Assembly: GCA_040954595.2 (NCBI GenBank)
Contig: CM082590.2
Coordinates: forward strand, 7,006,001 to 7,070,000
Direction: 5' to 3'
From: Balanoglossus misakiensis
Lineage: Eukaryota; Animalia; Hemichordata
DNA length: 64,000 nt
Shown here: positions 1 through 64,000 of the stretch, piece after piece
Position numbering within the stretch: the first letter of the stretch is position 1
Layout: every line of letters starts with the position of its first letter
Position numbers and translations under genes: made by a program
Notes under the pieces: generated by a model
The model's database searches: none
What the model was told of the DNA's origin: nothing
What the model saw: only the letters and a program-made list of their open reading frames with translations

Positions 1-137
1 GCATGTAGTCTTTGTCTGCACCACGTTGTTGAAGTTGCCCGTCATTTGGAAATTTGAATGCGAACGTAACTGCCGCCTGAGCGCATCTGACGTCATTTGA
101 TATCGAAGAATAAGCTGCTAATTTCTGGAAGACACGA

Positions 138-800
138 TTAACCCTAACGCTGATTTCCAGGGTGTCTAGAATCCTGGCTCCCAGTCCTGTTAGACTGCCA
201 AGTGCGTGTTAATCAGTACGGCCTATACAAGACCCTTAACCCTAACACTGCCAAGTCGGTTGAAACTGGTTTGATTTCCAGGATGCCTAGAATCCTGGCT
301 CCCAGGCCTGTTAGACTGCCAAGTGCGTGTTAATCAGTACGGCCTATACAAGACCCTTAACCCTAACACTGCCAAGTCGGTTGAAACTGGTTTGATTTCC
401 AGGATGCCTAGAATCCTGGCTCCCAGGCCTGTTAGACTGCCAAGTGCGTGTTAATCAGTAGGGCCTATACAAGACCCTTAACCCTAACGCTGCCAAGTCA
501 GTTGAAACTGGTTTGATTTCCAGGGTGCCAAGAATCCTGGCTCCCAGGCCTGTTAGACTGCCAAGTGCGTGTTAATCAGTAGGGCCTATACAAGACCCTC
601 AGACCAATACAGTGCAAACCAGTGCGATTTGGTACATTTTACAGGGGGCTCAGACTGCCAAGTGTGTCTAAGTACGTACGAGAGCCATGTCAAGACAGTC
701 AAAATATGTTTTAGAACAAAAAGTGGCAAATAACGTATTTTAAGGGACTTGACACTCTAAACAAGTATGACATCCAGAACTCAGCATTAAAGTATGTTAT
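138..800. repeat. Tandem array (4 units, 121-bp period) derived from the left end of a TTAA-CCCT MITE
   Basis: Units start with TTAACCCTAAC at 138, 236, 357 and 478 (the first has a 23-bp deletion), then continue into sequence collinear with the single-copy element at 5542-5856. Confidence 0.85.
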
Positions 801-841
801 TAAAAAATACAGGGATTAAACTCATTTTTAAATATTCTCAG

Positions 842-3800
842 GGCTCGCTACAAGGAGGAGATGGTAGCTCGAGTTCCGGACACAACGACCGTGGACTCTG
901 TAGACGAAGACAACAACTACGCCATCTTTGTGTCGTACGTCGAGATCTACAACAACTACGTCTATGACCTGTTAGAGGAAAGCCCGATAGACAATATCAA
1001 CCCAAGGTGAGAATTGATACTTGACCCTATCACTACAATGGTTCAGTCCAAATCTATTGTTTTCTATGGTACGGTTGGACCACTGAAGAGAAAACTGGGG
1101 GTGGAAGGGTTAAAGAAACACCCGCCCCCATCACTCCTGAAGATATATTTAGTCACATGAGTCGAATCCAGAAAATATGCTTTCCATTGATTTTAATAAT
1201 GGTATTCAAGTTTTGTATGAAAACACTAATTTACACAGTCATCAGTATATAGTCAAAATATTTGTCAGATTTTCAAAAAAAAAAATTTTGTAGGCTTCAT
1301 GAAGTTCACATATTCTACCATATTCCCTTTTTACCATTTTCATTTTTCATATAAATATCAGCTAAATGTGTATATATGCTTTGAACATAGAACCACCAAC
1401 TTCTAAAACCAAATTTTGAAAAAATGCATATATAATGGATTATCACTACATGTATTTAGCTACACTGAGATAGCAGCCTTTGATACAAATATTACTTATC
1501 TTTTTATGAGTGAAATTCACACAATTTTCCCCCTTTTCTTCTTGAAATGCTGACAGGTTTAGGACAGGTTTTCAAGACTACGTAGACACGTAGGTTTTTG
1601 TTGTTTTTTGTGGAATGCATTGTCAACTTTGCTTTCACTGTGTGCTCCCTGACTCTAGTGCTTTCTGCTATCTCACGAGCTGCATGTGACCTTTGACCTG
1701 TGCTTTGTGCCAAAAAAAATCCTCTATCCCACAATGCAAGAGCAGTTGCTCAGAATAGGCTATTTTCATGACCGGTATTGCTGCTTCTAATTGCCCCTAA
1801 TTTTTTTTAACTCACTGAGCTGCTTATGTGCTTTTATCAAACAAATTTAAGGACTTGTATTATTTTTTCCTGGGCCTGGGCATCTATCTCTGTGCAACTT
1901 TGGCACCCTGTATATCTGCCAACAAAAATAAATTTGAATTGGGACAAGTAACAAAGGAAGAAAACCAACTGGAAAGATAGTTGTACAAAGAGATGTTTCC
2001 CTAACTTTTTGAGATACAGTGTAATTGTATTGGCATGGCTTATACTAGAATAATGTGAATGACAGATATAGTGTAGGACTTTTTTGTCTTGAATGTGAAA
2101 TGTGCAAATTTTGCATGATTGCTTGTTTTTCTGCCTTGGTTTCAGCACAAATCACTACATGTATGAACATGAAGCAGTTTTATGAATTGATGCTTTTATC
2201 TTCACTTTTTCTCCCCTCAAATATTTCATCTCGCTTATGTGTGCATTGCCTGGTGTGTAAATATTGCATTGAGTACATTCATGTTGCGCACACTTAGTTT
2301 TTTAGATATTGTCATGACGATTGTTGTCTTGGTTACAGGCCACCCCAGTCTAAGATTCTGCGCGAAGATAACTATCACAACATGTACATCAGTGGATGTT
2401 CTGAAATTGAGGTCAAGTCCACTAATGAGGCATATGAGGTCTTCCTGAGAGGTGAGGTCATAGTTCAAAGGTCATGTTGAGGGTGTAGGTTTTTCCCATC
2501 ATTATATATCATACATTATATTATACCAGTATATTGATGGTGTAAATCACGCTATTTTATTGGTCGAGACATGACACATGTGTGATATATTAGTCATATA
2601 CCACAGTCATATATCATAGTCAAAGAAAATGCCTTTTTAAAATGTTTTATGCAAAGTTTCAATATACTGGTATAATGTAATAGCAATTTATTACACCTCA
2701 CGTATTATACCATATTCGTGATTGGCTGAGACGCGCTCACGTGATATAGAAAAAAAAGTGATATAACATGGCTAGAGTTGATAAAGCCCTGTCGCGTGCG
2801 CTGATATTGCCCGCTGGGTTGTTTTGTGTTCTGCGCGCGACTTCTGCGCGTTCCAAACTGTCGTTCAATGGCTTCCTCCACGATCAGTCAACTCCCGCAT
2901 CTATGGCTTCAAAGCGACACATAGGCTTAACACCTGTTCAACTGGACGATATTTTACCACAAACGGACAGTAAATACAACAAAATCGCAACCAACAGTGC
3001 AGTATTTTCAAAATAATCTAAGTTCGAAGTAGGTATCGTATAATTCTTGGGAGATCGAGACATTTTACATTCTCAGCAACGTACGACATATGGACGCGCG
3101 TCTACGTTCTTCTATGCCTGCCTTGTATGTACGTTCAAATGTTCGGCGTAATAAAATTAATAACACATGATGCTCGGGCAACATCACGATTTGAAGCCTG
3201 CCCTCGGGCTGGTGATCTCTGACCACAATATTGATGATACCCTCGCCTGCGGCTCGGGCATCATCAATATTATGGTCAGAGATCACCATCCCTCGTGCAG
3301 GCTTCAAATCGTGATATTGCCCTCGCTATCATGTGTTATTATTTAAAAAACACCCCCAGCCATGGTATACCACTCGATTTTGACCAGTTCAACTCCATAT
3401 ATGCACTCGATATAGCTCGTGCGTATATGTCGTGAACTGGTCAAAATCGAGTGGTATACCATGGCTGGGGGCGTTTTATTGCTTAAATATATTTTCCACA
3501 TGAAAATCGAAAGTAATTTTCAACTTTAGTAAAACCTGTGTAAACCAAACTCTGGAAAGCGGACAGAGAAAACACATTCTACACCATTTCTGTGAACGAA
3601 AACGAAACTCGCTTGACATGAAATCGCTTTTTCTTGCTCATAGGTCAGAAAAGGCGACGTGTAGCGAACACGCAGCTGAACCGAGAATCAAGTCGTAGTC
3701 ACAGCGTGTTCAACATCCGGATGGTGCAGGCACCGTTAGACTCTTTAGGCGAAGAGGTTGTTCAGGTAATTGGGCTCATTTGTTTTTCGACTAACCAAAG

Positions 3801-6800
3801 AAGATTGTTATATAATTGTTAGGATGGTTTTTATGCTGCTTTGTGCACTTATCAATGTATTATATTTCGAAGTTACACAATGTGTATCCAACAGCAACGA
3901 AAAAGTCTTATTCTGGCTACCTTAAATAGGGTTTTGCTACCTAGGTGAGTGATGAAAATCAATATGGCTGACACAATTTACGTGTCCGTTAATTTTTTTG
4001 CGTAATTATGCTAAAAAATACATGAACTATGCATGATTTAACAGAAGCTGTGTTTACAACAATTTTTTTGTGAATTTTATTTTGTTTTTTTGTTAGGACA
4101 AGGATCAGATCTGTGTGAGTCAGCTGTCGTTGGTTGATTTGGCCGGCAGTGAGCGGACAAACCGAACGAAGAACTCCGGAGACAGGCTGAGAGAAGCCGG
4201 CAATATCAATGCTTCTCTCATGACATTGCGTACCTGCATTGAAACACTGCGTGAAAACCAACTGAACGGAACCGAAAAAGTAAGCATATGCACTCTGACA
4301 AAAAATATGGTTTAATATCGTGTTTCTCAGACATCACACAATGATGTAGATAATTGTCAGTCAACAGTCCAAACACTCATCTGAACTAAGCATGTGGCTA
4401 CAATATTTCTAAACCTCGAAGAAGCACATATCAAAGGGACAAAGTCTCTCTCTCACTGCCTTTTTCCATTAATTATGTTTGATACAAGACACAGTTTATG
4501 TTATTCTAATCAACGTTCGACCATACATTGTACACAACTTCCATCCGGCTTGTAGACATGAGAGTAAAATTCTCGACAAAATGAATAAAAGGTAAACACA
4601 GATTAATCATTTTGGCGAGTTTTTTTTCACTCTCGTGTCTACTATTATTTTGGTGGGGTTCCAAACTCAACTATATACAGAATAAAAAGCTAAACTATCT
4701 TTGGTATAACAATATTTCAACTCACTTTCTCTCTCTCCCAGATGGTTCCCTATCGCGACAGTAAAGTCACCCACTTATTCAAGAACTATTTTGACGGTGA
4801 GGGTAAAGTTCGTATGGTGGTGTGCGTCAACCCAGCTGCAGTTGACTACGATGAGAATTTGGTAAGTTCCTTCCTTCTTCTTTGAAATTGAATGTGCTAT
4901 TGCCAAAATACCTGGGGAGACCAAATACAAATATTTGCATGACGATACAATTAAATTTGCATAAAATATACATTTTTGTTATGAAAATGAGTTTCTATTG
5001 TTTTCCCTATATTAAAGGGTGTCAGCCAATATTCTGGCTGGTACACTGGACATCTTTTTAAATGAAACTTAAAAAAATACAATAGTTTTTTTTAATGTAC
5101 ATGAATTTGTCATGTTTTATCTGAATCTGGTTTCAAAGATTGCATGATTGCTTATGGAGGATGCGGGCAAAAAACACTTAATACTACGGTTGTAGGTTTG
5201 AAAATTTTGCAACACTGTTAATTAATGGAGTACGATTGCGAATGATTTTTTTTTTTTGATTGATCAACCGTTAATCTGATAATAAATTTGATTTTCAGCA
5301 CGTCATGCGATTTGCCGAGGTCACCCAGGAAGTCCAGGTGGCCCGACCGACCGGTGTCCGATTCGACGTGGGATTGACACCTGGGAGGAGACGAGCCAAT
5401 CAGATGTACAAGGAAGCGATATCGAAGATCAACAGAGATGGAATTGATGAGGCCGAGATACCGATGCTGCCACCGTTGCCTTTCACGTGGCCCGAGTTTC
5501 CACTCTTGCAGGTAAGAGTCTGGTGTGTGTGTGACAGGAGTTTAACCCTAACGCTGCCAAGTCAGTATGAACTGGTTTGATTTCCAGGGTGCCTAGAATC
5601 CTGGCTCCCAGGCCTGTTAGACTGCCAAGTGTGTGTTAATCAGTAGGGCCTATACAAGACCCACAAACCAATACAGTGCAAACCAGTACGATTTGGTACA
5701 TTTTACAGGGGGGCTCAGACTGCCAAGTGTGTCTAAGTACGTATGAGAGCCATGTCAAGACAGTCAAAATACGTTTCAGAAGAAAAAGTGGCAAATACGT
5801 ATTTTAAGGGACTTGACACTCTAACCAGATGTGACCCCCGGTAGCAATAGGGTTAAAGCCCCTGAAAGGGTGGCACTCTGTCACTAATAACTTGCAGTTT
5901 CTCGCACTGCAGTCCCTTTCTGGAATCTTACATTTTAATGCATCAGATTAATAGAATCTCACACTCCCAAGGACCTGGGATCGTATTTCTCACACTCGTC
6001 AGGGATTTCTTGTCCTACACTCACCTGCAGCGAGTGTGGGACAAAATATCCCTGGCAAATGGGAAAAATATGATCCCAGGTCCTTCATGTGTGAGTTTAT
6101 ATCTCTCACACGGTCACAAATTAGCCAAATTCGTTAAAAACATTAAATAAATGACTCTGGAACTATCCTCTGGCACGTTGTAGTCTCTGTTCGTGTAATA
6201 CACATCCCGCCATTGGATAACATTTAGCGGGCTTTACCTAAAGAACGCTTTGTCATCCAATCAGCACTCGCGTCATGTACAGCTTTTGATTCTGTGAGAG
6301 TGTGGGATCAACTTGTTCTCACACTCTGATCCCCACACTCTCAGCGTGCCAGGAGTGTGAGAATTCTAATTCCTGTGTATTGATTCTATATTACAGCTTA
6401 GTGATGCCAGTGACGAAACAACCCTGAAAAATCTGACCGTGTTCTTGACGGAGCAGTTAGCAAGGAGAAACAATGTGTTAGATGACCTCAGTAGAAAACG
6501 TAAGTTGTTTTGTTTTCTGTCATGACAGGGTTCATGAGTGACCGTCTCTGACAAACAGAGTCCCTATAGCTGCCAAATTTCACATATATTTTCCACAGTA
6601 AAATACTTCAAATATATTCCCTATCCTCTAAAATCCTCACCATTAAGCCATATTACTTGCATTTGCATCAGTTTGTCATCTCTTGGCGACGCATACGGTG
6701 ATAGCTGCGTACTGTTTGTATGGAGGCTGATTAAATCGGTGCGGCACTGATTTAATACATAGCGTGTTCAAATTGCAAAATCAGTCACAATCGGGCATCG

Positions 6801-9800
6801 ATAAGGTGTTCATGTTGATGTATACCTATCAGTAAGCTTATTAAGATGGACCAATTTAAATTGGAAAATAGAAATCATGAAAATACTGCAAAAAGTGGCA
6901 GCTCTAGAGGCTTTAACTTCAAATATCAGCCTATGAACACATCTTAACGTTTGAGATTTTATTTTACAGAGGCATCATTTCGACTGATGTTGGTTGAATT
7001 TGAGAGAGAGCATGAAGATTTACGAGCCAGGAACGAGGAGCTGCATTCCAAACTCGGCGGCAAAGACAAGGACGTCTTGAAGATGGAGAAGAAATTGAAG
7101 AATCTAGAGGCCACAAATGCCATGCTGCACCGACAGACTCAACTCTATGAACAGGACCTGAGAGATATGCAGAACCAGGTGAGTTGAGATTCACAAGGGT
7201 CTATAGGGTCCTGTGGAACTTGAATTCTACATTATGTTCAAGGGACAAAGTCTCTCTCCCGTTGCCCTTTTTCCATTAATTTAATTATTCTACATGTGGA
7301 TATACATTGTATAGTGAAACAACATTTGACCACACACAACTTACATCCCGTTTGTAGGATATGAGAATAAAAATGTTGCTAAAATGAACAATGTTAAATA
7401 CTGATTATTCATTTTGGCGAGTTTTTATCACTCTCGTGAAACTTCTCAGTCAAACTTAACCTCATGTTTTTTCCCCGCGACAGATAAGTCACAAAGACAA
7501 AGAATTTCAGAAGATGAAGGAAGAGAAGAGAAAAATGCAGCTGGCTATGAAAGGCATCATGGGGGTTGAGAAGGACCGTTGGGAAAAGGAATGTGTAAGT
7601 TGACAATCTTTCCCACTTTTGAACTTTCGTTTAGGGGGAAGAGGGTTTGGATCCAAACAAATGAATTTCGTTTGTTGAAATTATGTGACAATCTGAAACG
7701 GTCCCTAAGTTGTGTAGTTTCTGTTTATTGTGCGACTGCTTTCTATTTTGACTTCAATATCGATAAATGGCGGGTGCAGGATAAGCTTACTATTTTCGAA
7801 ACACCTGACATCACTTCCTGATCTTTTTGTCGGAAGTCCATATATCTTTCGTTCACGGACTTGACATTGTCATGTGTGATTTGTTGACTGTCAGTATCTA
7901 TCTATGCAACTGATCAAGTAAATACTTTGAATTCTGAGTCTAGTGTGTCCTCTAACAAACATAATTTTTAAAAGCTTTGAGTCAATTTGAGGATTTCTAG
8001 AAATTTCTCTGAGTCAGCCCCTATACCTTTGCATGTTGTGTGGATAATTTTCCTGAGTCACCAGTGAGTTTGTTGAGTCAGTTGCGCATCATATGAATTT
8101 ACATGGCACAATGGATTCTGACCTTTGAACTTGAGAAAATGGATGGGTATAATTCTTCGATATCAAATGACGTCAGACGCGCTCAGGCGGCAGTTACGTG
8201 CGCAATCAAATTTCCAGATGACGGGCAACTTCAACAACATGGTGCAGACAAAGACTGTGCAGACGAAATGCCATGAGGCTGATGAGGCACCGTACCTGAT
8301 ACATGTACATGTTACGTATCTGGTGGTTCTAAAGTAAAACATACTCGGAAAAACTTTGACTGGATGCCGAAATATTGCTTGCCCGTCATCTAAAAATGAC
8401 AGCACCGTTGGTCACATGGCCAGATCACGTGATTGATAGTAAAGAATTGTACAATTTTTGCCATTGCAGGCCAAACGAGTCAAAGCCACGCAGATCGAGA
8501 TGCAGAACAAGATCTGGGTCAAGGACGAGAAACTCCGCCAACTCAAAGAGATCGTGTCCAACAAGGACGGAGTGCCGGAGACCAGCGAGTCCGAGTCCGA
8601 ACCCGAGCGACGCCGCCCGAAACCGGCGCCCAAACCGGTGCCCCGCGGTCGCACAACGACCGCCAACAGCTACAGAGGGAATGTACAACACCGCGACAAC
8701 CACCACGGCGGCAGCAGCAAGTTCCGGTCCAAGTCTCCGCCGCCCGTGCCCGCCCGGTCGCACGCGCCGCCGGTGCGACTGCGACATCGCCGCTCCAAGT
8801 CGACGAACGCCGACACGTGGGTGGACCATAAGCCTGTCAGTACCCTGGAAACAGGTGGGTGTAATCAGTGTTTTATCAAGACGATTTTTCTTGTACCTTT
8901 GAGATATAGAACCACATGTTAAAAGAACCTCTACAAACTGGACACCTATGCAAACCAAACATTTTTTTCATCACCTTTGTATGCTGTTCTGTTTAGACAG
9001 GTTTTACTGTAGTGGAAACTAACAGCAAATACTGGTGTTGGAAACCCCATATTTGGCATTGTTGCAGTGTTTCATCTAGACAGGGAGATTGGGGGATTCA
9101 CCCTCTGTTGGCACCCACTAGCAATTTGTCAAGGGGGGACCAGTGCCCACTCACTCACATGTTGAAGATATTACAGTCCCCCCTTGCCAGAGTGGAATCC
9201 CCCTCAAATATTCTGGCAAAGGGGGACACATCCATCTTGCTGATGATACCATCCTGAATAAAACACTTAGTGTTTCTCATCACACTTTACGACTAGAAAC
9301 TTAAAAGTTAAAGGGACAAAGTCTCTCTCTCGCTGCCCTTTTTTCCATTAATTATGTTTAATACAATACACCGTTTATGTTATTCTACGTGTGGATATAT
9401 AGTGAATCAAGGTTCGACCACACACAACTTCCATCCCGTTTGTAGGATACAAGAGAGAAAAACTCGCCAAAATGAATAATCGGTCTTTACCGTCTATTCA
9501 TTTTAGCGAGACTTTTACTCTCATATCCTACAGACGGGATGAATACATACCAAAAAGTTCCAGCTAATAACCACAGTTTACACTTTGCGGTATCTCAACA
9601 GAGACTGTGTTGCAACCCAACATCAAGAAGAAGAAGACGGTGGCAGTTCCGAACAAGAAAGACCTGAAAGCTGACAAGTACATCTTGACCCACCAAGAGG
9701 AAGACTCCCAGGGTGAAATGGAGACACAGTTGATCAAGGTACTTGAAGTGGGATGTCTGTGATTACATTTAAAGGGACAAAGTCTCTCTCTCTCTCGCTG

Positions 9801-11189
9801 CTATTTTTCCATTAATTATGTTTGATACAATACACTGTTTATGTTATTCTACATGTGGATATATAGTGAATCAACGTTCAACCACACACAACTCCCATCC
9901 CGTTTGTAGGATATGAGAGAGAAAACCTTGAGAAAATGATAACACTGTCACCTATAATTTACATATTTGAATGTGTTCGAATGATCATGTGATACCATCC
10001 ACTGACATTGGCTAGATTTGAATTTTCCATGGTTAATTTTGCAAAGGTGACATATACAGAGTCAAACCTGTGTTAGTGACCACCTCTATATAGTGGCCAC
10101 TAAGTTACAGTCCCTACATGCAACTTACATGTGCATTAATTGACCTGTCTATAAAGACCACCTGTCTATGAAAGTCTCTTGACTGGCCACTACACACAGG
10201 TTTGACTGTACCTTTCTATAAATTCATAAGAAGACAGGGTTTCACCGTAGTCAACAATCCATGTGTCTCTTGCAGGGCGATGTCTTTGTCACCAGAGGGG
10301 GTGGTCACGCAGTGCAGTTCACAGACGTGGAGATGCTGAACCAGGAGTCGCCCACGGGAGGTCGCAAGCGGAAATCGTTGCAACCCGTGGCGACGGCCGA
10401 ACAGGAATCGGAGAGCGGGGAATGGACAGATGTGGAGACTAGAGTGAGTGAATTGTAACTGTTAGACTGGGGCCTGTGTTGTCAGCAGGCTTGAATTTTG
10501 TATTTTTGTTTTGTCTGTGTTTGACAAAACTGCTGTCATCACTTTGACACACAGTGACAATTTCTATTTTGGTCTTTGAAACAATCTTGTTTCGTCTTTG
10601 AAACAAAATAACAAATCTTGTTTCGTCTTTGAAACAAAGTAACAAATCTTGTCTAGCCTTTGAAACAAAGTAACAAATCTTGTCTAGCCTGTGAAACAAA
10701 GTAACAAATCTTGTCTAGCCTTTGAAACAAAGTAACAAATCTTGTCTAGCCTTTGAAACAAAGTAACAAATCTTGTTTTATCTCATATAGCTCATTCAAT
10801 ATGCTATTTACTGATGTTAAATCCATGGCTGTATCTTATGAGTTGTTTATCATACAGTTTTTGTTGTTTTTTATTTACAGTGTGCTGTGGGTATTGAAGG
10901 CAGACCTGGCCAAACTGAGCCATCATTGGTACACAATAAGTAAGTACTTGTCATTTTCCCCTTCAATACATTGGTAATCTTACATATGATATCATTTGAT
11001 ATCGAAGAATACTGTTATTTCTGAAAGTATAAGATCATACCAAGCTTTCCTAATTTATGTTCACCCCAGATCCCTGTACAGAGGTCTAATTTTACCATAG
11101 AAAACAAGAGCTTTGGAGTAAACCATTGTGATGATGGGTTTAACCAATACATCTTTTCTCTTGTTCCTTTCAGACGGCCGAAGAATTGA
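842..11189 (+). CDS. KIF23: Kinesin-6 family protein KIF23/MKLP1 (centralspindlin kinesin), 5'-partial, 14 exons in window
   Basis: Phase-consistent GT-AG exons: 842-1006, 2339-2451, 3644-3765, 4097-4279, 4742-4861, 5299-5511, 6397-6499, 6970-7178, 7484-7594, 8470-8854, 9602-9738, 10276-10443, 10881-10939, 11174-11189 (TGA). Translation has [16 protein letters not shown], switch I NRESSRSH, switch [46 protein letters not shown], a coiled coil, RHRRSKS and the MKLP1 tail [39 protein letters not shown]. Confidence 0.96.
2689..3345. mobile_element. About 650-bp dispersed repeat with a long subterminal hairpin; second copy inverted at about 44825-45490
   Basis: Shared sequence (AACTGGACGATATTTTACC; hairpin GGTGATCTCTGACCA..CCTGCGGCTCGG..TGGTCAGAGATCACC). 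Similar hairpin elements at 3341-3488 and about 5945-6365. Confidence 0.7.
5542..5856. mobile_element. Non-autonomous piggyBac-type MITE (TTAA|CCCT...AGGG|TTAA)
   Basis: TTAA at both ends with CCCTA..TAGGG termini. Related sequence at 138-800 and, inverted, at about 19200-19372. Confidence 0.75.
8152..8450. mobile_element. Dispersed repeat starting ATTCTTCGATATCAAATGACG
   Basis: Homologous copies at 1-112 (inverted), about 22490-22680 and about 50180-50356 (inverted). Class not determined. Confidence 0.7.
10573..10776. repeat. 31-bp minisatellite (about 6 units) in a KIF23 intron
   Basis: Unit TTTGAAACAAAGTAACAAATCTTGTCTAGCC repeated head to tail. Confidence 0.9.
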
Positions 11190-12188
11190 GAACAGTCGTC
11201 AGCTGTGGAATATTTACAAGTTAAATTTTTTGTTAAAGAAATTCAGTTACGCTAGACACGGAGTAGAAAATCTCTATATAAACTGATATCTAATCATGCT
11301 GTGAATTTAGAATTGAAAACTAGTAAATTTGTCTGGTGAAAATTGTAGTTTTTTCAAGCAAATTCTTTGCTTTAATAACCTTTCACCCCAGTACCCCCTT
11401 ACCATAGAAAACAATGGGCTTGGACTGAACCATGGTGGTGAAAGGGGTTATTCATAGTGTACATTGAAATTAATATCCTACTCTGTATTTTTGTTACTTT
11501 CAACTTTTTATGTTATATGATAGTGTGTCAAATAACAGTCGTTTGCTGTTTACTTTCAGTTTTGGTACAATGAGGTTTATTTTTGTTTGTTATGAACATC
11601 AACTGTTTGACTGTATCAAAATGCTATACAGCATATAGATATATGTATTCAATTTTCAACTCTGTTGTGTCATACAAAAATACTAGTACCACCAGCCAGC
11701 TTATGCCAATACTATAGAGATAATTATTTTACAAATTTACCACTGCCAAACATATACTGTAAATAATTTATTTCACTGCCCAAGCTTTTGCATGATACAA
11801 ATAGTTTTTCTTTCTAATTTCAATATTTCTATACCTATTATTTTCACTGCCATGTATGTTTTTCAAAGTATAAACCAGATAGCAAATAATATCAATTTTT
11901 TTTAATTACCCCCTGCCATAAAAGCTATTTTCACTGCCATTATCAAAACCCTATTTTTACTTTCAGATAACTTCCTTAGAAAGGTTGAACCACATGGCTG
12001 GTGTCTGGTCTTGTCAAGGTTTTCATAATTAGTTAAATGTTTCATTGTAAGAACTATAAAAGGGCGTAGCAATATCGTCTTGTATATTTGAATTGCTACT
12101 TACTGTGTTACTGTAGATTTCTTTATGGATTAATTCTAATCATGTTAGTCATATTTCAATCCATTGTATATTAAACTGATTCATTTGC

Positions 12189-12194
12189 AATAAA
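12189..12194 (+). terminator. Putative polyadenylation signal of KIF23
   Basis: AATAAA about 1 kb after the stop, followed by a T/GT-rich tract. Confidence 0.55.
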
Positions 12195-13092
12195 GGTAGA
12201 TAAATGTATACTTGTCTTTTCTGTTTTTTGTTTAAAGGGACAAAGTCTCTCTCTCGCTGCCCTTTTTCCATTAAATATGTTTGATACAAGACACAGTTTA
12301 TGTTATTCTATATGTGGATATATATAGTAAATCAACGTTTGACCACATAAAACTTCCAGCCCGTTTGTAGGATAATATGAGAGTAAAAATCTCACCAAAA
12401 TGAATAAACGGTAGAGACCGATTATCCCTTGAACTTTATTTGATCAAAAAAAGTCTATACTGCATTTCATCCACCAGACAGCAAATATCGTAAAGATATA
12501 ATCCTCCAGTTTTGAGGAGGAAGTCTGATTTTGTTGCAGGGATCACTTTGTCTTGTTTTGTTTGGGGGTGTCAGTGGGGGTCAACAACTTTTTGAACGTG
12601 CACTAAATTTCAACTTGAAAGCAAATTTATTGACATCCAAGCAGAAGAAATTGTTAGTGACTTAAAAATTTTTAAGGAAAAGCGACCATGGCATGCATGT
12701 ACACCTCTGTAAGTTTATCCCCCTTCCCTCAAGGAAAGCAAAACTTCGAAAGGTAACTTTTACTGGTGCTTTTATAGTTTAAAAGAAACTTTTTTAGGGC
12801 GGGGTCACTTTCATGTAAAGTTCAAAATCACTAGTAACCTTTAAATGTGGGAACGGATTTAAAGAAATTGGAAGAAAATTGCTCTTTGGCAAGAAAATAA
12901 ATGTTCCGCTGAAACTCAAGATAAAAGGTCGTGAACTTTACGAGCTACAAGAGTGGCTATCGCCAATAGTGTAATCGCGGAACACGAGTAATATGACTGG
13001 TCACGCGGTGGCGGTCGACCTCGTAGTAACCAATGACGGACACTCTTACATACCGCGTTTGGCATTACATCCGGGCACTTCAAGGCTTCAAA

Positions 13093-14211
13093 ATGGCGTT
13101 TGGTAGAATGATCGTTGCACGTCGCCACTTTTCGACATCTCTGCGTCGCCTTGGGGGTTACCCCGAAGGACCAGGCAGTGTAAGTAGTTTATTGCACCCC
13201 CTGTCATTATTAAGTTCGATCTTAAGATCCTTACCTCGCCTTGGGAAGGTAGAACGAGCGAGTGACCCAGGCTGGCCGACCGGCATTTTCACACCGGCGT
13301 CCTCGAGTGGAAAGACGTAGACTTGGATACCGGACATATCCTCTGAAAGAATACCCCGTTTGTAGTTTTTCACACCCGTCTTCATGAACTCGTACTTTCA
13401 CGATAAGAATAACCGTCACCTTGGTTTCATCCGTCGGAAAATAGTTTCGGCAGTACCAGCGTGTGTTGTCTTTTCTGAAATACGTGTGTCTATGCACGTG
13501 ACCTACTATCGAGGTCACTGAGGTCATTGCCGACGTTTGTCCTCGCAGCTTCAAATATTGCAATAATTTTTGCTGAATTTATGCTCCACTTTAAAAAACA
13601 CTCCTTAATTAACACTTCACAGGATCCTCAAGGATCTGGTGTTAATAAACAATATATACTGTTCATGTTTGAAACTGCCAAATTAGGAAGGAAATACCCA
13701 ACACACGATGGCACTGGTATACCTCTTAACTTGCCTTTTAATCTTTTGAGTTGAATTATTGTCAAGTCAGATAAGTGGTTATGTCTGCCATGATTATTTA
13801 ATTCTATGTAAAAAAAAGACTGGTGATCTCTGAGAAAGTAACAAACTTGAAAAGCCTGCATTTTATATCAAACTAAATTGTCATATGACAAGAAATTGTA
13901 TATAAAAATGTTATAACTGGTGCTGTAATGTAGTTCAAACATAAATTTGCACATATCCCATGGTTGAACTTGATAGTGCATTGTCTTACACTTTTTGCTG
14001 TAACAAAATTTGTTGCTGCCCCTTATTGATCACCAATAGAATGTCACTCATGCAATCTGATAATAATCTTCAAATTTGTATTTTCTCTCTCCAGAATTTA
14101 CCCTTTCAAATCCAGAACAAATGGAGACTATTGGCAGTCATGACGATATTCTTCGGTTCAGGATTTGCTGCTCCCTTTGTAGTGGTGCGTCACCAACTGT
14201 TGAAGAAGTAA
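13093..14211 (+). CDS. COX7C: Cytochrome c oxidase subunit 7C, mitochondrial precursor (67 aa)
   Basis: Exons 13093-13179 ([29 protein letters not shown]|gtaagt) and 14095-14211 ([19 protein letters not shown]-type segment: [38 protein letters not shown]). These match the COX7C signature EGPG.NLPF...NKWRLL...[18 protein letters not shown]. Probable 3'-UTR intron 14239-14585 and AATAAA at 14784-14789. Confidence 0.96.
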
Positions 14212-15845
14212 ATTGTACAAGCTTTGCTGTGTAGTTAGGTAAGTGCGCTCTATAATTGTGTGTGTGATGATGTATGACAGTGCATTTCAGTTGTCATTAA
14301 AGAGACAAAGTCTCTCTCTTGCTGCCCTTTTTCCATTAAGTGTGTTTGATACAAGACACCGTTTATGTTATTCTACATGCGGATATATAGTGAATCAACA
14401 TTCAACAACACACAACTTCCATCCCGCTTGTAGGATATGAGAGTAAACTTGGCCAAAGTGAATAAATGGTAGAGAACGTTTATTCATTTTGGTGAGACCC
14501 AGTGTGGGGAGATCCCTAACCCTGGTTGCGTATAAGAGTGCTTCTCCACTGACATGCTAAAACCCTGTGTTTTCATACTTTGCAGGTTTTTTCTGGTTGC
14601 GTGGTGTTTCTTATTACCCCAGATCTGTAACAACAAGTGGTATCTCATCGCTGGATCCGTTCCGATGTCCCTGTGTGTCTACGTCACCAAGACCCAAGAT
14701 GGATTGATACCCTACTTTGATTTCTATTCCTTTGCAAAGTTCCAACACTGAAATTGTTAATTTAATGAATGACTTCTCTATGTAATAAACACGAACTGTT
14801 TTGTTTGATGAAATACGAGTTGTCGAGTGATCTGTGTTGTGTAGTAAGTGGTGTTCTCCCCAGGAATTTCTGATATAGTGGCTTATTTGCGTAACAAGAT
14901 AAATTTTGAGAAGATAATATAACTTAATTAACATAACAATTATTGATAGTTATGCAAATTAGCCGCTGCTCTATCAGAAATTCCTTGGCGCGTGTTTGGA
15001 TAATATAGGGAGAACAAGAAATGGTTGTTGATACACAAAATAGAAATTCTGAAAAATACCCAGAAGTTACAAATAATGCCCTTTTCACTATTTCAAATAC
15101 TTGAAAATCAGATTTAATATTTTTCCATAAAGTGAAACTGACGAAATATTTCAATTAATCTGAAATATGTGAAAATAATTTGCTATAAACCTATGATTTA
15201 CATTCATTGACCCTTTCACCCCTAATTCCCTCTTTAGAGGTCAAACTTGAGCATTTACAACAATGGATTTGGACCAAACCATGGTGGTGATAGGGAAAAA
15301 TATTGTGAATCTCCACAAAATTACAAATCTCTTGGATTGACACCTGTCTAATAGTTATCACCCAAAAGAAACCTTTCTTGGAAAACATTCTTTATACATG
15401 TACATGTACTTGTATAAATTTCAAGCAATTAGACAATTTACTTTTTTTTCTTTCAAACCCCAACTTAGCCATCACCAAAACGTTCAACCACTGCAAAACA
15501 TTTTAGATATTCTTAAAAGGGTTTTACTAATATATTGCCTGTAATGAAATGGAAAATATTCATATCTTGGCTACATATGCAAACTGACATTTTAAAACGA
15601 CTCGAATTTGAAAAATTCAATTTTAACACTATTTTCATATTAGGATATATCTGAATGGCAAATTACAGGGGAATTAACATACATGTAAAACCCAGCCAGG
15701 GAAATTTTTTACAGATCCTGAAATTGACTCAGACTCAGAGCGTTTAACCCTTTCACCCCCAGTTCCCTCTATAGTGGTCCAACCTTACCATAGAAAACAA
15801 CTCGGGTTTGGACTGAACCATAGTGGTGAAAGGGTACGTTTGTTG

Positions 15846-18800
15846 CTACCAAGGCAAGTTTCTTATCGATTCAACAGCCTCGACTACATCGCGTTGGCTA
15901 CTTGGATTGTTCTGTGGCATATCTCCAAACCGCTGACTGGTCCCGTAGCTGGTGTTCGCCATGGGATGTTCAGTGCCGTAGTTCGGATTTGAATTTGCCG
16001 GATGTTGCGGCCGGTACTGTTGTCCTGCGGAATTCTCCCGGTGTTGTGGGTAGTTACGCTGAGTCCAAGACACCTGCTGGGGCCTGAAGACGTCCGGACC
16101 GGCCGGGGTGCCTGAGTTGAGGGCTGGCTGGGCTTGCAGGTTTCCCATGTGGGTCTGGTTCTGGTTGTAGTTATGCTGGACTGTGGTCGGCTGGACGCCC
16201 TCGAGGTGGTTGCGGTTCTGGGCCACTGCGATCAACATCGTCGTCGTCGGGTGTGGCGAGACACTGCTGTGGGTGTGAGTAGGTACTGTGCGTGTCTGTT
16301 GCGGTTCCACTTGCACAAGCTGTATTTGGTTTTTGCTGGCTGGCGTCGCCTGGCTGTGGTTTACTGACGCTGGCTGGCTGTGACTTACAGATGTTACCTG
16401 GTCCTTTACTACAGGTGCCATCTGGCCTCTGTGTACTGGCACCACCTGGTTGTGATTAATTACGGCATTCTGGCTCTCACCTTGAATATGTGTTACTGGC
16501 GAAATTTGCTCCAGGTTTACTGGAATCACCTGGGTAAGATTTATGGGCTGTTCGATTCTGTCACCTTGTTTGACTGGCGATTGTGTTCCCACAATGCTCT
16601 GGGGTCCTCCCACAATGCTCTGGGGTCCACTTCCTGTGTCTGGTGGAACTGTCGTGTCGTTTCCTTCAGTCTCGCGATGGCTTGCTGACTTTTCAATGTT
16701 AGACGGGCTTTCAGCTGTTTTGCTTGATTCTGTTTGATCACCTGGTGTAGAATTATCTGTTGATTCTCCACCCTGCACATCTGTGTTAGTCTGTTCTCGC
16801 GTTTCATTGGCTGCCGGGCTATTTTGTCCACCTGGCTTTGGATTAGTGTCTTTGATCCTGTGCGTCCGCATGTGCACGCGCAGGTTGTCCTGGCGACTGT
16901 ACCGCCTCCCGCACACGCCGCACGAGTACGCCTTCTCGCCCGTGTGAATCAACGCGTGGCGGTGGAGGTGCGACAGCGTGTAGAACGAGGTGCCGCACTC
17001 GGCGCAGGTGAACGTCTTGGAGACCTCACCCCGGTGCCGCTTCTGGTGCTCGGCCAGGTTGGTCCGCGACTTGAACTGGGAGCCGCACGACTCGCACACG
17101 AACATCCTCTCCGTGGTGTGCGTCAACACGTGCTTCTGGAGGTCGTATTTGGTATAGAAAGCTGCCGTGCACTGCGTACATTTGAACGGTCGTTCGTCCA
17201 CGTGTGTCGCCTGATGCCACTTCAGTCCACCCTCCGACACGTACCCTTTCCCGCATTTCTCGCAGTGGAATAATTTCTCTCCCGTGTGAATGGCCACGTG
17301 CGATTCCATGTGCAGGAGCCCGTGCGACGGCTTCCCGCAGATCGGGCAGGTGTAGCGCTTCTTGCCGTGCTGCGACTTCTGGTGCATGCAGAGGCAGGCC
17401 ACCGAAGCGAACTTCTCGGCGCAGTCGCCGCACGCAAAGACCTTCTCTTCGTCCGAGGCGTGCTTTTCTCTATGTATACGAAGCGCTAGTTTCCGCGTGA
17501 AGACCTGACCGCAACTCGAACACTTGAACGGTTCCTTGCCGCCGGGAGTGTGGAACTTCTTGACGTGCCACTCGTACTGGTTGCGCTGCTTGAAGCCCTT
17601 GCCGCAGTCCGTGCACGCGTGCTTGGAATCCTGCGAGTGCGTGGACAGGTGCTCGCGAAGATGGAACGGCGACTTGTAGTTATTCCCGCAGACGTCGCAC
17701 GTGAAGGGCTTCTCGTCGGTGTGCGAGAACGAGTGCCGGTTCAGGTGCCACTTGTCCTTGAACGTCTTGGAGCACGTCTCGCACCGGAAGACCTTCTTCT
17801 CCGGGCGCTGCGTCTTCGCGACTTTTCTACCCGCGCCTCTCGTTTTCCTCGCTCGTTTCACTCTGCGCGGCGCTCTGTACGTTTTCTCGTCGCTGTCCGT
17901 GCCGATATCATCTTCGTCGTATCGCAAGTTCTGTTGAGTTCTCTTCAAACTCGCCTTCCTCTTCTGTGCCCCCTGCAGGTTGGAGGTTTCCTCAGCCGCC
18001 TTTCGCTCCGACTTCCGAACCGGACGTTGTTCTTTCGTCTCCGATCCCTGATCAGTTCCCTCCTCGGGGCTCGCACACCTTTTCTTTAATAAGCTTCTTG
18101 TTACTTTTCTACTAACCTCTACACTTGATTTGCACACATCTGAAGTCTTGTCCTCTCCATTTCCTATGAAAGAACAAACACAAGGTGAGATAATGGAAGA
18201 CTTTATTTGCACTGGTATTTATTTCGTTGAAGACACAATTTTGAATATGATGGAATACTGATTCACTAGAATTTTTTTCGCTGAAAACACAATTTTGGAA
18301 TTTACATTGTGATTTTATATTTCTGCAATTTCTTGTGCAAAGAATGGGAAGTGGGAATTTTCACTGGGATTTTATATTATGTGGACTGAATAGCTTGAAT
18401 TGAATATCCAATGTTTATAATCATCTTGGCCTGATAAAATTACCAGCAAAGACGGCCTGAGTGTTGACTCAGCTCTCAAAGTATATAACATTACACTGCT
18501 TGATACCAGTTCAAATCCTCCATGATCACAGGAGCAGTATTGACATGTGTGTGTGTGCCTTTGCCATGATTGCAGTGCCTGTGTTTCAACAAGACCTCTT
18601 GAGTTTACTTTTTATCAGAGATTAGGCGCATTATAAATTGTCTTTATCATCATTATTATTATTATTATGCCTGGTACTCCCCAGTGTTTCATCTAGACGG
18701 GGGGATAGGGATTCACCCCCAAGGTGGAACCAGTGCCCCTAAAATAATGTCATTCACATGTTGAAGATATTACAGATCCCCCTTACCAGAGTGGAATCCC

Positions 18801-19600
18801 CCTCAAATATTCTGGCAAAGGGGGACATATCCCCCCTCTTGATGGCATCCTGAATGAAACACTGTACTCCAGGTGTTTGTGTATGTCTGTGTGTGTGGGA
18901 GGGGGGGGGGGGTGCATGAAAATGACTATGTATTTTGTGAATAACACTAGATGTACCAGCTACAGTACAATACACCTACCTTCAGGAATATCAGCTGGGA
19001 TCAGTTGGATGTTCTCTTCCTCTTTCAGAATACCTGCGTACTTCTCAATTAAATCTGTAGTCCCATGGTATTCACTACTGCCCTGGTTTTTTACCAGTTC
19101 GATGAAAACACTATAGCCATACCAGGCTGCCATCTCACTGCCCTGGAGATGAATGTAATAATGTTTGTTAACCCTAATGCTACTTTGTGTCATACCTGTT
19201 TGAAGTGTCAGTCAAGACCCTTAAAATATGTATGTGCCATTTTTTTCTTCTTTAACATATTTGACTGTCTTGACATGGCTCTCATACGTACTTTAATAGA
19301 CACATTTGGCAGTCTGAGCCCCCTGTAAAATGTACCAAATCGAACTGGTTTGGTTTGGTTTGAGGGTCTTGTAAGAATACCGTATACTGTACCACGTAAG
19401 TAAAAGACATCACCTACATCTGATTTTAATCAGATTGCTAGACTGCCTACAGTACAGGGTCACACACACCAGTAGGTGAAAAGCTTTATATGTACAATGT
19501 CTTTGACAATGTATGGCTAAATCGCAAGTAATTTAATATCACCTACCTTTTGAAGTAGTGAAGCCTTCAGTTTTGCCTCAGCCATACGTCTTGTTGCCAT
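15846..19600 (-). CDS. C2H2 zinc-finger protein (about 844 aa, 11 fingers, Q/P/T-rich C-terminus) with a MADS-box-like N-terminal segment
   Basis: Coding exons 19600-19547, 19142-18980 and 18163-15846 join in frame. Eleven CxxC-x12-Hx3-4H fingers with TGEK/TDEKPF-type linkers. Probable non-coding first exon near 22065-22160 (gtgaat donor, ETS-like CCGGAA motifs). Confidence 0.9.
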
Positions 19601-20388
19601 GGTGACCGATGACCTGGTGGCTGCTGTGCACTCAAGGAATCGAGAGCGCAAGTCTGACATGTAATGTAAAATGGAACCAGGAGTTTGAAAACAGACATGA
19701 TTGACTGTCAAAAACAACAGATGATTGCAGCCATCTTGGCATGACAAGTGGGTATATTAAAAGTATACAGTCACCTATGCCTGGAAATTTAGCTACAGTT
19801 ACCACATGGTAAACTTGAGATCTAGCCATTCATAGATTTTCAGTGGGTGGCACACATGAAAATAAGGGCGCCACCATGTGTTCTTTAGAACAGTCAAATA
19901 GGCCATTTCAGCCATATATGGGCGTATGTACATTGGAGGTGACTGTATACCTTTAAAGGCTGATTTAGGATTTAGTATGTACAAACATTACGTCCAATAA
20001 AAATAAAAATATTCTGCAAACTTCAAGTGTTTAAATAATGTACTGCCTTGCAATGACCCTAAAATGACTTCATTCAAAAATTGAAACTAAATCACTTTGA
20101 TTTTAAATATAGTTGTAACCCTAACACTAACCTTAACTCCTATGCTAACCTACGCCACCAAAAATAGTAGGGTCAGTCCACGGGTGCGCTCGCCAGGCAG
20201 TTCAATTCAAAAGATCCTGTACTACTTACTACATGTAGGTCAGAGTGACCATGACCCCAGACTGGTGACCGTGTTATCCAGGGACGACGTTGGTTGCTAA
20301 CGACAGTCTGCACAATCAAATTATGCCTGCATATGCGAGGGGCTTGGGGGTAGTAACGTTAACCAGACGATACCTCGGCGAGTACATG

Positions 20389-21620
20389 CAGTGTTGCAGC
20401 CAGGAATTTTATAACAGGGGACACTGTGTCCCCGCACTATTTATTTTTGGGGACATTTTGCATATTTTGGGGACAACATAAACCATGGACATACATGTAT
20501 GTCCATGCATAAACGTACACATACATACACAATGACATACCACATTAAATTGTATAATTTGATGTTTTTAATAAAACACTCAGACTCCTTGGTCTGTGTC
20601 ACAATGACCATATACTTTAACCTGCATTTTGTACAAATTGTACAAATCACGTGTTCACAACAGTCAAGATCTGATCACTATTGTTCTGATAATTAAAGTC
20701 ACTGCCGATTACTGTTTATGCGTCTTTGTTTTACTTTTCTGATTTTGATTACATTCAAGATCTTTTAAATCTGCTTCATTTCTAAATTTAGAGTTCTAAC
20801 CAAAATATCAGAAAGATGAATAATCCCCCCTTTTTATACAAATAAGGATGAAAAACATACTTGTTGTTGACAAGAATTCTGGCTTTATTCCAAATAACCT
20901 GCTCAGCTGGCGGGGTGGAGGAAAAATGACTAATTTAAATTCTTTCAAGTCCTTTATTATTTTAGGAGTAAATTTGAGAAAACTTGTTCCCCATTAAAAA
21001 AAATCAATAGGGTATTTCTAAAAGCTAGGGAATTCATTCCAAGATCAACTGTTGTCTGGCTAGGGGTCCTAAAGCATGTAATAAGAATACTCTCAACTCT
21101 GTCTTTTTGGAGTCTTATCCAAGAAATTAGCAGTTGAATCTACATTAAAAGTTCAGTGGGAGGATTTTCAACAAAACTGAGACTGCTGGTACTCATGGAC
21201 AGAGTTGGTTTCAGAGAAGCAATTGGAGTCACGGTAGTTCACTGCCTGCACAGCTCAGTCCGATATATAGGCGTGATATCGCAATGTATTACTATTACAA
21301 TTCCCAAGAGGGTGGCTGCGCGTACGTAAACTGTATCAAATTCAACAATAAACCACAGTCCCTCGAGGGACTCAAGTTTGCTACAAGTTTGCTATGAAGA
21401 TGTTATCAGTATCGATTACAGGTCGTAAGGTCATAAACTGTGACAAGTGAATCTCTTTGTACGCGTACACCCATCAGTTATCAGGAAACAATGTATGTTA
21501 GCGCCGGCTATTTTTTACACTCAGAGTGCGCCCGTGGTGACCCGCAGTATGCCAGAAAGTGCGCCCGTGGCTTCAGTTTTGGGGACATTGTCGCAAGGGC
21601 GCACGCTGGCTGCAACACTG
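20389..21620. mobile_element. 1.2-kb non-autonomous DNA transposon with 15-bp TIR CAGTGTTGCAGCCAG
   Basis: Perfect 15-bp inverted termini and subterminal TTTTGGGGACA motifs. No intact ORF and no clean TSD seen. Confidence 0.6.
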
Positions 21621-23424
21621 TGTAACATGTATGCCATCTCAGAGTGGCCATTACCCCGGAATGATGTCAACATATCGTTATCCAGGGACGACGCGACGTT
21701 GGTTGCCAACGACAGTCTACATGTATATGCGCGGGGGGGGGGGGGGGCTTCAGGTAGTTACCAGACGATACCTCGCAGTAAGCTATCTCTGAGTCCAAGT
21801 TAGTCTACAACCATGCAAGCAAAAATTGAAGAAAAACAGAGTGCCTCCCAGTTGTAACAGACGCATGCATGAAACGCCCCCTTATTTCTAACATTGCTAA
21901 CAGTAACAGACCGAAAACCACCCGACCCCAAATGTAGGTAACAAAAATGACAACTACAGCAGGGAAAATACTAGAATGTTTACAAGGGCTTACCAGCTAT
22001 AAAAAATGTAACTTTTCCTCATACAAGTCTTCGGTTGAAGTCAACAGCTACAGAAGATATTCACCTCTGGGTCGCCACTTCCGCCGGAAACCCTGTTAAT
22101 GTTGGTCCGGTCATTTGTTTCCTCCAACGGATGGGTTTCATCGCATAGTGGCGTTTCCGGTTGGAGTAATTTATTTTAACTAGCGCTATATTATAGCGGT
22201 AATTGAAAAAATTGATTCAAGTCTGGCTATAAATTCATTTGTCAGCAATAACAGTGTCCATTACCCATGTACAGGCTTTATAGGGAAACTATAGAATAAA
22301 AATTCAATAAAGCTGTCCAGGGTCAAAAAAACAAACTGGAGTTGATAGATGGGAGAAAATTACTGGAAAAAAAGCCAAAGTTAACATAATTGGGGCTTTA
22401 AGTTTATTAGCAATCAGTCGAGGTGTATTGTGTGATTGCGACTGCAGTGATAACTGACCAAAAAACGGTAGCCATGACAACAATCACATATTCTTCGATA
22501 TCAAATGACAACGCTCTCAAGCGCAGTTACGTTAGCATTCAAATTTCCAGCTGACGGGCAACTTCAGCAATGTGGTGCAGACAAAGACTGTGCAGACGAA
22601 ATGCCATGAGGCTTTATGAGGCACCATGCCTGTTACATGTTGCGTGTCTGGCGGTTTTAAAGTATATTAACATACTCGGAAAAAAACTTGGTATAAAATT
22701 GCTTTATTACGTACATAAGCTTATTTATACATCTGCGCTGTCAAACAACCTTTGACATTATAACTACAAGTTAAATTGTAAATTTGGACGGGAAAAAGTT
22801 TGGATATTTGTCATTGTAATATAGTAACAGTGCAAAATCAATGTTAAGAACACAGTTAATCCTTTGTATGAACTAGAAAATAAATGACTATACATGATTG
22901 TGTTTAGTTTTTGCATTTAGATATGTTTGTAATTAAACAGCTCAAATTTTCAAATTCTCTAAAGGGTTTGCATACAAAAACATGAGAGTTGAACGTATTA
23001 ATATACTTGTTGAGTTTCAGAAAAGAATCATTTTATTTTTTAAGTTTCTTAGTACTGTTAAAATTACCATAGTCCATATATAACAAAAACAGGCCGTTTA
23101 AAACTATATGACAACCGACTAATGATTGCAGATAAAATGGCATTCACACGACGACGCTTTGTCCAGCAAAGAAAGGCTTCGTTGATGTACCAGTGATGTT
23201 TCTGAAGGAAAATAACAGGGGTTAATTGATATCAGGATTGTTGAAGATTAAATCTTGGATTATATTAAAACGGAATTGGAGAGCAGTTTTAGTTTAGGTA
23301 TACACATACTATATTTTCCATTTTCTTGTAATATCGCAATCGTATATATAACTTCAAATTCATACATACTCATATAGATAGATGCACACACACAACACAT
23401 ACGGTATATACATACATACATACA

Positions 23425-23456
<32 letters not shown>

Positions 23457-23557
23457 CATACATACATACATACATACATACATACATACATACGCGACAA
23501 TTAAAGGGTTTCATTTTGTATGATAACACTTATAGTTACTTACATTTGTTGATATCT

Positions 23558-24905
23558 CTAATCTACCTTCAAGGCGCCGACAAGCATCATGGTCAGGGTC
23601 AAAGTCACTCCAGCTGTAATTGTACCTATTAAGAAGATAATGGCAAGAAATCAATCAGAAATATTGAATTGTGCTGTGGAAGGTATTATCTATCTCTACA
23701 AAAGAACGGCACTGGGGAAAAAACCAACCGCATTTTTGAATGACATTTCGAAATAGCCCCACATTGTCTCAAATTTGCATTTCAAAATGGCCGCCAACCA
23801 CTGTGTTAAACTCTGAGCTGCAGGGAGAAAAATTAAAGTAGTAGTGATTTTTTTATTTCAGTAAAACTTACCACAGCCATTATCGGAGTTGTCATTTTCA
23901 TCATCAAATACGGTAGTTACATCAGGAACATCTGTATATTCACCTGAAAGGGTTGCAATGATTGTAAAAGTTTAGACGATATGTACAATAGTACAATGCA
24001 GTATTAGTAAACTACAGTACAGTACAGTACACTACACTACGTACAGTACAGAGCAAGTAAAGTATAGCTTGAATTGGTTCTGTTACCTGACCCTTCATCT
24101 GATGATGCGGTCGTTGCTGTTGAGAGAGAGAAAGTTAGAGCGAATGAGAACACAACTTTAACACAATTGTAATGATTTTTAACATAGGGATGTTACAACA
24201 CAACGAGACATGACACGGTATGTACACTAACTCTCGGCTTTCACATTATAGGCCTACCGGTATGCCACTGGCCGAGGCCTTGACTTAGTGCATTTGGGGT
24301 CAGAATGCATCTCAACAAACCAGTCTTAAACTATCTCTACCTCATATAATTCTGCTCAAGTCAACTTTAGATTATCCTACCGTGAAATTGAGTCTAAAAG
24401 TTGGTGGCCGTCGTGCAAAAGTTTGAATGAGAAGGCAGAATTGTCTCAAATTTTAAATTCAAAATGGCCGCCTCGAACAACGCTAGTCTAGCTATTAGTA
24501 GTTCTACAGTCTGTATTTCACTACGCACAAGAAAACACCAACTGAATCAAGGCGATACTCACTTGCTTCCGACTGCGATGCGAGCAGCAACACACAGAGG
24601 GCGAGGAAAAGAATAGCTGTCCTAAATTGGAGAAAAAATTATGAAAAACAGAGATGATTAGAAAACATCTCTCTGTTATCATTTTCTTGGTGAATTTTGT
24701 TTCGTACGAAAAGTTTCTCTATGTGGTTGGACTTCTTGAAGTGAAGATACTAGCCTGACACCAGCAATGATCTCACTGTTACATTAGCCGCAAGCCCTGA
24801 CAAACCCAGCGTGGGTCTCCAAATGATCTTAGATGATATGCGAGGGATTTTAACAGATTGTTGGGGCTAACGAAATAACTAGATGGTGTAGGGTACTTAC
24901 TTCAT
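23558..24905 (-). CDS. Small secreted/GPI-anchored acidic peptide, paralog B (77 aa), micro-exon gene
   Basis: Exons 24905-24901 (ATG AA|gtaagt), 24621-24563, 24116-24087, 23943-23872 and 23625-23558 (TAG), all GT-AG and phase-compatible. Product: MKTAILFLALCVLLLASQSEA-TTTASSDEGSGEYTDVPDVTTVFDDENDNSDNGCG-TITAGVTLTLTMMLVGALKVD. TATATA at 24965-24960; donor 14 nt after the stop; probable 3'-UTR exon from 23201 with AATAAA at 23037-23032. Confidence 0.82.
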
Positions 24906-25265
24906 TGCGAACGTCGACCAGTGGTTGTATTAAGGCGTATTCGTTAAAACTGAGTTCTGTATATAGTGATGCGGCAGTCGATGATAGTCACATGCTTGTT
25001 ACCAACAACAAATATATTGTGTATAAGATCAAGTTCATGCATGACATGTACCATTGAATAAAAAGTTGCCAAAAGAAAAACAGCAGGCATCCTTAAGAGC
25101 AGAATGACAATGGCCTCGACCCCATAAATGTCATGGTGGCCCACTTATTCTAAACGCAGCACTCTTCTTTGTCACTGTGATGTCTCGGGGGTGTTCCATC
25201 GGACACATCCAACGCTACCTAGTCTTATTGACTGGTTCATGGAACTAGAACTTAAGCCATCGAAG

Positions 25266-25459
25266 TTAAAGGTATACGGTCACCCATTGAAAATTAGCTA
25301 TAGTTACCATGGCAAAATGAGATCTAGCCAATCACTGATTTTCAGTGGGTGGCACACGCAAAAAAAAAGAGCGCCACCATATGTTCTTTAGAACGCCCAA
25401 ATACGCCATTTCAGCCATATATGGGCATATGTAAATTGGAGGTGACCGTATACCTTTAA
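25266..25459. mobile_element. About 190-bp MITE family TTAA|AGGTATACGGTCACC...GGTGACCGTATACCT|TTAA (Kolobok-like termini)
   Basis: TIRs plus TTAA flanks. Copies at about 19757-19955, 35016-35208, 37728-37924, 39915-40105 and 46803-46986; degenerate at about 29895-30060. Confidence 0.85.
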
Positions 25460-26389
25460 TGGTTTATCATGTTTTGCGTTTTCTCAGAATCAGCTATGAG
25501 TGCACCCCTTGTTGTGTACGTGAAAAAATACAATGACTGTTGACCGAATCTGCGAGGTTGCTGTTCCAGAAACACAAATTCTGTTTGAATTGTATTTTAT
25601 GAGTTGTTGTAAACTCCGTCAAAAGTCAGAATTTGTACAAAGATATTTTAAATGACAATAGCAGACATGGGTTATAATAGGATTAGAGAAGGTGGCTATC
25701 GAAGATCAAGGATAAATAGAACAATAGAAAAACAAGGGTTCATTTTGCAAAAGAAGCTTTTCATTCAGAACACTTCATTGTTGAAAAATTCATCCAAGGT
25801 CAGAATTTGTACTCAGATATTTTGGATGACAATGGTTGACAGGAGTCTACGTGAAACCATCAAAAGTGCAGATGACGTTTAAACACAGCGGGAACAGGAT
25901 AGGAGATGATGGGGTTTGGTTGTAAACAGTACCACCTGTAGCCTTGACCAAAGTCGAACAATGTAGAATAAATACAGTGCATTAAGTGCAAGCTTGAAGT
26001 TCCAGTTCAGATTGATTACTCTTAATTATGATAAATTCTACACATCAGAAATACATGTTTCAAGAGTACAGGGAAAACAGAAAAAATAGTAAATCTGGCC
26101 TATCTGGTCCGTTTCCTTCCAGAATTACAATTTTCCTGATCAAAATCTCTTCATGGGACATTTTCAAACATTGTCTTTTATGTTGGTTCGTACAACACGT
26201 GAAAGATTGCTGTTTCATTGAACGCACAACCACACGCTTACATAGAGCAGACAGACAGGCAGGTACAGACAGACAGCGAGACAGCCATGGAGACGGACAT
26301 ACAGACAGACAGATAACAGACAGGCAGAGAGAAAAAAAGAATCATGGTTACAAAAACAGATAGGCTGGATCACCCGAATAAGTTAGAAG

Positions 26390-26593
26390 TACTGTAAAAC
26401 ACTTTATTTTCGCGAGTTAAATTTTCGCGATATCGAGAGAGGCCACTGTTTCGCGAGTTTCGCATTCTCTTATTTCATTCACTGCATCGTTATCCTCAAA
26501 AACAATTTACGCGAATTTTTATTTTCACGCTATTTTGGCTCTAGCATATTTGGCGAAAATTAATTGCTCACGAAAATAAAGTGTTTTACAGTA
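26390..26593. mobile_element. About 205-bp MITE family TA|CTGTAAAACAC...GTGTTTTACAG|TA (Tc1/mariner-like TA target)
   Basis: TIRs with TA flanks and internal TTTTCGCG repeats. Near-identical copies at about 30167-30372, 35609-35821, 39042-39254, 45595-45808 and 55946-56157. Confidence 0.85.
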
Positions 26594-27630
26594 ATTAAAC
26601 ATGCACACACTTTTCAGTTTCTTTTCCTTTCATAGACAGACAGACAGACAGACACACAGACAGGCTGGACCATGCAAATAACATAAAACAAGAAAACCAC
26701 ACATCTGTTTCAGTTTCATTCATATTTAATGTACAACTATGCAACTGTAAAGTTAACACGTCTTCCGTACAAGCGAAAACAACACCGACAACTAAAGAAG
26801 TCGGTAATTTTTCGCTGAACGTTACAATTTCGAGATTGAACTAACGTGTACTTTTAACAGCATGGTGCGAGTCTGTTTGCAAATGTTTTCCAACACTGAG
26901 TACCTCGCACAGGGTATCCGCAATTGCACAGACTATCGCCGCTTGTGTCGACATGCATTCGTCAAATTTACAGTCGGTATTAAAGCGTCGGCATCTCGAT
27001 TTCAGGACGCCACAGTTTCAACTTTCAGTAAAACCCGAGCCTATACATCCAACCATGCTGAATCTCAGGTGCAGAGTCATACGACAAAATGGCTTCCAAA
27101 AAACCGGAATAAACCGGTTCCCCCACTTGACGTCATCCATAGCACCGTCATAAATTCAAAATGGCTTTCATGTAAACTTCGTGTAAATGTGCTGCGCATG
27201 CGTAAGTGGCGTAGGATACCCGTTTTGATCTAGCTCCTAGAAAAATTACACTGGAGCAGCAAAGGAGGGCGTGTACTAAAAAAACTGTCCTGAAAATGTC
27301 TGAAAATATTCGCTTCCAAATATGATGAATTGTCTATATTGACTGGAGTCAATACACCCTGCCACCCCTGTTTGTTTGTAAATGAGTCCAACCCATCCTC
27401 TGCGAACAGATAAATGGGTCGATGATGACCAGTTGATCTGCTTGGACACGTGTACGATGGAAGCGCCCTCAATCGCCGCAACAGAGCACTGGCGAGAAAG
27501 AGAGACAAAAGAAACATTTAGTTACAATTGTTGTTTTCTGTGCACTTTTTGTGTTGGGTTTCCTGGAATGGGGACATACACATAAACACATACATAGATA
27601 CACACATAGATACATACATAGATAGATACA

Positions 27631-27965
27631 TACAGTGGAACACCGATTATCCGAACGCTTTGGTACGGTCCCGGGTACGGTCCCCGAACATTTAATTAGC
27701 CATGCCAAGCACCTGTTTTCTCAGCGGTCTGTGACATTTCCGCAGGAAAACTGACATTTCAGACAGTTTTCTTTGTTCAGTTCTATTTGTTTATGTTGTA
27801 AAGGGCAGCGGAACGTGTGAAGAACGTCTTTATCGTTGAATATTTCAATCATGGTTTGGCCTATTTCCTTTGTTCAGACGTGCCAAAATCAATTATCCGA
27901 ACAATCAATTATCCAAACAAAATCTAACCCGCCCAACAGGTTCGGATAATCGGTGTTCCACTGTA
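27631..27965. mobile_element. pogo/Tigger-like MITE TA|CAGTGGAACACCGATTATCCGAAC...|TA inserted in a (TACA)n tract
   Basis: TIR of about 24 bp with TA flanks. Related shorter element at 41164-41325 (CAGTAAAACTCCAATTATCCGAA). Confidence 0.75.
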
Positions 27966-28212
27966 CATACATAAACACGTAGATACACATACATACGTAT
28001 ACATACATACGTATACATACATACATACATACATACATACATACATACATACATACATACATACATACATGTACATACATACATACATACATACATACAT
28101 ACATACATACATACATACATACATACATACATACATACATACATACATACATACATACATACATACATACATACATACATACATACATACATACATACAT
28201 ACATACATACAT
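27965..28212. repeat. (TACA)n microsatellite; others at about 23408-23492 and 28880-29085
   Basis: Direct reading of the sequence. Confidence 0.95.
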
Positions 28213-28289
28213 ACTATATCAAGTGAAACTTGTTGTTTTAGAGTAGAGGAAGCTGCAAACAACTACATGTAACTTACTTCTTATCTAGT

Positions 28290-31200
28290 CTAGTAAGCCC
28301 TCAGGGCAGCAAAAACCATGGCCAGTGTCATGGTCAAGCATGCTGAAACAGCACTGACACCTACAAAAGAAAATAATGGAAAATTCTCATTAAACAACTG
28401 CATGGGGAAGATACTCTGCTGGGATTACCCATTCGTATTCCGGTCAAATATATAGAATTTACATGGTCAGTTGCAAAGACAATCAGTCACAAAACTTTAC
28501 AGCACGCACAGCACAGAACAATCGTCAAAACACACGGAACAAAGTCCAGTCTGTGACAGGAAGTTATATGAATTTCCGGTTAAGAAAGCCCAGGAAGTGA
28601 CGTCACACATTTCGAAAATAGTAAGTGTACCCTGCCCCACATGTTACACCCACCCCTCGTCAAAGTCACATGACCAAGGGTCATCACCATTAGTTAATCA
28701 CAAGACATTTCTTCAACATGGTGTGAGTTTAAAACATGCGTCCGTACCTAATTCAGACCAGTGTATGTATTAAAAAATCACTTACCACTTGCGGTTGTAG
28801 GTTCCGCTGTTTAAGAAATAATAAATAAATAAATAAATACATAGATAAAAAAATACATTATTTCATAAATACATTCATAAATACATACATACATACATGC
28901 ATGCATACATGCATGCATGCATACATACATACATGCATGCATGCATGCATACATACATACATACATACATACATGCATGCATGCATGCATACATACATAC
29001 ATACATACATACATACATACATACATGCATACATACATACATACATACATACATACCATGCATACATATATGCATACATACATAAATCAATGAATCAATC
29101 AATCAAAGAATCAATAGATAAATAAAATTATCTTTCCCTGTATTTTTCTCTTTTCAAATATGACTTTCAGTCAAATATTGACCAATATGAATGATTTAAA
29201 GTAAAATTGTCTATGTTTAACTTTTCCGGCAATGATACACTGTATGTATTTCAGAAATTATTCTTTTTAATTCCAGTAGGTCGAGCAGTTATCCCTATGT
29301 AGTTGTGGTTAAATTTGATCAAGTGTTTAGTCGACAAAGAAATAATTTCGGTGGTAATAGGATTTCGGTAAGATTGAAAGAGCGCCACCAGTCGATGACG
29401 TGTTTTTTCTTACCATAGCCGGTAGGCATCATATCCTCGGTTGTTGGTGGAAGGGTGGCTGCAACAGGAAAGAACAATGCATTTTATTGTATAGATCAGT
29501 GAATATTTAAAGGGACAAAGTCTCTCTCCAGCTGCCCCTTTTTCATTAATTATGTTTGATACAAGACACTGGTTATGTTAATGTAAATGTGGATATATAG
29601 TGAATCAATGATCAACCACACAAAACTTCCATCCCACTTGTATGATATGAGAGTAAAAACTCGCCCAAAATGAATAAATGGTAAAGAACGATTATTCATT
29701 CTGGCGAGTTTTTTCACTCTCCTGTCTATAAGAGGGATGGAAGTAATGTGTGTGGTTGAACGTTCATTCACTATATATCCACATGTAGAACAACAAACGG
29801 TGTCTTGTATCAAATATAATTAATGGAAAAAGGGGCAGTGAGAGAGAGACTTTGTCCCTTTAAAATAAATTGATATTGGGAGTACGCGATATTGGTGATG
29901 GCCACCTATGCAAATTTAACCTTTGTTACCATGGGGAAATGAAATGTAGCAAATCACTGATTTTCAGTGAATGACACACACATAAAAAAGTGCCACCATA
30001 TGTTCATTCGAAAATTTAGACACCTTTTGACATATGTGGACATATGCAAACTACGGTGTCCGTTTACGTTTTGCTTTATAAATTCTCGTATTTAAAACTC
30101 AATTAGCTGTCAAGCCCTTGTTTACAATATCAGTAAATGCCCGAGATAAAATGTCATATTTGAAGGTACTGTAAAACATTTTATTTTCGCGAGCAATTCG
30201 CCAAATACGCGAGAGCCAAAATAGCGTGAAAATAAAAAGTCACGTAAATTGTTTTTGAAGATAACGATGCAGTGAATGAAATAAGAGAACGCGAAAATTA
30301 ATACTCGCGAAACAGTGGCCTCTCTCGATATCGCAAAAAATTTAACTCGCGAAAATAAAGTCTTTCACAGTATACAGCCACCACTAATTAACATATGCAA
30401 ATTTCTGTCAAGATGTATACATGTACTTACTTGCATTTGCCAAGAGCATGAATGCGAACAGGGAGATGAGGAAAACTGCTGACCTGAAAATGAGAAAAAA
30501 AAGGTAAAATTAGACAAACATTTTAGAAAAAATCCCTATTATTGACTATGAAATGTTAGCTGGTTTGGGTGGAACGGTATACAATAGTGTAGTTTTATTA
30601 CTACAGAAAATGTTCATGATTCAAGCGAATGGCTATCGACGGTCCACTTCCATCCCATAATATGCACTCTCTTGAAATGGGTTGTACAGGGCACTAGTCT
30701 AAATTGTATGGACAACATTGGTTGAGTAGGTGGTGAGCACTTTGTTATGCAAAAAAACAAAAAAAAACTAGAAAATTTGCAAGATTTGTCCTTCTAATTC
30801 ACGACGATTAAATTAACACAATTACAAATGGATCCTTATTATAATCATATCATTTTCACCTTGCTGGGGAAAAATAAAGTTCAACAAACAGTATTTTTGA
30901 GTGGATATCTTGACCAGGCGCAAGCTAGGTGAAGTTTGGCAGACGTAGGGGAAAACCATTTGATTTCTGGGGATTGGATATTTGGAGAAAAAAGGTTGGC
31001 TGTTGGCAGATGGTGACGAGGAAAATTATTTTCGCAATGCCTTAAAGAAAGAGGGACTGGTTATCGAATAAAAAACTGCTATAACATGGGCTGAAACTTT
31101 GTTAACTGATTTAACCAGATCTTGTACCATCCCAGAAATCAAATGGTTTATCTCTTTGGGTAAAATCTCTAACCTACGCCCTCCCTCTCATGGAATCTGC

Positions 31201-31585
31201 ATCTAACCTCTCTGGGACAACCCTTATTCCTATCAAGACCTAGATCTTGTCGTTTGTGACATGACACTTGGACCAAGGGAATGAAAACGGAAGCTAGACT
31301 CCAACAGTCGTTGTGAATGCTCTAAAAATTGACAGCCTCGGCGCGCTTGGCCCTCAGGGGTTACATAAGGGAGAGAGTGGTGTTCTCATCGTGACATTGC
31401 CGTGAGAAATCGACGTCCACCACGTGCCCCGAAAATCTGACTTCAATCACCGAATTCTCCTTCCGCAGTATATAAATAATCCCTGGCCGGTTTGCCGCGT
31501 GCGTACCAGGCTCTAGTGTTGTCACTTTTATGCAGTGTTAGCGCCAATAAAATGAAAAAGTAAAAAATACATATACTTACTTCAT
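28290..31585 (-). CDS. Small secreted/GPI-anchored Thr/Pro-rich peptide, paralog A (64 aa), micro-exon gene
   Basis: Exons 31585-31581 (ATG AA|gtaagt), 30483-30431, 29458-29414, 28806-28786 and 28360-28290 (TAG), all GT-AG and phase-compatible. Product: MKSAVFLISLFAFMLLANA-TTLPPTTEDMMPTGYAEPTTASG-VSAVSACLTMTLAMVFAALRAY. Donor 12 nt after the stop; probable 3'-UTR exon from 27236 with ATTAAA at 26730-26725. Confidence 0.82.
29507..29863. mobile_element. About 350-bp palindromic MITE family TTAA|AGGGACAAAGTCTCTCT...AGAGACTTTGTCCCT|TTAA (Kolobok-like termini)
   Basis: Long TIRs and TTAA target duplication. Other full or partial copies at about 4433, 7240, 9309, 9769, 12233, 14298, 32328, 36564-36907, 43656-44003, 54443-54710 and 60952. 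Confidence 0.85.
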
Positions 31586-31674
31586 GGTGTCTTTTGGATG
31601 GTTAGTTACTGGCTTCTTCGTGTGTTTCTTTATGGGTGGCTAAATGAAATGTGGCTACACGCTTGTGAAGCGCG

Positions 31675-31776
31675 CTCTTATAGCGTCCCACGCTGTCACA
31701 TGTTCGCTTCCTGCCTTCCTATTGGTCCCACCTGTTGCTATGGGCGTTCCTGAGAAACAGCGACGGCCGTGATTGG
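31675..31776 (-). promoter_or_regulatory. Pol II core promoter of paralog A: TATA-like box plus two CCAAT boxes
   Basis: Minus-strand TATAAGAG at 31682-31675, about 90 nt upstream of the ATG. CCAAT at 31725-31721 and 31776-31772. Confidence 0.55.
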
Positions 31777-33159
31777 TCGGGTGCTCATTTTGAAGGACAG
31801 GTGCTGTGGTCTCTTCGTCATGGTTTTTTCTCTGTTGCTGAAAACAGGGGAAAACACTGTCCCTGTTTCTTGGCGACCGCTTCGATTGTTTGGCATTGGT
31901 CTGCAAAAACACAGACTGACCTCGCGCCGGGGATCTCGATTATTCCCAACATCGTCACGCTGAAATTAGTCACTAGGTTCTGCTTAAAAAAAATTCACAA
32001 GCGTTTCTTCGTTCTGTTTCAGTGGAATCCCAAACTAGCTTTTAGAAGTGGGGTGAAGTTACGTTTGTTCAGTATAGAATCGTGGCAATTTCAAATGCAG
32101 GGACACTTGACATATTTGAGGCTAAGTCAGTGAAATGAGATCACGAACTCTCAAGGTCAACGTTACAATAAGGCTGGGAGCCATGGCAACACCATGCCTT
32201 TGTTTGACCACTCAAATCCACGACATGTTCAATGACCGCACTCTGATAGTGATACATTCACCATCAGGCAGAAAGTGCAATTCAAGAGTATGAAAACAAG
32301 AAGCATAGTCATACCAGTACAATGTCATTAAAGGGACAAAGTCTCTCTCTCGCTACCCGTTTTCCATTAATTATGATTGATACAAGACACCGTTAATATT
32401 AACGTGTATGTGGATATATTGCTCCCATGAAAGTTCCATTCCTTATCGACAGGAACAGCGACTACCACAGAGTCTAATATTGAATCAACGTTAGACCACA
32501 CACACCTTCCATCCCACTTGTAGACATGAAAGTGAAAATAACTTGCCAAAATGAATAATCGTTTTCTACCATTTATTGATTTTAGGCGAGTTTTTACTCT
32601 CATATCCTACAAACGGGATGGAAGTTGTGTGTGGTTGAACGTTGATTCACTATATACACATACATAATCGGTGTCTTGTATCAAACATAATTAATGGAAA
32701 TGGGCAGCGAGAGAGAAACTTTGTCCCTTCAATATTTACAGGAGTCTGTCAAACAGAACAGATCTTAAGAGCAACTCCCCACACACGATTTCCCTCGTAG
32801 ATGTCAAACAAATTCAATGGACGACATTTCCTTACACACAGGTAAATGACCTCAATTCAAGAAACGACCCCCTCATGGATGATTGAATATGTATAATAGC
32901 CAAATATATAATACATGTACTGGTTTTCCCACGCAACAAAAGTTAGATTAAAAGTCTGTGTCAAACGACATCAATTATCTTTCGAACGGCATGAAGCTTA
33001 AAGTGAACGATGTCAAAATTTGGCAATTTTCTTCTAAAACTACTAGAGGAATTTCAGCCCTGAAATGTGGAGGTTTTAGACACATATCGTTTAATTAAGA
33101 AACTTGAACAGAACTAATGTTTGCAATGGTATAGTCTGTAAAACTATACAAAGTAATAA

Positions 33160-33288
33160 GAGAGGGGGAAGGGGAGGGAGAGAGTGTGTGTGAGAGTGAG
33201 AGGGGGGAGTGAGAGAGAGAGAGAGGGGGGGGATTGAGAGAGAGCGAGAGAGACAGAGAGACAGAGAGAGGGGGGATTGAGAGCGAGC

Positions 33289-33320
<32 letters not shown>

Positions 33321-33390
33321 CAGAGAGCGAGAGACAGAGAGACAGACAGAGAGTGAGAGAGACAGACATACAGACAGGGGGAGAGAGAGA
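33160..33390. repeat. (GA)n/(GACA)n low-complexity tract; another at about 51160-51320
   Basis: Direct reading of the sequence. Confidence 0.9.
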
Positions 33391-35819
33391 TATATTGACT
33401 GATTTCGTCTCATCCCCCATTTCCATTCCGCATCAGAACAGATGGGACAAAATTGACCAAATCGACTTTGGGCGACGCGCACCAACGCCCTTGAGCTAGT
33501 TTCGACTTGCCTCCCCTTTCATCTTTGTACCTTTTGAAATCGAGGACAAAATCTCTTTCTCACGCCGCCCACTGTACATTTTACAATGTTGACTCAGGTA
33601 CTCACTACTTAGCTGATCTTTATATTACATCGCAGAAGAAAAATAAAACAGGTCACACAGGATTGGAAATTGGAATTAGGACAAAACGCTTTTATGACAA
33701 CAGTAAAGCTCGGATAATTTGGGTGTAAATTCGCCTCCAGAACACAACTTGCAGAAAGCTTCACAAAAAGCTCGGCAAATGCAATATAAGTTATACAACA
33801 CGGGTGCGCTGTTTGTTTTCATGGACGCTCTTGTTTGCAAGGTAGCAATCAAGGTCCCCTTATATATGTGTTGAAGGACGACTCTCTTAAAGTCAGCAGA
33901 AAATGGTGCATCCATAAGTACTGGGTGACTAATGAGAATACACCGATTGAAGTTTTAATCAAAAATGAATTTATGTTAAGATATAAGATTGAAAAACAAC
34001 TAGATGCAAAAGCTGTGGTGCTAGAAACTTTTCAGAAAATTACGAGTTTGTTGTAATTTTTAACCTCTTCAGGCCCTTGCGACAACTGTCTTTTCTATAT
34101 TTATATAAGCATGTATTTGAGGTGAAGGTTTAAATAAAAGAAAAAAAAAGTCAGCAGAAAATATCCTGTTCGCTATGACTGACCAGTGGAGTTAGCACAC
34201 GAACAAAAGCGCAATGAGCAGCAACATTCGAATTATTTTCACGAGTTGTAATTTCAAGCTGAGATTGGTAGACAAACAGAGTCAGACAGACATGCAGACA
34301 GACAGTCACACAGACAGACACACGTGCAGGCAGATAGACAGACAGACAGGCTGGAGGACAGACCGACAGATAGACAGATAGACAGACACTATGAATGTAT
34401 ATAACTTAGGATAATTGTACAGGCATATACCAGGTATATGCAAGCGATAGCCAAACAGGATAAAAGTATTGAGTTTTATTGACACAGTAAGGACACACAA
34501 ATTGTCGCGAGACAAAGCCGGTCTCCGCGTTCAACAATCGCGACGACAGGACCAGCTCACCGTGATTGTATGACACCACGTGACAGGTCTGTCGCAGTTG
34601 CACCAGACATCTCCAAGGCTGCCGGTATGTGCATTCATGCACTTTCAAGCAAACACGACGATAAAGTTGCTAAGCGACAACACGCCCTTATATTGTCCAG
34701 CGTTCTTTACAGGCAAGTCTTGCAAACAAGCGGATTTCTTTGCGCGGTATATTCACCCGAGCCACTGACTGTCAGACTTCAATTTTTTATTCAGGTCATA
34801 TATACAAAGCAAACCACTCCCAGCTTTTCTCTGTTTCTTCGCGTCCGAATTCTGATTCTGCCGTCGCTGCAACCGATCAAGGACAACAATGTCCAACATT
34901 CTGATTAAAGTCAGATGTAGAGTACGGCGACGTCTTTTACTTATAAGTGGTACGGTATAAGAGAATAGGACCGCACATCGCAAGTAAAAGACGTCGCCGT
35001 ACGCTACATCTGATTTTAAAGGTACACGGTCACCTATGTTAATTTAGCTATAGTTACCATGGTAAATTGAGATCTAGCCAATCACAGATTTTCAGTGGGT
35101 GGCACACGCGAAAAAAAGAGCGCCACCATATGTTCTTTAAAACACTCAAATACACCATTTCATCCATATATAGGCGTATATAAATTGGGGGTGACTGTAT
35201 ACCTTTAATCAGAAATGTCCAGCAATGTCGGCGGGTCACTCAGGCTACCCTTGTCGTGGGAGTGCTGCACTGCCATAAAAAGGTTTACGGGTATGTGCTG
35301 GGTCGCCTATAAATCAGTAAACACAAATAACACGGGTCCAAAATACAGGGCAAGTCCCATACAGGGCCAGAACTTTCGAAAAAAGCCTTCATAGGCAACA
35401 GAACGACTGACTCAAATTTTGGAGTATACATCAATTGACGTTTTGACCTTAGCCGCACACTACACACCTCCATATGCAAATATCTTAATTATTTGAACAG
35501 GTAACATAACCTTGAGATATACAAGGGTTTAAATTTCACTGAGGCTTGGCACGCCCTCGACAAAAACTAATAAAGTACAAAAGTAAAGTTTGCATGAATC
35601 GTTTAAATATACTGTAAAACACATTATTTTCGCAAGCAATTAATTTTCGCCAAATACGCGAGAGCCAAAATAGCGTGAAAATAAAAAGTCGCGTAAATTG
35701 TTTTTGAAGATAACGATGCAGTGAATGAAATAAGAAAACGCGAAAATTAATACTCGCGAAACAGTGGCCTCTCACGATATCGCGAAAAATTTAACTTGCG
35801 AAAATAAAATGTTCTACAG

Positions 35820-36013
35820 TATCTTGCCTGTCAAAAACAAACTTGAAAATGAGATAAAAAGTAGCAATGTTTTGTTTGCCATGTGAAGTGCAGTACTACA
35901 AAGTAACAACCATATTGTTTGCAATACTGTACATTGTAGCAGTTTAACTCTGTGCCTACTTTGACTTGCATGCTGGCAATTGTGTTATATGGGACCCAAA
36001 CCCATACCCGCAA
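35820..36013. repeat. About 190-bp segment duplicated at about 38207-38457 (that copy has an internal tandem duplication of about 55 bp)
   Basis: TATCTTGCCTGTCAAAAACAAACTTGAAAATGAG...GGGACCCAAACCCATACCCGCA occurs at both sites. Confidence 0.8.
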
Positions 36014-39000
36014 GGCCATTTTGTCATAGTATGTTAACGTTAATTTTTTCCTATACTGGTGAGTGAATTTCAAATTTGAGATAATTTTGCAATTGATCTC
36101 ACCTTTCAAATTTTGTACGGCGGCCTCTAACTTTTATTCTCAATTTAAAGACGGAGAGAATTATCTAAAGTTACCCCAGCAAAATTGTGAGACTACTTTA
36201 AGAATTTGATTTGGAAGCGCATACTACCTTAAGCAGGTTTAAACTGGGCGAATTTGTACTGAGATATTTTATGCTTGTTTGGCATTTTGTTGTACCGACC
36301 TCTTAAGTCGTCTATTGTCAAAAGATGTAAAGGTTTTACAAAGTCATACCTGCGGCAAGAGTCAAGCATTGTTCCCAATTACACCCATATATACCTGTTT
36401 ATGTTTTTTATCCTAATCGCTATGACAACTGAAGGTCACGCGTCCTTTTTTCGGTGAGTCATACCACAGTTGTGGTGGTGGTGGGGGGGGGGGTGGGAGT
36501 GAGGGGCAAATATGACACACTGCGACACGGGGTTTCACCATTAAAATCATAAGAAAGGTCTTTTTAAAGGGACAAAGTCTCTCTCTCTCGCTGCCCATTT
36601 CCCAATAATTATGTTTGATACATTTAGACACCGTTTATTATTCTCGTGGATATATAGTGAATCAACGTTCGACCACACACAACTTCCATCCCACTTGTAG
36701 GATATGTAAAAATCTTGCCAGAATGAATAAACAGTAAAGACCTATTATTCATTTTGGCAAATTTGTTCACTCTCGTGTCTACAAGTGGGAGAAAAGTTGT
36801 GAACGTTGATTCACTATATATCCACATGTAGAATAACATAAACGGTGTCTTGTATCAAGCTCAATTAATTGAAAAAGGGCAGTGAGAGAGAGACTTTCTC
36901 CCTTTAACATAAATATAAGCCTATCGTCAAAGAAATATTAAAAAAACAGCTACCACAAATATATCAACAGTTGGAACTTTTCCCTACCATGCAGGTAATT
37001 ACCACACCAAAGCCTTAAGTTCACCAGACCAATTTCTATCGATCATTCTATCAATAGAAATGAGCCAACAAAGGCAATTCATGTTACCATAGACACAAAC
37101 GATTTATTGGCGGATGACGTACACCAACCATTATTCAGAAACGAGATAATTGTACGATGACGAAACCTACTATTATCCAGAACCATTTTCCCACAACATT
37201 TTCATTTTCGCACAATGCTGCAGTCGACCTACACGTATGGCTGTACAAAAGCGAACGACACCGTTTTATATGCAGTCGCCGATCAACACATACTGCATTG
37301 TTTGCCATGGTGACATAAAGAGGCTATTGAGTGCCATGAAGTGGTACACTGCAGATAGCTGGCAGCTAGCCATGAAAAACTCGACAGGTACGGTATGCTT
37401 GGCTTTCGTCCATGACCCGAAGGCTTGATTCCCACTGCTCTACAAGTATATTCTGTTTATGGTAGAAGCCTGGGCGCCTTGAAAACCAAACTTTCTCTCA
37501 AATTTTGCTCTAGAAAGTTTAAGAATAATCTCTCTGAAAACTGAGACTAAAAATTAGGGGTCATATCATGTAAAATTTTGAATGACAGAGAAAAATTGTC
37601 TAAAATTCGAAATGGCCACCAATCTCTGTGGTGACTCTATGGAGACAATTTAAAGTCACAGCCGTTTGATTTTCATGAAAATAAGAATTTGAACTTCCAG
37701 TATTCTACTCTGTTTTCGAAAAGAATCTTAAAGGTATATGGTCACCTATGCAAATTTAGCCACAGTTACCATGGTAAATTGGGATCTAGCCAATCGCTGA
37801 TTTTCAGTGGGTGGCACACGCGAAAAAAAGAGCGCCACCATATGTTTTTTAGAACGCTCAAATACGCCATTTCAGCCATATATGGGCGTATGTAAATTGG
37901 AGGTGCATGACCGTATACCTTTAACATGTCACTTTAATCATTATAATAAAAAAGTGAAGGTTGGGGAACTATCATTTTTCCGAAATTCTGTCCCCGAGGC
38001 ACAATGACTTTAAAACGTCACCAAAAGCATTTGACTCGTATAACGTCACAGCTTAACACAAAAGGCTGCCCTGGGCCGTTAGTACGCACAAGACTGTAAC
38101 CTTGGTTAGTGTAGACCTAGATAAATATCTGTGTCTGTTTGCATTACACGCCAATCCAAACGGCTTAAGTGGTGGAGAGACACACACGATTCTTGTACTT
38201 TTACTTATCTTGCCTGTCAAAAACAAACTTGAAAATGAGATAAAAAGTAGCAATGTTTTGTTTGCCATGTGAAGTGTACTACAAAGTAACAACCATATTG
38301 TTTGCAATAATGTACATTGTAGCAGTTACACTACAGTGTACTACAAAGTAACAACCATATTTTTTGCAATACTGTACATTGTAGCAGTTTAACTCTGTGC
38401 CTACTTTGACTTGCATGCTGGCAATTGTGTTTTATGGGACCCAAACCCATACCCGCAGACGGGACGGCGCCCAACCCTTTAAGTAAATAAACCCAAATTC
38501 CATCAACGATAAGCACACAATACACCAGACGCTTTTAAACCCCATGCGTGGTGCATTTTAACGAAATCATTAATGGAATTAGGTCACACCACTGTGAACC
38601 CACTGACTGAAACAGGCTCACATGGGTTCTGAGCTAAATAATTATTTCTATTTATTGAATGAACAAGAAAAATGCTCAAGAATTCAAAAGATTCACGACA
38701 TGTCCAAAACTATGGAAGAAATGAGAGAAAAATGCATGAAAATGAGAAAATGTTGCACAAACATTTGGCAGGAAAATGCGATTAAAACCTATAGGCAGTG
38801 GGAAATCATGTCTACCTGGTCAAAAACTAAGGTAGAAATGAGAGAAAAATACCTAAAAACTGAGAAAGTTGCATCCTTCTCTAATTTGCTCAAATGCCTA
38901 AGACTTTGAGAGAAATTCACGTAAATATATGGTTATATTTTATAAAATATCATAATAGTCGCCATAAAGCTCACACATCGTAACCAGCTTGTTGAGTATA

Positions 39001-41421
39001 GTAACCGACGAAATGTGCATTTTCATCAGCGTACAGTAAGCATACCGTAAAACACTTTATTTTCGCGAGCAATTAATTTTCGCCAAATACGCGAGAGCCA
39101 AAATAGCGTGAAAATAAAAAGTCCCCTAAATTGTTTTTGAAGATAACGATGCAGTGAATGAAATAAGAGAACGCGAAAATTAATACTCGCGAAACAGTGG
39201 CCTCTATCGATATCGCGAAAAATTTGACTCGCGAAAATAAAGTGTTTTACAGTAGTTGACTTTGTTGCCTGATATCAGATAGTCAATACCTAGCCTTCTC
39301 TCCAGGTGTAATTGAGATCGTGTGTGTAATTTAAACTAAGTAAATAAATGGAACTTAAGAGCCCACCTAACAACAACCTCTGGCTGTGTGACCAGCATAC
39401 ATAAAATATAAACAATATGGCCGCAAGTGGTCATTGACACACTACCTATTACAATGAGTGAAAACTTTATACACACAGGGACTGGGCTGTATACAGACCA
39501 TACTTGCGTGTTTGTTTGATGTCACAGGTATATATGTGCATGTACATCATTCTGAATATCCAATGCACGGGCAACCTTTTGTTTCCCAATAGGGATATTG
39601 TTTATTTCTATTGATGTACCAACGTCAAGAAATCAGATATGGGGTATTAAATGTTTGCGGTAAATCCCCGTGAAGAAAATAGACGCTGGGCGCAAACCCA
39701 GCATTTGCAAGCACCTTCAAAGTCGGACGTGTTGTGAATGATTAGTTTTGAAATAAAATGCAACTTGCACAAGTGGGTTCAGGCTAGTCCAAAATTATCA
39801 CAGAAGTGTCACGGCCTTATCGAAGTTTTCAAACACTGGCGATGGACGCAGAACTTAGATTTGTAAGGTCAACGCAAATTGTAAGAAAACACTAACTACA
39901 AGTTAAAACAGACTTTAAAGGTATACAGTCACCTCCAATTTACACACGCCCATATATGGCTGAAATGACGTATTTGGGTGTTCTAAAGAACATATGGTGG
40001 CGCTTTTTTTTTCGCGTGTGCCACCCACTGAAAATCAGTGATTGGCTAGATCTCAACTTGCCATGGTAACTACAGCTAATTTTCAATAGGTGACCATATA
40101 CCTTTAGCACCAAACGTTCCATAATAGACTATTCTTACACCTATACGTTGCTTTTGATACAATGTACATGTACTAATTTTACAGCTATGCCATACGTTGC
40201 TTTACAGCGCCCCCAAATATATTCCAATAGCATGAACAATTCCTTCGTTTGATATCTGAATGCCCTGATAGATTCTGACGTCATCAGTGTGCTAGATTTA
40301 CATAACAAAGTCCAAATACTAACAAAGTCGGGTTTGACCTCACGAATATGACAACAACATACAAGACGGTCCAGCTGTACTCAATCGATACATCTGAACC
40401 AATGATTGCAGAATCTGTTGCAACAGTACGACACATTTTGTACAACCGCGATCAGGTGAGATTTTTTTTATCTTCACCGATTGTTCAGGCAGTGGATTTT
40501 AACTATACAAGTACAGACAATGAAATAATGGCTGCCTTTTGAGCATGCAACGCCCGTTGCGTTTAGGTAAACGCAGCTGGCCACTATAAACCCAAACAAA
40601 ACGCTCTTTGTAGGAATCAGGGTGTCTACTTGTCACTATCGCCGTCGTGTAACCTTTCTGATCGTCACACCTTTGATATTTTCCACCCGTACATGCAGAC
40701 AATAAAACATCATGGCCTGATGCCGTGTTGTTATTGTTATGTAACTTGTAAGCTAGGCGTGTCAGCTGTGTCAAGGTCATTTGTGTGCCCATACAATTTT
40801 GCTGAATAAAGAGGGTTACAGGCTCTGGGTATTTTGACAATGGCCTCATTAAACCCGCTCTGACCTATATTATGTGTAGGCTTATAGCAACTACTGATTT
40901 ATAACTGTGTGCATCTAAATTACCAGTACATTGTACCACGGTTACTAGTAACCGTGATTGTACCATGGAGGTATGATTGTATTGCAGTGTTCTCCCCAGA
41001 GCAATTAAAGCACGGTGGCCACCACTCTGTAATTTTGAGAAGACAATAGTACTTAATTAACATAACAATTGATTATAGTGTTATTCAAATTAGCCGTCAT
41101 GCTTTCCCTAAATCCTGGGGAGAACACTGTAATACAATAATGGAAACTGTAACTCAAATCAAGTACAGTAAAACTCCAATTATCCGAATTGTTTGGTTAT
41201 CCGAACTGCTGTCATGTCCCCCAAACAGTTCTTTTGTATACAATTGTCATTGTAACCGAACTGTCAGCATATCCGAACAAAATCAATGTCCCCCTGTCAG
41301 TTCGGATAATTGGAGTTTTACTGTATGATTATCCTCTCCACACAGAACAGACCGAGTCTACTTTGGGAGAGATAGGAGAATATGATATCATCGTGCACTA
41401 GGAGTTCAACAAGCAAGGAGT

Positions 41422-43659
41422 ATGGCTGCAGGAGGTAGTCCTGTGAAACCCAGAGTGTCCACCATGAGGCGGAGAATACAGGAGGACTTCCTGCACTGCG
41501 GGATCTGCTTCGAGGTCTACGAGAACCCCAAATGCTTGCCCTGCCAGCACTCCTTCTGCCAGACGTGTCTGGACAAGCACGTCAAGGCCGGGGCGCGATT
41601 CAAGTGTCCGCTGTGCAACCAGGACTGCGTGGTCCCCGAGGGAGGGATCGCCAAGCTGCAGCCCAGCTACCTGATCAAGCAGCTGCAGGACATCATCATC
41701 CACCGCGACCCGGTCGCCGACACCAAATGCGAGATCTGCCAGATCCACCGCACGCAGGCGGTGTGCGTGGACTGCGTGCTGAACATCTGCGCCGACTGCT
41801 CGAACCACCACAAGATAATACCCACGACCAAGAAGCATCGAATCTTCACTCTAGAAGAGTACGGTTCAGCCAAGGCGAACGATAAGTCCCTAGTGCAACC
41901 GATGGTGTACTGCTCCACGCACAAACAGGACGTGCTGGATCTCTACTGCGAGAAATGCCAGCACCCGGTGTGTATTCGCTGCTCGCAGGACGAACACAGC
42001 ACCCGGGGACACAAATGCGTGAGTCTCACAAGCGTAACCGAGAAACACCAACTGGGTCTGTCCGAGGTACTGGCCCGCGTGGCAACCAAGAAGACCACAA
42101 ATTCCTCGCGCAAGAGCAACTCCGAGCAGATGATGGAGCTGATAGAACGCGAATACCGCGACGAGTGCTCGGCGATCGACGCGCACGCGCAGGAAACCAT
42201 GGCCCGGGTGAACGCAGAGAAGGACAGACTCCTACAGACCCTGACAACCAAGTTCGAAGAGAACAAAGACATGCTGCGGCAAGAAATCAGCCTCTTCGAC
42301 GAGAGCGGTAAGGTCATCGACGAGGTGATCACGAGTATAAACAATCTGAAACAATACGGCAATGCTGCTCAGGTGGTCTCCTCGTACCCTATGGTTCAAC
42401 AGTACACATCTCAGTTGTTCTCCGCAGCCATTCCTTACTTCACAGACGTCTGCAGCTTGCCTAAGTTCAGCCCCAATGACCGCACGACAAAGATCGACAT
42501 CGGCTGTATAACGTATGACACAATAGCTGCTGATAGTCTCGCCTTGAGATGCAGGCCCCACAGAAAGATTAAAGTCGGGGAAGATATCCATTTAGAAATT
42601 ACGGCCGGTGATCCGAAAGTCGTTCGGAAAAAAACCATGATTAGTCGGGAGATTGTGGGAACTCTAACCGACTCTGACGGCAGTGCAAAAGTCTTGGATA
42701 TCATAGAAAGTCAGGAAGACGCAGGCAATGAGACCCATGTGTTGAAACTCCAGTGCCTAACCACTGGTAAACACAAGGTATTCGTCAAGTTAAATAAACG
42801 CAGCATCGAAGGTTCCCCGTACACTGTCAGTGTCTCGCCAGCGTGGCAGAGGGTCGAGGTGATCGGGGGTGAGGGGGACGGGGTCGGGGAGTTCATCCTC
42901 CCTCGCGGCGTCGCCCAGGACAAGAGAGGGAAACTCTTAGTGGTGGATACCGGGAATAAGAGAGTCCAGAAGCTGAATCCGAAGAAAGGCCACAAGAAGA
43001 TTCTCAACCTGGTGGGGTTGAATCGGCCCATACTGCCGCACGGCATAGCCGTTTCTTCCCTCAATGAGTACTTCATTACAGACGCCAAGAATAACAGGGT
43101 AGTTGTTTGCGACAGGAAGGGCAAGGTGATCGGTTGGTTCGGGGAGGCCAAACTTCGCGTTCCGTGGGGAATCGCTATCAACGAATCACTCGGCTACGTG
43201 TATATCGTTAACAACGGCATGCACTGTGTTGCCGTATTCGGCAAAGAAGGTGGAAAATACAGCTTCCGGAAATCCTTCAGTACCGAAGGAAACGGTCTCG
43301 GCCAGTTAAGCAGCCCGCTGTGCGTTGCCATAAACAGCAAAGATCAGGTGCTCGTGTCAGACCGGGATAATCACCGAATCCAAGTGTTCGAGGCGGAAGG
43401 CAAGGCCCTGTTCGCGTTCGGAAGGAAAGGGGATAGTGAGGGGTGCTTCATTTGTCCGGAGGGGGTGGCCGTGGACAGGGAGGATAACATCTATGTCTGC
43501 GACTGCTATAATAACAGAGTGCAGAAGTTTGATGACAGAGGGAGGTTCGTCTGTTGTATCAGTACCTCCTCCCAGCTCCGCGACCCTCGGGGTGTCATGG
43601 TAGACGACTCGAACAATGTCATTGTCACTGATGCTGACAAAGTGCATATATTTGCTTAA
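41422..43659 (+). CDS. TRIM-NHL E3 ligase (TRIM2/TRIM3/TRIM71-like): RING, B-box1, B-box2, coiled coil, filamin, NHL repeats (745 aa, single coding exon)
   Basis: RING CGIC..CQHSFCQTC..CPLC; B-box CEIC..CVDC..CADC; B-box CSTH..CEKC..CIRC..H; filamin end GKHKVFVKLNKRSIEGSPY; NHL repeats F.LPRGVA, LSSPLCVAINSKDQVLVSDRDNHRIQVF, PEGVAVDREDNIYVCDCYNNRVQKF. An acceptor at about 41345 implies upstream UTR exon(s). Confidence 0.93.
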   Translation: MAAGGSPVKPRVSTMRRRIQEDFLHCGICFEVYENPKCLPCQHSFCQTCLDKHVKAGARFKCPLCNQDCVVPEGGIAKLQPSYLIKQLQDIIIHRDPVADTKCEICQIHRTQAVCVDCVLNICADCSNHHKIIPTTKKHRIFTLEEYGSAKANDKSLVQPMVYCSTHKQDVLDLYCEKCQHPVCIRCSQDEHSTRGHKCVSLTSVTEKHQLGLSEVLARVATKKTTNSSRKSNSEQMMELIEREYRDECSAIDAHAQETMARVNAEKDRLLQTLTTKFEENKDMLRQEISLFDESGKVIDEVITSINNLKQYGNAAQVVSSYPMVQQYTSQLFSAAIPYFTDVCSLPKFSPNDRTTKIDIGCITYDTIAADSLALRCRPHRKIKVGEDIHLEITAGDPKVVRKKTMISREIVGTLTDSDGSAKVLDIIESQEDAGNETHVLKLQCLTTGKHKVFVKLNKRSIEGSPYTVSVSPAWQRVEVIGGEGDGVGEFILPRGVAQDKRGKLLVVDTGNKRVQKLNPKKGHKKILNLVGLNRPILPHGIAVSSLNEYFITDAKNNRVVVCDRKGKVIGWFGEAKLRVPWGIAINESLGYVYIVNNGMHCVAVFGKEGGKYSFRKSFSTEGNGLGQLSSPLCVAINSKDQVLVSDRDNHRIQVFEAEGKALFAFGRKGDSEGCFICPEGVAVDREDNIYVCDCYNNRVQKFDDRGRFVCCISTSSQLRDPRGVMVDDSNNVIVTDADKVHIFA

Positions 43660-46600
43660 AGGGACAAAGTCTCTCTTTCGCCGCCTTATTTTCAATTAAT
43701 TAAGTTTGATACAAGACGCCGTTTATGTTATTCTACATGTGGCTATATAGTGAATCAACATTCGACCAACAACTTCCATCCCGTTTGTAGGAGATGAGAG
43801 TAAAAATCCTGCCAAAATGAATAAATGGTGGAGACCGATTATTCATTTTGGCGAGTTTTTCACTCTCATATCTACAAGCAGGATGGAAGTTGTGTGTGGT
43901 CGAACGTTGATTCACTATATATCCACATGTAGAATAACATAAACGGTGTCTTGTATCAAACATAATTAATGTAAAAAGGCAGCGAGAGAGAGACTTTGTC
44001 CCTCAGACAACTTGCGTCTGTGAGACACCCTTTTCATAAATCTAGCGGCCTCAGGCAGCCATCATGAATTTGAACTCAAAGTGAGGCCAGTGGGGAAAAG
44101 TTGACCGATCAGATCAAGGGTGTTTTCCCATTGGCTTCGCTTTGAGTTCAAATTCATGATGGCTGTTTTAGGGCGCTAGTTAGACCAATGAAAGGGGTGT
44201 ATAGAATCTGTTTCCTATAGCAGATATTCAAAAACATTGGGTACCCTCGTACGATGTGTCATTTAAACTTACCCAGTGCAGTTTTTAAACAGAACAAAAT
44301 CTTATCTTCAATACATTCATTTATGTAAAATTTAAAACAGGAATATTTACAGTATTCATTTATACACAGTCCTCAGGACTGTGATGACTAGAACAACTGA
44401 AATCAACCCTTGGTCACATAAATTAATTGGAATACCAGAAGCAGTCTGGTTCAATAATCATGTACATATTGGTCAATAATGAATCCATCATTATTCCCAG
44501 ACAAGATTTTGTAAGGACTAGAGGGACCATCTTGAACATGTGAGAAACTGTTACCCGTTTGTTTGGTTCTGCCATGCCAAGCTTGACTTGAGTGCTGGCG
44601 ACTTATTAATATTCATGCTCATGAATATTCATACTCATTAAAATTCATATTTGTTGCAAGTCATACCCATTCATCAATGTATCAAAATGAGACAATAGAC
44701 TGAATTGAGTACACACTATATTGCCTGCTGGCAGCCTTTGTTTGCTAGGTTTTTCACTTGATTGCTGGTCGGCCCGACCACCGACCAGTGTGGGAAGAAT
44801 CCTGATTTACATTTGGGGTAATAGTTAAATAATAACACATGTTAGCGAGGGCAATATCATGATCTTTGGCCTGCACGAGGGATGGTGATCTCTGACCATA
44901 ATATTGATGATGCCCGAGCCGCAGGCGAGGGCATCATCAATATTATGGTCAGAGATCACCAGCCCGAGGGCAGGCCAAAGATCATGATATTGCCCGAGAA
45001 TGACATGTGTTATTAATTTTATTATACCGAACATTTGACCATACATACAGCCTAGAGGGTTGCGTCCGTGTCGTACATTGCAGCTTGCAGCGAACTAAAA
45101 TATCTCGCCATACCTACTTCGAACTCAGATAATCTTGAGGCAACCGCGCTGTTGGTTGCGACTTTGGTGTATTTACTGTCCGTTTGCGGTAAAATATCGT
45201 CCAGTTGAACAGGTTTAATCCTGTGTGTCGCTTTGAAGCCATACATGCGAGAGTTGACTGATCGTAAAGGAAGCCATTGAACCACAGTTTGTTATGCGCA
45301 GAAAAGATGCGCAGAACCTAAAACCTGTTCTCAGCCTGTAATATTCTCTCAGCGCGCGCGTATCCCCGGCCCGTAGCCCCTACCTACGGGCCATAGACTC
45401 TGTCAACCATGTAATATCACGTTCTTTTCTATGTCACGTGGTACGGTCTCAGCCAATCAATAGTACGGAATACAGAGTGAGGTGTAATAATTACAATTGA
45501 TGTAAAATATATTCCCCAGTTACATGTGGAACATAAATATTCCAGAGAGAAACCTACAGCAGCTGTTCATATAGTAGGAATGTCATGTTCCATAGTACTG
45601 TAAAACACAATATTTTCGCGAGTTGAAATTTTCGCAATATCGAGAGAGGCCACTGTTTCGCGAGTATTAATTTTCGCGTTATCTTATTTCATTCACTGCA
45701 TTGTTATCTTCAAAAACAATTTACGCGACTTTTTATTTTCACGCTATTTTGGCTCTCGCGTATTTGGCAAAAATTAATTGCTCGCGAAAAATAAAGTGTT
45801 TTACAGTAAGCAAGTCTTCAGTGAAATGTAATTATGTTTCATATGCAGGTGGATTTTTATCATTCTCCGAATAACACATCCATTCCAGTGGAAGATACAT
45901 TTTTTTATGAGTTGAATTATCAGTATGTAGAACAAATTATAGTAACATTTGATTGGCGAAAGTTGGAAATGTTTTGTATATTTCATGCAAGCTGCCTGAA
46001 AAAAGTGATATGTCAATTTTTTACGTGACTGTAAAACATTTCCATAAAAGTAGTTTTGGTGTGCTCTCTTGATATTTTAAAAGTAAAATTGTCAAGTTCA
46101 GCAGATTTAAATTCGTGTATTTTTTAAGCAGGTGTCATTTCTCAATTTTTAAAGATTATGTTATTTTATTTTAAACATTGTTATGTTCATATAACTTTAA
46201 GTATATGCATATAAAATAAAGTCATGAATGGATTTTAGTATTCGAAAATGTTGACATTCAGTTGTTTACTGATTATTTAAAGGAAAGTTTGAGATATCGA
46301 ATCGGATAAAACTCAATACATATACCAGACTTGACATGGACTTAGTAATAAAAATTTTGATATAATTTTTATTGCAACTGGAATCAGTAAAATAAGGCAC
46401 AATCAAATATGTACAAACTTTAAAAAAGAAAAACAATCTTTGAGCACACATGAAATAACTTCTGACCACAAAAAAAAGATCTTCAGAAAAGAAAAATCAA
46501 GGTACTGAGTTTGAGGTTAAGTCAGTATTTCTTAGTTTCTTAATACATACTGACTATAATGACTTCACATTGACTAAATGACAATAATTTTGATATAATT

Positions 46601-47038
46601 TTTATTGCAACTGAAATCAGTAAAATAAAGCACAATCAAAATTTGTACAAAGTTAAAAATCTTTGAGCACACATCAAGTAACTTATGACCATAAAGAAAA
46701 GATCTTTAGACAAGAAACAACAAGAAACTGAGTCTAAGTTCAGTCAATATATCTGTGTAACTTTCTGAGTACTGACTATATTGCGCTTGCTGGTAGAAAT
46801 ACTTAAAGGTACACAGTCACCTACAATTTACATATGCCCATATATGGCTTAATTGGAGTATTTCAGAACAAATGATGGCGTTCTTTTTTTTCGCATGTGC
46901 CACCCACTAAAATTCTGTGATTGGCTAGATCTCATTTTGCCATGGTAACTGTAGCGAAATTAACATAGGTGACTGTATACCTTTAAAGTGGTTACATTTT
47001 CGGCAAGCACTGATATCAATGTTATACATAGGTTTTGA

Positions 47039-50000
47039 CTAGACATGGAGTTTGAAATATTTCTTTCTGATCTGTTCAGGAATTTCAATGACATGCATGT
47101 GGTATTTTGCTATCATATCTACTAGGCCATTCCTCTCAGTTTCCGACATTGCGTCCAAAATCTCCTCGTTTGCGAGCAATTTCATTTCTTTGACTACGAA
47201 GGCTGGACCCTGCGATCTGTCGGATCCGTATATATTCACTGTAGGCCTGTCACTGAAAAGCGGTTGGGGGACTATTTTCTGCGGCGGAGGAATCACCACA
47301 AGTTTTAGACTCGGCACTCTCTGGCGCATTGATTCTTGAATTTGCTTCACTGTCTCGACAACTCGCGCATAATCATCTTCCGGGGGCGCGATTGGGGGGA
47401 GGCTGAATTCTCGCAAAGTCTCGTTCGATCTCATCGAATCACGGAAGCATTCGATGGCCTTGAGATCAATTTGTATGGGTTTGTTATTAAGCGTGTCCCA
47501 GACCACAGTTTCAAGAGCTGCCCCATCTTTGCTGTGAACCAGACCGGACAGACAATTCAAAACATCGCTGCTCATCGGGCCGTTGTATCGCATAAACAGT
47601 CTATTCAAAGCCTTGTGGTGACTCACCGCACGCAAGACACTCACAACCAACTCGCCTATGTCATCGGAAAAGAAAATCGTGAGAGACCTAAGGGTGCTAT
47701 TTCTGTGCAGAACATCGCAGATGCCACCGCTTTGCTGCCCTACGGTGACACTGAACTCCTCAAGTGAGTCGTTAATTTCGAGAGCCTGGAAGAGGGGCGT
47801 GACATCCGGACAACACGCGGTCGGGATCGGGCCAACACCGAGAGACCAGAGTTTGAAATATGCCAATGTTTTGTTTTCCTCTAGAGCCTCCCTAAGTGGA
47901 GCGAAATCGATGTCCGCACCGGGAGGGATACCTAACAACAGGAAAGACAGCTTTTTCAAACTCTTGCTGTCTCTTAAAACTTCCCCTAAGCTCTCAATCA
48001 GTGGCTGTTCTGGGATTGTGAGCACCGAGCGAACTTGTAGGTCTAACTCTTCAAGTGGCGCGACTTTGAACAACTCCAGGGGAAGGTTCGGGAACGGGAC
48101 GACTGGCGAGGACAAATTCAAAACGAGGCTGAACTTGCCTCGTTCTGAGTTACCGTTCAGGCCTTCAGTTACCTTGGCGACCGACGCGCACATGATTTGA
48201 TCGACTTTCTCGTCGGAATCCGTATTTTTCATTCTGAAAAAGTTCAGATTTACCTCTTTAATGCTGGTGCAGCGTTCGATTGCTGATGAAACGGCGTTTG
48301 TTTGCAACGGGTCAAGAAATATATCGGTCTCCAACGATTCAATCGCGGTATCTCCAGACAACTGAGCGAGCACGTCCGCGCACAACTCCGGGTCGAACAT
48401 CCTGCCCATGATCAATTTACGAACGCCGCCCCGATTTTCAGAATGGGATTCGGGGCTGCTCTGGAGAACGGAGCCCAAACCCTGCAGAGATTGCTGGTCG
48501 AGGTGGAGATTCACAGGCGCGTTCTCAATCTGACGCTGTTCATACTCAGAATGAGTGAAGCTGTAACCGCGATATGACGTAAGATTCAATGTCGGCGGTA
48601 AATGGCTGGCCACAATGCGTGCTAGGGAGTCCCCATTTCCTGTCTCGTGGAGACATGCTAGGGAGCTTAGTAGGAGCCGCTCAAATCTAGCCCTGTCTGA
48701 TTTATGCTTGTCCAGGTTTTCTGCATACTCGCGAAGAATTGGACTCGCGTCGGCTTTTAACAAACCGCTAGCAAACGAGCAGACGGCGAAATGTTCGTTT
48801 TCGAGCAACTCGCGCATGTCTGTCGCCGCGTCCCCGCCATTTTGGATTTTCGAAGTGATGTAGAAGCCCGCGAAGTATTCTTGGAACGTTTTATGTAGGA
48901 AGTTGCACGTTTTCGATCTTTTTATTCTCGAGACTCCGACGTCTTTCGTTAGAAACCCTGTAAGAAGCAACTCGTCGGGTGTGATTTCTGACTGCTGAAA
49001 TATCAGCCTGTTTTCGCGCAATCCCCGCCACGCATATTCGCCGAGTTTGCATAATTTCTCCGTGATGTCGTCTGGAACTTGGTCGCCATCTTTGTTGACG
49101 ACCTCTGATCTGTTCGCGACGTAGGATTTCGTGATCGCCAACACGAGATCGGCGTATAAGTCAGTAACGGTGCTGGGCAGATTTCCGGCGTTATCCTCCC
49201 ACAAAACACAGAGCAAGATCGTGTTCAGAGGAGTCTGACAAATCTCTGACAGAACACGCTTTGATCGGACCTCCTGAATCAAACTTTCTGCTGTCCCCTT
49301 TCTATCTTTGAAGTAATTACAAATGAAATTGTCCCTGTCTTTTGGCGAGTATCCAGTAATTCTCAAATTCGGGTGGCAAAATTTCAAGATGGCGTCAAAT
49401 TCGTGCGGGCGGGAGGTCACAACGACGGTACTCTCGTACATAGTTTGGCCCTGAATCAATCTATTAAGGTCACTGTCTAGCAATATTTTAGGATCAACTT
49501 CGTCTAATCCGTCTACGATAAACAAGAGATTTTTCGATTCAGTCAAGAGTTCAGCCCAAAGCTCGTCTTGTTTGAATTTATTTTTGTACTCCTCGGGGAA
49601 TTGATCAAAGATGGCGTCTGCGATACTTCCGCTGAAATCTCTCATCTCTAACAGAAAAGCGGCGCTAAACTGTGGCAATTTCCCACAGGCCCATTCGTAT
49701 AGGATTTTCTGACTGAAGGTACTCTTCCCAATGCCCGGGGAGCCCTCAACCCTCACCCGTCTCGGCATCCGGGCGCTTTTCGCGATCGTCCCGAACAAGT
49801 CAGACACCTTCAGCGGGAAAGCGTCCGACAAGCGCCCTCTACGGTCCTTCTCCGTAAACTGCAGGTTGGTGTAGACGTCGTTGAGGGGCAGGAAGAAGTC
49901 GTGGCACCATGGCAACGGCTGCACTTCGGAAAGTCGCGATCTGTAGAATGTCCGCAGGTAGTCAGACACTTCTTTGATGATGAAAGATGTAGGTATTGGC

Positions 50001-51229
50001 TGTTCTGTGGAAGGAATGATGAGATGGAAATCATGATAATAATCAATTCTTACTTAATTCTTTACACGTGATCTGGCCATGTGACCCATGGTGATGTCAA
50101 ATCCAGGTGACGGACAAGCAATATTTCAGCATCCAGTAAAAGTTTTTCAGAGTATTTTTTTTACTTTAAGTTTAAAGCCACCTGACGAGGCTAGACACGT
50201 AACATGTATCAGGTATGGTGCCTTATCAGCCTCATGGAGTTTCGTTGGCACAGTCTAAGTCAGGACCACGTTGCTGAAGTTGCCTGTCATCTGGAAATTT
50301 GAATGCGAACGTAACTGCCACCTGAGCGCGTCTGACGTCATTTGATATCAAAGAATAGAAATGATACCATAGCAGACCCATTTTGTGGTTGTACAATAGA
50401 AAAATAACATATCTGTTTTGGATACATGTACAACTGTCCCTAAATACAATCGATTGATCAATCCTTGAAAGATCACCATTGTCACTGAGCAATTTGTATT
50501 ATGATAATTATCTGATATAATCCAGATATTTCCTTTGTGATGTGTTCTCCAGGAGAGTTAAAGGGGAAATCCGGCCTAGCTGATTTCTACATAATGTGGT
50601 AGCTTTGAGGTCACTCTTTCAGAAAAAAACATATTCGCCATGTATAAGTCGAGCGAATATGTTTTATTATGAAAGAGTGACCTCAAAGTTACCAAATTAT
50701 GTAGAAATCAGCTAGGCCGGATTTCCCCTTTAAGTTTAAGTTTAAGTACTAGTACTAGTATTCAAAACGGAGTTGAGAGTTGAAGTCTTCTATTTCAAGT
50801 TCCAAGATTCAAAATTCATCCCAGAAATACCACTCACCACTTAAGTTTCCCTCTGCAAGAAAACGGTGAAACTTCTTCACCAAGTCAACCCTGGGAAGCG
50901 CTTCCAGGAGGCTGATGAAAGTGTCATAGTTGCCAGGCAACGCCACACCCATCTGATGCAGCTTGAAGAAGATGTCTCCAGCAGACATAGACTCTGTCGC
51001 GTCCCCGGGCACTAATATCCCACACGACAGACAATGGCGCTTCAAGCTGTTTAATTCGTCTGAATAAAAGTGAAAAAGGGCACACAATTATTAAGAGTCA
51101 GAACGTAACATACAAGGGAAGAGGGGGGGGGGAGTTAAGGGGGGGGGGAGGTTGGGTCAGAGAGAGCAAACGAGCGAGAGACAGACAGACAGAGCAAGAG
51201 AGAGATAGAGACAGAGAGAGAGAGAGAGT

Positions 51230-51260
<31 letters not shown>

Positions 51261-52631
51261 GAGAGAGAGTGAGAGAGAGATAGACAGACAGAGCGAGAGA
51301 GAGAGAGAGAGAGAGGGAGAGCCTCACGTGGACTTTTTCTATACAGCATCATCGTTTACGCAATCGCAGAGAGAGACGGTGTTTGTTTTATACAGGAGAT
51401 AACCCATTGATGTGACCTTTGACCGAGTTATGAACCAGCCCATTCAGGTAAACACATTGGTAAATTCTGGCTCAGTTTGCTTTTTGATCATGTTGACATA
51501 ATTACAAACAGTTGCATCAGTTGTATAAGTTCCTCATTTGATATCGAAATAGTCATTGTGATATGACAACATCGCATTTAAAAATTAACAACAACTCGTC
51601 TACTAGTGATGTGACGTCATGCTTTTGAAACTTTTGCATGTCTCCCCCAAATGATATTTTTCCAGTGGTCAAATTTAGACCTACACCAGATTCTTCTTAT
51701 AATGGCTGCAAAGTTGGCTATGACGTCACGTATTTGTGAAATCTGATGACATAGTTGCTATCTAACCGTATCAACATTAATACCTGTTTTGTCGCACTTT
51801 ATACATCCCCATTTAATATCGACATTGATTGCGATTCAGAAAACTTGAAAAATTTGGACTAACTCCAAAAATTATCATCGACGTGAGCTTGGCTGGTCGT
51901 TCAGTAGACAAAGGCTATTGACATAATTCTAGGAATTTGTCCTGATTTGACCTCAGAATTACGGATGCAAATCGACCTACAAAAAGGACCCTTCGCGTTT
52001 TGTATTTTTTTGACAAGTGAATCGAGATAGTTGCAGTATCATTGCACTAGGTTTTGCCAGACAGACATGGTGGCAAAACCTCGAGCTATTAGTTGACGAC
52101 ATGCCAGTTAAGAAGTCGAAAAGCTTGGACACACAACTTGTGACGTATCATATAGAGTTTTTGTTAAGGTTGGTGAACATTGGTAAATGACTTGGGAACC
52201 CCGGTAACGCATCTGCTACCTGCAGTGTTGTTGCTAAGGTTTGGGAACATTGGTAATGGATTTGGGAACCCCGGTAACATATTCTACAACCCCCTAATAT
52301 AACTGCATTGATACACCCTGGGGAACCCCGGTAAAATGACTGGGGAACCACGGTAACATTTACCTGGCTACCCCCCTTAACAAAAACACTGACTTGATAA
52401 TTATGACTGCATTGATATATATATATACCAAGGGAAACTCCGGTAAAATGACTGGAGAAACCACGGTAACATATTTACCTAGCTACCCCCTTAACAAAAA
52501 CACTGTATAATACTATAGTACACTAACTGGAATGTCATGAATGTTTAGTTACACTCACCCTTGGTAATGGCCTTGGATAGATCGTCCAGGAAGAGGACAA
52601 ACGGATCAAGGATGTTCTTCGATGTGGCCAT
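47039..52631 (-). CDS. NLR-family receptor: death-effector domain, NACHT, LRR-like C-terminus (about 1086 aa)
   Basis: Exons 52631-52559, 51059-50838 and 50004-47039 join in frame. N-terminus FVLFLDDLSKAITKDELNSLKRHC..DIFFKLHQMG..NYDTFISLLEALPRVDLVKKF has the DED pattern with RxDL. NACHT Walker A GSPGIGKS, Walker B LFIVDGLDE, VVVTSRP, winged helix FLHKTFQEYFAG. RI-like LRRs L..N.TL..L.L. Confidence 0.9.
50558..50733. mobile_element. Near-perfect palindromic TTAA-flanked MITE in NLR intron 2
   Basis: TTAAAGGGGAAATCCGGCCTAGCTGATTTCTACATAAT... and its reverse complement at the other end. Confidence 0.8.
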
Positions 52632-53721
52632 TGTGATAGCTGTGCACGAGTGAGCTTCTATCAGGAGGTGTGTCAGTCATGCAGTGTGTATAGAACTCTC
52701 CTATCGTGGGCGGGGTCGAACTACGTCATAGTAAACACATACCAGATAGTTTTTCCTCTTCAACTTAGGGATGGACCGTTTCGTTTCATGGGGGTCGATA
52801 TACATGTACAAATACATTGTACTAGACCGGACCACACTGTTTAAACCTGGAACTTAGGGGTGGGCCATTTGATATCATGCGGGTTTAGATACCTGTACTG
52901 TATTATAGACCACATTGTTTTCCTCTAGATCTTAGGGGTGGACCATTTGATGTCATGGGAGTGTAGATACCAGTACTGGACCCCACTTAGGGGTGGATCA
53001 TTTGATATCATGGGGGTCTAGATACAAGTACCCAATTCCCTATTTAGAGGTCCAACTTTACCACAGAAAACAATGGGTTTGGACTGAACCATGTTGGTAA
53101 AGGGGTAATATTTTAACCCTGGCAGGCAGGTGCTGACTGATCCATAAGAACACACTGGTATAAACAACAGAAATTGGCATTAAAACAAACCGTTAAATAC
53201 TTAAAAACAAAATTTATTTTGAAATGTGTCTACATACCAATATGGAAGTAATATACACATATTTTTTTACAAATAACTGAATGTGGTATAAAAACCACAA
53301 TTAAATCTTTTAAATTTCAAAATTCCCTCTTTTCAAAAAATGACGAGTAATGTTCGCGTTTAGCTCTGCTGTACACTTGTACATGTGAGCTTTTGTTGTC
53401 CGTTTTGGCCGAGTGACCATAACCCTGTCACCCCCCGTTTCCTCTATGGTGAAGTCCAACTGAACAATAGAAAACAATGGTTTCGGACCAAACCATGGTG
53501 GTGAAAGGGTTAAAATAATGAGTTCCGTGACCGGGAACAATAGTGGTCATACTTGTAAAGCCATCCAATAGCACATAAGTGCAAGAATTTTTTCATGAAA
53601 TGTGCGTTTTTATAGTGTCAATGTCTCTTATAAAGTTGTCGTCAAAACCCCAAACAGAGAGTAGTATTTCAGGAGCAACATTTTTCAACCACTGCAAACT
53701 TCCCGTCAACTGAGCGATTAT

Positions 53722-56700
53722 TTAGTCCATAGTCTCATCGGGAACAAATCTCAAACTGACGCTGTTTATGCAAAATCGCAGACCGCTGGGTGGGGGACCG
53801 TCGTTGAAGACGTGGCCAAGATGAGAATCACACTAAAAAAAAAAAAAAACGAAAAATAAAATAAAATAAAATAAAAACAGACTTCAGCAATCGATTCTTT
53901 GATTGGCACACACGACAGGGCATGTTCTGATTTGACCTCAAGGGGGCGCATTTCGAACAGAATCGCTTTTATTACATGCTTTACAGGTGTGCGTGTGTAT
54001 AGTGGCCACCTCTATATAGTGGCCACCTCTATATAGTGGCCGCTTTGTTACAGTCCCTGTGCAATTTACATGTACATTAATTGACCTGTCTATAAAGGCC
54101 AGCTTAGGAAAGTCCCTTGACTGGCTGCTAATGCTATAGACAGGTTTGACTGTACATTAATTGACCTTTCTATAAAGGTCACCTGTCTATAAAGGCCAAC
54201 TTAGGAAAGTCCCTTGACTGCCCCTATAGACAGGTTCGACTGCATATGTATATGTAATTATGTATAATGAATAAATTATACATAACTGCATCATACACAA
54301 ATTACTCTGAAGGGAATGGCTTTATTTGAAAGGTTGGGCAGACTATCAGACTAATTCTCCTAGCGCAGCATACCAGCGTTCACAGGCAGATATTTTTGGC
54401 CAGTCCTGCATCAGTGTGCCTTCTAAACCCATTTGATGTTCCATTAAAGGGACAAAGTCTCTCACTGCCTTTTTCCCATTAATTCTGTTTGATACAAGAC
54501 ACTGTTTATGTTATTCTACATGTGGATATATCATGAATCAATGTTCCACCACATACAGCTTGAATCCCACTTGTAGACACGAGAGTGAAAAACTCACCAA
54601 AATGAATAATTGGTGTTTACCATTTATTCATTTAGAATAACATAAACTTGTCTTGTATCAAACATAATTATTGGAAAAGGGGCAGCAAGAGAGAGACTTT
54701 TTCCCTTTAACTCAACAAACTCACGGGTGTCTCAAGAAATGATCAACACTACACGCAAAGGTATAGGGCTGACTCAGAGAAATTTCTAGAAATCCTCAAA
54801 TTGACTAAAGGCGCCTTTATAAATTATGTTGTTAAGAGGGCGTGCTATCCTGCGCATCTCACCTGTTTACAGAGTACTTCTGTCCTTCTCATGCCGTGCG
54901 AGTTATCTGACCGTCTCATGACATTCGCCTCGGACTCGTCCAGACCCTTGGCACCGATGGCCGCAGTGAACGACGGCCAGCCACACCCAGAATCATACTT
55001 GGTCTCTGAGCTGCAAGAGAACATGTAGCTCAGATCAACAAATTCTGATTTACAAACTTAACCCTTTCACCACTATGGTTCAGTCCAAATTCATTGTTTT
55101 CTATGGTAAGGTTGGACCTCTATAAAGGGAACTGGGGGTGAAAGGGTTAAAGTAATGTTAATTAATGTCTAGTTGTCTTTTTCAGTACTTTTTTCCAGTG
55201 TATCAACTCAGGTTTCTTTTTTCTACTCTGGATAGAATTCAAGTCCAGGGAATGGTTCACCATGCAAAATTGTCACAAATTTGAAATTCAAAACAGCTTT
55301 TTGAAATTAGTGTATACTAATTACTATGCATGCAACTATCCTCCAGAAATTACCAAGGATACAAAGTTTAGACTAGTTCAATCAGAATAGGGGAGACAGC
55401 ATTACTAAATGAGGGTGAACTGACCTGAATAGATCACTATCACAGCACACGCATTTGTAAACACCCTCTTCATCATTGCTGTAGTATTCTCCACTGAAAG
55501 GCTGAAAGAGGTCAAAGGTTATTCAGTTTCTGTATGTAAGTGATTTCATGTCACCTTGGCTGTAGCACCTGTAATGTATGACTGCATTAAAGTTGTATTC
55601 TGATTCAATATAAAAATCATGGCTTATTTTTATGACACAATATCATCGATGTGGGATATTTCTACGAGAAAACTATGTGTGTTTTATCAAAAACCTCTGC
55701 GTATGTCGAGCCTTTTATTTTGTGTCTGGCAAATTTTTCTTTGAGAAGGGAGGACTAGTCATTTTGCTCACTGACAAGCGCATACTACCTCAACCCTTTC
55801 ACCGCAAATGGTTTGGTCCAAGCCCATTGTTTTCTATGGTAAAGTTGGACCTCAAGAAAAGGAAATAGGGGTGAAAGGGTTAAGAAAAACCTTGCTCATT
55901 TATACTATCTTCCTAGCCTGGTCACCATACCCAGTGTGTTTTAGATACTGTAAAACACTTTATTTTCACGAGCAATAAATTTTCACAAAATACGCGAGAG
56001 CCAAAATAGTGTGAAAATAAAAAGTCGCATAATTTTTTTTGAAGATATAGATGCAGTGAATGAAATAAGAGAACGTGAAAATTAATACTCGCGAAACAGT
56101 GGCCTCTCTCGATATCGCGAAAAATTTTAACTCGCGAAAATAAAGTGTTTTACAGTAGACTCACACACACCTTGTGTGCGAGTCTATCTAGAATACACTG
56201 TGTGTGAATCTATCTAAAACACACTGGGTATGCTGACCAGGCTACCATCTTCCCCAAACACTAAATTTCCTTGAAATCCACCAGCTTACCTCTTCAGTGC
56301 CTTTTTCCCGGCATACATAATACTGCTCCGGAGTCAATTTCTTCATCCATTCAGAATTAGGAACATCATTGTAAGGACTCCTGAAAACTATATAACAGTA
56401 TCACAATGAAAAACGGATTGAGCTGCAAAGAAGTCTGATGGACAGGGACATATTTACATCATAATAGACTGATTTTTTCGTTCATACAGGTACTCCTACG
56501 GCATGACTGCACATATCGATTTTTTGGAAAATGCTATCGATTTCATTTGGTATCAGATGACTGAACCACTGGAACTTGTTTCATGTTTTTTCACTTCAAT
56601 TTTTGCAATTTCTTTGGTTATGTATATTTCCACATGAAAATAGTTCTTTAAGAATGAATAAATTATTAACGAAGATACAATGCTCCAACTTTGATGACAG

Positions 56701-56954
56701 ATGCACACGAGTCCTGGACAGGGTTTGTACAAGTTCACATTTTGTAGTGTACACAACCGGATACTGCACACAACACACATATCACTTATTCACGCTGGCA
56801 TTTGCACCGACTTACCGCTCGTCGTGTTCAATGACCTCCACTTCTGCCTTGCACATATCCTTGGAAGTCTCCCGGAACTCAGTTTCTGTGAGGAGTTTGC
56901 TGTTTGCAGTGAAAATCGCAGTAATATTCTTCCTGTTTGTGTCAGCCGCTGCAT
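53722..56954 (-). CDS. MSRB2: Methionine-R-sulfoxide reductase B2, mitochondrial (about 190 aa)
   Basis: Exons 56954-56816, 56387-56290, 55501-55425, 55010-54863 and 53832-53722 join in frame. Arg/Ser-rich transit-like N-terminus, [63 protein letters not shown] (Cys, not Sec). Confidence 0.92.
55059..55150. mobile_element. Short (about 90 bp) piggyBac-type MITE family TTAACCCTTTCACC...GGTGAAAGGGTTAA
   Basis: Terminal inverted repeats with TTAA flanks. Further copies near 1021-1113, 11375-11450, 15207-15295, 15744-15835, 53030-53107, 53420-53513 and 55790-55883. Confidence 0.75.
55914..56244. mobile_element. TAG...CTA-terminated palindromic element with 9-bp TSD, carrying a nested TA-target MITE
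   Basis: TIR TAGCCTGGTCA(C/G)CATACCCAGTGTGTTTTAGATA. Flanks CTATCTTCC and CCATCTTCC (8/9). Inner MITE 55946-56157. Confidence 0.7.
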
Positions 56955-57574
56955 ATTGATTTTGTTATGGTCGTTTCATTAGACCCTCTAAGTATTCGTG
57001 TAAAACGCTATTTTGAATCCCCTAGGTTATCCAATATTATCTACAATAATCTGACCCTTGACCCCTGACCGTCTACACTGTGTGACGCAGAAAAAAAACT
57101 ATAGTGACCGTTATTCAAGCGTTTTTGTGATTTCTCTTATTTATTTTGGCTTTTATACGTCTTGGTATTTGTATATCAGCTTATTTCAAAGTTACCACAT
57201 ATACAGCGTACTGCATGTCCTAGTATGTAAATGAGGGACTTATGATAGCACGCCCCCAACGACTAGCTTTTGAAGTGAGCTGCACTAAGGGAGCCTTCAG
57301 TATTTATAGGGGGGGGGGGTGGCCAGGGGGAATCAAAGGAGGGGGGGGGGGGTCACTTTTTACAAACCAATCTTTTGGGGGAGGGTCACTTTTTACAAAC
57401 CTATCTTTGGGGTTGGGTCACTGTTTACGGCTGAAAATGCCTGATCACAAAATCACCAATCAGTATTCTCCCCAGGAAAGACAAGCTGAAAGAAAAACAT
57501 GTAAACACAACAAGACAACAGTTTCAGACCACTGGCCTTTAACTGGAGATTCTACTCAATTACACATCAGTGCG

Positions 57575-57604
57575 ATCATCATCATCATCATCATCATCAT
57601 CGTT

Positions 57605-57635
<31 letters not shown>

Positions 57636-57646
57636 CCGCCATCATC

Positions 57647-57678
<32 letters not shown>

Positions 57679-57783
57679 CATCACCGCCATCATCATCACC
57701 ATCATCATCATCATCATCACCATCATCATCATCACAACCACCAACACCACCACCCACGCCGCCACCACCACCAAAACCACCAA
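57575..57783. repeat. (ATC)n/(ACC)n trinucleotide tract
   Basis: Direct reading; explains the poly-D, poly-M, poly-S and poly-I ORFs. Confidence 0.95.
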
Positions 57784-58002
57784 GTAGACTTTTTACAGCC
57801 AAATAAATGCAGAAGTAGACATTTTCACTTGCATGAGAATTAGCATCACTTTAAAAATTAATAAAATGAGAAATCTATATTTCGTATTTAATTCCGTATC
57901 ATAGAAGCCGAGTTGTGTTGAAGATTTGTATATTGGTTTCAGCAGAGCGACCGTCACCACATTTTCATGATTTCACTTTCTGTAATGAACTCTGCTGTAT
58001 GT

Positions 58003-58211
58003 TTAAAGAGGGAAGGAAGCAGCGTTATGTGTCTTACCGCGATCCAATCTGATTAAAATCAGATGTAGGGAACGGCGACGTGTGAGTCGTGGCAGTAGCG
58101 TGAGGCGACAGCATAAAAAAAAACACGTCGCCGTTCCCTACATCTGATTTTAATCAGATTGACCGCGATCCATCACCGTAAGACATACAGCGCTGCCTCC
58201 CTCCATCTTAA
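58003..58211. mobile_element. Nested hairpin elements: inner element 58045-58161 with 9-bp TSD ACCGCGATC inside a TTAA-flanked hairpin
   Basis: TSD at 58036-58044 and 58162-58170. Inner TIR CAATCTGATTAAAATCAGATGTAGGGAACGGCGACGTG. Confidence 0.8.
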
Positions 58212-58498
58212 GTGGTCCTTTCATTTTACGGTCATTATCGATAAGATCAATGAAAGGACATTTTGATGAAACGGCGTCTAGTATATTGGGTTTCTGACGG
58301 TATTTAACCTAGTATCTCAGGTAGGGCGCAGAGTGTACTAGTTCTACTGTATGGTGACAACATAAATCTTGATAAAAATCAGCGATAAGGGCCGGGCTGT
58401 TCTACATTGTTCTTTTAAATGACGTATCGAAACCATCAAGCGATCACGTCATGTTCGTTGTGTGCCAGACAGACGACGAGTGGTGATTAGTTTCTGCG

Positions 58499-60955
58499 AT
58501 GGCGACGCCGGCGATTGGATTTGACCTGTCGAATGCCACCAGGACTACTCCAGAGAGAGTCAACCATGCCAGACTTTGTCGACTTTTAATAGAAGGGGGT
58601 ACGCAGACTTTGAGGGGAGTCTTCGATGACATCGTTGCACCAGGTGGCTTGGAGTCTAAGTTGCGTCAACCAAAAATCAGGCACAGTTTGGAGATGGTGA
58701 AACACAAACGTATTATCAGTAAAAAGGAATGGGAGATGTTATATCCAACCGACCCAAAGAAACGCGTGACATCCGAAGACTTCGACATAACACTTCTGGT
58801 CGTCCTGCTGAGGAACCGTCCCCTGTGTAAGCTAAAACAGCCACCGACGTCGTGGGATCGTCAACCAAAGGTAACTGACCTCTCTAAGCAGGCCGACCTA
58901 GTTCGAGTCAAGCTGTTCAGGAACAAACTGTTTCACGGCAAAACGACCAGCGTGCCCGATGACGAGTTTGAGAGGGAGTGGGACCAACTCGGCGCTGCTT
59001 TGGTCCGCCTTGGCGCCAGACGAGATGCCATCGACGACCTCAAGACAGAGCCAATGGACTGCGAACTTGAGCGGTTCTACGAGCTTCAAATCGACGAGTG
59101 GCTGGCCCAAGAAACGGAGCTACGAGACGAGGTCGGTGACCTGAGGGAGAAACTGGACAAGCTCCTCCAAGAGACAACACACAGCGAGGAATACAACTGT
59201 CGCAGCCACCATAAAGAGATCGTGAGGTTTTTCTGTTTGAACTGTGAAATTCCAATTTGTATGACGTGCGCGTATTTCAAGCACAACGTCGACGAACACA
59301 GACACCGAGATCTGGGAGACGCGGCCGCAGAATTTCGCCAGTTGATGGAGCCCATACTCGAAAACTTGAACCAGCATCATAGCGTTATCTCGGGGCATGT
59401 TGCCAAGGCAAATGAATTGTTAGAGTCTTTGAAGTCGCAATACATCAAGCAGCTACAGTCGATCGAAACGCATGCACAGCGCATGGTGTTTGTTGGTGGC
59501 AGGTCGATCAAAGATCAACGAGACGAATTAGTCACCGTGCTTTCTGAACTGCACCAAAGCATGGAGTGTGACCTCACCGAAGATAAGCAAGAATTACAGG
59601 GCAGAACACACCTACTTAAGGAAACGCTTGATTCGTTGCAAAGCCTACTGCAGAACCAGAATGATGTACAGCTGATGTGGAAATATTCTGATATCAGGGC
59701 CATGGTAGAAAAAGTTATGCATGTGGATATAACGTTTGCCAAATTTCACGATCTATTGGCAGAATTTTCGCCCGCCTTCGTCGGAGGCAAGCTAGGGGCG
59801 CTTGTGTTGCCAGCGTTACCGTCTACGTGCTATATCTGCAGTGCGAATTTGCCGAGTACCCTCAGGTTGGGAGATAAGCTCTCAGTTGAGATACAAGCAG
59901 AGAATTATCTCGGGGAACAGATTGAAGATGTTGACGAGCTGGAGGCAACGCTGAAGGGCAGTGATGATCAAATTGTTAGACTGGAGAAAAATAAAATTCC
60001 ACGCGAGAGTGCAGGTGTTTCGATTAACTACACCATCAGAAAGGAAGGTAGGCACCAGCTCTCGGTAAAACTTCGAGGCCATCATATCCAGAATTCTCCT
60101 CACCTGTTCCAGGTTAACCCCTCATGGAAAATAAGAACCATTCCATGCAGGCAAGACATGCCACTGGAACTACTCCAGATTCCATGCTCGATGAAGATCA
60201 ACGAAGACGGCGATATCCTCGTGACGGACTGCGACAAGAACAGGGTCCTCATTCTTGGTTTGGATGGCACTGTGGTCAAACAGATCACGGTGTTAGGGCC
60301 TCTGTTCCGTCCGGCAGACGTCGCTGTTCTTCACGGGGTCTACTTCGTGTCGAACAAGAACGACCAGTATCCGGTGGTTGCCTGCGACAAGACCGGCCAG
60401 ATAGTCGGATGCTTCGGTCAGAGCAGACTGCGGCACGCCTGCGGGATCGCCGTAAACGGCGACTTGGGTATCGTCTATGTCTCCGACGCCGACCACCACG
60501 CCGTTTTCCTCTTCCGCTGCGACAGCGGCGACTTCGTCAAGCGATTCGGCGGGAGAGGCTCGGCCCCCGGCCAGTTCATCCTTCCTTACTACCTCGCTAC
60601 AAACAGTCAGGGCCATCTCCTTGTCTCTGACTTCGGCAACAATCGCATCCAAGTCTTCAACGCCAACGGGGAGTACATCTTTCACTTCGGCAGGCGGGGG
60701 GTCGGCGACGGAGAGTTCAGTTCCATCCGAGAGGCCAAAGTGGACACGGACGACAATATCTACGTCTGCGACTCCTACAACAGCAGAGTGCAGAAGTTCG
60801 ACAAGAAGGGTAAATTTCTACACTGCATCATTACAAAGAAAGACCAGATCAATTGGCCAGTCAATATAGAGCTGGTTGACGGCAGAGACAACCAGATTTT
60901 GATATACGATTGGGCAGATCTCAACGTTATCAAGTGTTATCACAGAATTGCTTAA
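58499..60955 (+). CDS. HEPN (DZIP3-like), B-box, coiled coil, filamin, NHL protein (RING-less TRIM-NHL-like, 818 aa, intronless CDS)
   Basis: N-terminal NHARLCRLLIEGGTQTLR..FDITLLVVLLRN..WD..P...DLS..ADLVRVKLFRNKLFH matches the DZIP3/hRUL138-like HEPN pattern (RNxxxH at 58919-58936). B-box CRSH..CLNC..CMTC..H..H; filamin EGRHQLSVKLRGHHIQNSPH; NHL repeats LVSDFGNNRIQVF and IYVCDSYNSRVQKF. Confidence 0.9.
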   Translation: MATPAIGFDLSNATRTTPERVNHARLCRLLIEGGTQTLRGVFDDIVAPGGLESKLRQPKIRHSLEMVKHKRIISKKEWEMLYPTDPKKRVTSEDFDITLLVVLLRNRPLCKLKQPPTSWDRQPKVTDLSKQADLVRVKLFRNKLFHGKTTSVPDDEFEREWDQLGAALVRLGARRDAIDDLKTEPMDCELERFYELQIDEWLAQETELRDEVGDLREKLDKLLQETTHSEEYNCRSHHKEIVRFFCLNCEIPICMTCAYFKHNVDEHRHRDLGDAAAEFRQLMEPILENLNQHHSVISGHVAKANELLESLKSQYIKQLQSIETHAQRMVFVGGRSIKDQRDELVTVLSELHQSMECDLTEDKQELQGRTHLLKETLDSLQSLLQNQNDVQLMWKYSDIRAMVEKVMHVDITFAKFHDLLAEFSPAFVGGKLGALVLPALPSTCYICSANLPSTLRLGDKLSVEIQAENYLGEQIEDVDELEATLKGSDDQIVRLEKNKIPRESAGVSINYTIRKEGRHQLSVKLRGHHIQNSPHLFQVNPSWKIRTIPCRQDMPLELLQIPCSMKINEDGDILVTDCDKNRVLILGLDGTVVKQITVLGPLFRPADVAVLHGVYFVSNKNDQYPVVACDKTGQIVGCFGQSRLRHACGIAVNGDLGIVYVSDADHHAVFLFRCDSGDFVKRFGGRGSAPGQFILPYYLATNSQGHLLVSDFGNNRIQVFNANGEYIFHFGRRGVGDGEFSSIREAKVDTDDNIYVCDSYNSRVQKFDKKGKFLHCIITKKDQINWPVNIELVDGRDNQILIYDWADLNVIKCYHRIA

Positions 60956-61976
60956 AGGGACAAAGTCTCTCTCTCACCGCCCTTTATCCATTAATTTTTT
61001 TTGATAAAAGACACTGTTAATGTTAATGTACAAGTGAATGAACATTCAACCACACACAACTTCCATCCCTCTTATAGACAGGAGAGTGAAAAAACTCACC
61101 AAAATGAATAATCGGTCTCTACCATTTTTCATTTTGGCGAGATTTTTACTCTCATATCCTACAAACGGGATGGAAGTTGTGTGTGGTCAAACATTCATTC
61201 ATTATATCCATATGACAGCACGCCCCAAACGACTTACTTTTGAAGTGTTATTAAATTTGTTTTTAAACTTTGCAGTGCGGACAAACAGTTCAGATAGTGT
61301 TGTCAGTGTCTGGCTAAATAATTTAGACCCCGACAATTCTGATTGGTCAGTTGAAAAGTTAGAAATCATCTCTTTACTAGAGAATTCGAGCAATATATTA
61401 GTTTTGGAATTTGATTGAACATTAAAACTCTACTCGTTGGTAATTAGAGTTGGTTGGTTAGCTTGTTGACTGACTGACTGACTGATTGATTGATTGTTAA
61501 ATAAAATGTAAACAACATGGAACTATACTCTTCTGTTGAAACATTGTCTGCTAACTACACCAAGTTACCTATGATCAGCATACAATTTGACAAGCTGTGA
61601 CCATGGTAACCAGTGTAAACATGCATGCGATTCCTAAGACACAAGCATTCTGAGGCCGCAGTGGATACTGAATGACATTCCAACGTCTGCTAAATAACCC
61701 CGGTAAAATAACAACCTCCCGATTTGTAATTAGTCGTCGGATTGCTAATTAGCACACAAAATATGTCAACGACGGCGGTGGACTTTATTCACAAAAAGAG
61801 CCTGCATGGCGTCATTTCCGGTCCGAAACCAGTACCGACTGTGGTACTACTTGCAGCTGTCTGGCTATCTCCCATCAGTTTATCGCGTACCTATCCGGGG
61901 CAAGCGATAAAACCTCCCTGTTCACTGACGTACTGACTCATTTAAGCGTACACGATACACCCGTATCACTTCCATC

Positions 61977-64000
61977 ATGGCGACTGCGGCCCCGGTTCCA
62001 TTCGGCCTTGCAAAGGAATTCGAGACAACCCATGAGAGGACGAATCATGCAAGATTGTGTCGGCTTCTACTTGAGGGCGGCGCCAAGGCACTCCGTGAGG
62101 CATTTAACAAAATACACCCATCAGGTACTTTGGTGGGTATTCTGGCTACCAACAAGGCAACCGTTAACAGTAATTTGCTGATGAAGAAAATTATTAACAG
62201 ATCCCAATTCGATGTACTTTACCCTCAGCATGGAGCGGTAACCTCAGAGGACTTTGACATCAGTCTATTGATGGTCCTATTGCGGAACATCTGTTGGCTG
62301 CAACGTCCAGTAACTGGCTGGGATGCTAAACCAGCAACAACTGATCACAGTATGGAGGCCGATATGGTACGTATTAAGTGTTACCGAAACGAACTGAGTC
62401 ACATGAAAACAACAAGCATTTCTGATGTTGACTTTGAGGCCAAGTGGCTTGAGATCAGCGAGGCTCTGCAACGTCTGGGTGCCCGGAAAGACGACATTGA
62501 TCACCTGAAAACCGTTGCCATGGACAGTGAACTCGAGAAGACGCTCTTGGATAACTTGGCAACGTGGACTGAGAGTGACATGGATGTGAAGATGCAGGTC
62601 AGGGAAATGAGAGGCGATGTCAGTGAAATGAGAGGTGACGTCACTAAGATTAAAGGTTTGCTGGAGAGTCGCCAAGACGGACAAGAAGCTGAGAAAGAAA
62701 CCACGGCACAACATGAGAAGGACTTAAGTGGTCGAGATGCAAATGCTCTGAAATCAAACCGCAAAACTGTGAAACAACACCTGGACGACACACGTGAGAA
62801 TCAGCAGAAAGCTAAGGACACCTTGCTTGGATTACAGTGGCAATACTATCGTCAGCGGCGAATCATTAGGGAACACGCCCGCAAAAGGCTATGCAGCGCC
62901 CTCGTGAGGAAGGACCAGGAAGCAAGACTAGTCGCAAAATTAACCGAGCTGTATGGACAGATGCGCGACGATGTTTCAAAAGACGAGGAACGACTGCGCA
63001 GAACCGAACAGAGACTGAAAGACATTCTACACAAGGTAGACGTGCACATACAAAATGCAAATTCTGTCACTTTTTTGTGGAACAGCAGCGACATCAAGCA
63101 GTCTGTGGAGGAGGCACGTAACACGCACACCAAATTCAATATGTATTGTGACGTCGTCGCTGAGTTCTTTCCCGGGCCTTATTTTTCGGACACGACATTC
63201 GGGTTTCTGCTGTTACCAGCCATGCCAGCCACGTCTATCGTCGCTGCAGAAACCCCCCTTGATCTGATAAGGCTTGGAGACCAACTGTCATGGCATATCG
63301 ATATTAAAAACTATCGCGGGGACACAGTTTCGGACTGCCCCGATCTTGTGGTAAATCTCAAAGATGGCGACAACCAAACACGTGTGCTTAACATTCAACC
63401 GACGGAGGGCAGCGTAACAATTGATTCCCAAGCGGAAGGGAAGAGACGCATCACTTATAAAACTCAAACAGAAGGAACACACGAACTAACTGTAACTTTG
63501 CGTGGTTACAACGTCCTCGGCTCTCCGTGCGCGTTTGAAGTGCCGCCATCTTGGAAATTCACCGAGATACCGTTTCGAGTCGATACATGTTCACCTAATT
63601 TATCCCGACCTTGCGGCATGCAAGTGGATACATCTGGAAACATAGTTACTGCGGACCGTGACACAGGCAGGCTGATCATATTAAATAAAGACAGGAGACG
63701 AAAGCGTGACGTTAAAGTGAAACTCGAGAAATTTCTACCAGTCGGTGTGGCCGTGTATGGTGACGACGAATATTTGGTAACAAACCAAGATGCTGAACGT
63801 CCAGTTCTTTTATGCAATATAGCCACTGGGAAAGTGCTTGTCTTTGGGGAAGGAAGGTTAGTAGAGGCAAGTGGCGTGGCAGTTAACTTCGGCAAGAAGT
63901 TCATCTACGTATCGGACATACATCAGCACAAGGTCTTCATAATCCGTAGCACCACAAAGAAGTGCTTCGTGATATTCGGCGCCAAGGGGGCAGAGCCTGG
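61977..64000 (+). CDS. Second HEPN (DZIP3-like), coiled coil, filamin, NHL protein, 3'-partial (open to window end)
   Basis: Not in the ORF track because it has no stop in the window. Hand translation from ATG 61977 is open for 674 codons: MATAAPVPFGLAKEFETTHERTNHARLCRLLLEGGAKALR..FDISLLMVLLRNIC..GWDAKP..ADMVRIKCYRNELSH (RNxxxH at 62385-62402), coiled coil, EGTHELTVTLRGYNVLGSP, NHL LSRPCGMQVDTSGNIVTAD. No B-box. Confidence 0.88.
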   Translation, partial: MATAAPVPFGLAKEFETTHERTNHARLCRLLLEGGAKALREAFNKIHPSGTLVGILATNKATVNSNLLMKKIINRSQFDVLYPQHGAVTSEDFDISLLMVLLRNICWLQRPVTGWDAKPATTDHSMEADMVRIKCYRNELSHMKTTSISDVDFEAKWLEISEALQRLGARKDDIDHLKTVAMDSELEKTLLDNLATWTESDMDVKMQVREMRGDVSEMRGDVTKIKGLLESRQDGQEAEKETTAQHEKDLSGRDANALKSNRKTVKQHLDDTRENQQKAKDTLLGLQWQYYRQRRIIREHARKRLCSALVRKDQEARLVAKLTELYGQMRDDVSKDEERLRRTEQRLKDILHKVDVHIQNANSVTFLWNSSDIKQSVEEARNTHTKFNMYCDVVAEFFPGPYFSDTTFGFLLLPAMPATSIVAAETPLDLIRLGDQLSWHIDIKNYRGDTVSDCPDLVVNLKDGDNQTRVLNIQPTEGSVTIDSQAEGKRRITYKTQTEGTHELTVTLRGYNVLGSPCAFEVPPSWKFTEIPFRVDTCSPNLSRPCGMQVDTSGNIVTADRDTGRLIILNKDRRRKRDVKVKLEKFLPVGVAVYGDDEYLVTNQDAERPVLLCNIATGKVLVFGEGRLVEASGVAVNFGKKFIYVSDIHQHKVFIIRSTTKKCFVIFGAKGAEP

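What the first reader, a model, noticed from the sequence alone, without database searches (positions are those of the whole stretch)
23000..31780. Hidden tandem pair of micro-exon genes encoding tiny GPI-anchored CD24/CD52-style surface peptides
Seen: two minus-strand genes invisible to ORF calling share the same architecture: a TATA-like box; first coding exon ATG-AA only; a phase 2-to-1 signal-peptide exon; two symmetric phase 1-1 micro-exons (45 and 21 nt in A; 30 and 72 nt in B); an exon with a hydrophobic tail and TAG; and an intron 12-14 nt after the stop. The tails are similar (CLTMTLAMVFAALRAY versus TLTLTMMLVGALKVD) and follow small-residue omega-like sites (ASG; NGCG). After processing only about 22 aa (A) and about 32-35 aa (B) would remain, both Thr/Ser-rich. 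Established: signal peptide, short O-glycosylated core and GPI signal is the design of CD24 and CD52. Inference: an undescribed invertebrate family of glycan-display surface micropeptides, located next to an immune gene cluster. Ten phase-compatible exons in two parallel series are unlikely to arise by chance.
Basis: partly seen in the sequence, partly recalled or inferred. Interest (0 to 1): 0.8.

Follow-up and report, generated by a model that had tools for sequence, protein, structure and literature searches.

The report
Two tiny acorn-worm surface glycopeptide genes
A likely acorn-worm genome carries two related genes built from very short exons, one of them seen spliced, that are predicted to make 22- and 32-residue sugar-coated peptides tethered to the cell surface by a lipid, like human CD24/CD52 in design but with no detected kinship, and the second may be an unusually small proteoglycan.

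Summary
Both minus-strand genes have the stated exons, GT-AG introns and phases. A splice-plus-hydropathy search finds only these two in the window, and nothing as strong in 2,193 simulated strands. One contig of run X3 skips gene A's intron 4 and its post-stop intron exactly, so A is very likely transcribed and spliced; B has no such support. A and B are paralogs whose signal and tail exons keep codon position 2 (30 of 36, against 15 and 19), a sign of protein coding. A neighbouring gene is 74% identical to a Ptychodera flava protein. Best reading: GPI-anchored O-glycan scaffolds (0.62); a single-pass protein with a 3-residue tail is the main rival (0.2). CD24/CD52 is an analogy only: the mature cores have no N-glycan site, there are five coding exons, and no family matched. 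The immune link rests on proximity alone. Homolog searches used single exons and had little power.

The parts
31677..31776 (-). Gene A proximal promoter motifs: CCAAT at 31776 and 31725, TATA-like box at 31682
   Evidence: motif scan; function untested
31581..31585 (-). Gene A exon 1, coding part (start codon plus two bases, phase 2)
   Evidence: donor in top 0.94%
30431..30483 (-). Gene A exon 2, signal peptide (53 nt, phase 2 to 1)
   Evidence: best acceptor of the window, donor top 0.56%; paralogous to B exon 2
29414..29458 (-). Gene A exon 3, Thr/Pro-rich core (45 nt, phase 1-1)
   Evidence: acceptor top 0.17%, donor top 0.84%; junction to exon 4 only weakly favoured by a mismatch count
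28786..28806 (-). Gene A exon 4 (21 nt, phase 1-1), ends at the likely anchor site
   Evidence: joined to exon 5 in an X3 contig
28278..28360 (-). Gene A exon 5: hydrophobic tail, stop at 28292-28290, 12 nt of 3' UTR
   Evidence: both ends spliced in the X3 contig; allele differences are one silent change and R62K
26725..27488 (-). Gene A last exon (3' UTR), with a polyadenylation-type hexamer at 26730-26725
   Evidence: X3 contigs cover 26737-27488; loose end equals 27459-27488; 3' end approximate
24960..24965 (-). Gene B TATA-like box
   Evidence: motif scan; untested
24901..24905 (-). Gene B exon 1, coding part (start codon plus two bases, phase 2)
   Evidence: donor top 0.94%
24563..24621 (-). 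Gene B exon 2, signal peptide (59 nt, phase 2 to 1)
   Evidence: DNA likeness to A exon 2, 0 of 3,000 shuffles as high
24087..24116 (-). Gene B exon 3 (30 nt, phase 1-1); ends in the acidic G-S-G site whose last Gly is completed by the next exon
23872..23943 (-). Gene B exon 4, acidic core (72 nt, phase 1-1), ends at the likely anchor site
23544..23625 (-). Gene B exon 5: hydrophobic tail, stop at 23560-23558, 14 nt of 3' UTR
   Evidence: DNA likeness to A exon 5, 0 of 3,000 shuffles as high; allele L64S
23032..23201 (-). Gene B predicted last exon (3' UTR) to the first polyadenylation hexamer
   Evidence: acceptor score 7.0, hexamer at 23037; not seen in RNA

Best explanation
Two duplicated micro-exon genes, at least one of them seen spliced, likely encode precursors whose signal peptide and hydrophobic tail would both be removed, leaving predicted 22- and 32-residue peptides tied to the cell surface by a GPI lipid as scaffolds for sugar chains. 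Steps: (shown) exon chains and open frames of both; splicing of A's last two introns; (strongly inferred) translation, from the codon-position pattern between the paralogs; (predicted) signal cleavage after Ala19 in A and Ala21 in B, and GPI transfer at about Ala40-Gly42 in A and Asn53-Gly54 in B; (predicted) O-GalNAc chains on the Thr/Ser/Pro core of A, and in B possibly a chondroitin or heparan chain on Ser31; (speculative) a job in the glycocalyx or mucus-facing surface as spacer, adhesion ligand or shed decoy, set by the sugars rather than by a fold. The phase 1-1 cassettes could lengthen or shorten the core by skipping without breaking the frame (possible, not observed).
For: Exons and phases; splice-site ranks; null model, 0 of 2,193 strands at the genes' scores; spliced X3 contig with zero depth for that joint in X1 and X2; paralogy of signal and tail exons at DNA level, 0 of 3,000 shuffles each; codon position 2 kept in 30 of 36 aligned codons against 15 and 19, Fisher p 0.0002; candidate omega sites with small residues at omega and omega+2 and 22-24 residues behind them, matching the rule in PMC7125958 (passages); only three residues follow the hydrophobic stretch; rough insertion-energy sums are borderline for A (0.04) and unfavourable for B (1.4) (recalled scale); the second allele of B puts Ser for Leu at the start of the hydrophobic part, which a GPI signal would bear more easily than a membrane span (inference); cores hold no Cys, so no fold is expected.
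Against: No GPI or signal predictor could be run, only rules. The spacer after omega is small and uncharged rather than the roughly 10 hydrophilic residues of the textbook signal, and in A the last 19 uncharged residues could span a membrane. Both paralogs and both alleles of A keep Arg/Lys three from the end, as the positive-inside rule would ask of a membrane span. A's first three junctions are not shown, so an extra exon cannot be fully excluded, though the search found no added exon up to 120 nt. Null thresholds were set knowing the genes. No homolog outside this genome was found, so there is no cross-species test.
Confidence: 0.62

Rival explanations
1. The tail is kept as a single membrane span with a three-residue cytoplasmic end, giving a miniature glycophorin-like type I protein instead of a GPI-anchored one.
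For: A has 19 uncharged residues with a borderline insertion sum; a basic residue follows the hydrophobic stretch in A (both alleles) and B; the spacer is not polar.
Against: B's stretch is Thr/Gly-rich with an unfavourable sum and tolerates L64S; good omega triplets lie 22-24 residues from the end in both genes; a three-residue tail is unusual for a type I protein (general knowledge).
Confidence: 0.2
2. Only A is an active gene and B is a silent or decaying copy; or the transcripts are non-coding and the frames incidental.
For: No junction of B has direct support; one of the four off-frames (A, +2) is also open; the peptides are very short.
Against: B keeps start, five exons in phase, all splice sites, stop and post-stop intron although it has diverged far from A; its other three checked frames carry 5-8 stops where counted; the codon-position pattern needs selection on protein in both copies; no Rfam family in 21500-33000.
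Confidence: 0.1
3. They are true relatives of CD24/CD52 and act as immune 'self' markers together with the nearby NACHT and NHL genes.
For: Same overall design and size range; NHL, NACHT and HEPN-domain genes lie 10-32 kb upstream.
Against: No N-glycan sequon in either mature core while CD52's activity rests on its sialylated N-glycan; five coding exons against two (recalled); no Pfam match at cut-off; the neighbours encode predicted cytoplasmic proteins and the other flank is a zinc-finger and a kinesin gene.
Confidence: 0.04
4. The products are secreted, with the hydrophobic end serving self-assembly in mucus or being cut off by a protease.
For: Acorn worms secrete much mucus (general knowledge); GPI proteins are also shed.
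Against: No dibasic cleavage site or Cys in the cores; the tail is the most conserved part between the paralogs while the core is not alignable, as for a processing signal.
Confidence: 0.04

Closest known systems
CD52 (CAMPATH-1), 12-residue GPI-anchored glycopeptide (PMC6065011, PMC7125958; passages read)
   Same: Precursor mostly made of a signal peptide and a GPI-type signal; tiny unfolded mature part that would carry glycans.
   Different: CD52 is a scaffold for an N-glycan that binds Siglec-10; A and B have no N-glycan sequon in the mature part, are 22 and 32 residues, and come from five coding exons; no sequence match found.
CD24 (PMC10834733, one passage; PMC6065011)
   Same: Small, GPI-anchored, heavily O-glycosylated; about the size of B's core (size recalled).
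   Different: CD24 also has N-glycan sites; gene has two coding exons (recalled); B is strongly acidic with a G-S-G site.
Plant arabinogalactan (AG) peptides, 10-13 residues, often GPI-anchored (PMC7769824; passages read)
   Same: Same convergent design: short Pro/Ala/Ser/Thr core between two cleaved signals; A's core is Thr/Pro-rich.
   Different: Sugars sit on hydroxyproline in plants; no homology implied.
Small invertebrate proteoglycan cores, C. elegans CPG-7/8/9 (7-12 kDa; PMC2063922, PMC8418075; passages read)
   Same: Low-complexity acidic core with Ser-Gly; B matches the nematode motif E/D-G/A-S-G exactly.
   Different: B has a single site, a predicted 3.4 kDa mature core and a membrane anchor; the word GPI does not occur in those papers' main text.
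Glypicans (GPI-anchored heparan sulfate proteoglycans; recalled)
   Same: GPI anchor plus a Ser-Gly site in acidic context near the membrane.
   Different: Glypicans have a large Cys-rich folded domain; B has none.

Membership tests
GPI-anchored proteins (class) | N-terminal signal peptide | tested here: met
   hydrophobic 9-residue windows reach 2.9 (A) and 3.4 (B) after a Lys at position 2, ending in A-x-A or S-x-A; rule-based, no predictor
GPI-anchored proteins (class) | Small omega and omega+2 residues 20-30 residues from the C-terminus | tested here: met
   4 candidate sites in A and 6 in B; best A40/G42 and N53/G54 (rule)
GPI-anchored proteins (class) | About 10 hydrophilic spacer residues then a hydrophobic end with no cytoplasmic tail | tested here: inconclusive
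   spacer small and uncharged rather than polar; three residues including Arg/Lys follow the hydrophobic stretch
GPI-anchored proteins (class) | PI-PLC release or dependence on GPI transamidase | not testable with these tools
   bench test
CD24/CD52 | Mature core of about 12-35 residues rich in Ser/Thr | tested here: met
   22 residues with 8 S/T; 32 residues with 10 S/T
CD24/CD52 | N-glycan sequon in the mature core | tested here: not met
   only sequon is at A's residue 18, inside the predicted signal peptide; none in B; CD52's N-glycan
CD24/CD52 | Two coding exons (recalled, not confirmed in a paper read) | tested here: not met
   five coding exons and a UTR exon in both genes
CD24/CD52 | Sequence homology | tested here: inconclusive
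   7 single-exon frames: no Pfam family at cut-off (that Pfam holds CD24 and CAMPATH-1 models is recalled); exon pieces are short, so power is low
CD24/CD52 | Sialylated glycan that engages Siglec-10 | not testable with these tools
   bench test
Proteoglycan core proteins | Ser-Gly flanked by Gly with acidic residues at -4 to -2; E/D-G/A-S-G | tested here: met
   gene B Ser31 (motif); 517 of 100,000 shuffles of the core give the motif; noticed after the fact. Gene A's only Ser-Gly lacks the acidic context and lies at the anchor site
Proteoglycan core proteins | Chain actually attached | not testable with these tools
   PMC8418075 warns that motifs alone are ambiguous
Ly6/uPAR and glypicans | Cys-rich folded ectodomain (recalled) | tested here: not met
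   0 Cys in either predicted mature core

The most novel reading that the evidence does not exclude
Gene B encodes a GPI-anchored proteoglycan reduced to a 32-residue (3.4 kDa) core with one glycosaminoglycan chain, half the size of the 7 kDa nematode CPG-9 and with no glypican domain, and its paralog A is the O-glycan version of the same chassis: a hemichordate kit of in-frame micro-exon cassettes between a signal exon and an anchor exon that swaps the kind of sugar displayed.
Probability: 0.25. Interest if true: 0.7.

Novelty: new variant of a known kind. Interest (0 to 1): 0.47.

Why it matters
Tiny GPI glycan scaffolds are known from mammals and plants; a hemichordate pair shows the design arising again with a different gene structure and marks a class of 60-80-codon, micro-exon genes that gene callers drop. 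If B carries a glycosaminoglycan it would be a minimal surface proteoglycan, a clean tool for asking what a chain does when the core has no fold. Without that, it is a modest addition: two real but lineage-limited surface glycopeptides with no shown immune role.

Tried and rejected
No whole genome is held. No RNA holder was listed; X3 was labelled 'DNA?' and its RNA nature is my inference from the spliced contig. X3 contigs do not cover B's exons: no evidence either way. Homolog searches could use only single-exon frames with intron flanks and all came up empty: A exon 5 frame, B exon 2 frame, B exon 4 frame against 1.84 billion representatives, A exon 3 frame in metagenome contigs (544 pattern matches, 0 confirmed), Atlas look-ups (best 0.78, below the useful level; none), Pfam (1 of 7 frames with a sub-threshold hit), PDB (one hit at E 0.69). 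These have low power and do not show that relatives are absent; the spliced peptides were never searched. A 20-nt likeness at the start of the two 3' UTRs is not significant (122 of 2,000 shuffles); whole UTRs (53 of 300) and promoters (71 of 300) likewise. The cores of A and B do not align (3,638 of 5,000 shuffles as good) and A exon 4 versus B exon 3 is not significant. No third family member in the window. Intronic RNA genes: none. A genomic retrocopy as source of the spliced contig: rejected because X1 and X2 show zero depth for the joint. A full exon-versus-intron polymorphism count for B was not possible: one search showed 40 of 117 difference rows. In one search the first-printed donor scores for the post-stop introns are off by one place; the list lower down gives 4.2 and 4.0. 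Paper searches (listings only) showed no report of such genes; supplementary files and subscription papers were not examined and could name Ptychodera or Saccoglossus orthologs.
Full report
Setting. The window is animal DNA. The single-exon RING/B-box/filamin/NHL gene at 41422-43656 has one relative at E below 1e-50 among 6,756 candidates, a Ptychodera flava protein, 74% identical over its whole length; P. flava is an enteropneust hemichordate. So the source is likely an acorn worm. Other neighbours are a kinesin (MKLP1 domain, about 8.5 kb), a C2H2 zinc-finger gene (15.8-18.2 kb), a DED/NACHT gene (47-51 kb) and a HEPN-B-box-NHL gene (58.5-61 kb).

The observation. Reading the minus strand and joining by coordinates gives two five-exon frames of 64 (A) and 77 (B) residues, with all eight introns GT-AG and phases 2,1,1,1 in both. 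A further intron begins 12 and 14 nt after the stops, close enough to escape nonsense-mediated decay by the usual 50-nt rule (general knowledge). With a generic, recalled splice matrix the eight coding donors lie in the top 1.72% of 8,070 GT sites and the eight acceptors in the top 3.96% of 7,121 AG sites. A chain search asking for a start codon, three to seven short exons, a signal-like start and a hydrophobic end returned five chains on the real window, all A, B or their exon-skipping forms, with best scores 47.1 and 39.3; 2,193 simulated 64-kb strands gave 35 passing starts with a best score of 28.8. The thresholds were chosen knowing the genes, so this is a check against chance, not a blind test. 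None of the exons lies in the repeats shared within the window.

Splicing of gene A. Three runs of one sample were listed, all labelled 'DNA?'. In X3 one contig of 508 letters and depth 188 lies on 27132-27488 with its letters 1-357, on 28278-28358 with 358-438 and on 28784-28809 with 439-464. The joint skips 425 bases with GT..AG ends on the minus strand, which is intron 4 exactly, and the loose end before 28278 equals 27459-27488, so the 789-nt post-stop intron is also out. X1 and X2 have zero depth for this joint, and X3 has no depth in most intron bins, so X3 most likely is cDNA. X3 contigs reach down to 26737, next to a polyadenylation-type hexamer at 26730, giving a 3' UTR of about 770 nt. 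The last 44 letters of the contig fall in a masked stretch, so the exon 3-4 junction is not shown; the contig's four differences equal the two allelic changes plus the two expected if exon 3 is joined (one if exon 2, none if the intron is kept), but that depends on how the tool counts and is only a hint.

Paralogy and coding. The tail exons and the signal exons of A and B match at DNA level better than all 3,000 shuffles each, while cores, promoters and UTRs do not. Over 36 aligned codons (start and stop left out; one gap placed by me in the tail) identity is 15, 30 and 19 at codon positions 1, 2 and 3 (chi-square p 0.001; signal exon alone, with no gap, 6, 12, 7 of 15). Keeping position 2 keeps hydrophobic character, which points to selection on protein in this frame in both genes. 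The second allele differs in A's tail exon by one silent change and Arg62 to Lys, the residue B has there, and in B's tail by Leu64 to Ser. One allelic contig over B's intron 2 and the first 17 nt of exon 3 has 10 substitutions, all in the intron; the table was cut, so no full rate is given.

What the products would be. Signal cleavage is predicted after Ala19 and Ala21. GPI signals have small residues at omega and omega+2, 20-30 residues in all, about 10 hydrophilic then about 20 hydrophobic (PMC7125958, passages). A and B have such triplets 22-24 residues from the end, which leaves about 22 residues (2.3 kDa; 8 Ser/Thr, 4 Pro) and 32 residues (3.4 kDa; 10 Ser/Thr, 10 Asp/Glu), with no Cys, no basic residue and no N-glycan sequon. 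Against a clean GPI call, the spacer is small and uncharged rather than polar, and a basic residue three from the end is kept in both genes; A's 19 uncharged residues are borderline for a membrane span on a rough recalled scale, B's are not. I put GPI at about 0.62 overall and a short-tailed membrane span at 0.2.

The site in B. B has Asp-Glu-Gly-Ser-Gly-Glu at residues 28-33. Xylosyltransferase acceptors are serines flanked by glycines with acidic residues at -4 to -2 (PMC5992326, passages), and nematode chondroitin sites follow E/D-G/A-S-G (PMC8418075, passages). The motif arises in 517 of 100,000 shuffles of B's core, though I noticed it after the fact, and the same paper warns that motifs alone are ambiguous. 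The Ser-Gly survives skipping of exon 4. The smallest core named in the passages I read is CPG-9 at 7 kDa (PMC2063922); a review of invertebrate chondroitin has no mention of hemichordates or GPI in its main text (PMC11632948, term counts and two passages).

Comparison. [quoted passage not shown] A and B likely work like these, as anchored sugar stands, but fail membership of CD24/CD52 on the N-glycan site and exon count, and no family matched any of seven single-exon frames. All homolog searches were empty but used only 11-24 residues of real exon each, so relatives in annotated hemichordates are not excluded. Six paper searches aimed at such genes (listings only) showed no report of them; four others served for background. 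An unreviewed note from another genome describes a similar design, which suggests that the kind recurs in animals.

Verdict. Real genes, hidden from ORF calling, one shown spliced; a new variant of a known design, with a testable chance that B is a minimal GPI-anchored proteoglycan. The immune reading has no support beyond proximity. Interest 0.47.

Noticed in passing
window 58487-60955 (+) and 61929-63998 (-): Two HEPN_DZIP3 / coiled-coil / filamin / NHL genes face each other tail to tail; the second is similar in its N-terminal part, lacks the B-box stretch by eye and runs to the window's end region.
   Followed up: partly
window 47039-51087 (-): DED-like piece (weak Pfam hit) upstream of a NACHT gene with a long C-terminal part, an NLR-like layout.
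   Followed up: partly
window 41422-43656 (+): Single-exon RING/B-box/filamin/NHL gene, 74% identical to P. flava XP_070546883.1; a handle for finding the syntenic region.
   Followed up: yes
window 25266-25490, 26387-26599, 29499-29870, 29898-30079, 30159-30375, 32323-32739: Several short high-copy elements, some with inverted ends, sit in the introns and spacer; depth up to about 1.5 million in contigs. One lies just behind A's 3' end.
   Followed up: no
window 18980-19600 (-): Two short exon-like stretches upstream of the zinc-finger exon, probably that gene's 5' exons (seen).
   Followed up: no
window 24055-24255: High allelic divergence in gene B's intron 2: 10 substitutions and 16 gap letters in one 183-letter contig.
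   Followed up: partly
window 57505-57850: Long CAT/GAT-type triplet repeat that gives spurious poly-His, poly-Ile and poly-Asp frames.
   Followed up: no

Follow-up and report, generated by a model that had tools for sequence, protein, structure and literature searches.

Tandem HEPN-TRIM-NHL genes of the hemichordate Balanoglossus misakiensis and their coral counterpart: candidate clustering-activated RNases

Two adjacent genes lie at the end of the 64,000-nucleotide stretch of Balanoglossus misakiensis DNA analysed here (the window), and the first of them is a TRIM-NHL body that has no RING and carries a HEPN domain in front. They belong to a hemichordate HEPN-TRIM family that is real and conserved and has a coral counterpart, and whose members join two known parts, an immune-type HEPN and a TRIM-NHL body. 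The family is apparently new to print, as no description of it was found in the literature searched, which took in supplements in part and had subscription journals outside its range; a related theme has nonetheless been glimpsed already, in a table of PMC8195603. As to function, we consider the chances about even that the HEPN-TRIM proteins are immune sensor-effectors, with a predicted RNase that would be switched on only when binding of a ligand by the NHL domain gathers several molecules into a cluster.

The features of the two genes and their surroundings are collected in Table 1. An earlier note made from the sequence alone had described two intronless genes, each beginning with a DZIP3-like HEPN domain; its coordinates for the two Rx4H motifs were exact, and Pfam identified the HEPN (PF18738) at the N-terminus of both proteins, P0001 and P0002. 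Gene 1 is indeed a single open reading frame, whereas gene 2 extends beyond the window, so that its completeness and its lack of introns apply up to position 64000 only; its frame (61977-63998, plus strand) gives 674 readable residues and is still open at the window end. The body of coiled coil, filamin and NHL that the note assigned to both scored above the cut-offs in gene 1, but in gene 2 the filamin and NHL matches fell slightly below them, the NHL being truncated by the window end. The B-box, for which a profile search had been proposed, was recovered in gene 1, and none was seen in the readable part of gene 2. Gene 2 is likely a faster-changing paralogue that has lost B-box control. No third HEPN was detected by tblastn in the 64-kb window.

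Table 1. Positions in the window of the two HEPN-TRIM genes, their domains and two other genes
Feature	Positions	Strand	Details
Gene 1 (P0001)	58499-60955	+	single ORF, 818 aa; HEPN / helix / B-box / coiled coil / filamin / NHL
Gene 1 HEPN_DZIP3	58646-59080	+	Pfam PF18738, aa 50-194, E 1e-41, 142.5 bits vs cut-off 27
Gene 1 RNKLFH, Rx4H motif	58919-58936	+	R141, N142, H146
Gene 1 heptad-pattern helix after HEPN	59060-59164	+	aa 188-222
Gene 1 single B-box	59192-59308	+	zf-B_box, aa 232-270, Pfam E 1.9e-5, above cut-off
Gene 1 long TRIM-type helices / coiled coil	59312-59719	+	aa 272-407, predicted helices
Gene 1 filamin repeat	59822-60100	+	aa 442-534, Pfam E 7.8e-8
Gene 1 NHL beta-propeller	60140-60946	+	aa 548-816, Pfam and Foldseek
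Gene 2 (P0002)	61977-64000	+	HEPN / helix / coiled coil / filamin / first NHL blades
Gene 2 HEPN_DZIP3	62124-62540	+	Pfam PF18738, aa 50-188, E 2.4e-47, 160.8 bits vs cut-off 27
Gene 2 RNELSH, Rx4H motif	62385-62402	+	R137, H142
RING TRIM	41422-43659	+	RING (41497-41616) / B-box1 / B-box2 / coiled coil / filamin / NHL
NLR-like gene	47039-51087	-	NACHT exon (ORF 47039-50053, E 1e-25) and probable upstream DED exon (50809-51087)

Neither by Pfam nor from the positions of the cysteines was a RING found in gene 1 or gene 2, whereas the TRIM gene at 41422 matched zf-C3HC4; NACHT, likewise sought by Pfam, had no match in P0001 or P0002. Since the 41422 gene has a RING, two B-boxes and matching C-terminal domains, it is the HEPN together with the helix that follows it that replaces RING and B-box 1. 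The note had placed the HEPN exactly where the 41422 TRIM has its RING, which was correct as to the missing RING but overlooked the replacement of B-box 1. It had also treated the 41422 TRIM as a neighbour; that gene does lie within the window, but 15 kb away and with other genes between. With 27% identity it ranks as a distant paralogue of gene 1, and the two are not sisters in the NHL tree, so it is out as the direct parent. With the class VII TRIM-NHL proteins (TRIM2, TRIM3, TRIM71/LIN41, Brat and Thin) gene 1 shares the B-box, coiled coil, filamin and six-bladed NHL, and the top Foldseek matches of its propeller were the NHL domains of TRIM2, Thin and TRIM3 (E ~1e-18); it differs from the class in the HEPN that has taken the place of RING and B-box 1 and in its unconserved LIN41 RNA pocket. 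As gene 1 lacks both RING and B-box 1, E3 activity is not expected of it.

The modelled N-terminus of gene 1 appears to adopt a HEPN-like fold. The model is all-helical (pLDDT 94.5), with the fold starting at about residue 18, and its top structural match was Csm6, with a Z of 6.8 that is below the tool's reliable level for helical bundles (rmsd 3.8, 114 aligned residues), followed by a viral protein (Z 5.8) and AbiF (Z 5.3). By our labelling, for which PMC3710099 served in part, twelve of the top 50 structural entries are HEPN-family proteins. Foldseek returned nothing for the same model at E<=0.001, and when the PDB was searched by sequence the HEPN had a single match, a chance one. Prediction of a HEPN homodimer (two copies of residues 11-226, alignment not used) scored 0.01 against a mark of 0.32, which weighs neither for nor against dimerisation.

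Conservation of the motif was examined in 361 collected proteins, 228 of which contained a HEPN; 12 of the 228 also carried a B-box, filamin or NHL. The R..H motif is present in all 12 of these fusion proteins, nine of which had built the local profiles while two more were near-duplicates, and the expectation that RNxxxH would be conserved was thus borne out in the relatives found. Hemichordate rows space the motif as Rx4H, the aligned coral rows as Rx5H, and Rx4-6H was found in 223 of 242 collected HEPN domains. Few polar columns of these domains are as well kept as R and H, at 95% each. In one alignment (A4) all nine rows share R, N and H; a 107-row alignment (A5) left out motif-less rows, so that its R/H invariance is no evidence. 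Such conservation fits selection for catalysis, and it argues against the HEPN being an interaction module that, by pairing with HEPN-NLRs or between the two paralogues, would build, tune or obstruct a heterodimeric active site. We consider that explanation unlikely, although on NLRs the HEPN does stand in for Death/DED adaptors (10.1101/2025.07.21.665930), the paralogues TRIM2 and TRIM3 heterodimerise (PMC9732051), and genes 1 and 2 are adjacent.

The HEPN-TRIM design extends beyond this locus, to three acorn-worm-type genomes and corals. With the body of gene 1 as query, a full-length relative with an identical domain set was retrieved from Ptychodera flava (P0037, XP_070546620.1; 58% identity over 817 residues), which the database annotates as TRIM2-like only. 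Two shorter gene models of that species (P0161 and P0164) combine HEPN with B-box, and it is likely that these three proteins, the RING TRIM P0289 and a further protein, P0290, are encoded on one scaffold. Glandiceps talaboti has a protein with HEPN, two B-box/coil units, filamin and NHL (P0157) and a second relative (P0160). The coral Stylophora pistillata contributes P0167 and P0308, which have HEPN, filamin and NHL and a B-box that is weak or absent, while P0170, coral-like by its tree position, has HEPN, coil, filamin and NHL. Several of the relatives are truncated gene models. The sampling behind this distribution was as follows. When 1.84 billion representatives were searched with a profile, 10,265 matched; the best 150 of these were considered, and Pfam was run on 30 of these, picked by match span, and on 11 further proteins. 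A homologue search with the HEPN only gave 31 matches from 2214 candidates and missed the P. flava relative, and an alignment-based search gave 63 matches, with P0308 as the sole added fusion protein. Feature searches of the ESM Atlas, whose clusters have at least 50 members, yielded generic TRIM-NHL clusters below 0.9 or nothing. As the word-based searches are incomplete, the known distribution of HEPN-TRIM fusions is a lower bound. Among those found there are few copies per genome, in contrast to the large NLR expansions, which counts against the immune-RNase model.

The domains have diverged unequally. Between genes 1 and 2 the HEPN is 52% identical and the remainder 29-36% (NHL 35%); the motif is therefore kept in both despite strong divergence, as had been claimed, but the best-kept part is the whole HEPN and not the motif alone. 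A common effector with differing specificities would fit this pattern. Between gene 1 and P. flava P0037 it is the NHL that leads (74%, against 52% for HEPN and 42% for the coil), and 24 of 30 top-face positions of the propeller are identical. The NHL being the best-conserved part of gene 1 in that comparison, a conserved ligand is indicated; strong NHL conservation is, however, usually atypical of an arms-race sensor and counts against the immune-RNase model. The same conserved face would suit a housekeeping or developmental role in mRNA decay, with the NHL selecting host mRNAs or an RNP (cf. Brat and LIN41) and the HEPN cutting locally; TRIM-NHL proteins are known mRNA repressors, and Las1 provides the precedent of a housekeeping HEPN RNase (10.1101/760058). 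Speaking against such a role are the patchy distribution, the arrangement of paralogues in tandem, the truncation of some models, the loss of the B-box, the immune association of the HEPN donor family in the cited papers, and a sister protein that bears a DED (P0290, below), and we regard it as having a low probability.

Differences between the window and contigs of one sample, which are probably alleles, lean synonymous in both genes. The rows listed for gene 1 (40 rows; 123 others) contain 21 coding differences, and 13 of them were synonymous, against ~22% expected (p 2e-4). For gene 2, with 40 of 68 rows listed, the figures were 16 synonymous and 21 non-synonymous among 37 differing codons (~22% expected synonymous, p 6e-3); both p values are binomial and ignore transition bias. 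Gene 2 is the more variable, and at residues 10-55 as many as 11 of 15 differing codons are non-synonymous, partly near an ambiguous gap. These amino acid changes, the lost B-box of gene 2 and the truncated models among the relatives are what one would expect of pseudogenes in decay, or of a domain fusion that is recent and neutral. We nonetheless hold this to be very improbable, in view of the length of the open frames (818 codons in gene 1, at least 674 in gene 2), the full-length P. flava relative and the related one in Glandiceps, the synonymous excess, and the indels listed for gene 2, all of which preserve the frame.

Counting for the immune sensor-effector model are the retained motif, the Csm6 match of the HEPN model, the relatives in P. 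flava, Glandiceps and Stylophora, the immune association of the HEPN family and the synonymous excess, while the modest structural Z-scores count against it. The premises put forward in the earlier note were found in the literature: HEPN nucleases require two juxtaposed motifs (10.1101/760058), the coiled coil of TRIM25 forms an antiparallel dimer with the RINGs at opposite ends (PMC5076470), and TRIM21 is activated by clustering (10.1101/2020.07.28.225359). In addition, RAZR, a HEPN RNase from bacteria, becomes active through scaffold-induced assembly on phage rings (PMC13017515); its latent HEPN and ligand-driven assembly resemble what is proposed here, which is a functional analogy, with homology only in the HEPN superfamily. 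On this basis, the coiled coil would form the usual antiparallel TRIM dimer (assumed from TRIM25), holding the two HEPNs apart and inactive. The NHL face would bind a multivalent ligand, for which a conserved protein assembly or microbial structure seems likelier than a LIN41-type RNA hairpin, and clustering would then let the HEPNs of neighbouring dimers meet and form the two-motif active site, perhaps with some help in pairing from the short heptad-pattern helix that follows the domain. The resulting RNA cleavage may shut down translation or destroy the RNA of an invader. RNase L is an assembly-activated RNase of the HEPN/KEN kind. The clustering of TRIM21 and TRIM5 also parallels the proposed activation logic, by analogy only.

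The weakest step of the earlier reading, to judge from the sequence, is its viral-RNA trigger, against which the strong conservation of the gene 1 NHL face also tells. Seven RNA contacts are described for zebrafish LIN41, namely R564, R581, R611, K628, D629, Y658 and R676 (PMC5908797); by blade register, which is inferred for blades 1-2, two of the seven are kept in gene 1 and one in P0037. Basic residues occupy 4 of 30 top-face positions in gene 1 as compared to 9 in the TRIM71 segments, and with 31 K+R to 32 D+E the propeller is not positively charged overall. A basic pocket of the LIN41/TRIM71 type was thus found in neither gene 1 nor P0037, and the top structural matches of the propeller point to TRIM2/Thin/TRIM3, with Brat-like RNA binding by TRIM2/3 itself doubted (PMC9634614). 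It is to be noted that NHL RNA-binding faces vary widely and that sequence is no predictor of RNA binding (PMC5908797), so that another binding mode is conceivable, that the NHL domains of Brat and LIN41 do bind RNA and RNA binding by TRIM56 has been tied to the suppression of influenza (PMC9634614, PMC5908797), and that aromatic residues are plentiful on the gene 1 face (6 of 30). Direct binding of viral RNA by the NHL, clustering and activating the HEPN as an antiviral RNase, is a sub-case of the sensor-effector model, and we rate it as improbable.

The closest known systems are NLRs found in corals, oysters and amphioxus that combine HEPN with NACHT; they likewise have an N-terminal effector HEPN of the DZIP3/hRUL138 type (PF18738; PMC3710099) with an R-N-x-H motif, and they have a predicted RNase and immune role in common with the HEPN-TRIM genes. 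They sense via NACHT-LRR/TPR, however, whereas the HEPN-TRIM genes would do so via the TRIM coiled coil and filamin-NHL. In corals and oysters the DZIP3-type HEPN is the usual N-terminal partner of NACHT (PMC8260672, PMC9646362), and expansions of HEPN-NLRs, with RNase activity predicted, are reported (PMC9646362, PMC8260672, 10.1101/2025.07.21.665930). The DZIP3-HEPN fusions listed in the available part of PMC3710099 include none with B-box, filamin or NHL. Nearest in architecture is an entry in the 2021 supplement of PMC8195603, where HEPN+TRADD-N+filamin+beta-propeller is tabulated for two Stylophora records, together with DED-bearing equivalents, in the context of animal counter-invader systems. 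These cnidarian proteins also have the HEPN N-terminal and filamin plus beta-propeller C-terminal, but they carry TRADD-N, with no B-box or coiled coil listed, and appear as table rows with no mechanism in the part available. The note's statement that the architecture had no functional description therefore stands for the literature searched, while its claim of novelty was somewhat overstated. Although few domains accompany NLRs in corals and oysters as commonly as DZIP3-type HEPNs do, an RNase test of any of them was absent from the literature searched (supplements in part; subscription journals outside). The compact single-exon genes described here, with the HEPN on a scaffold whose activation is well understood, make the question of an animal HEPN clustering-RNase directly testable. 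If the model is true, TRIMs act as nucleases besides ubiquitin ligases, invertebrates have an RNase-L-like arm whose architecture is unrelated to the vertebrate one, and a Trim-Away-like tool that cuts RNA upon clustering is conceivable.

The origin of the fusions was explored with separate HEPN and NHL trees. The HEPN tree comprised 45 rows of 240 domains, a set without any known hemichordate HEPN-NLR. One branch (88/89, not starred) separates the seven hemichordate-type rows from all others, and the coral fusions fall within the HEPN domains of coral NLRs; union of the hemichordate and coral fusions in one HEPN group was rejected (AU p 0.0003; P0176 joined after the first tree). The HEPN tree alone therefore favours separate fusions in corals and hemichordates. 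The NHL tree (14 rows, without a coral RING TRIM) has a clade (100/99) of four hemichordate HEPN proteins and P0290, in which gene 2 is sister to P0290 (99/97). The latter, from P. flava, is a DED-NHL protein (DED E 1e-14), known from a database gene model that is possibly mis-joined. A single origin of all HEPN-linked NHLs, P0290 included, was not rejected (p 0.245). A rejection of NHL monophyly (p 2e-5) was set aside as confounded by the DED row nested among HEPN rows, so the NHL tree gives convergence no support. If the gene model is right, the sister relation of gene 2 and P0290 implies exchangeable effectors on one propeller lineage, and a sister with a death-fold effector counts in favour of the immune-type model. 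A broader proposal, which we put forward tentatively and think doubtful, is that the HEPN replaced the RING of TRIM-NHL proteins more than once, in hemichordates and in corals, as an RNase-L-like nuclease, giving an NLR-like scaffold with swappable RING, HEPN and DED on which the antiparallel coil would keep the nuclease off until clustered by a polymeric structure of an invader.

The region between the RING TRIM and the HEPN genes contains an MsrB exon and the NLR-like gene of Table 1. The DED exon of that gene (E 3.3e-4) scored below the cut-off, and its joining to the NACHT exon is inferred. The presence of an NLR-like neighbour counts in favour of the immune-type reading of the HEPN-TRIM genes.

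Within gene 2, the HEPN-NHL gene that lacks a B-box, contigs of one sample, which probably represent alleles, showed densely placed codon differences in the N-terminal part of the HEPN domain (62005-62139), and these were non-synonymous in 11 of 15 cases. Among the differences listed between these contigs, none fell in the catalytic motif. The helix that follows the HEPN was found to contain a tandem duplication of 21 nt (62598-62639), which adds one extra heptad.

In the NHL tree, the propeller of gene 2 was nearest to that of a Ptychodera flava protein (XP_070546788.1), in which the NHL propeller is joined directly to a DED. This protein is possibly a death-effector form of the same sensor, or else its gene model was wrongly joined. 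It is also to be noted that a Glandiceps talaboti protein (XP_077996586.1) carries a HEPN, then two B-box/coiled-coil units, and then filamin-NHL; the paired units reflect either a merger of two genes or a duplication inside one gene.

Features of the window around gene 1, and other genes
Feature	Position	Strand	Details
C2H2 zinc-finger ORF	15846-17387	-	513 aa; low-complexity tail
NLR-like gene	47039-51087	-	long NACHT exon; upstream exon probably encodes DED
Methionine sulfoxide reductase B exon	54845-55057	-	Pfam SelR, E 1e-12
(ATC)n microsatellite	57575-57780		long
Inverted repeat	58045-58161		39 nt, perfect; ~340 nt upstream of gene 1
High-copy repeat	60950-61250		inverted arms at 61035-61201

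In the NLR-like gene, the C-terminus of the NACHT exon appeared LRR-like by eye; Pfam returned no LRR match there. Closer to gene 1, the inverted repeat is a MITE-like element, at which contig depth was very high, and the microsatellite gives rise to spurious low-complexity ORFs. The high-copy repeat starts at the stop codon of gene 1 itself, and a 37-nt segment of it was found again at 57241.
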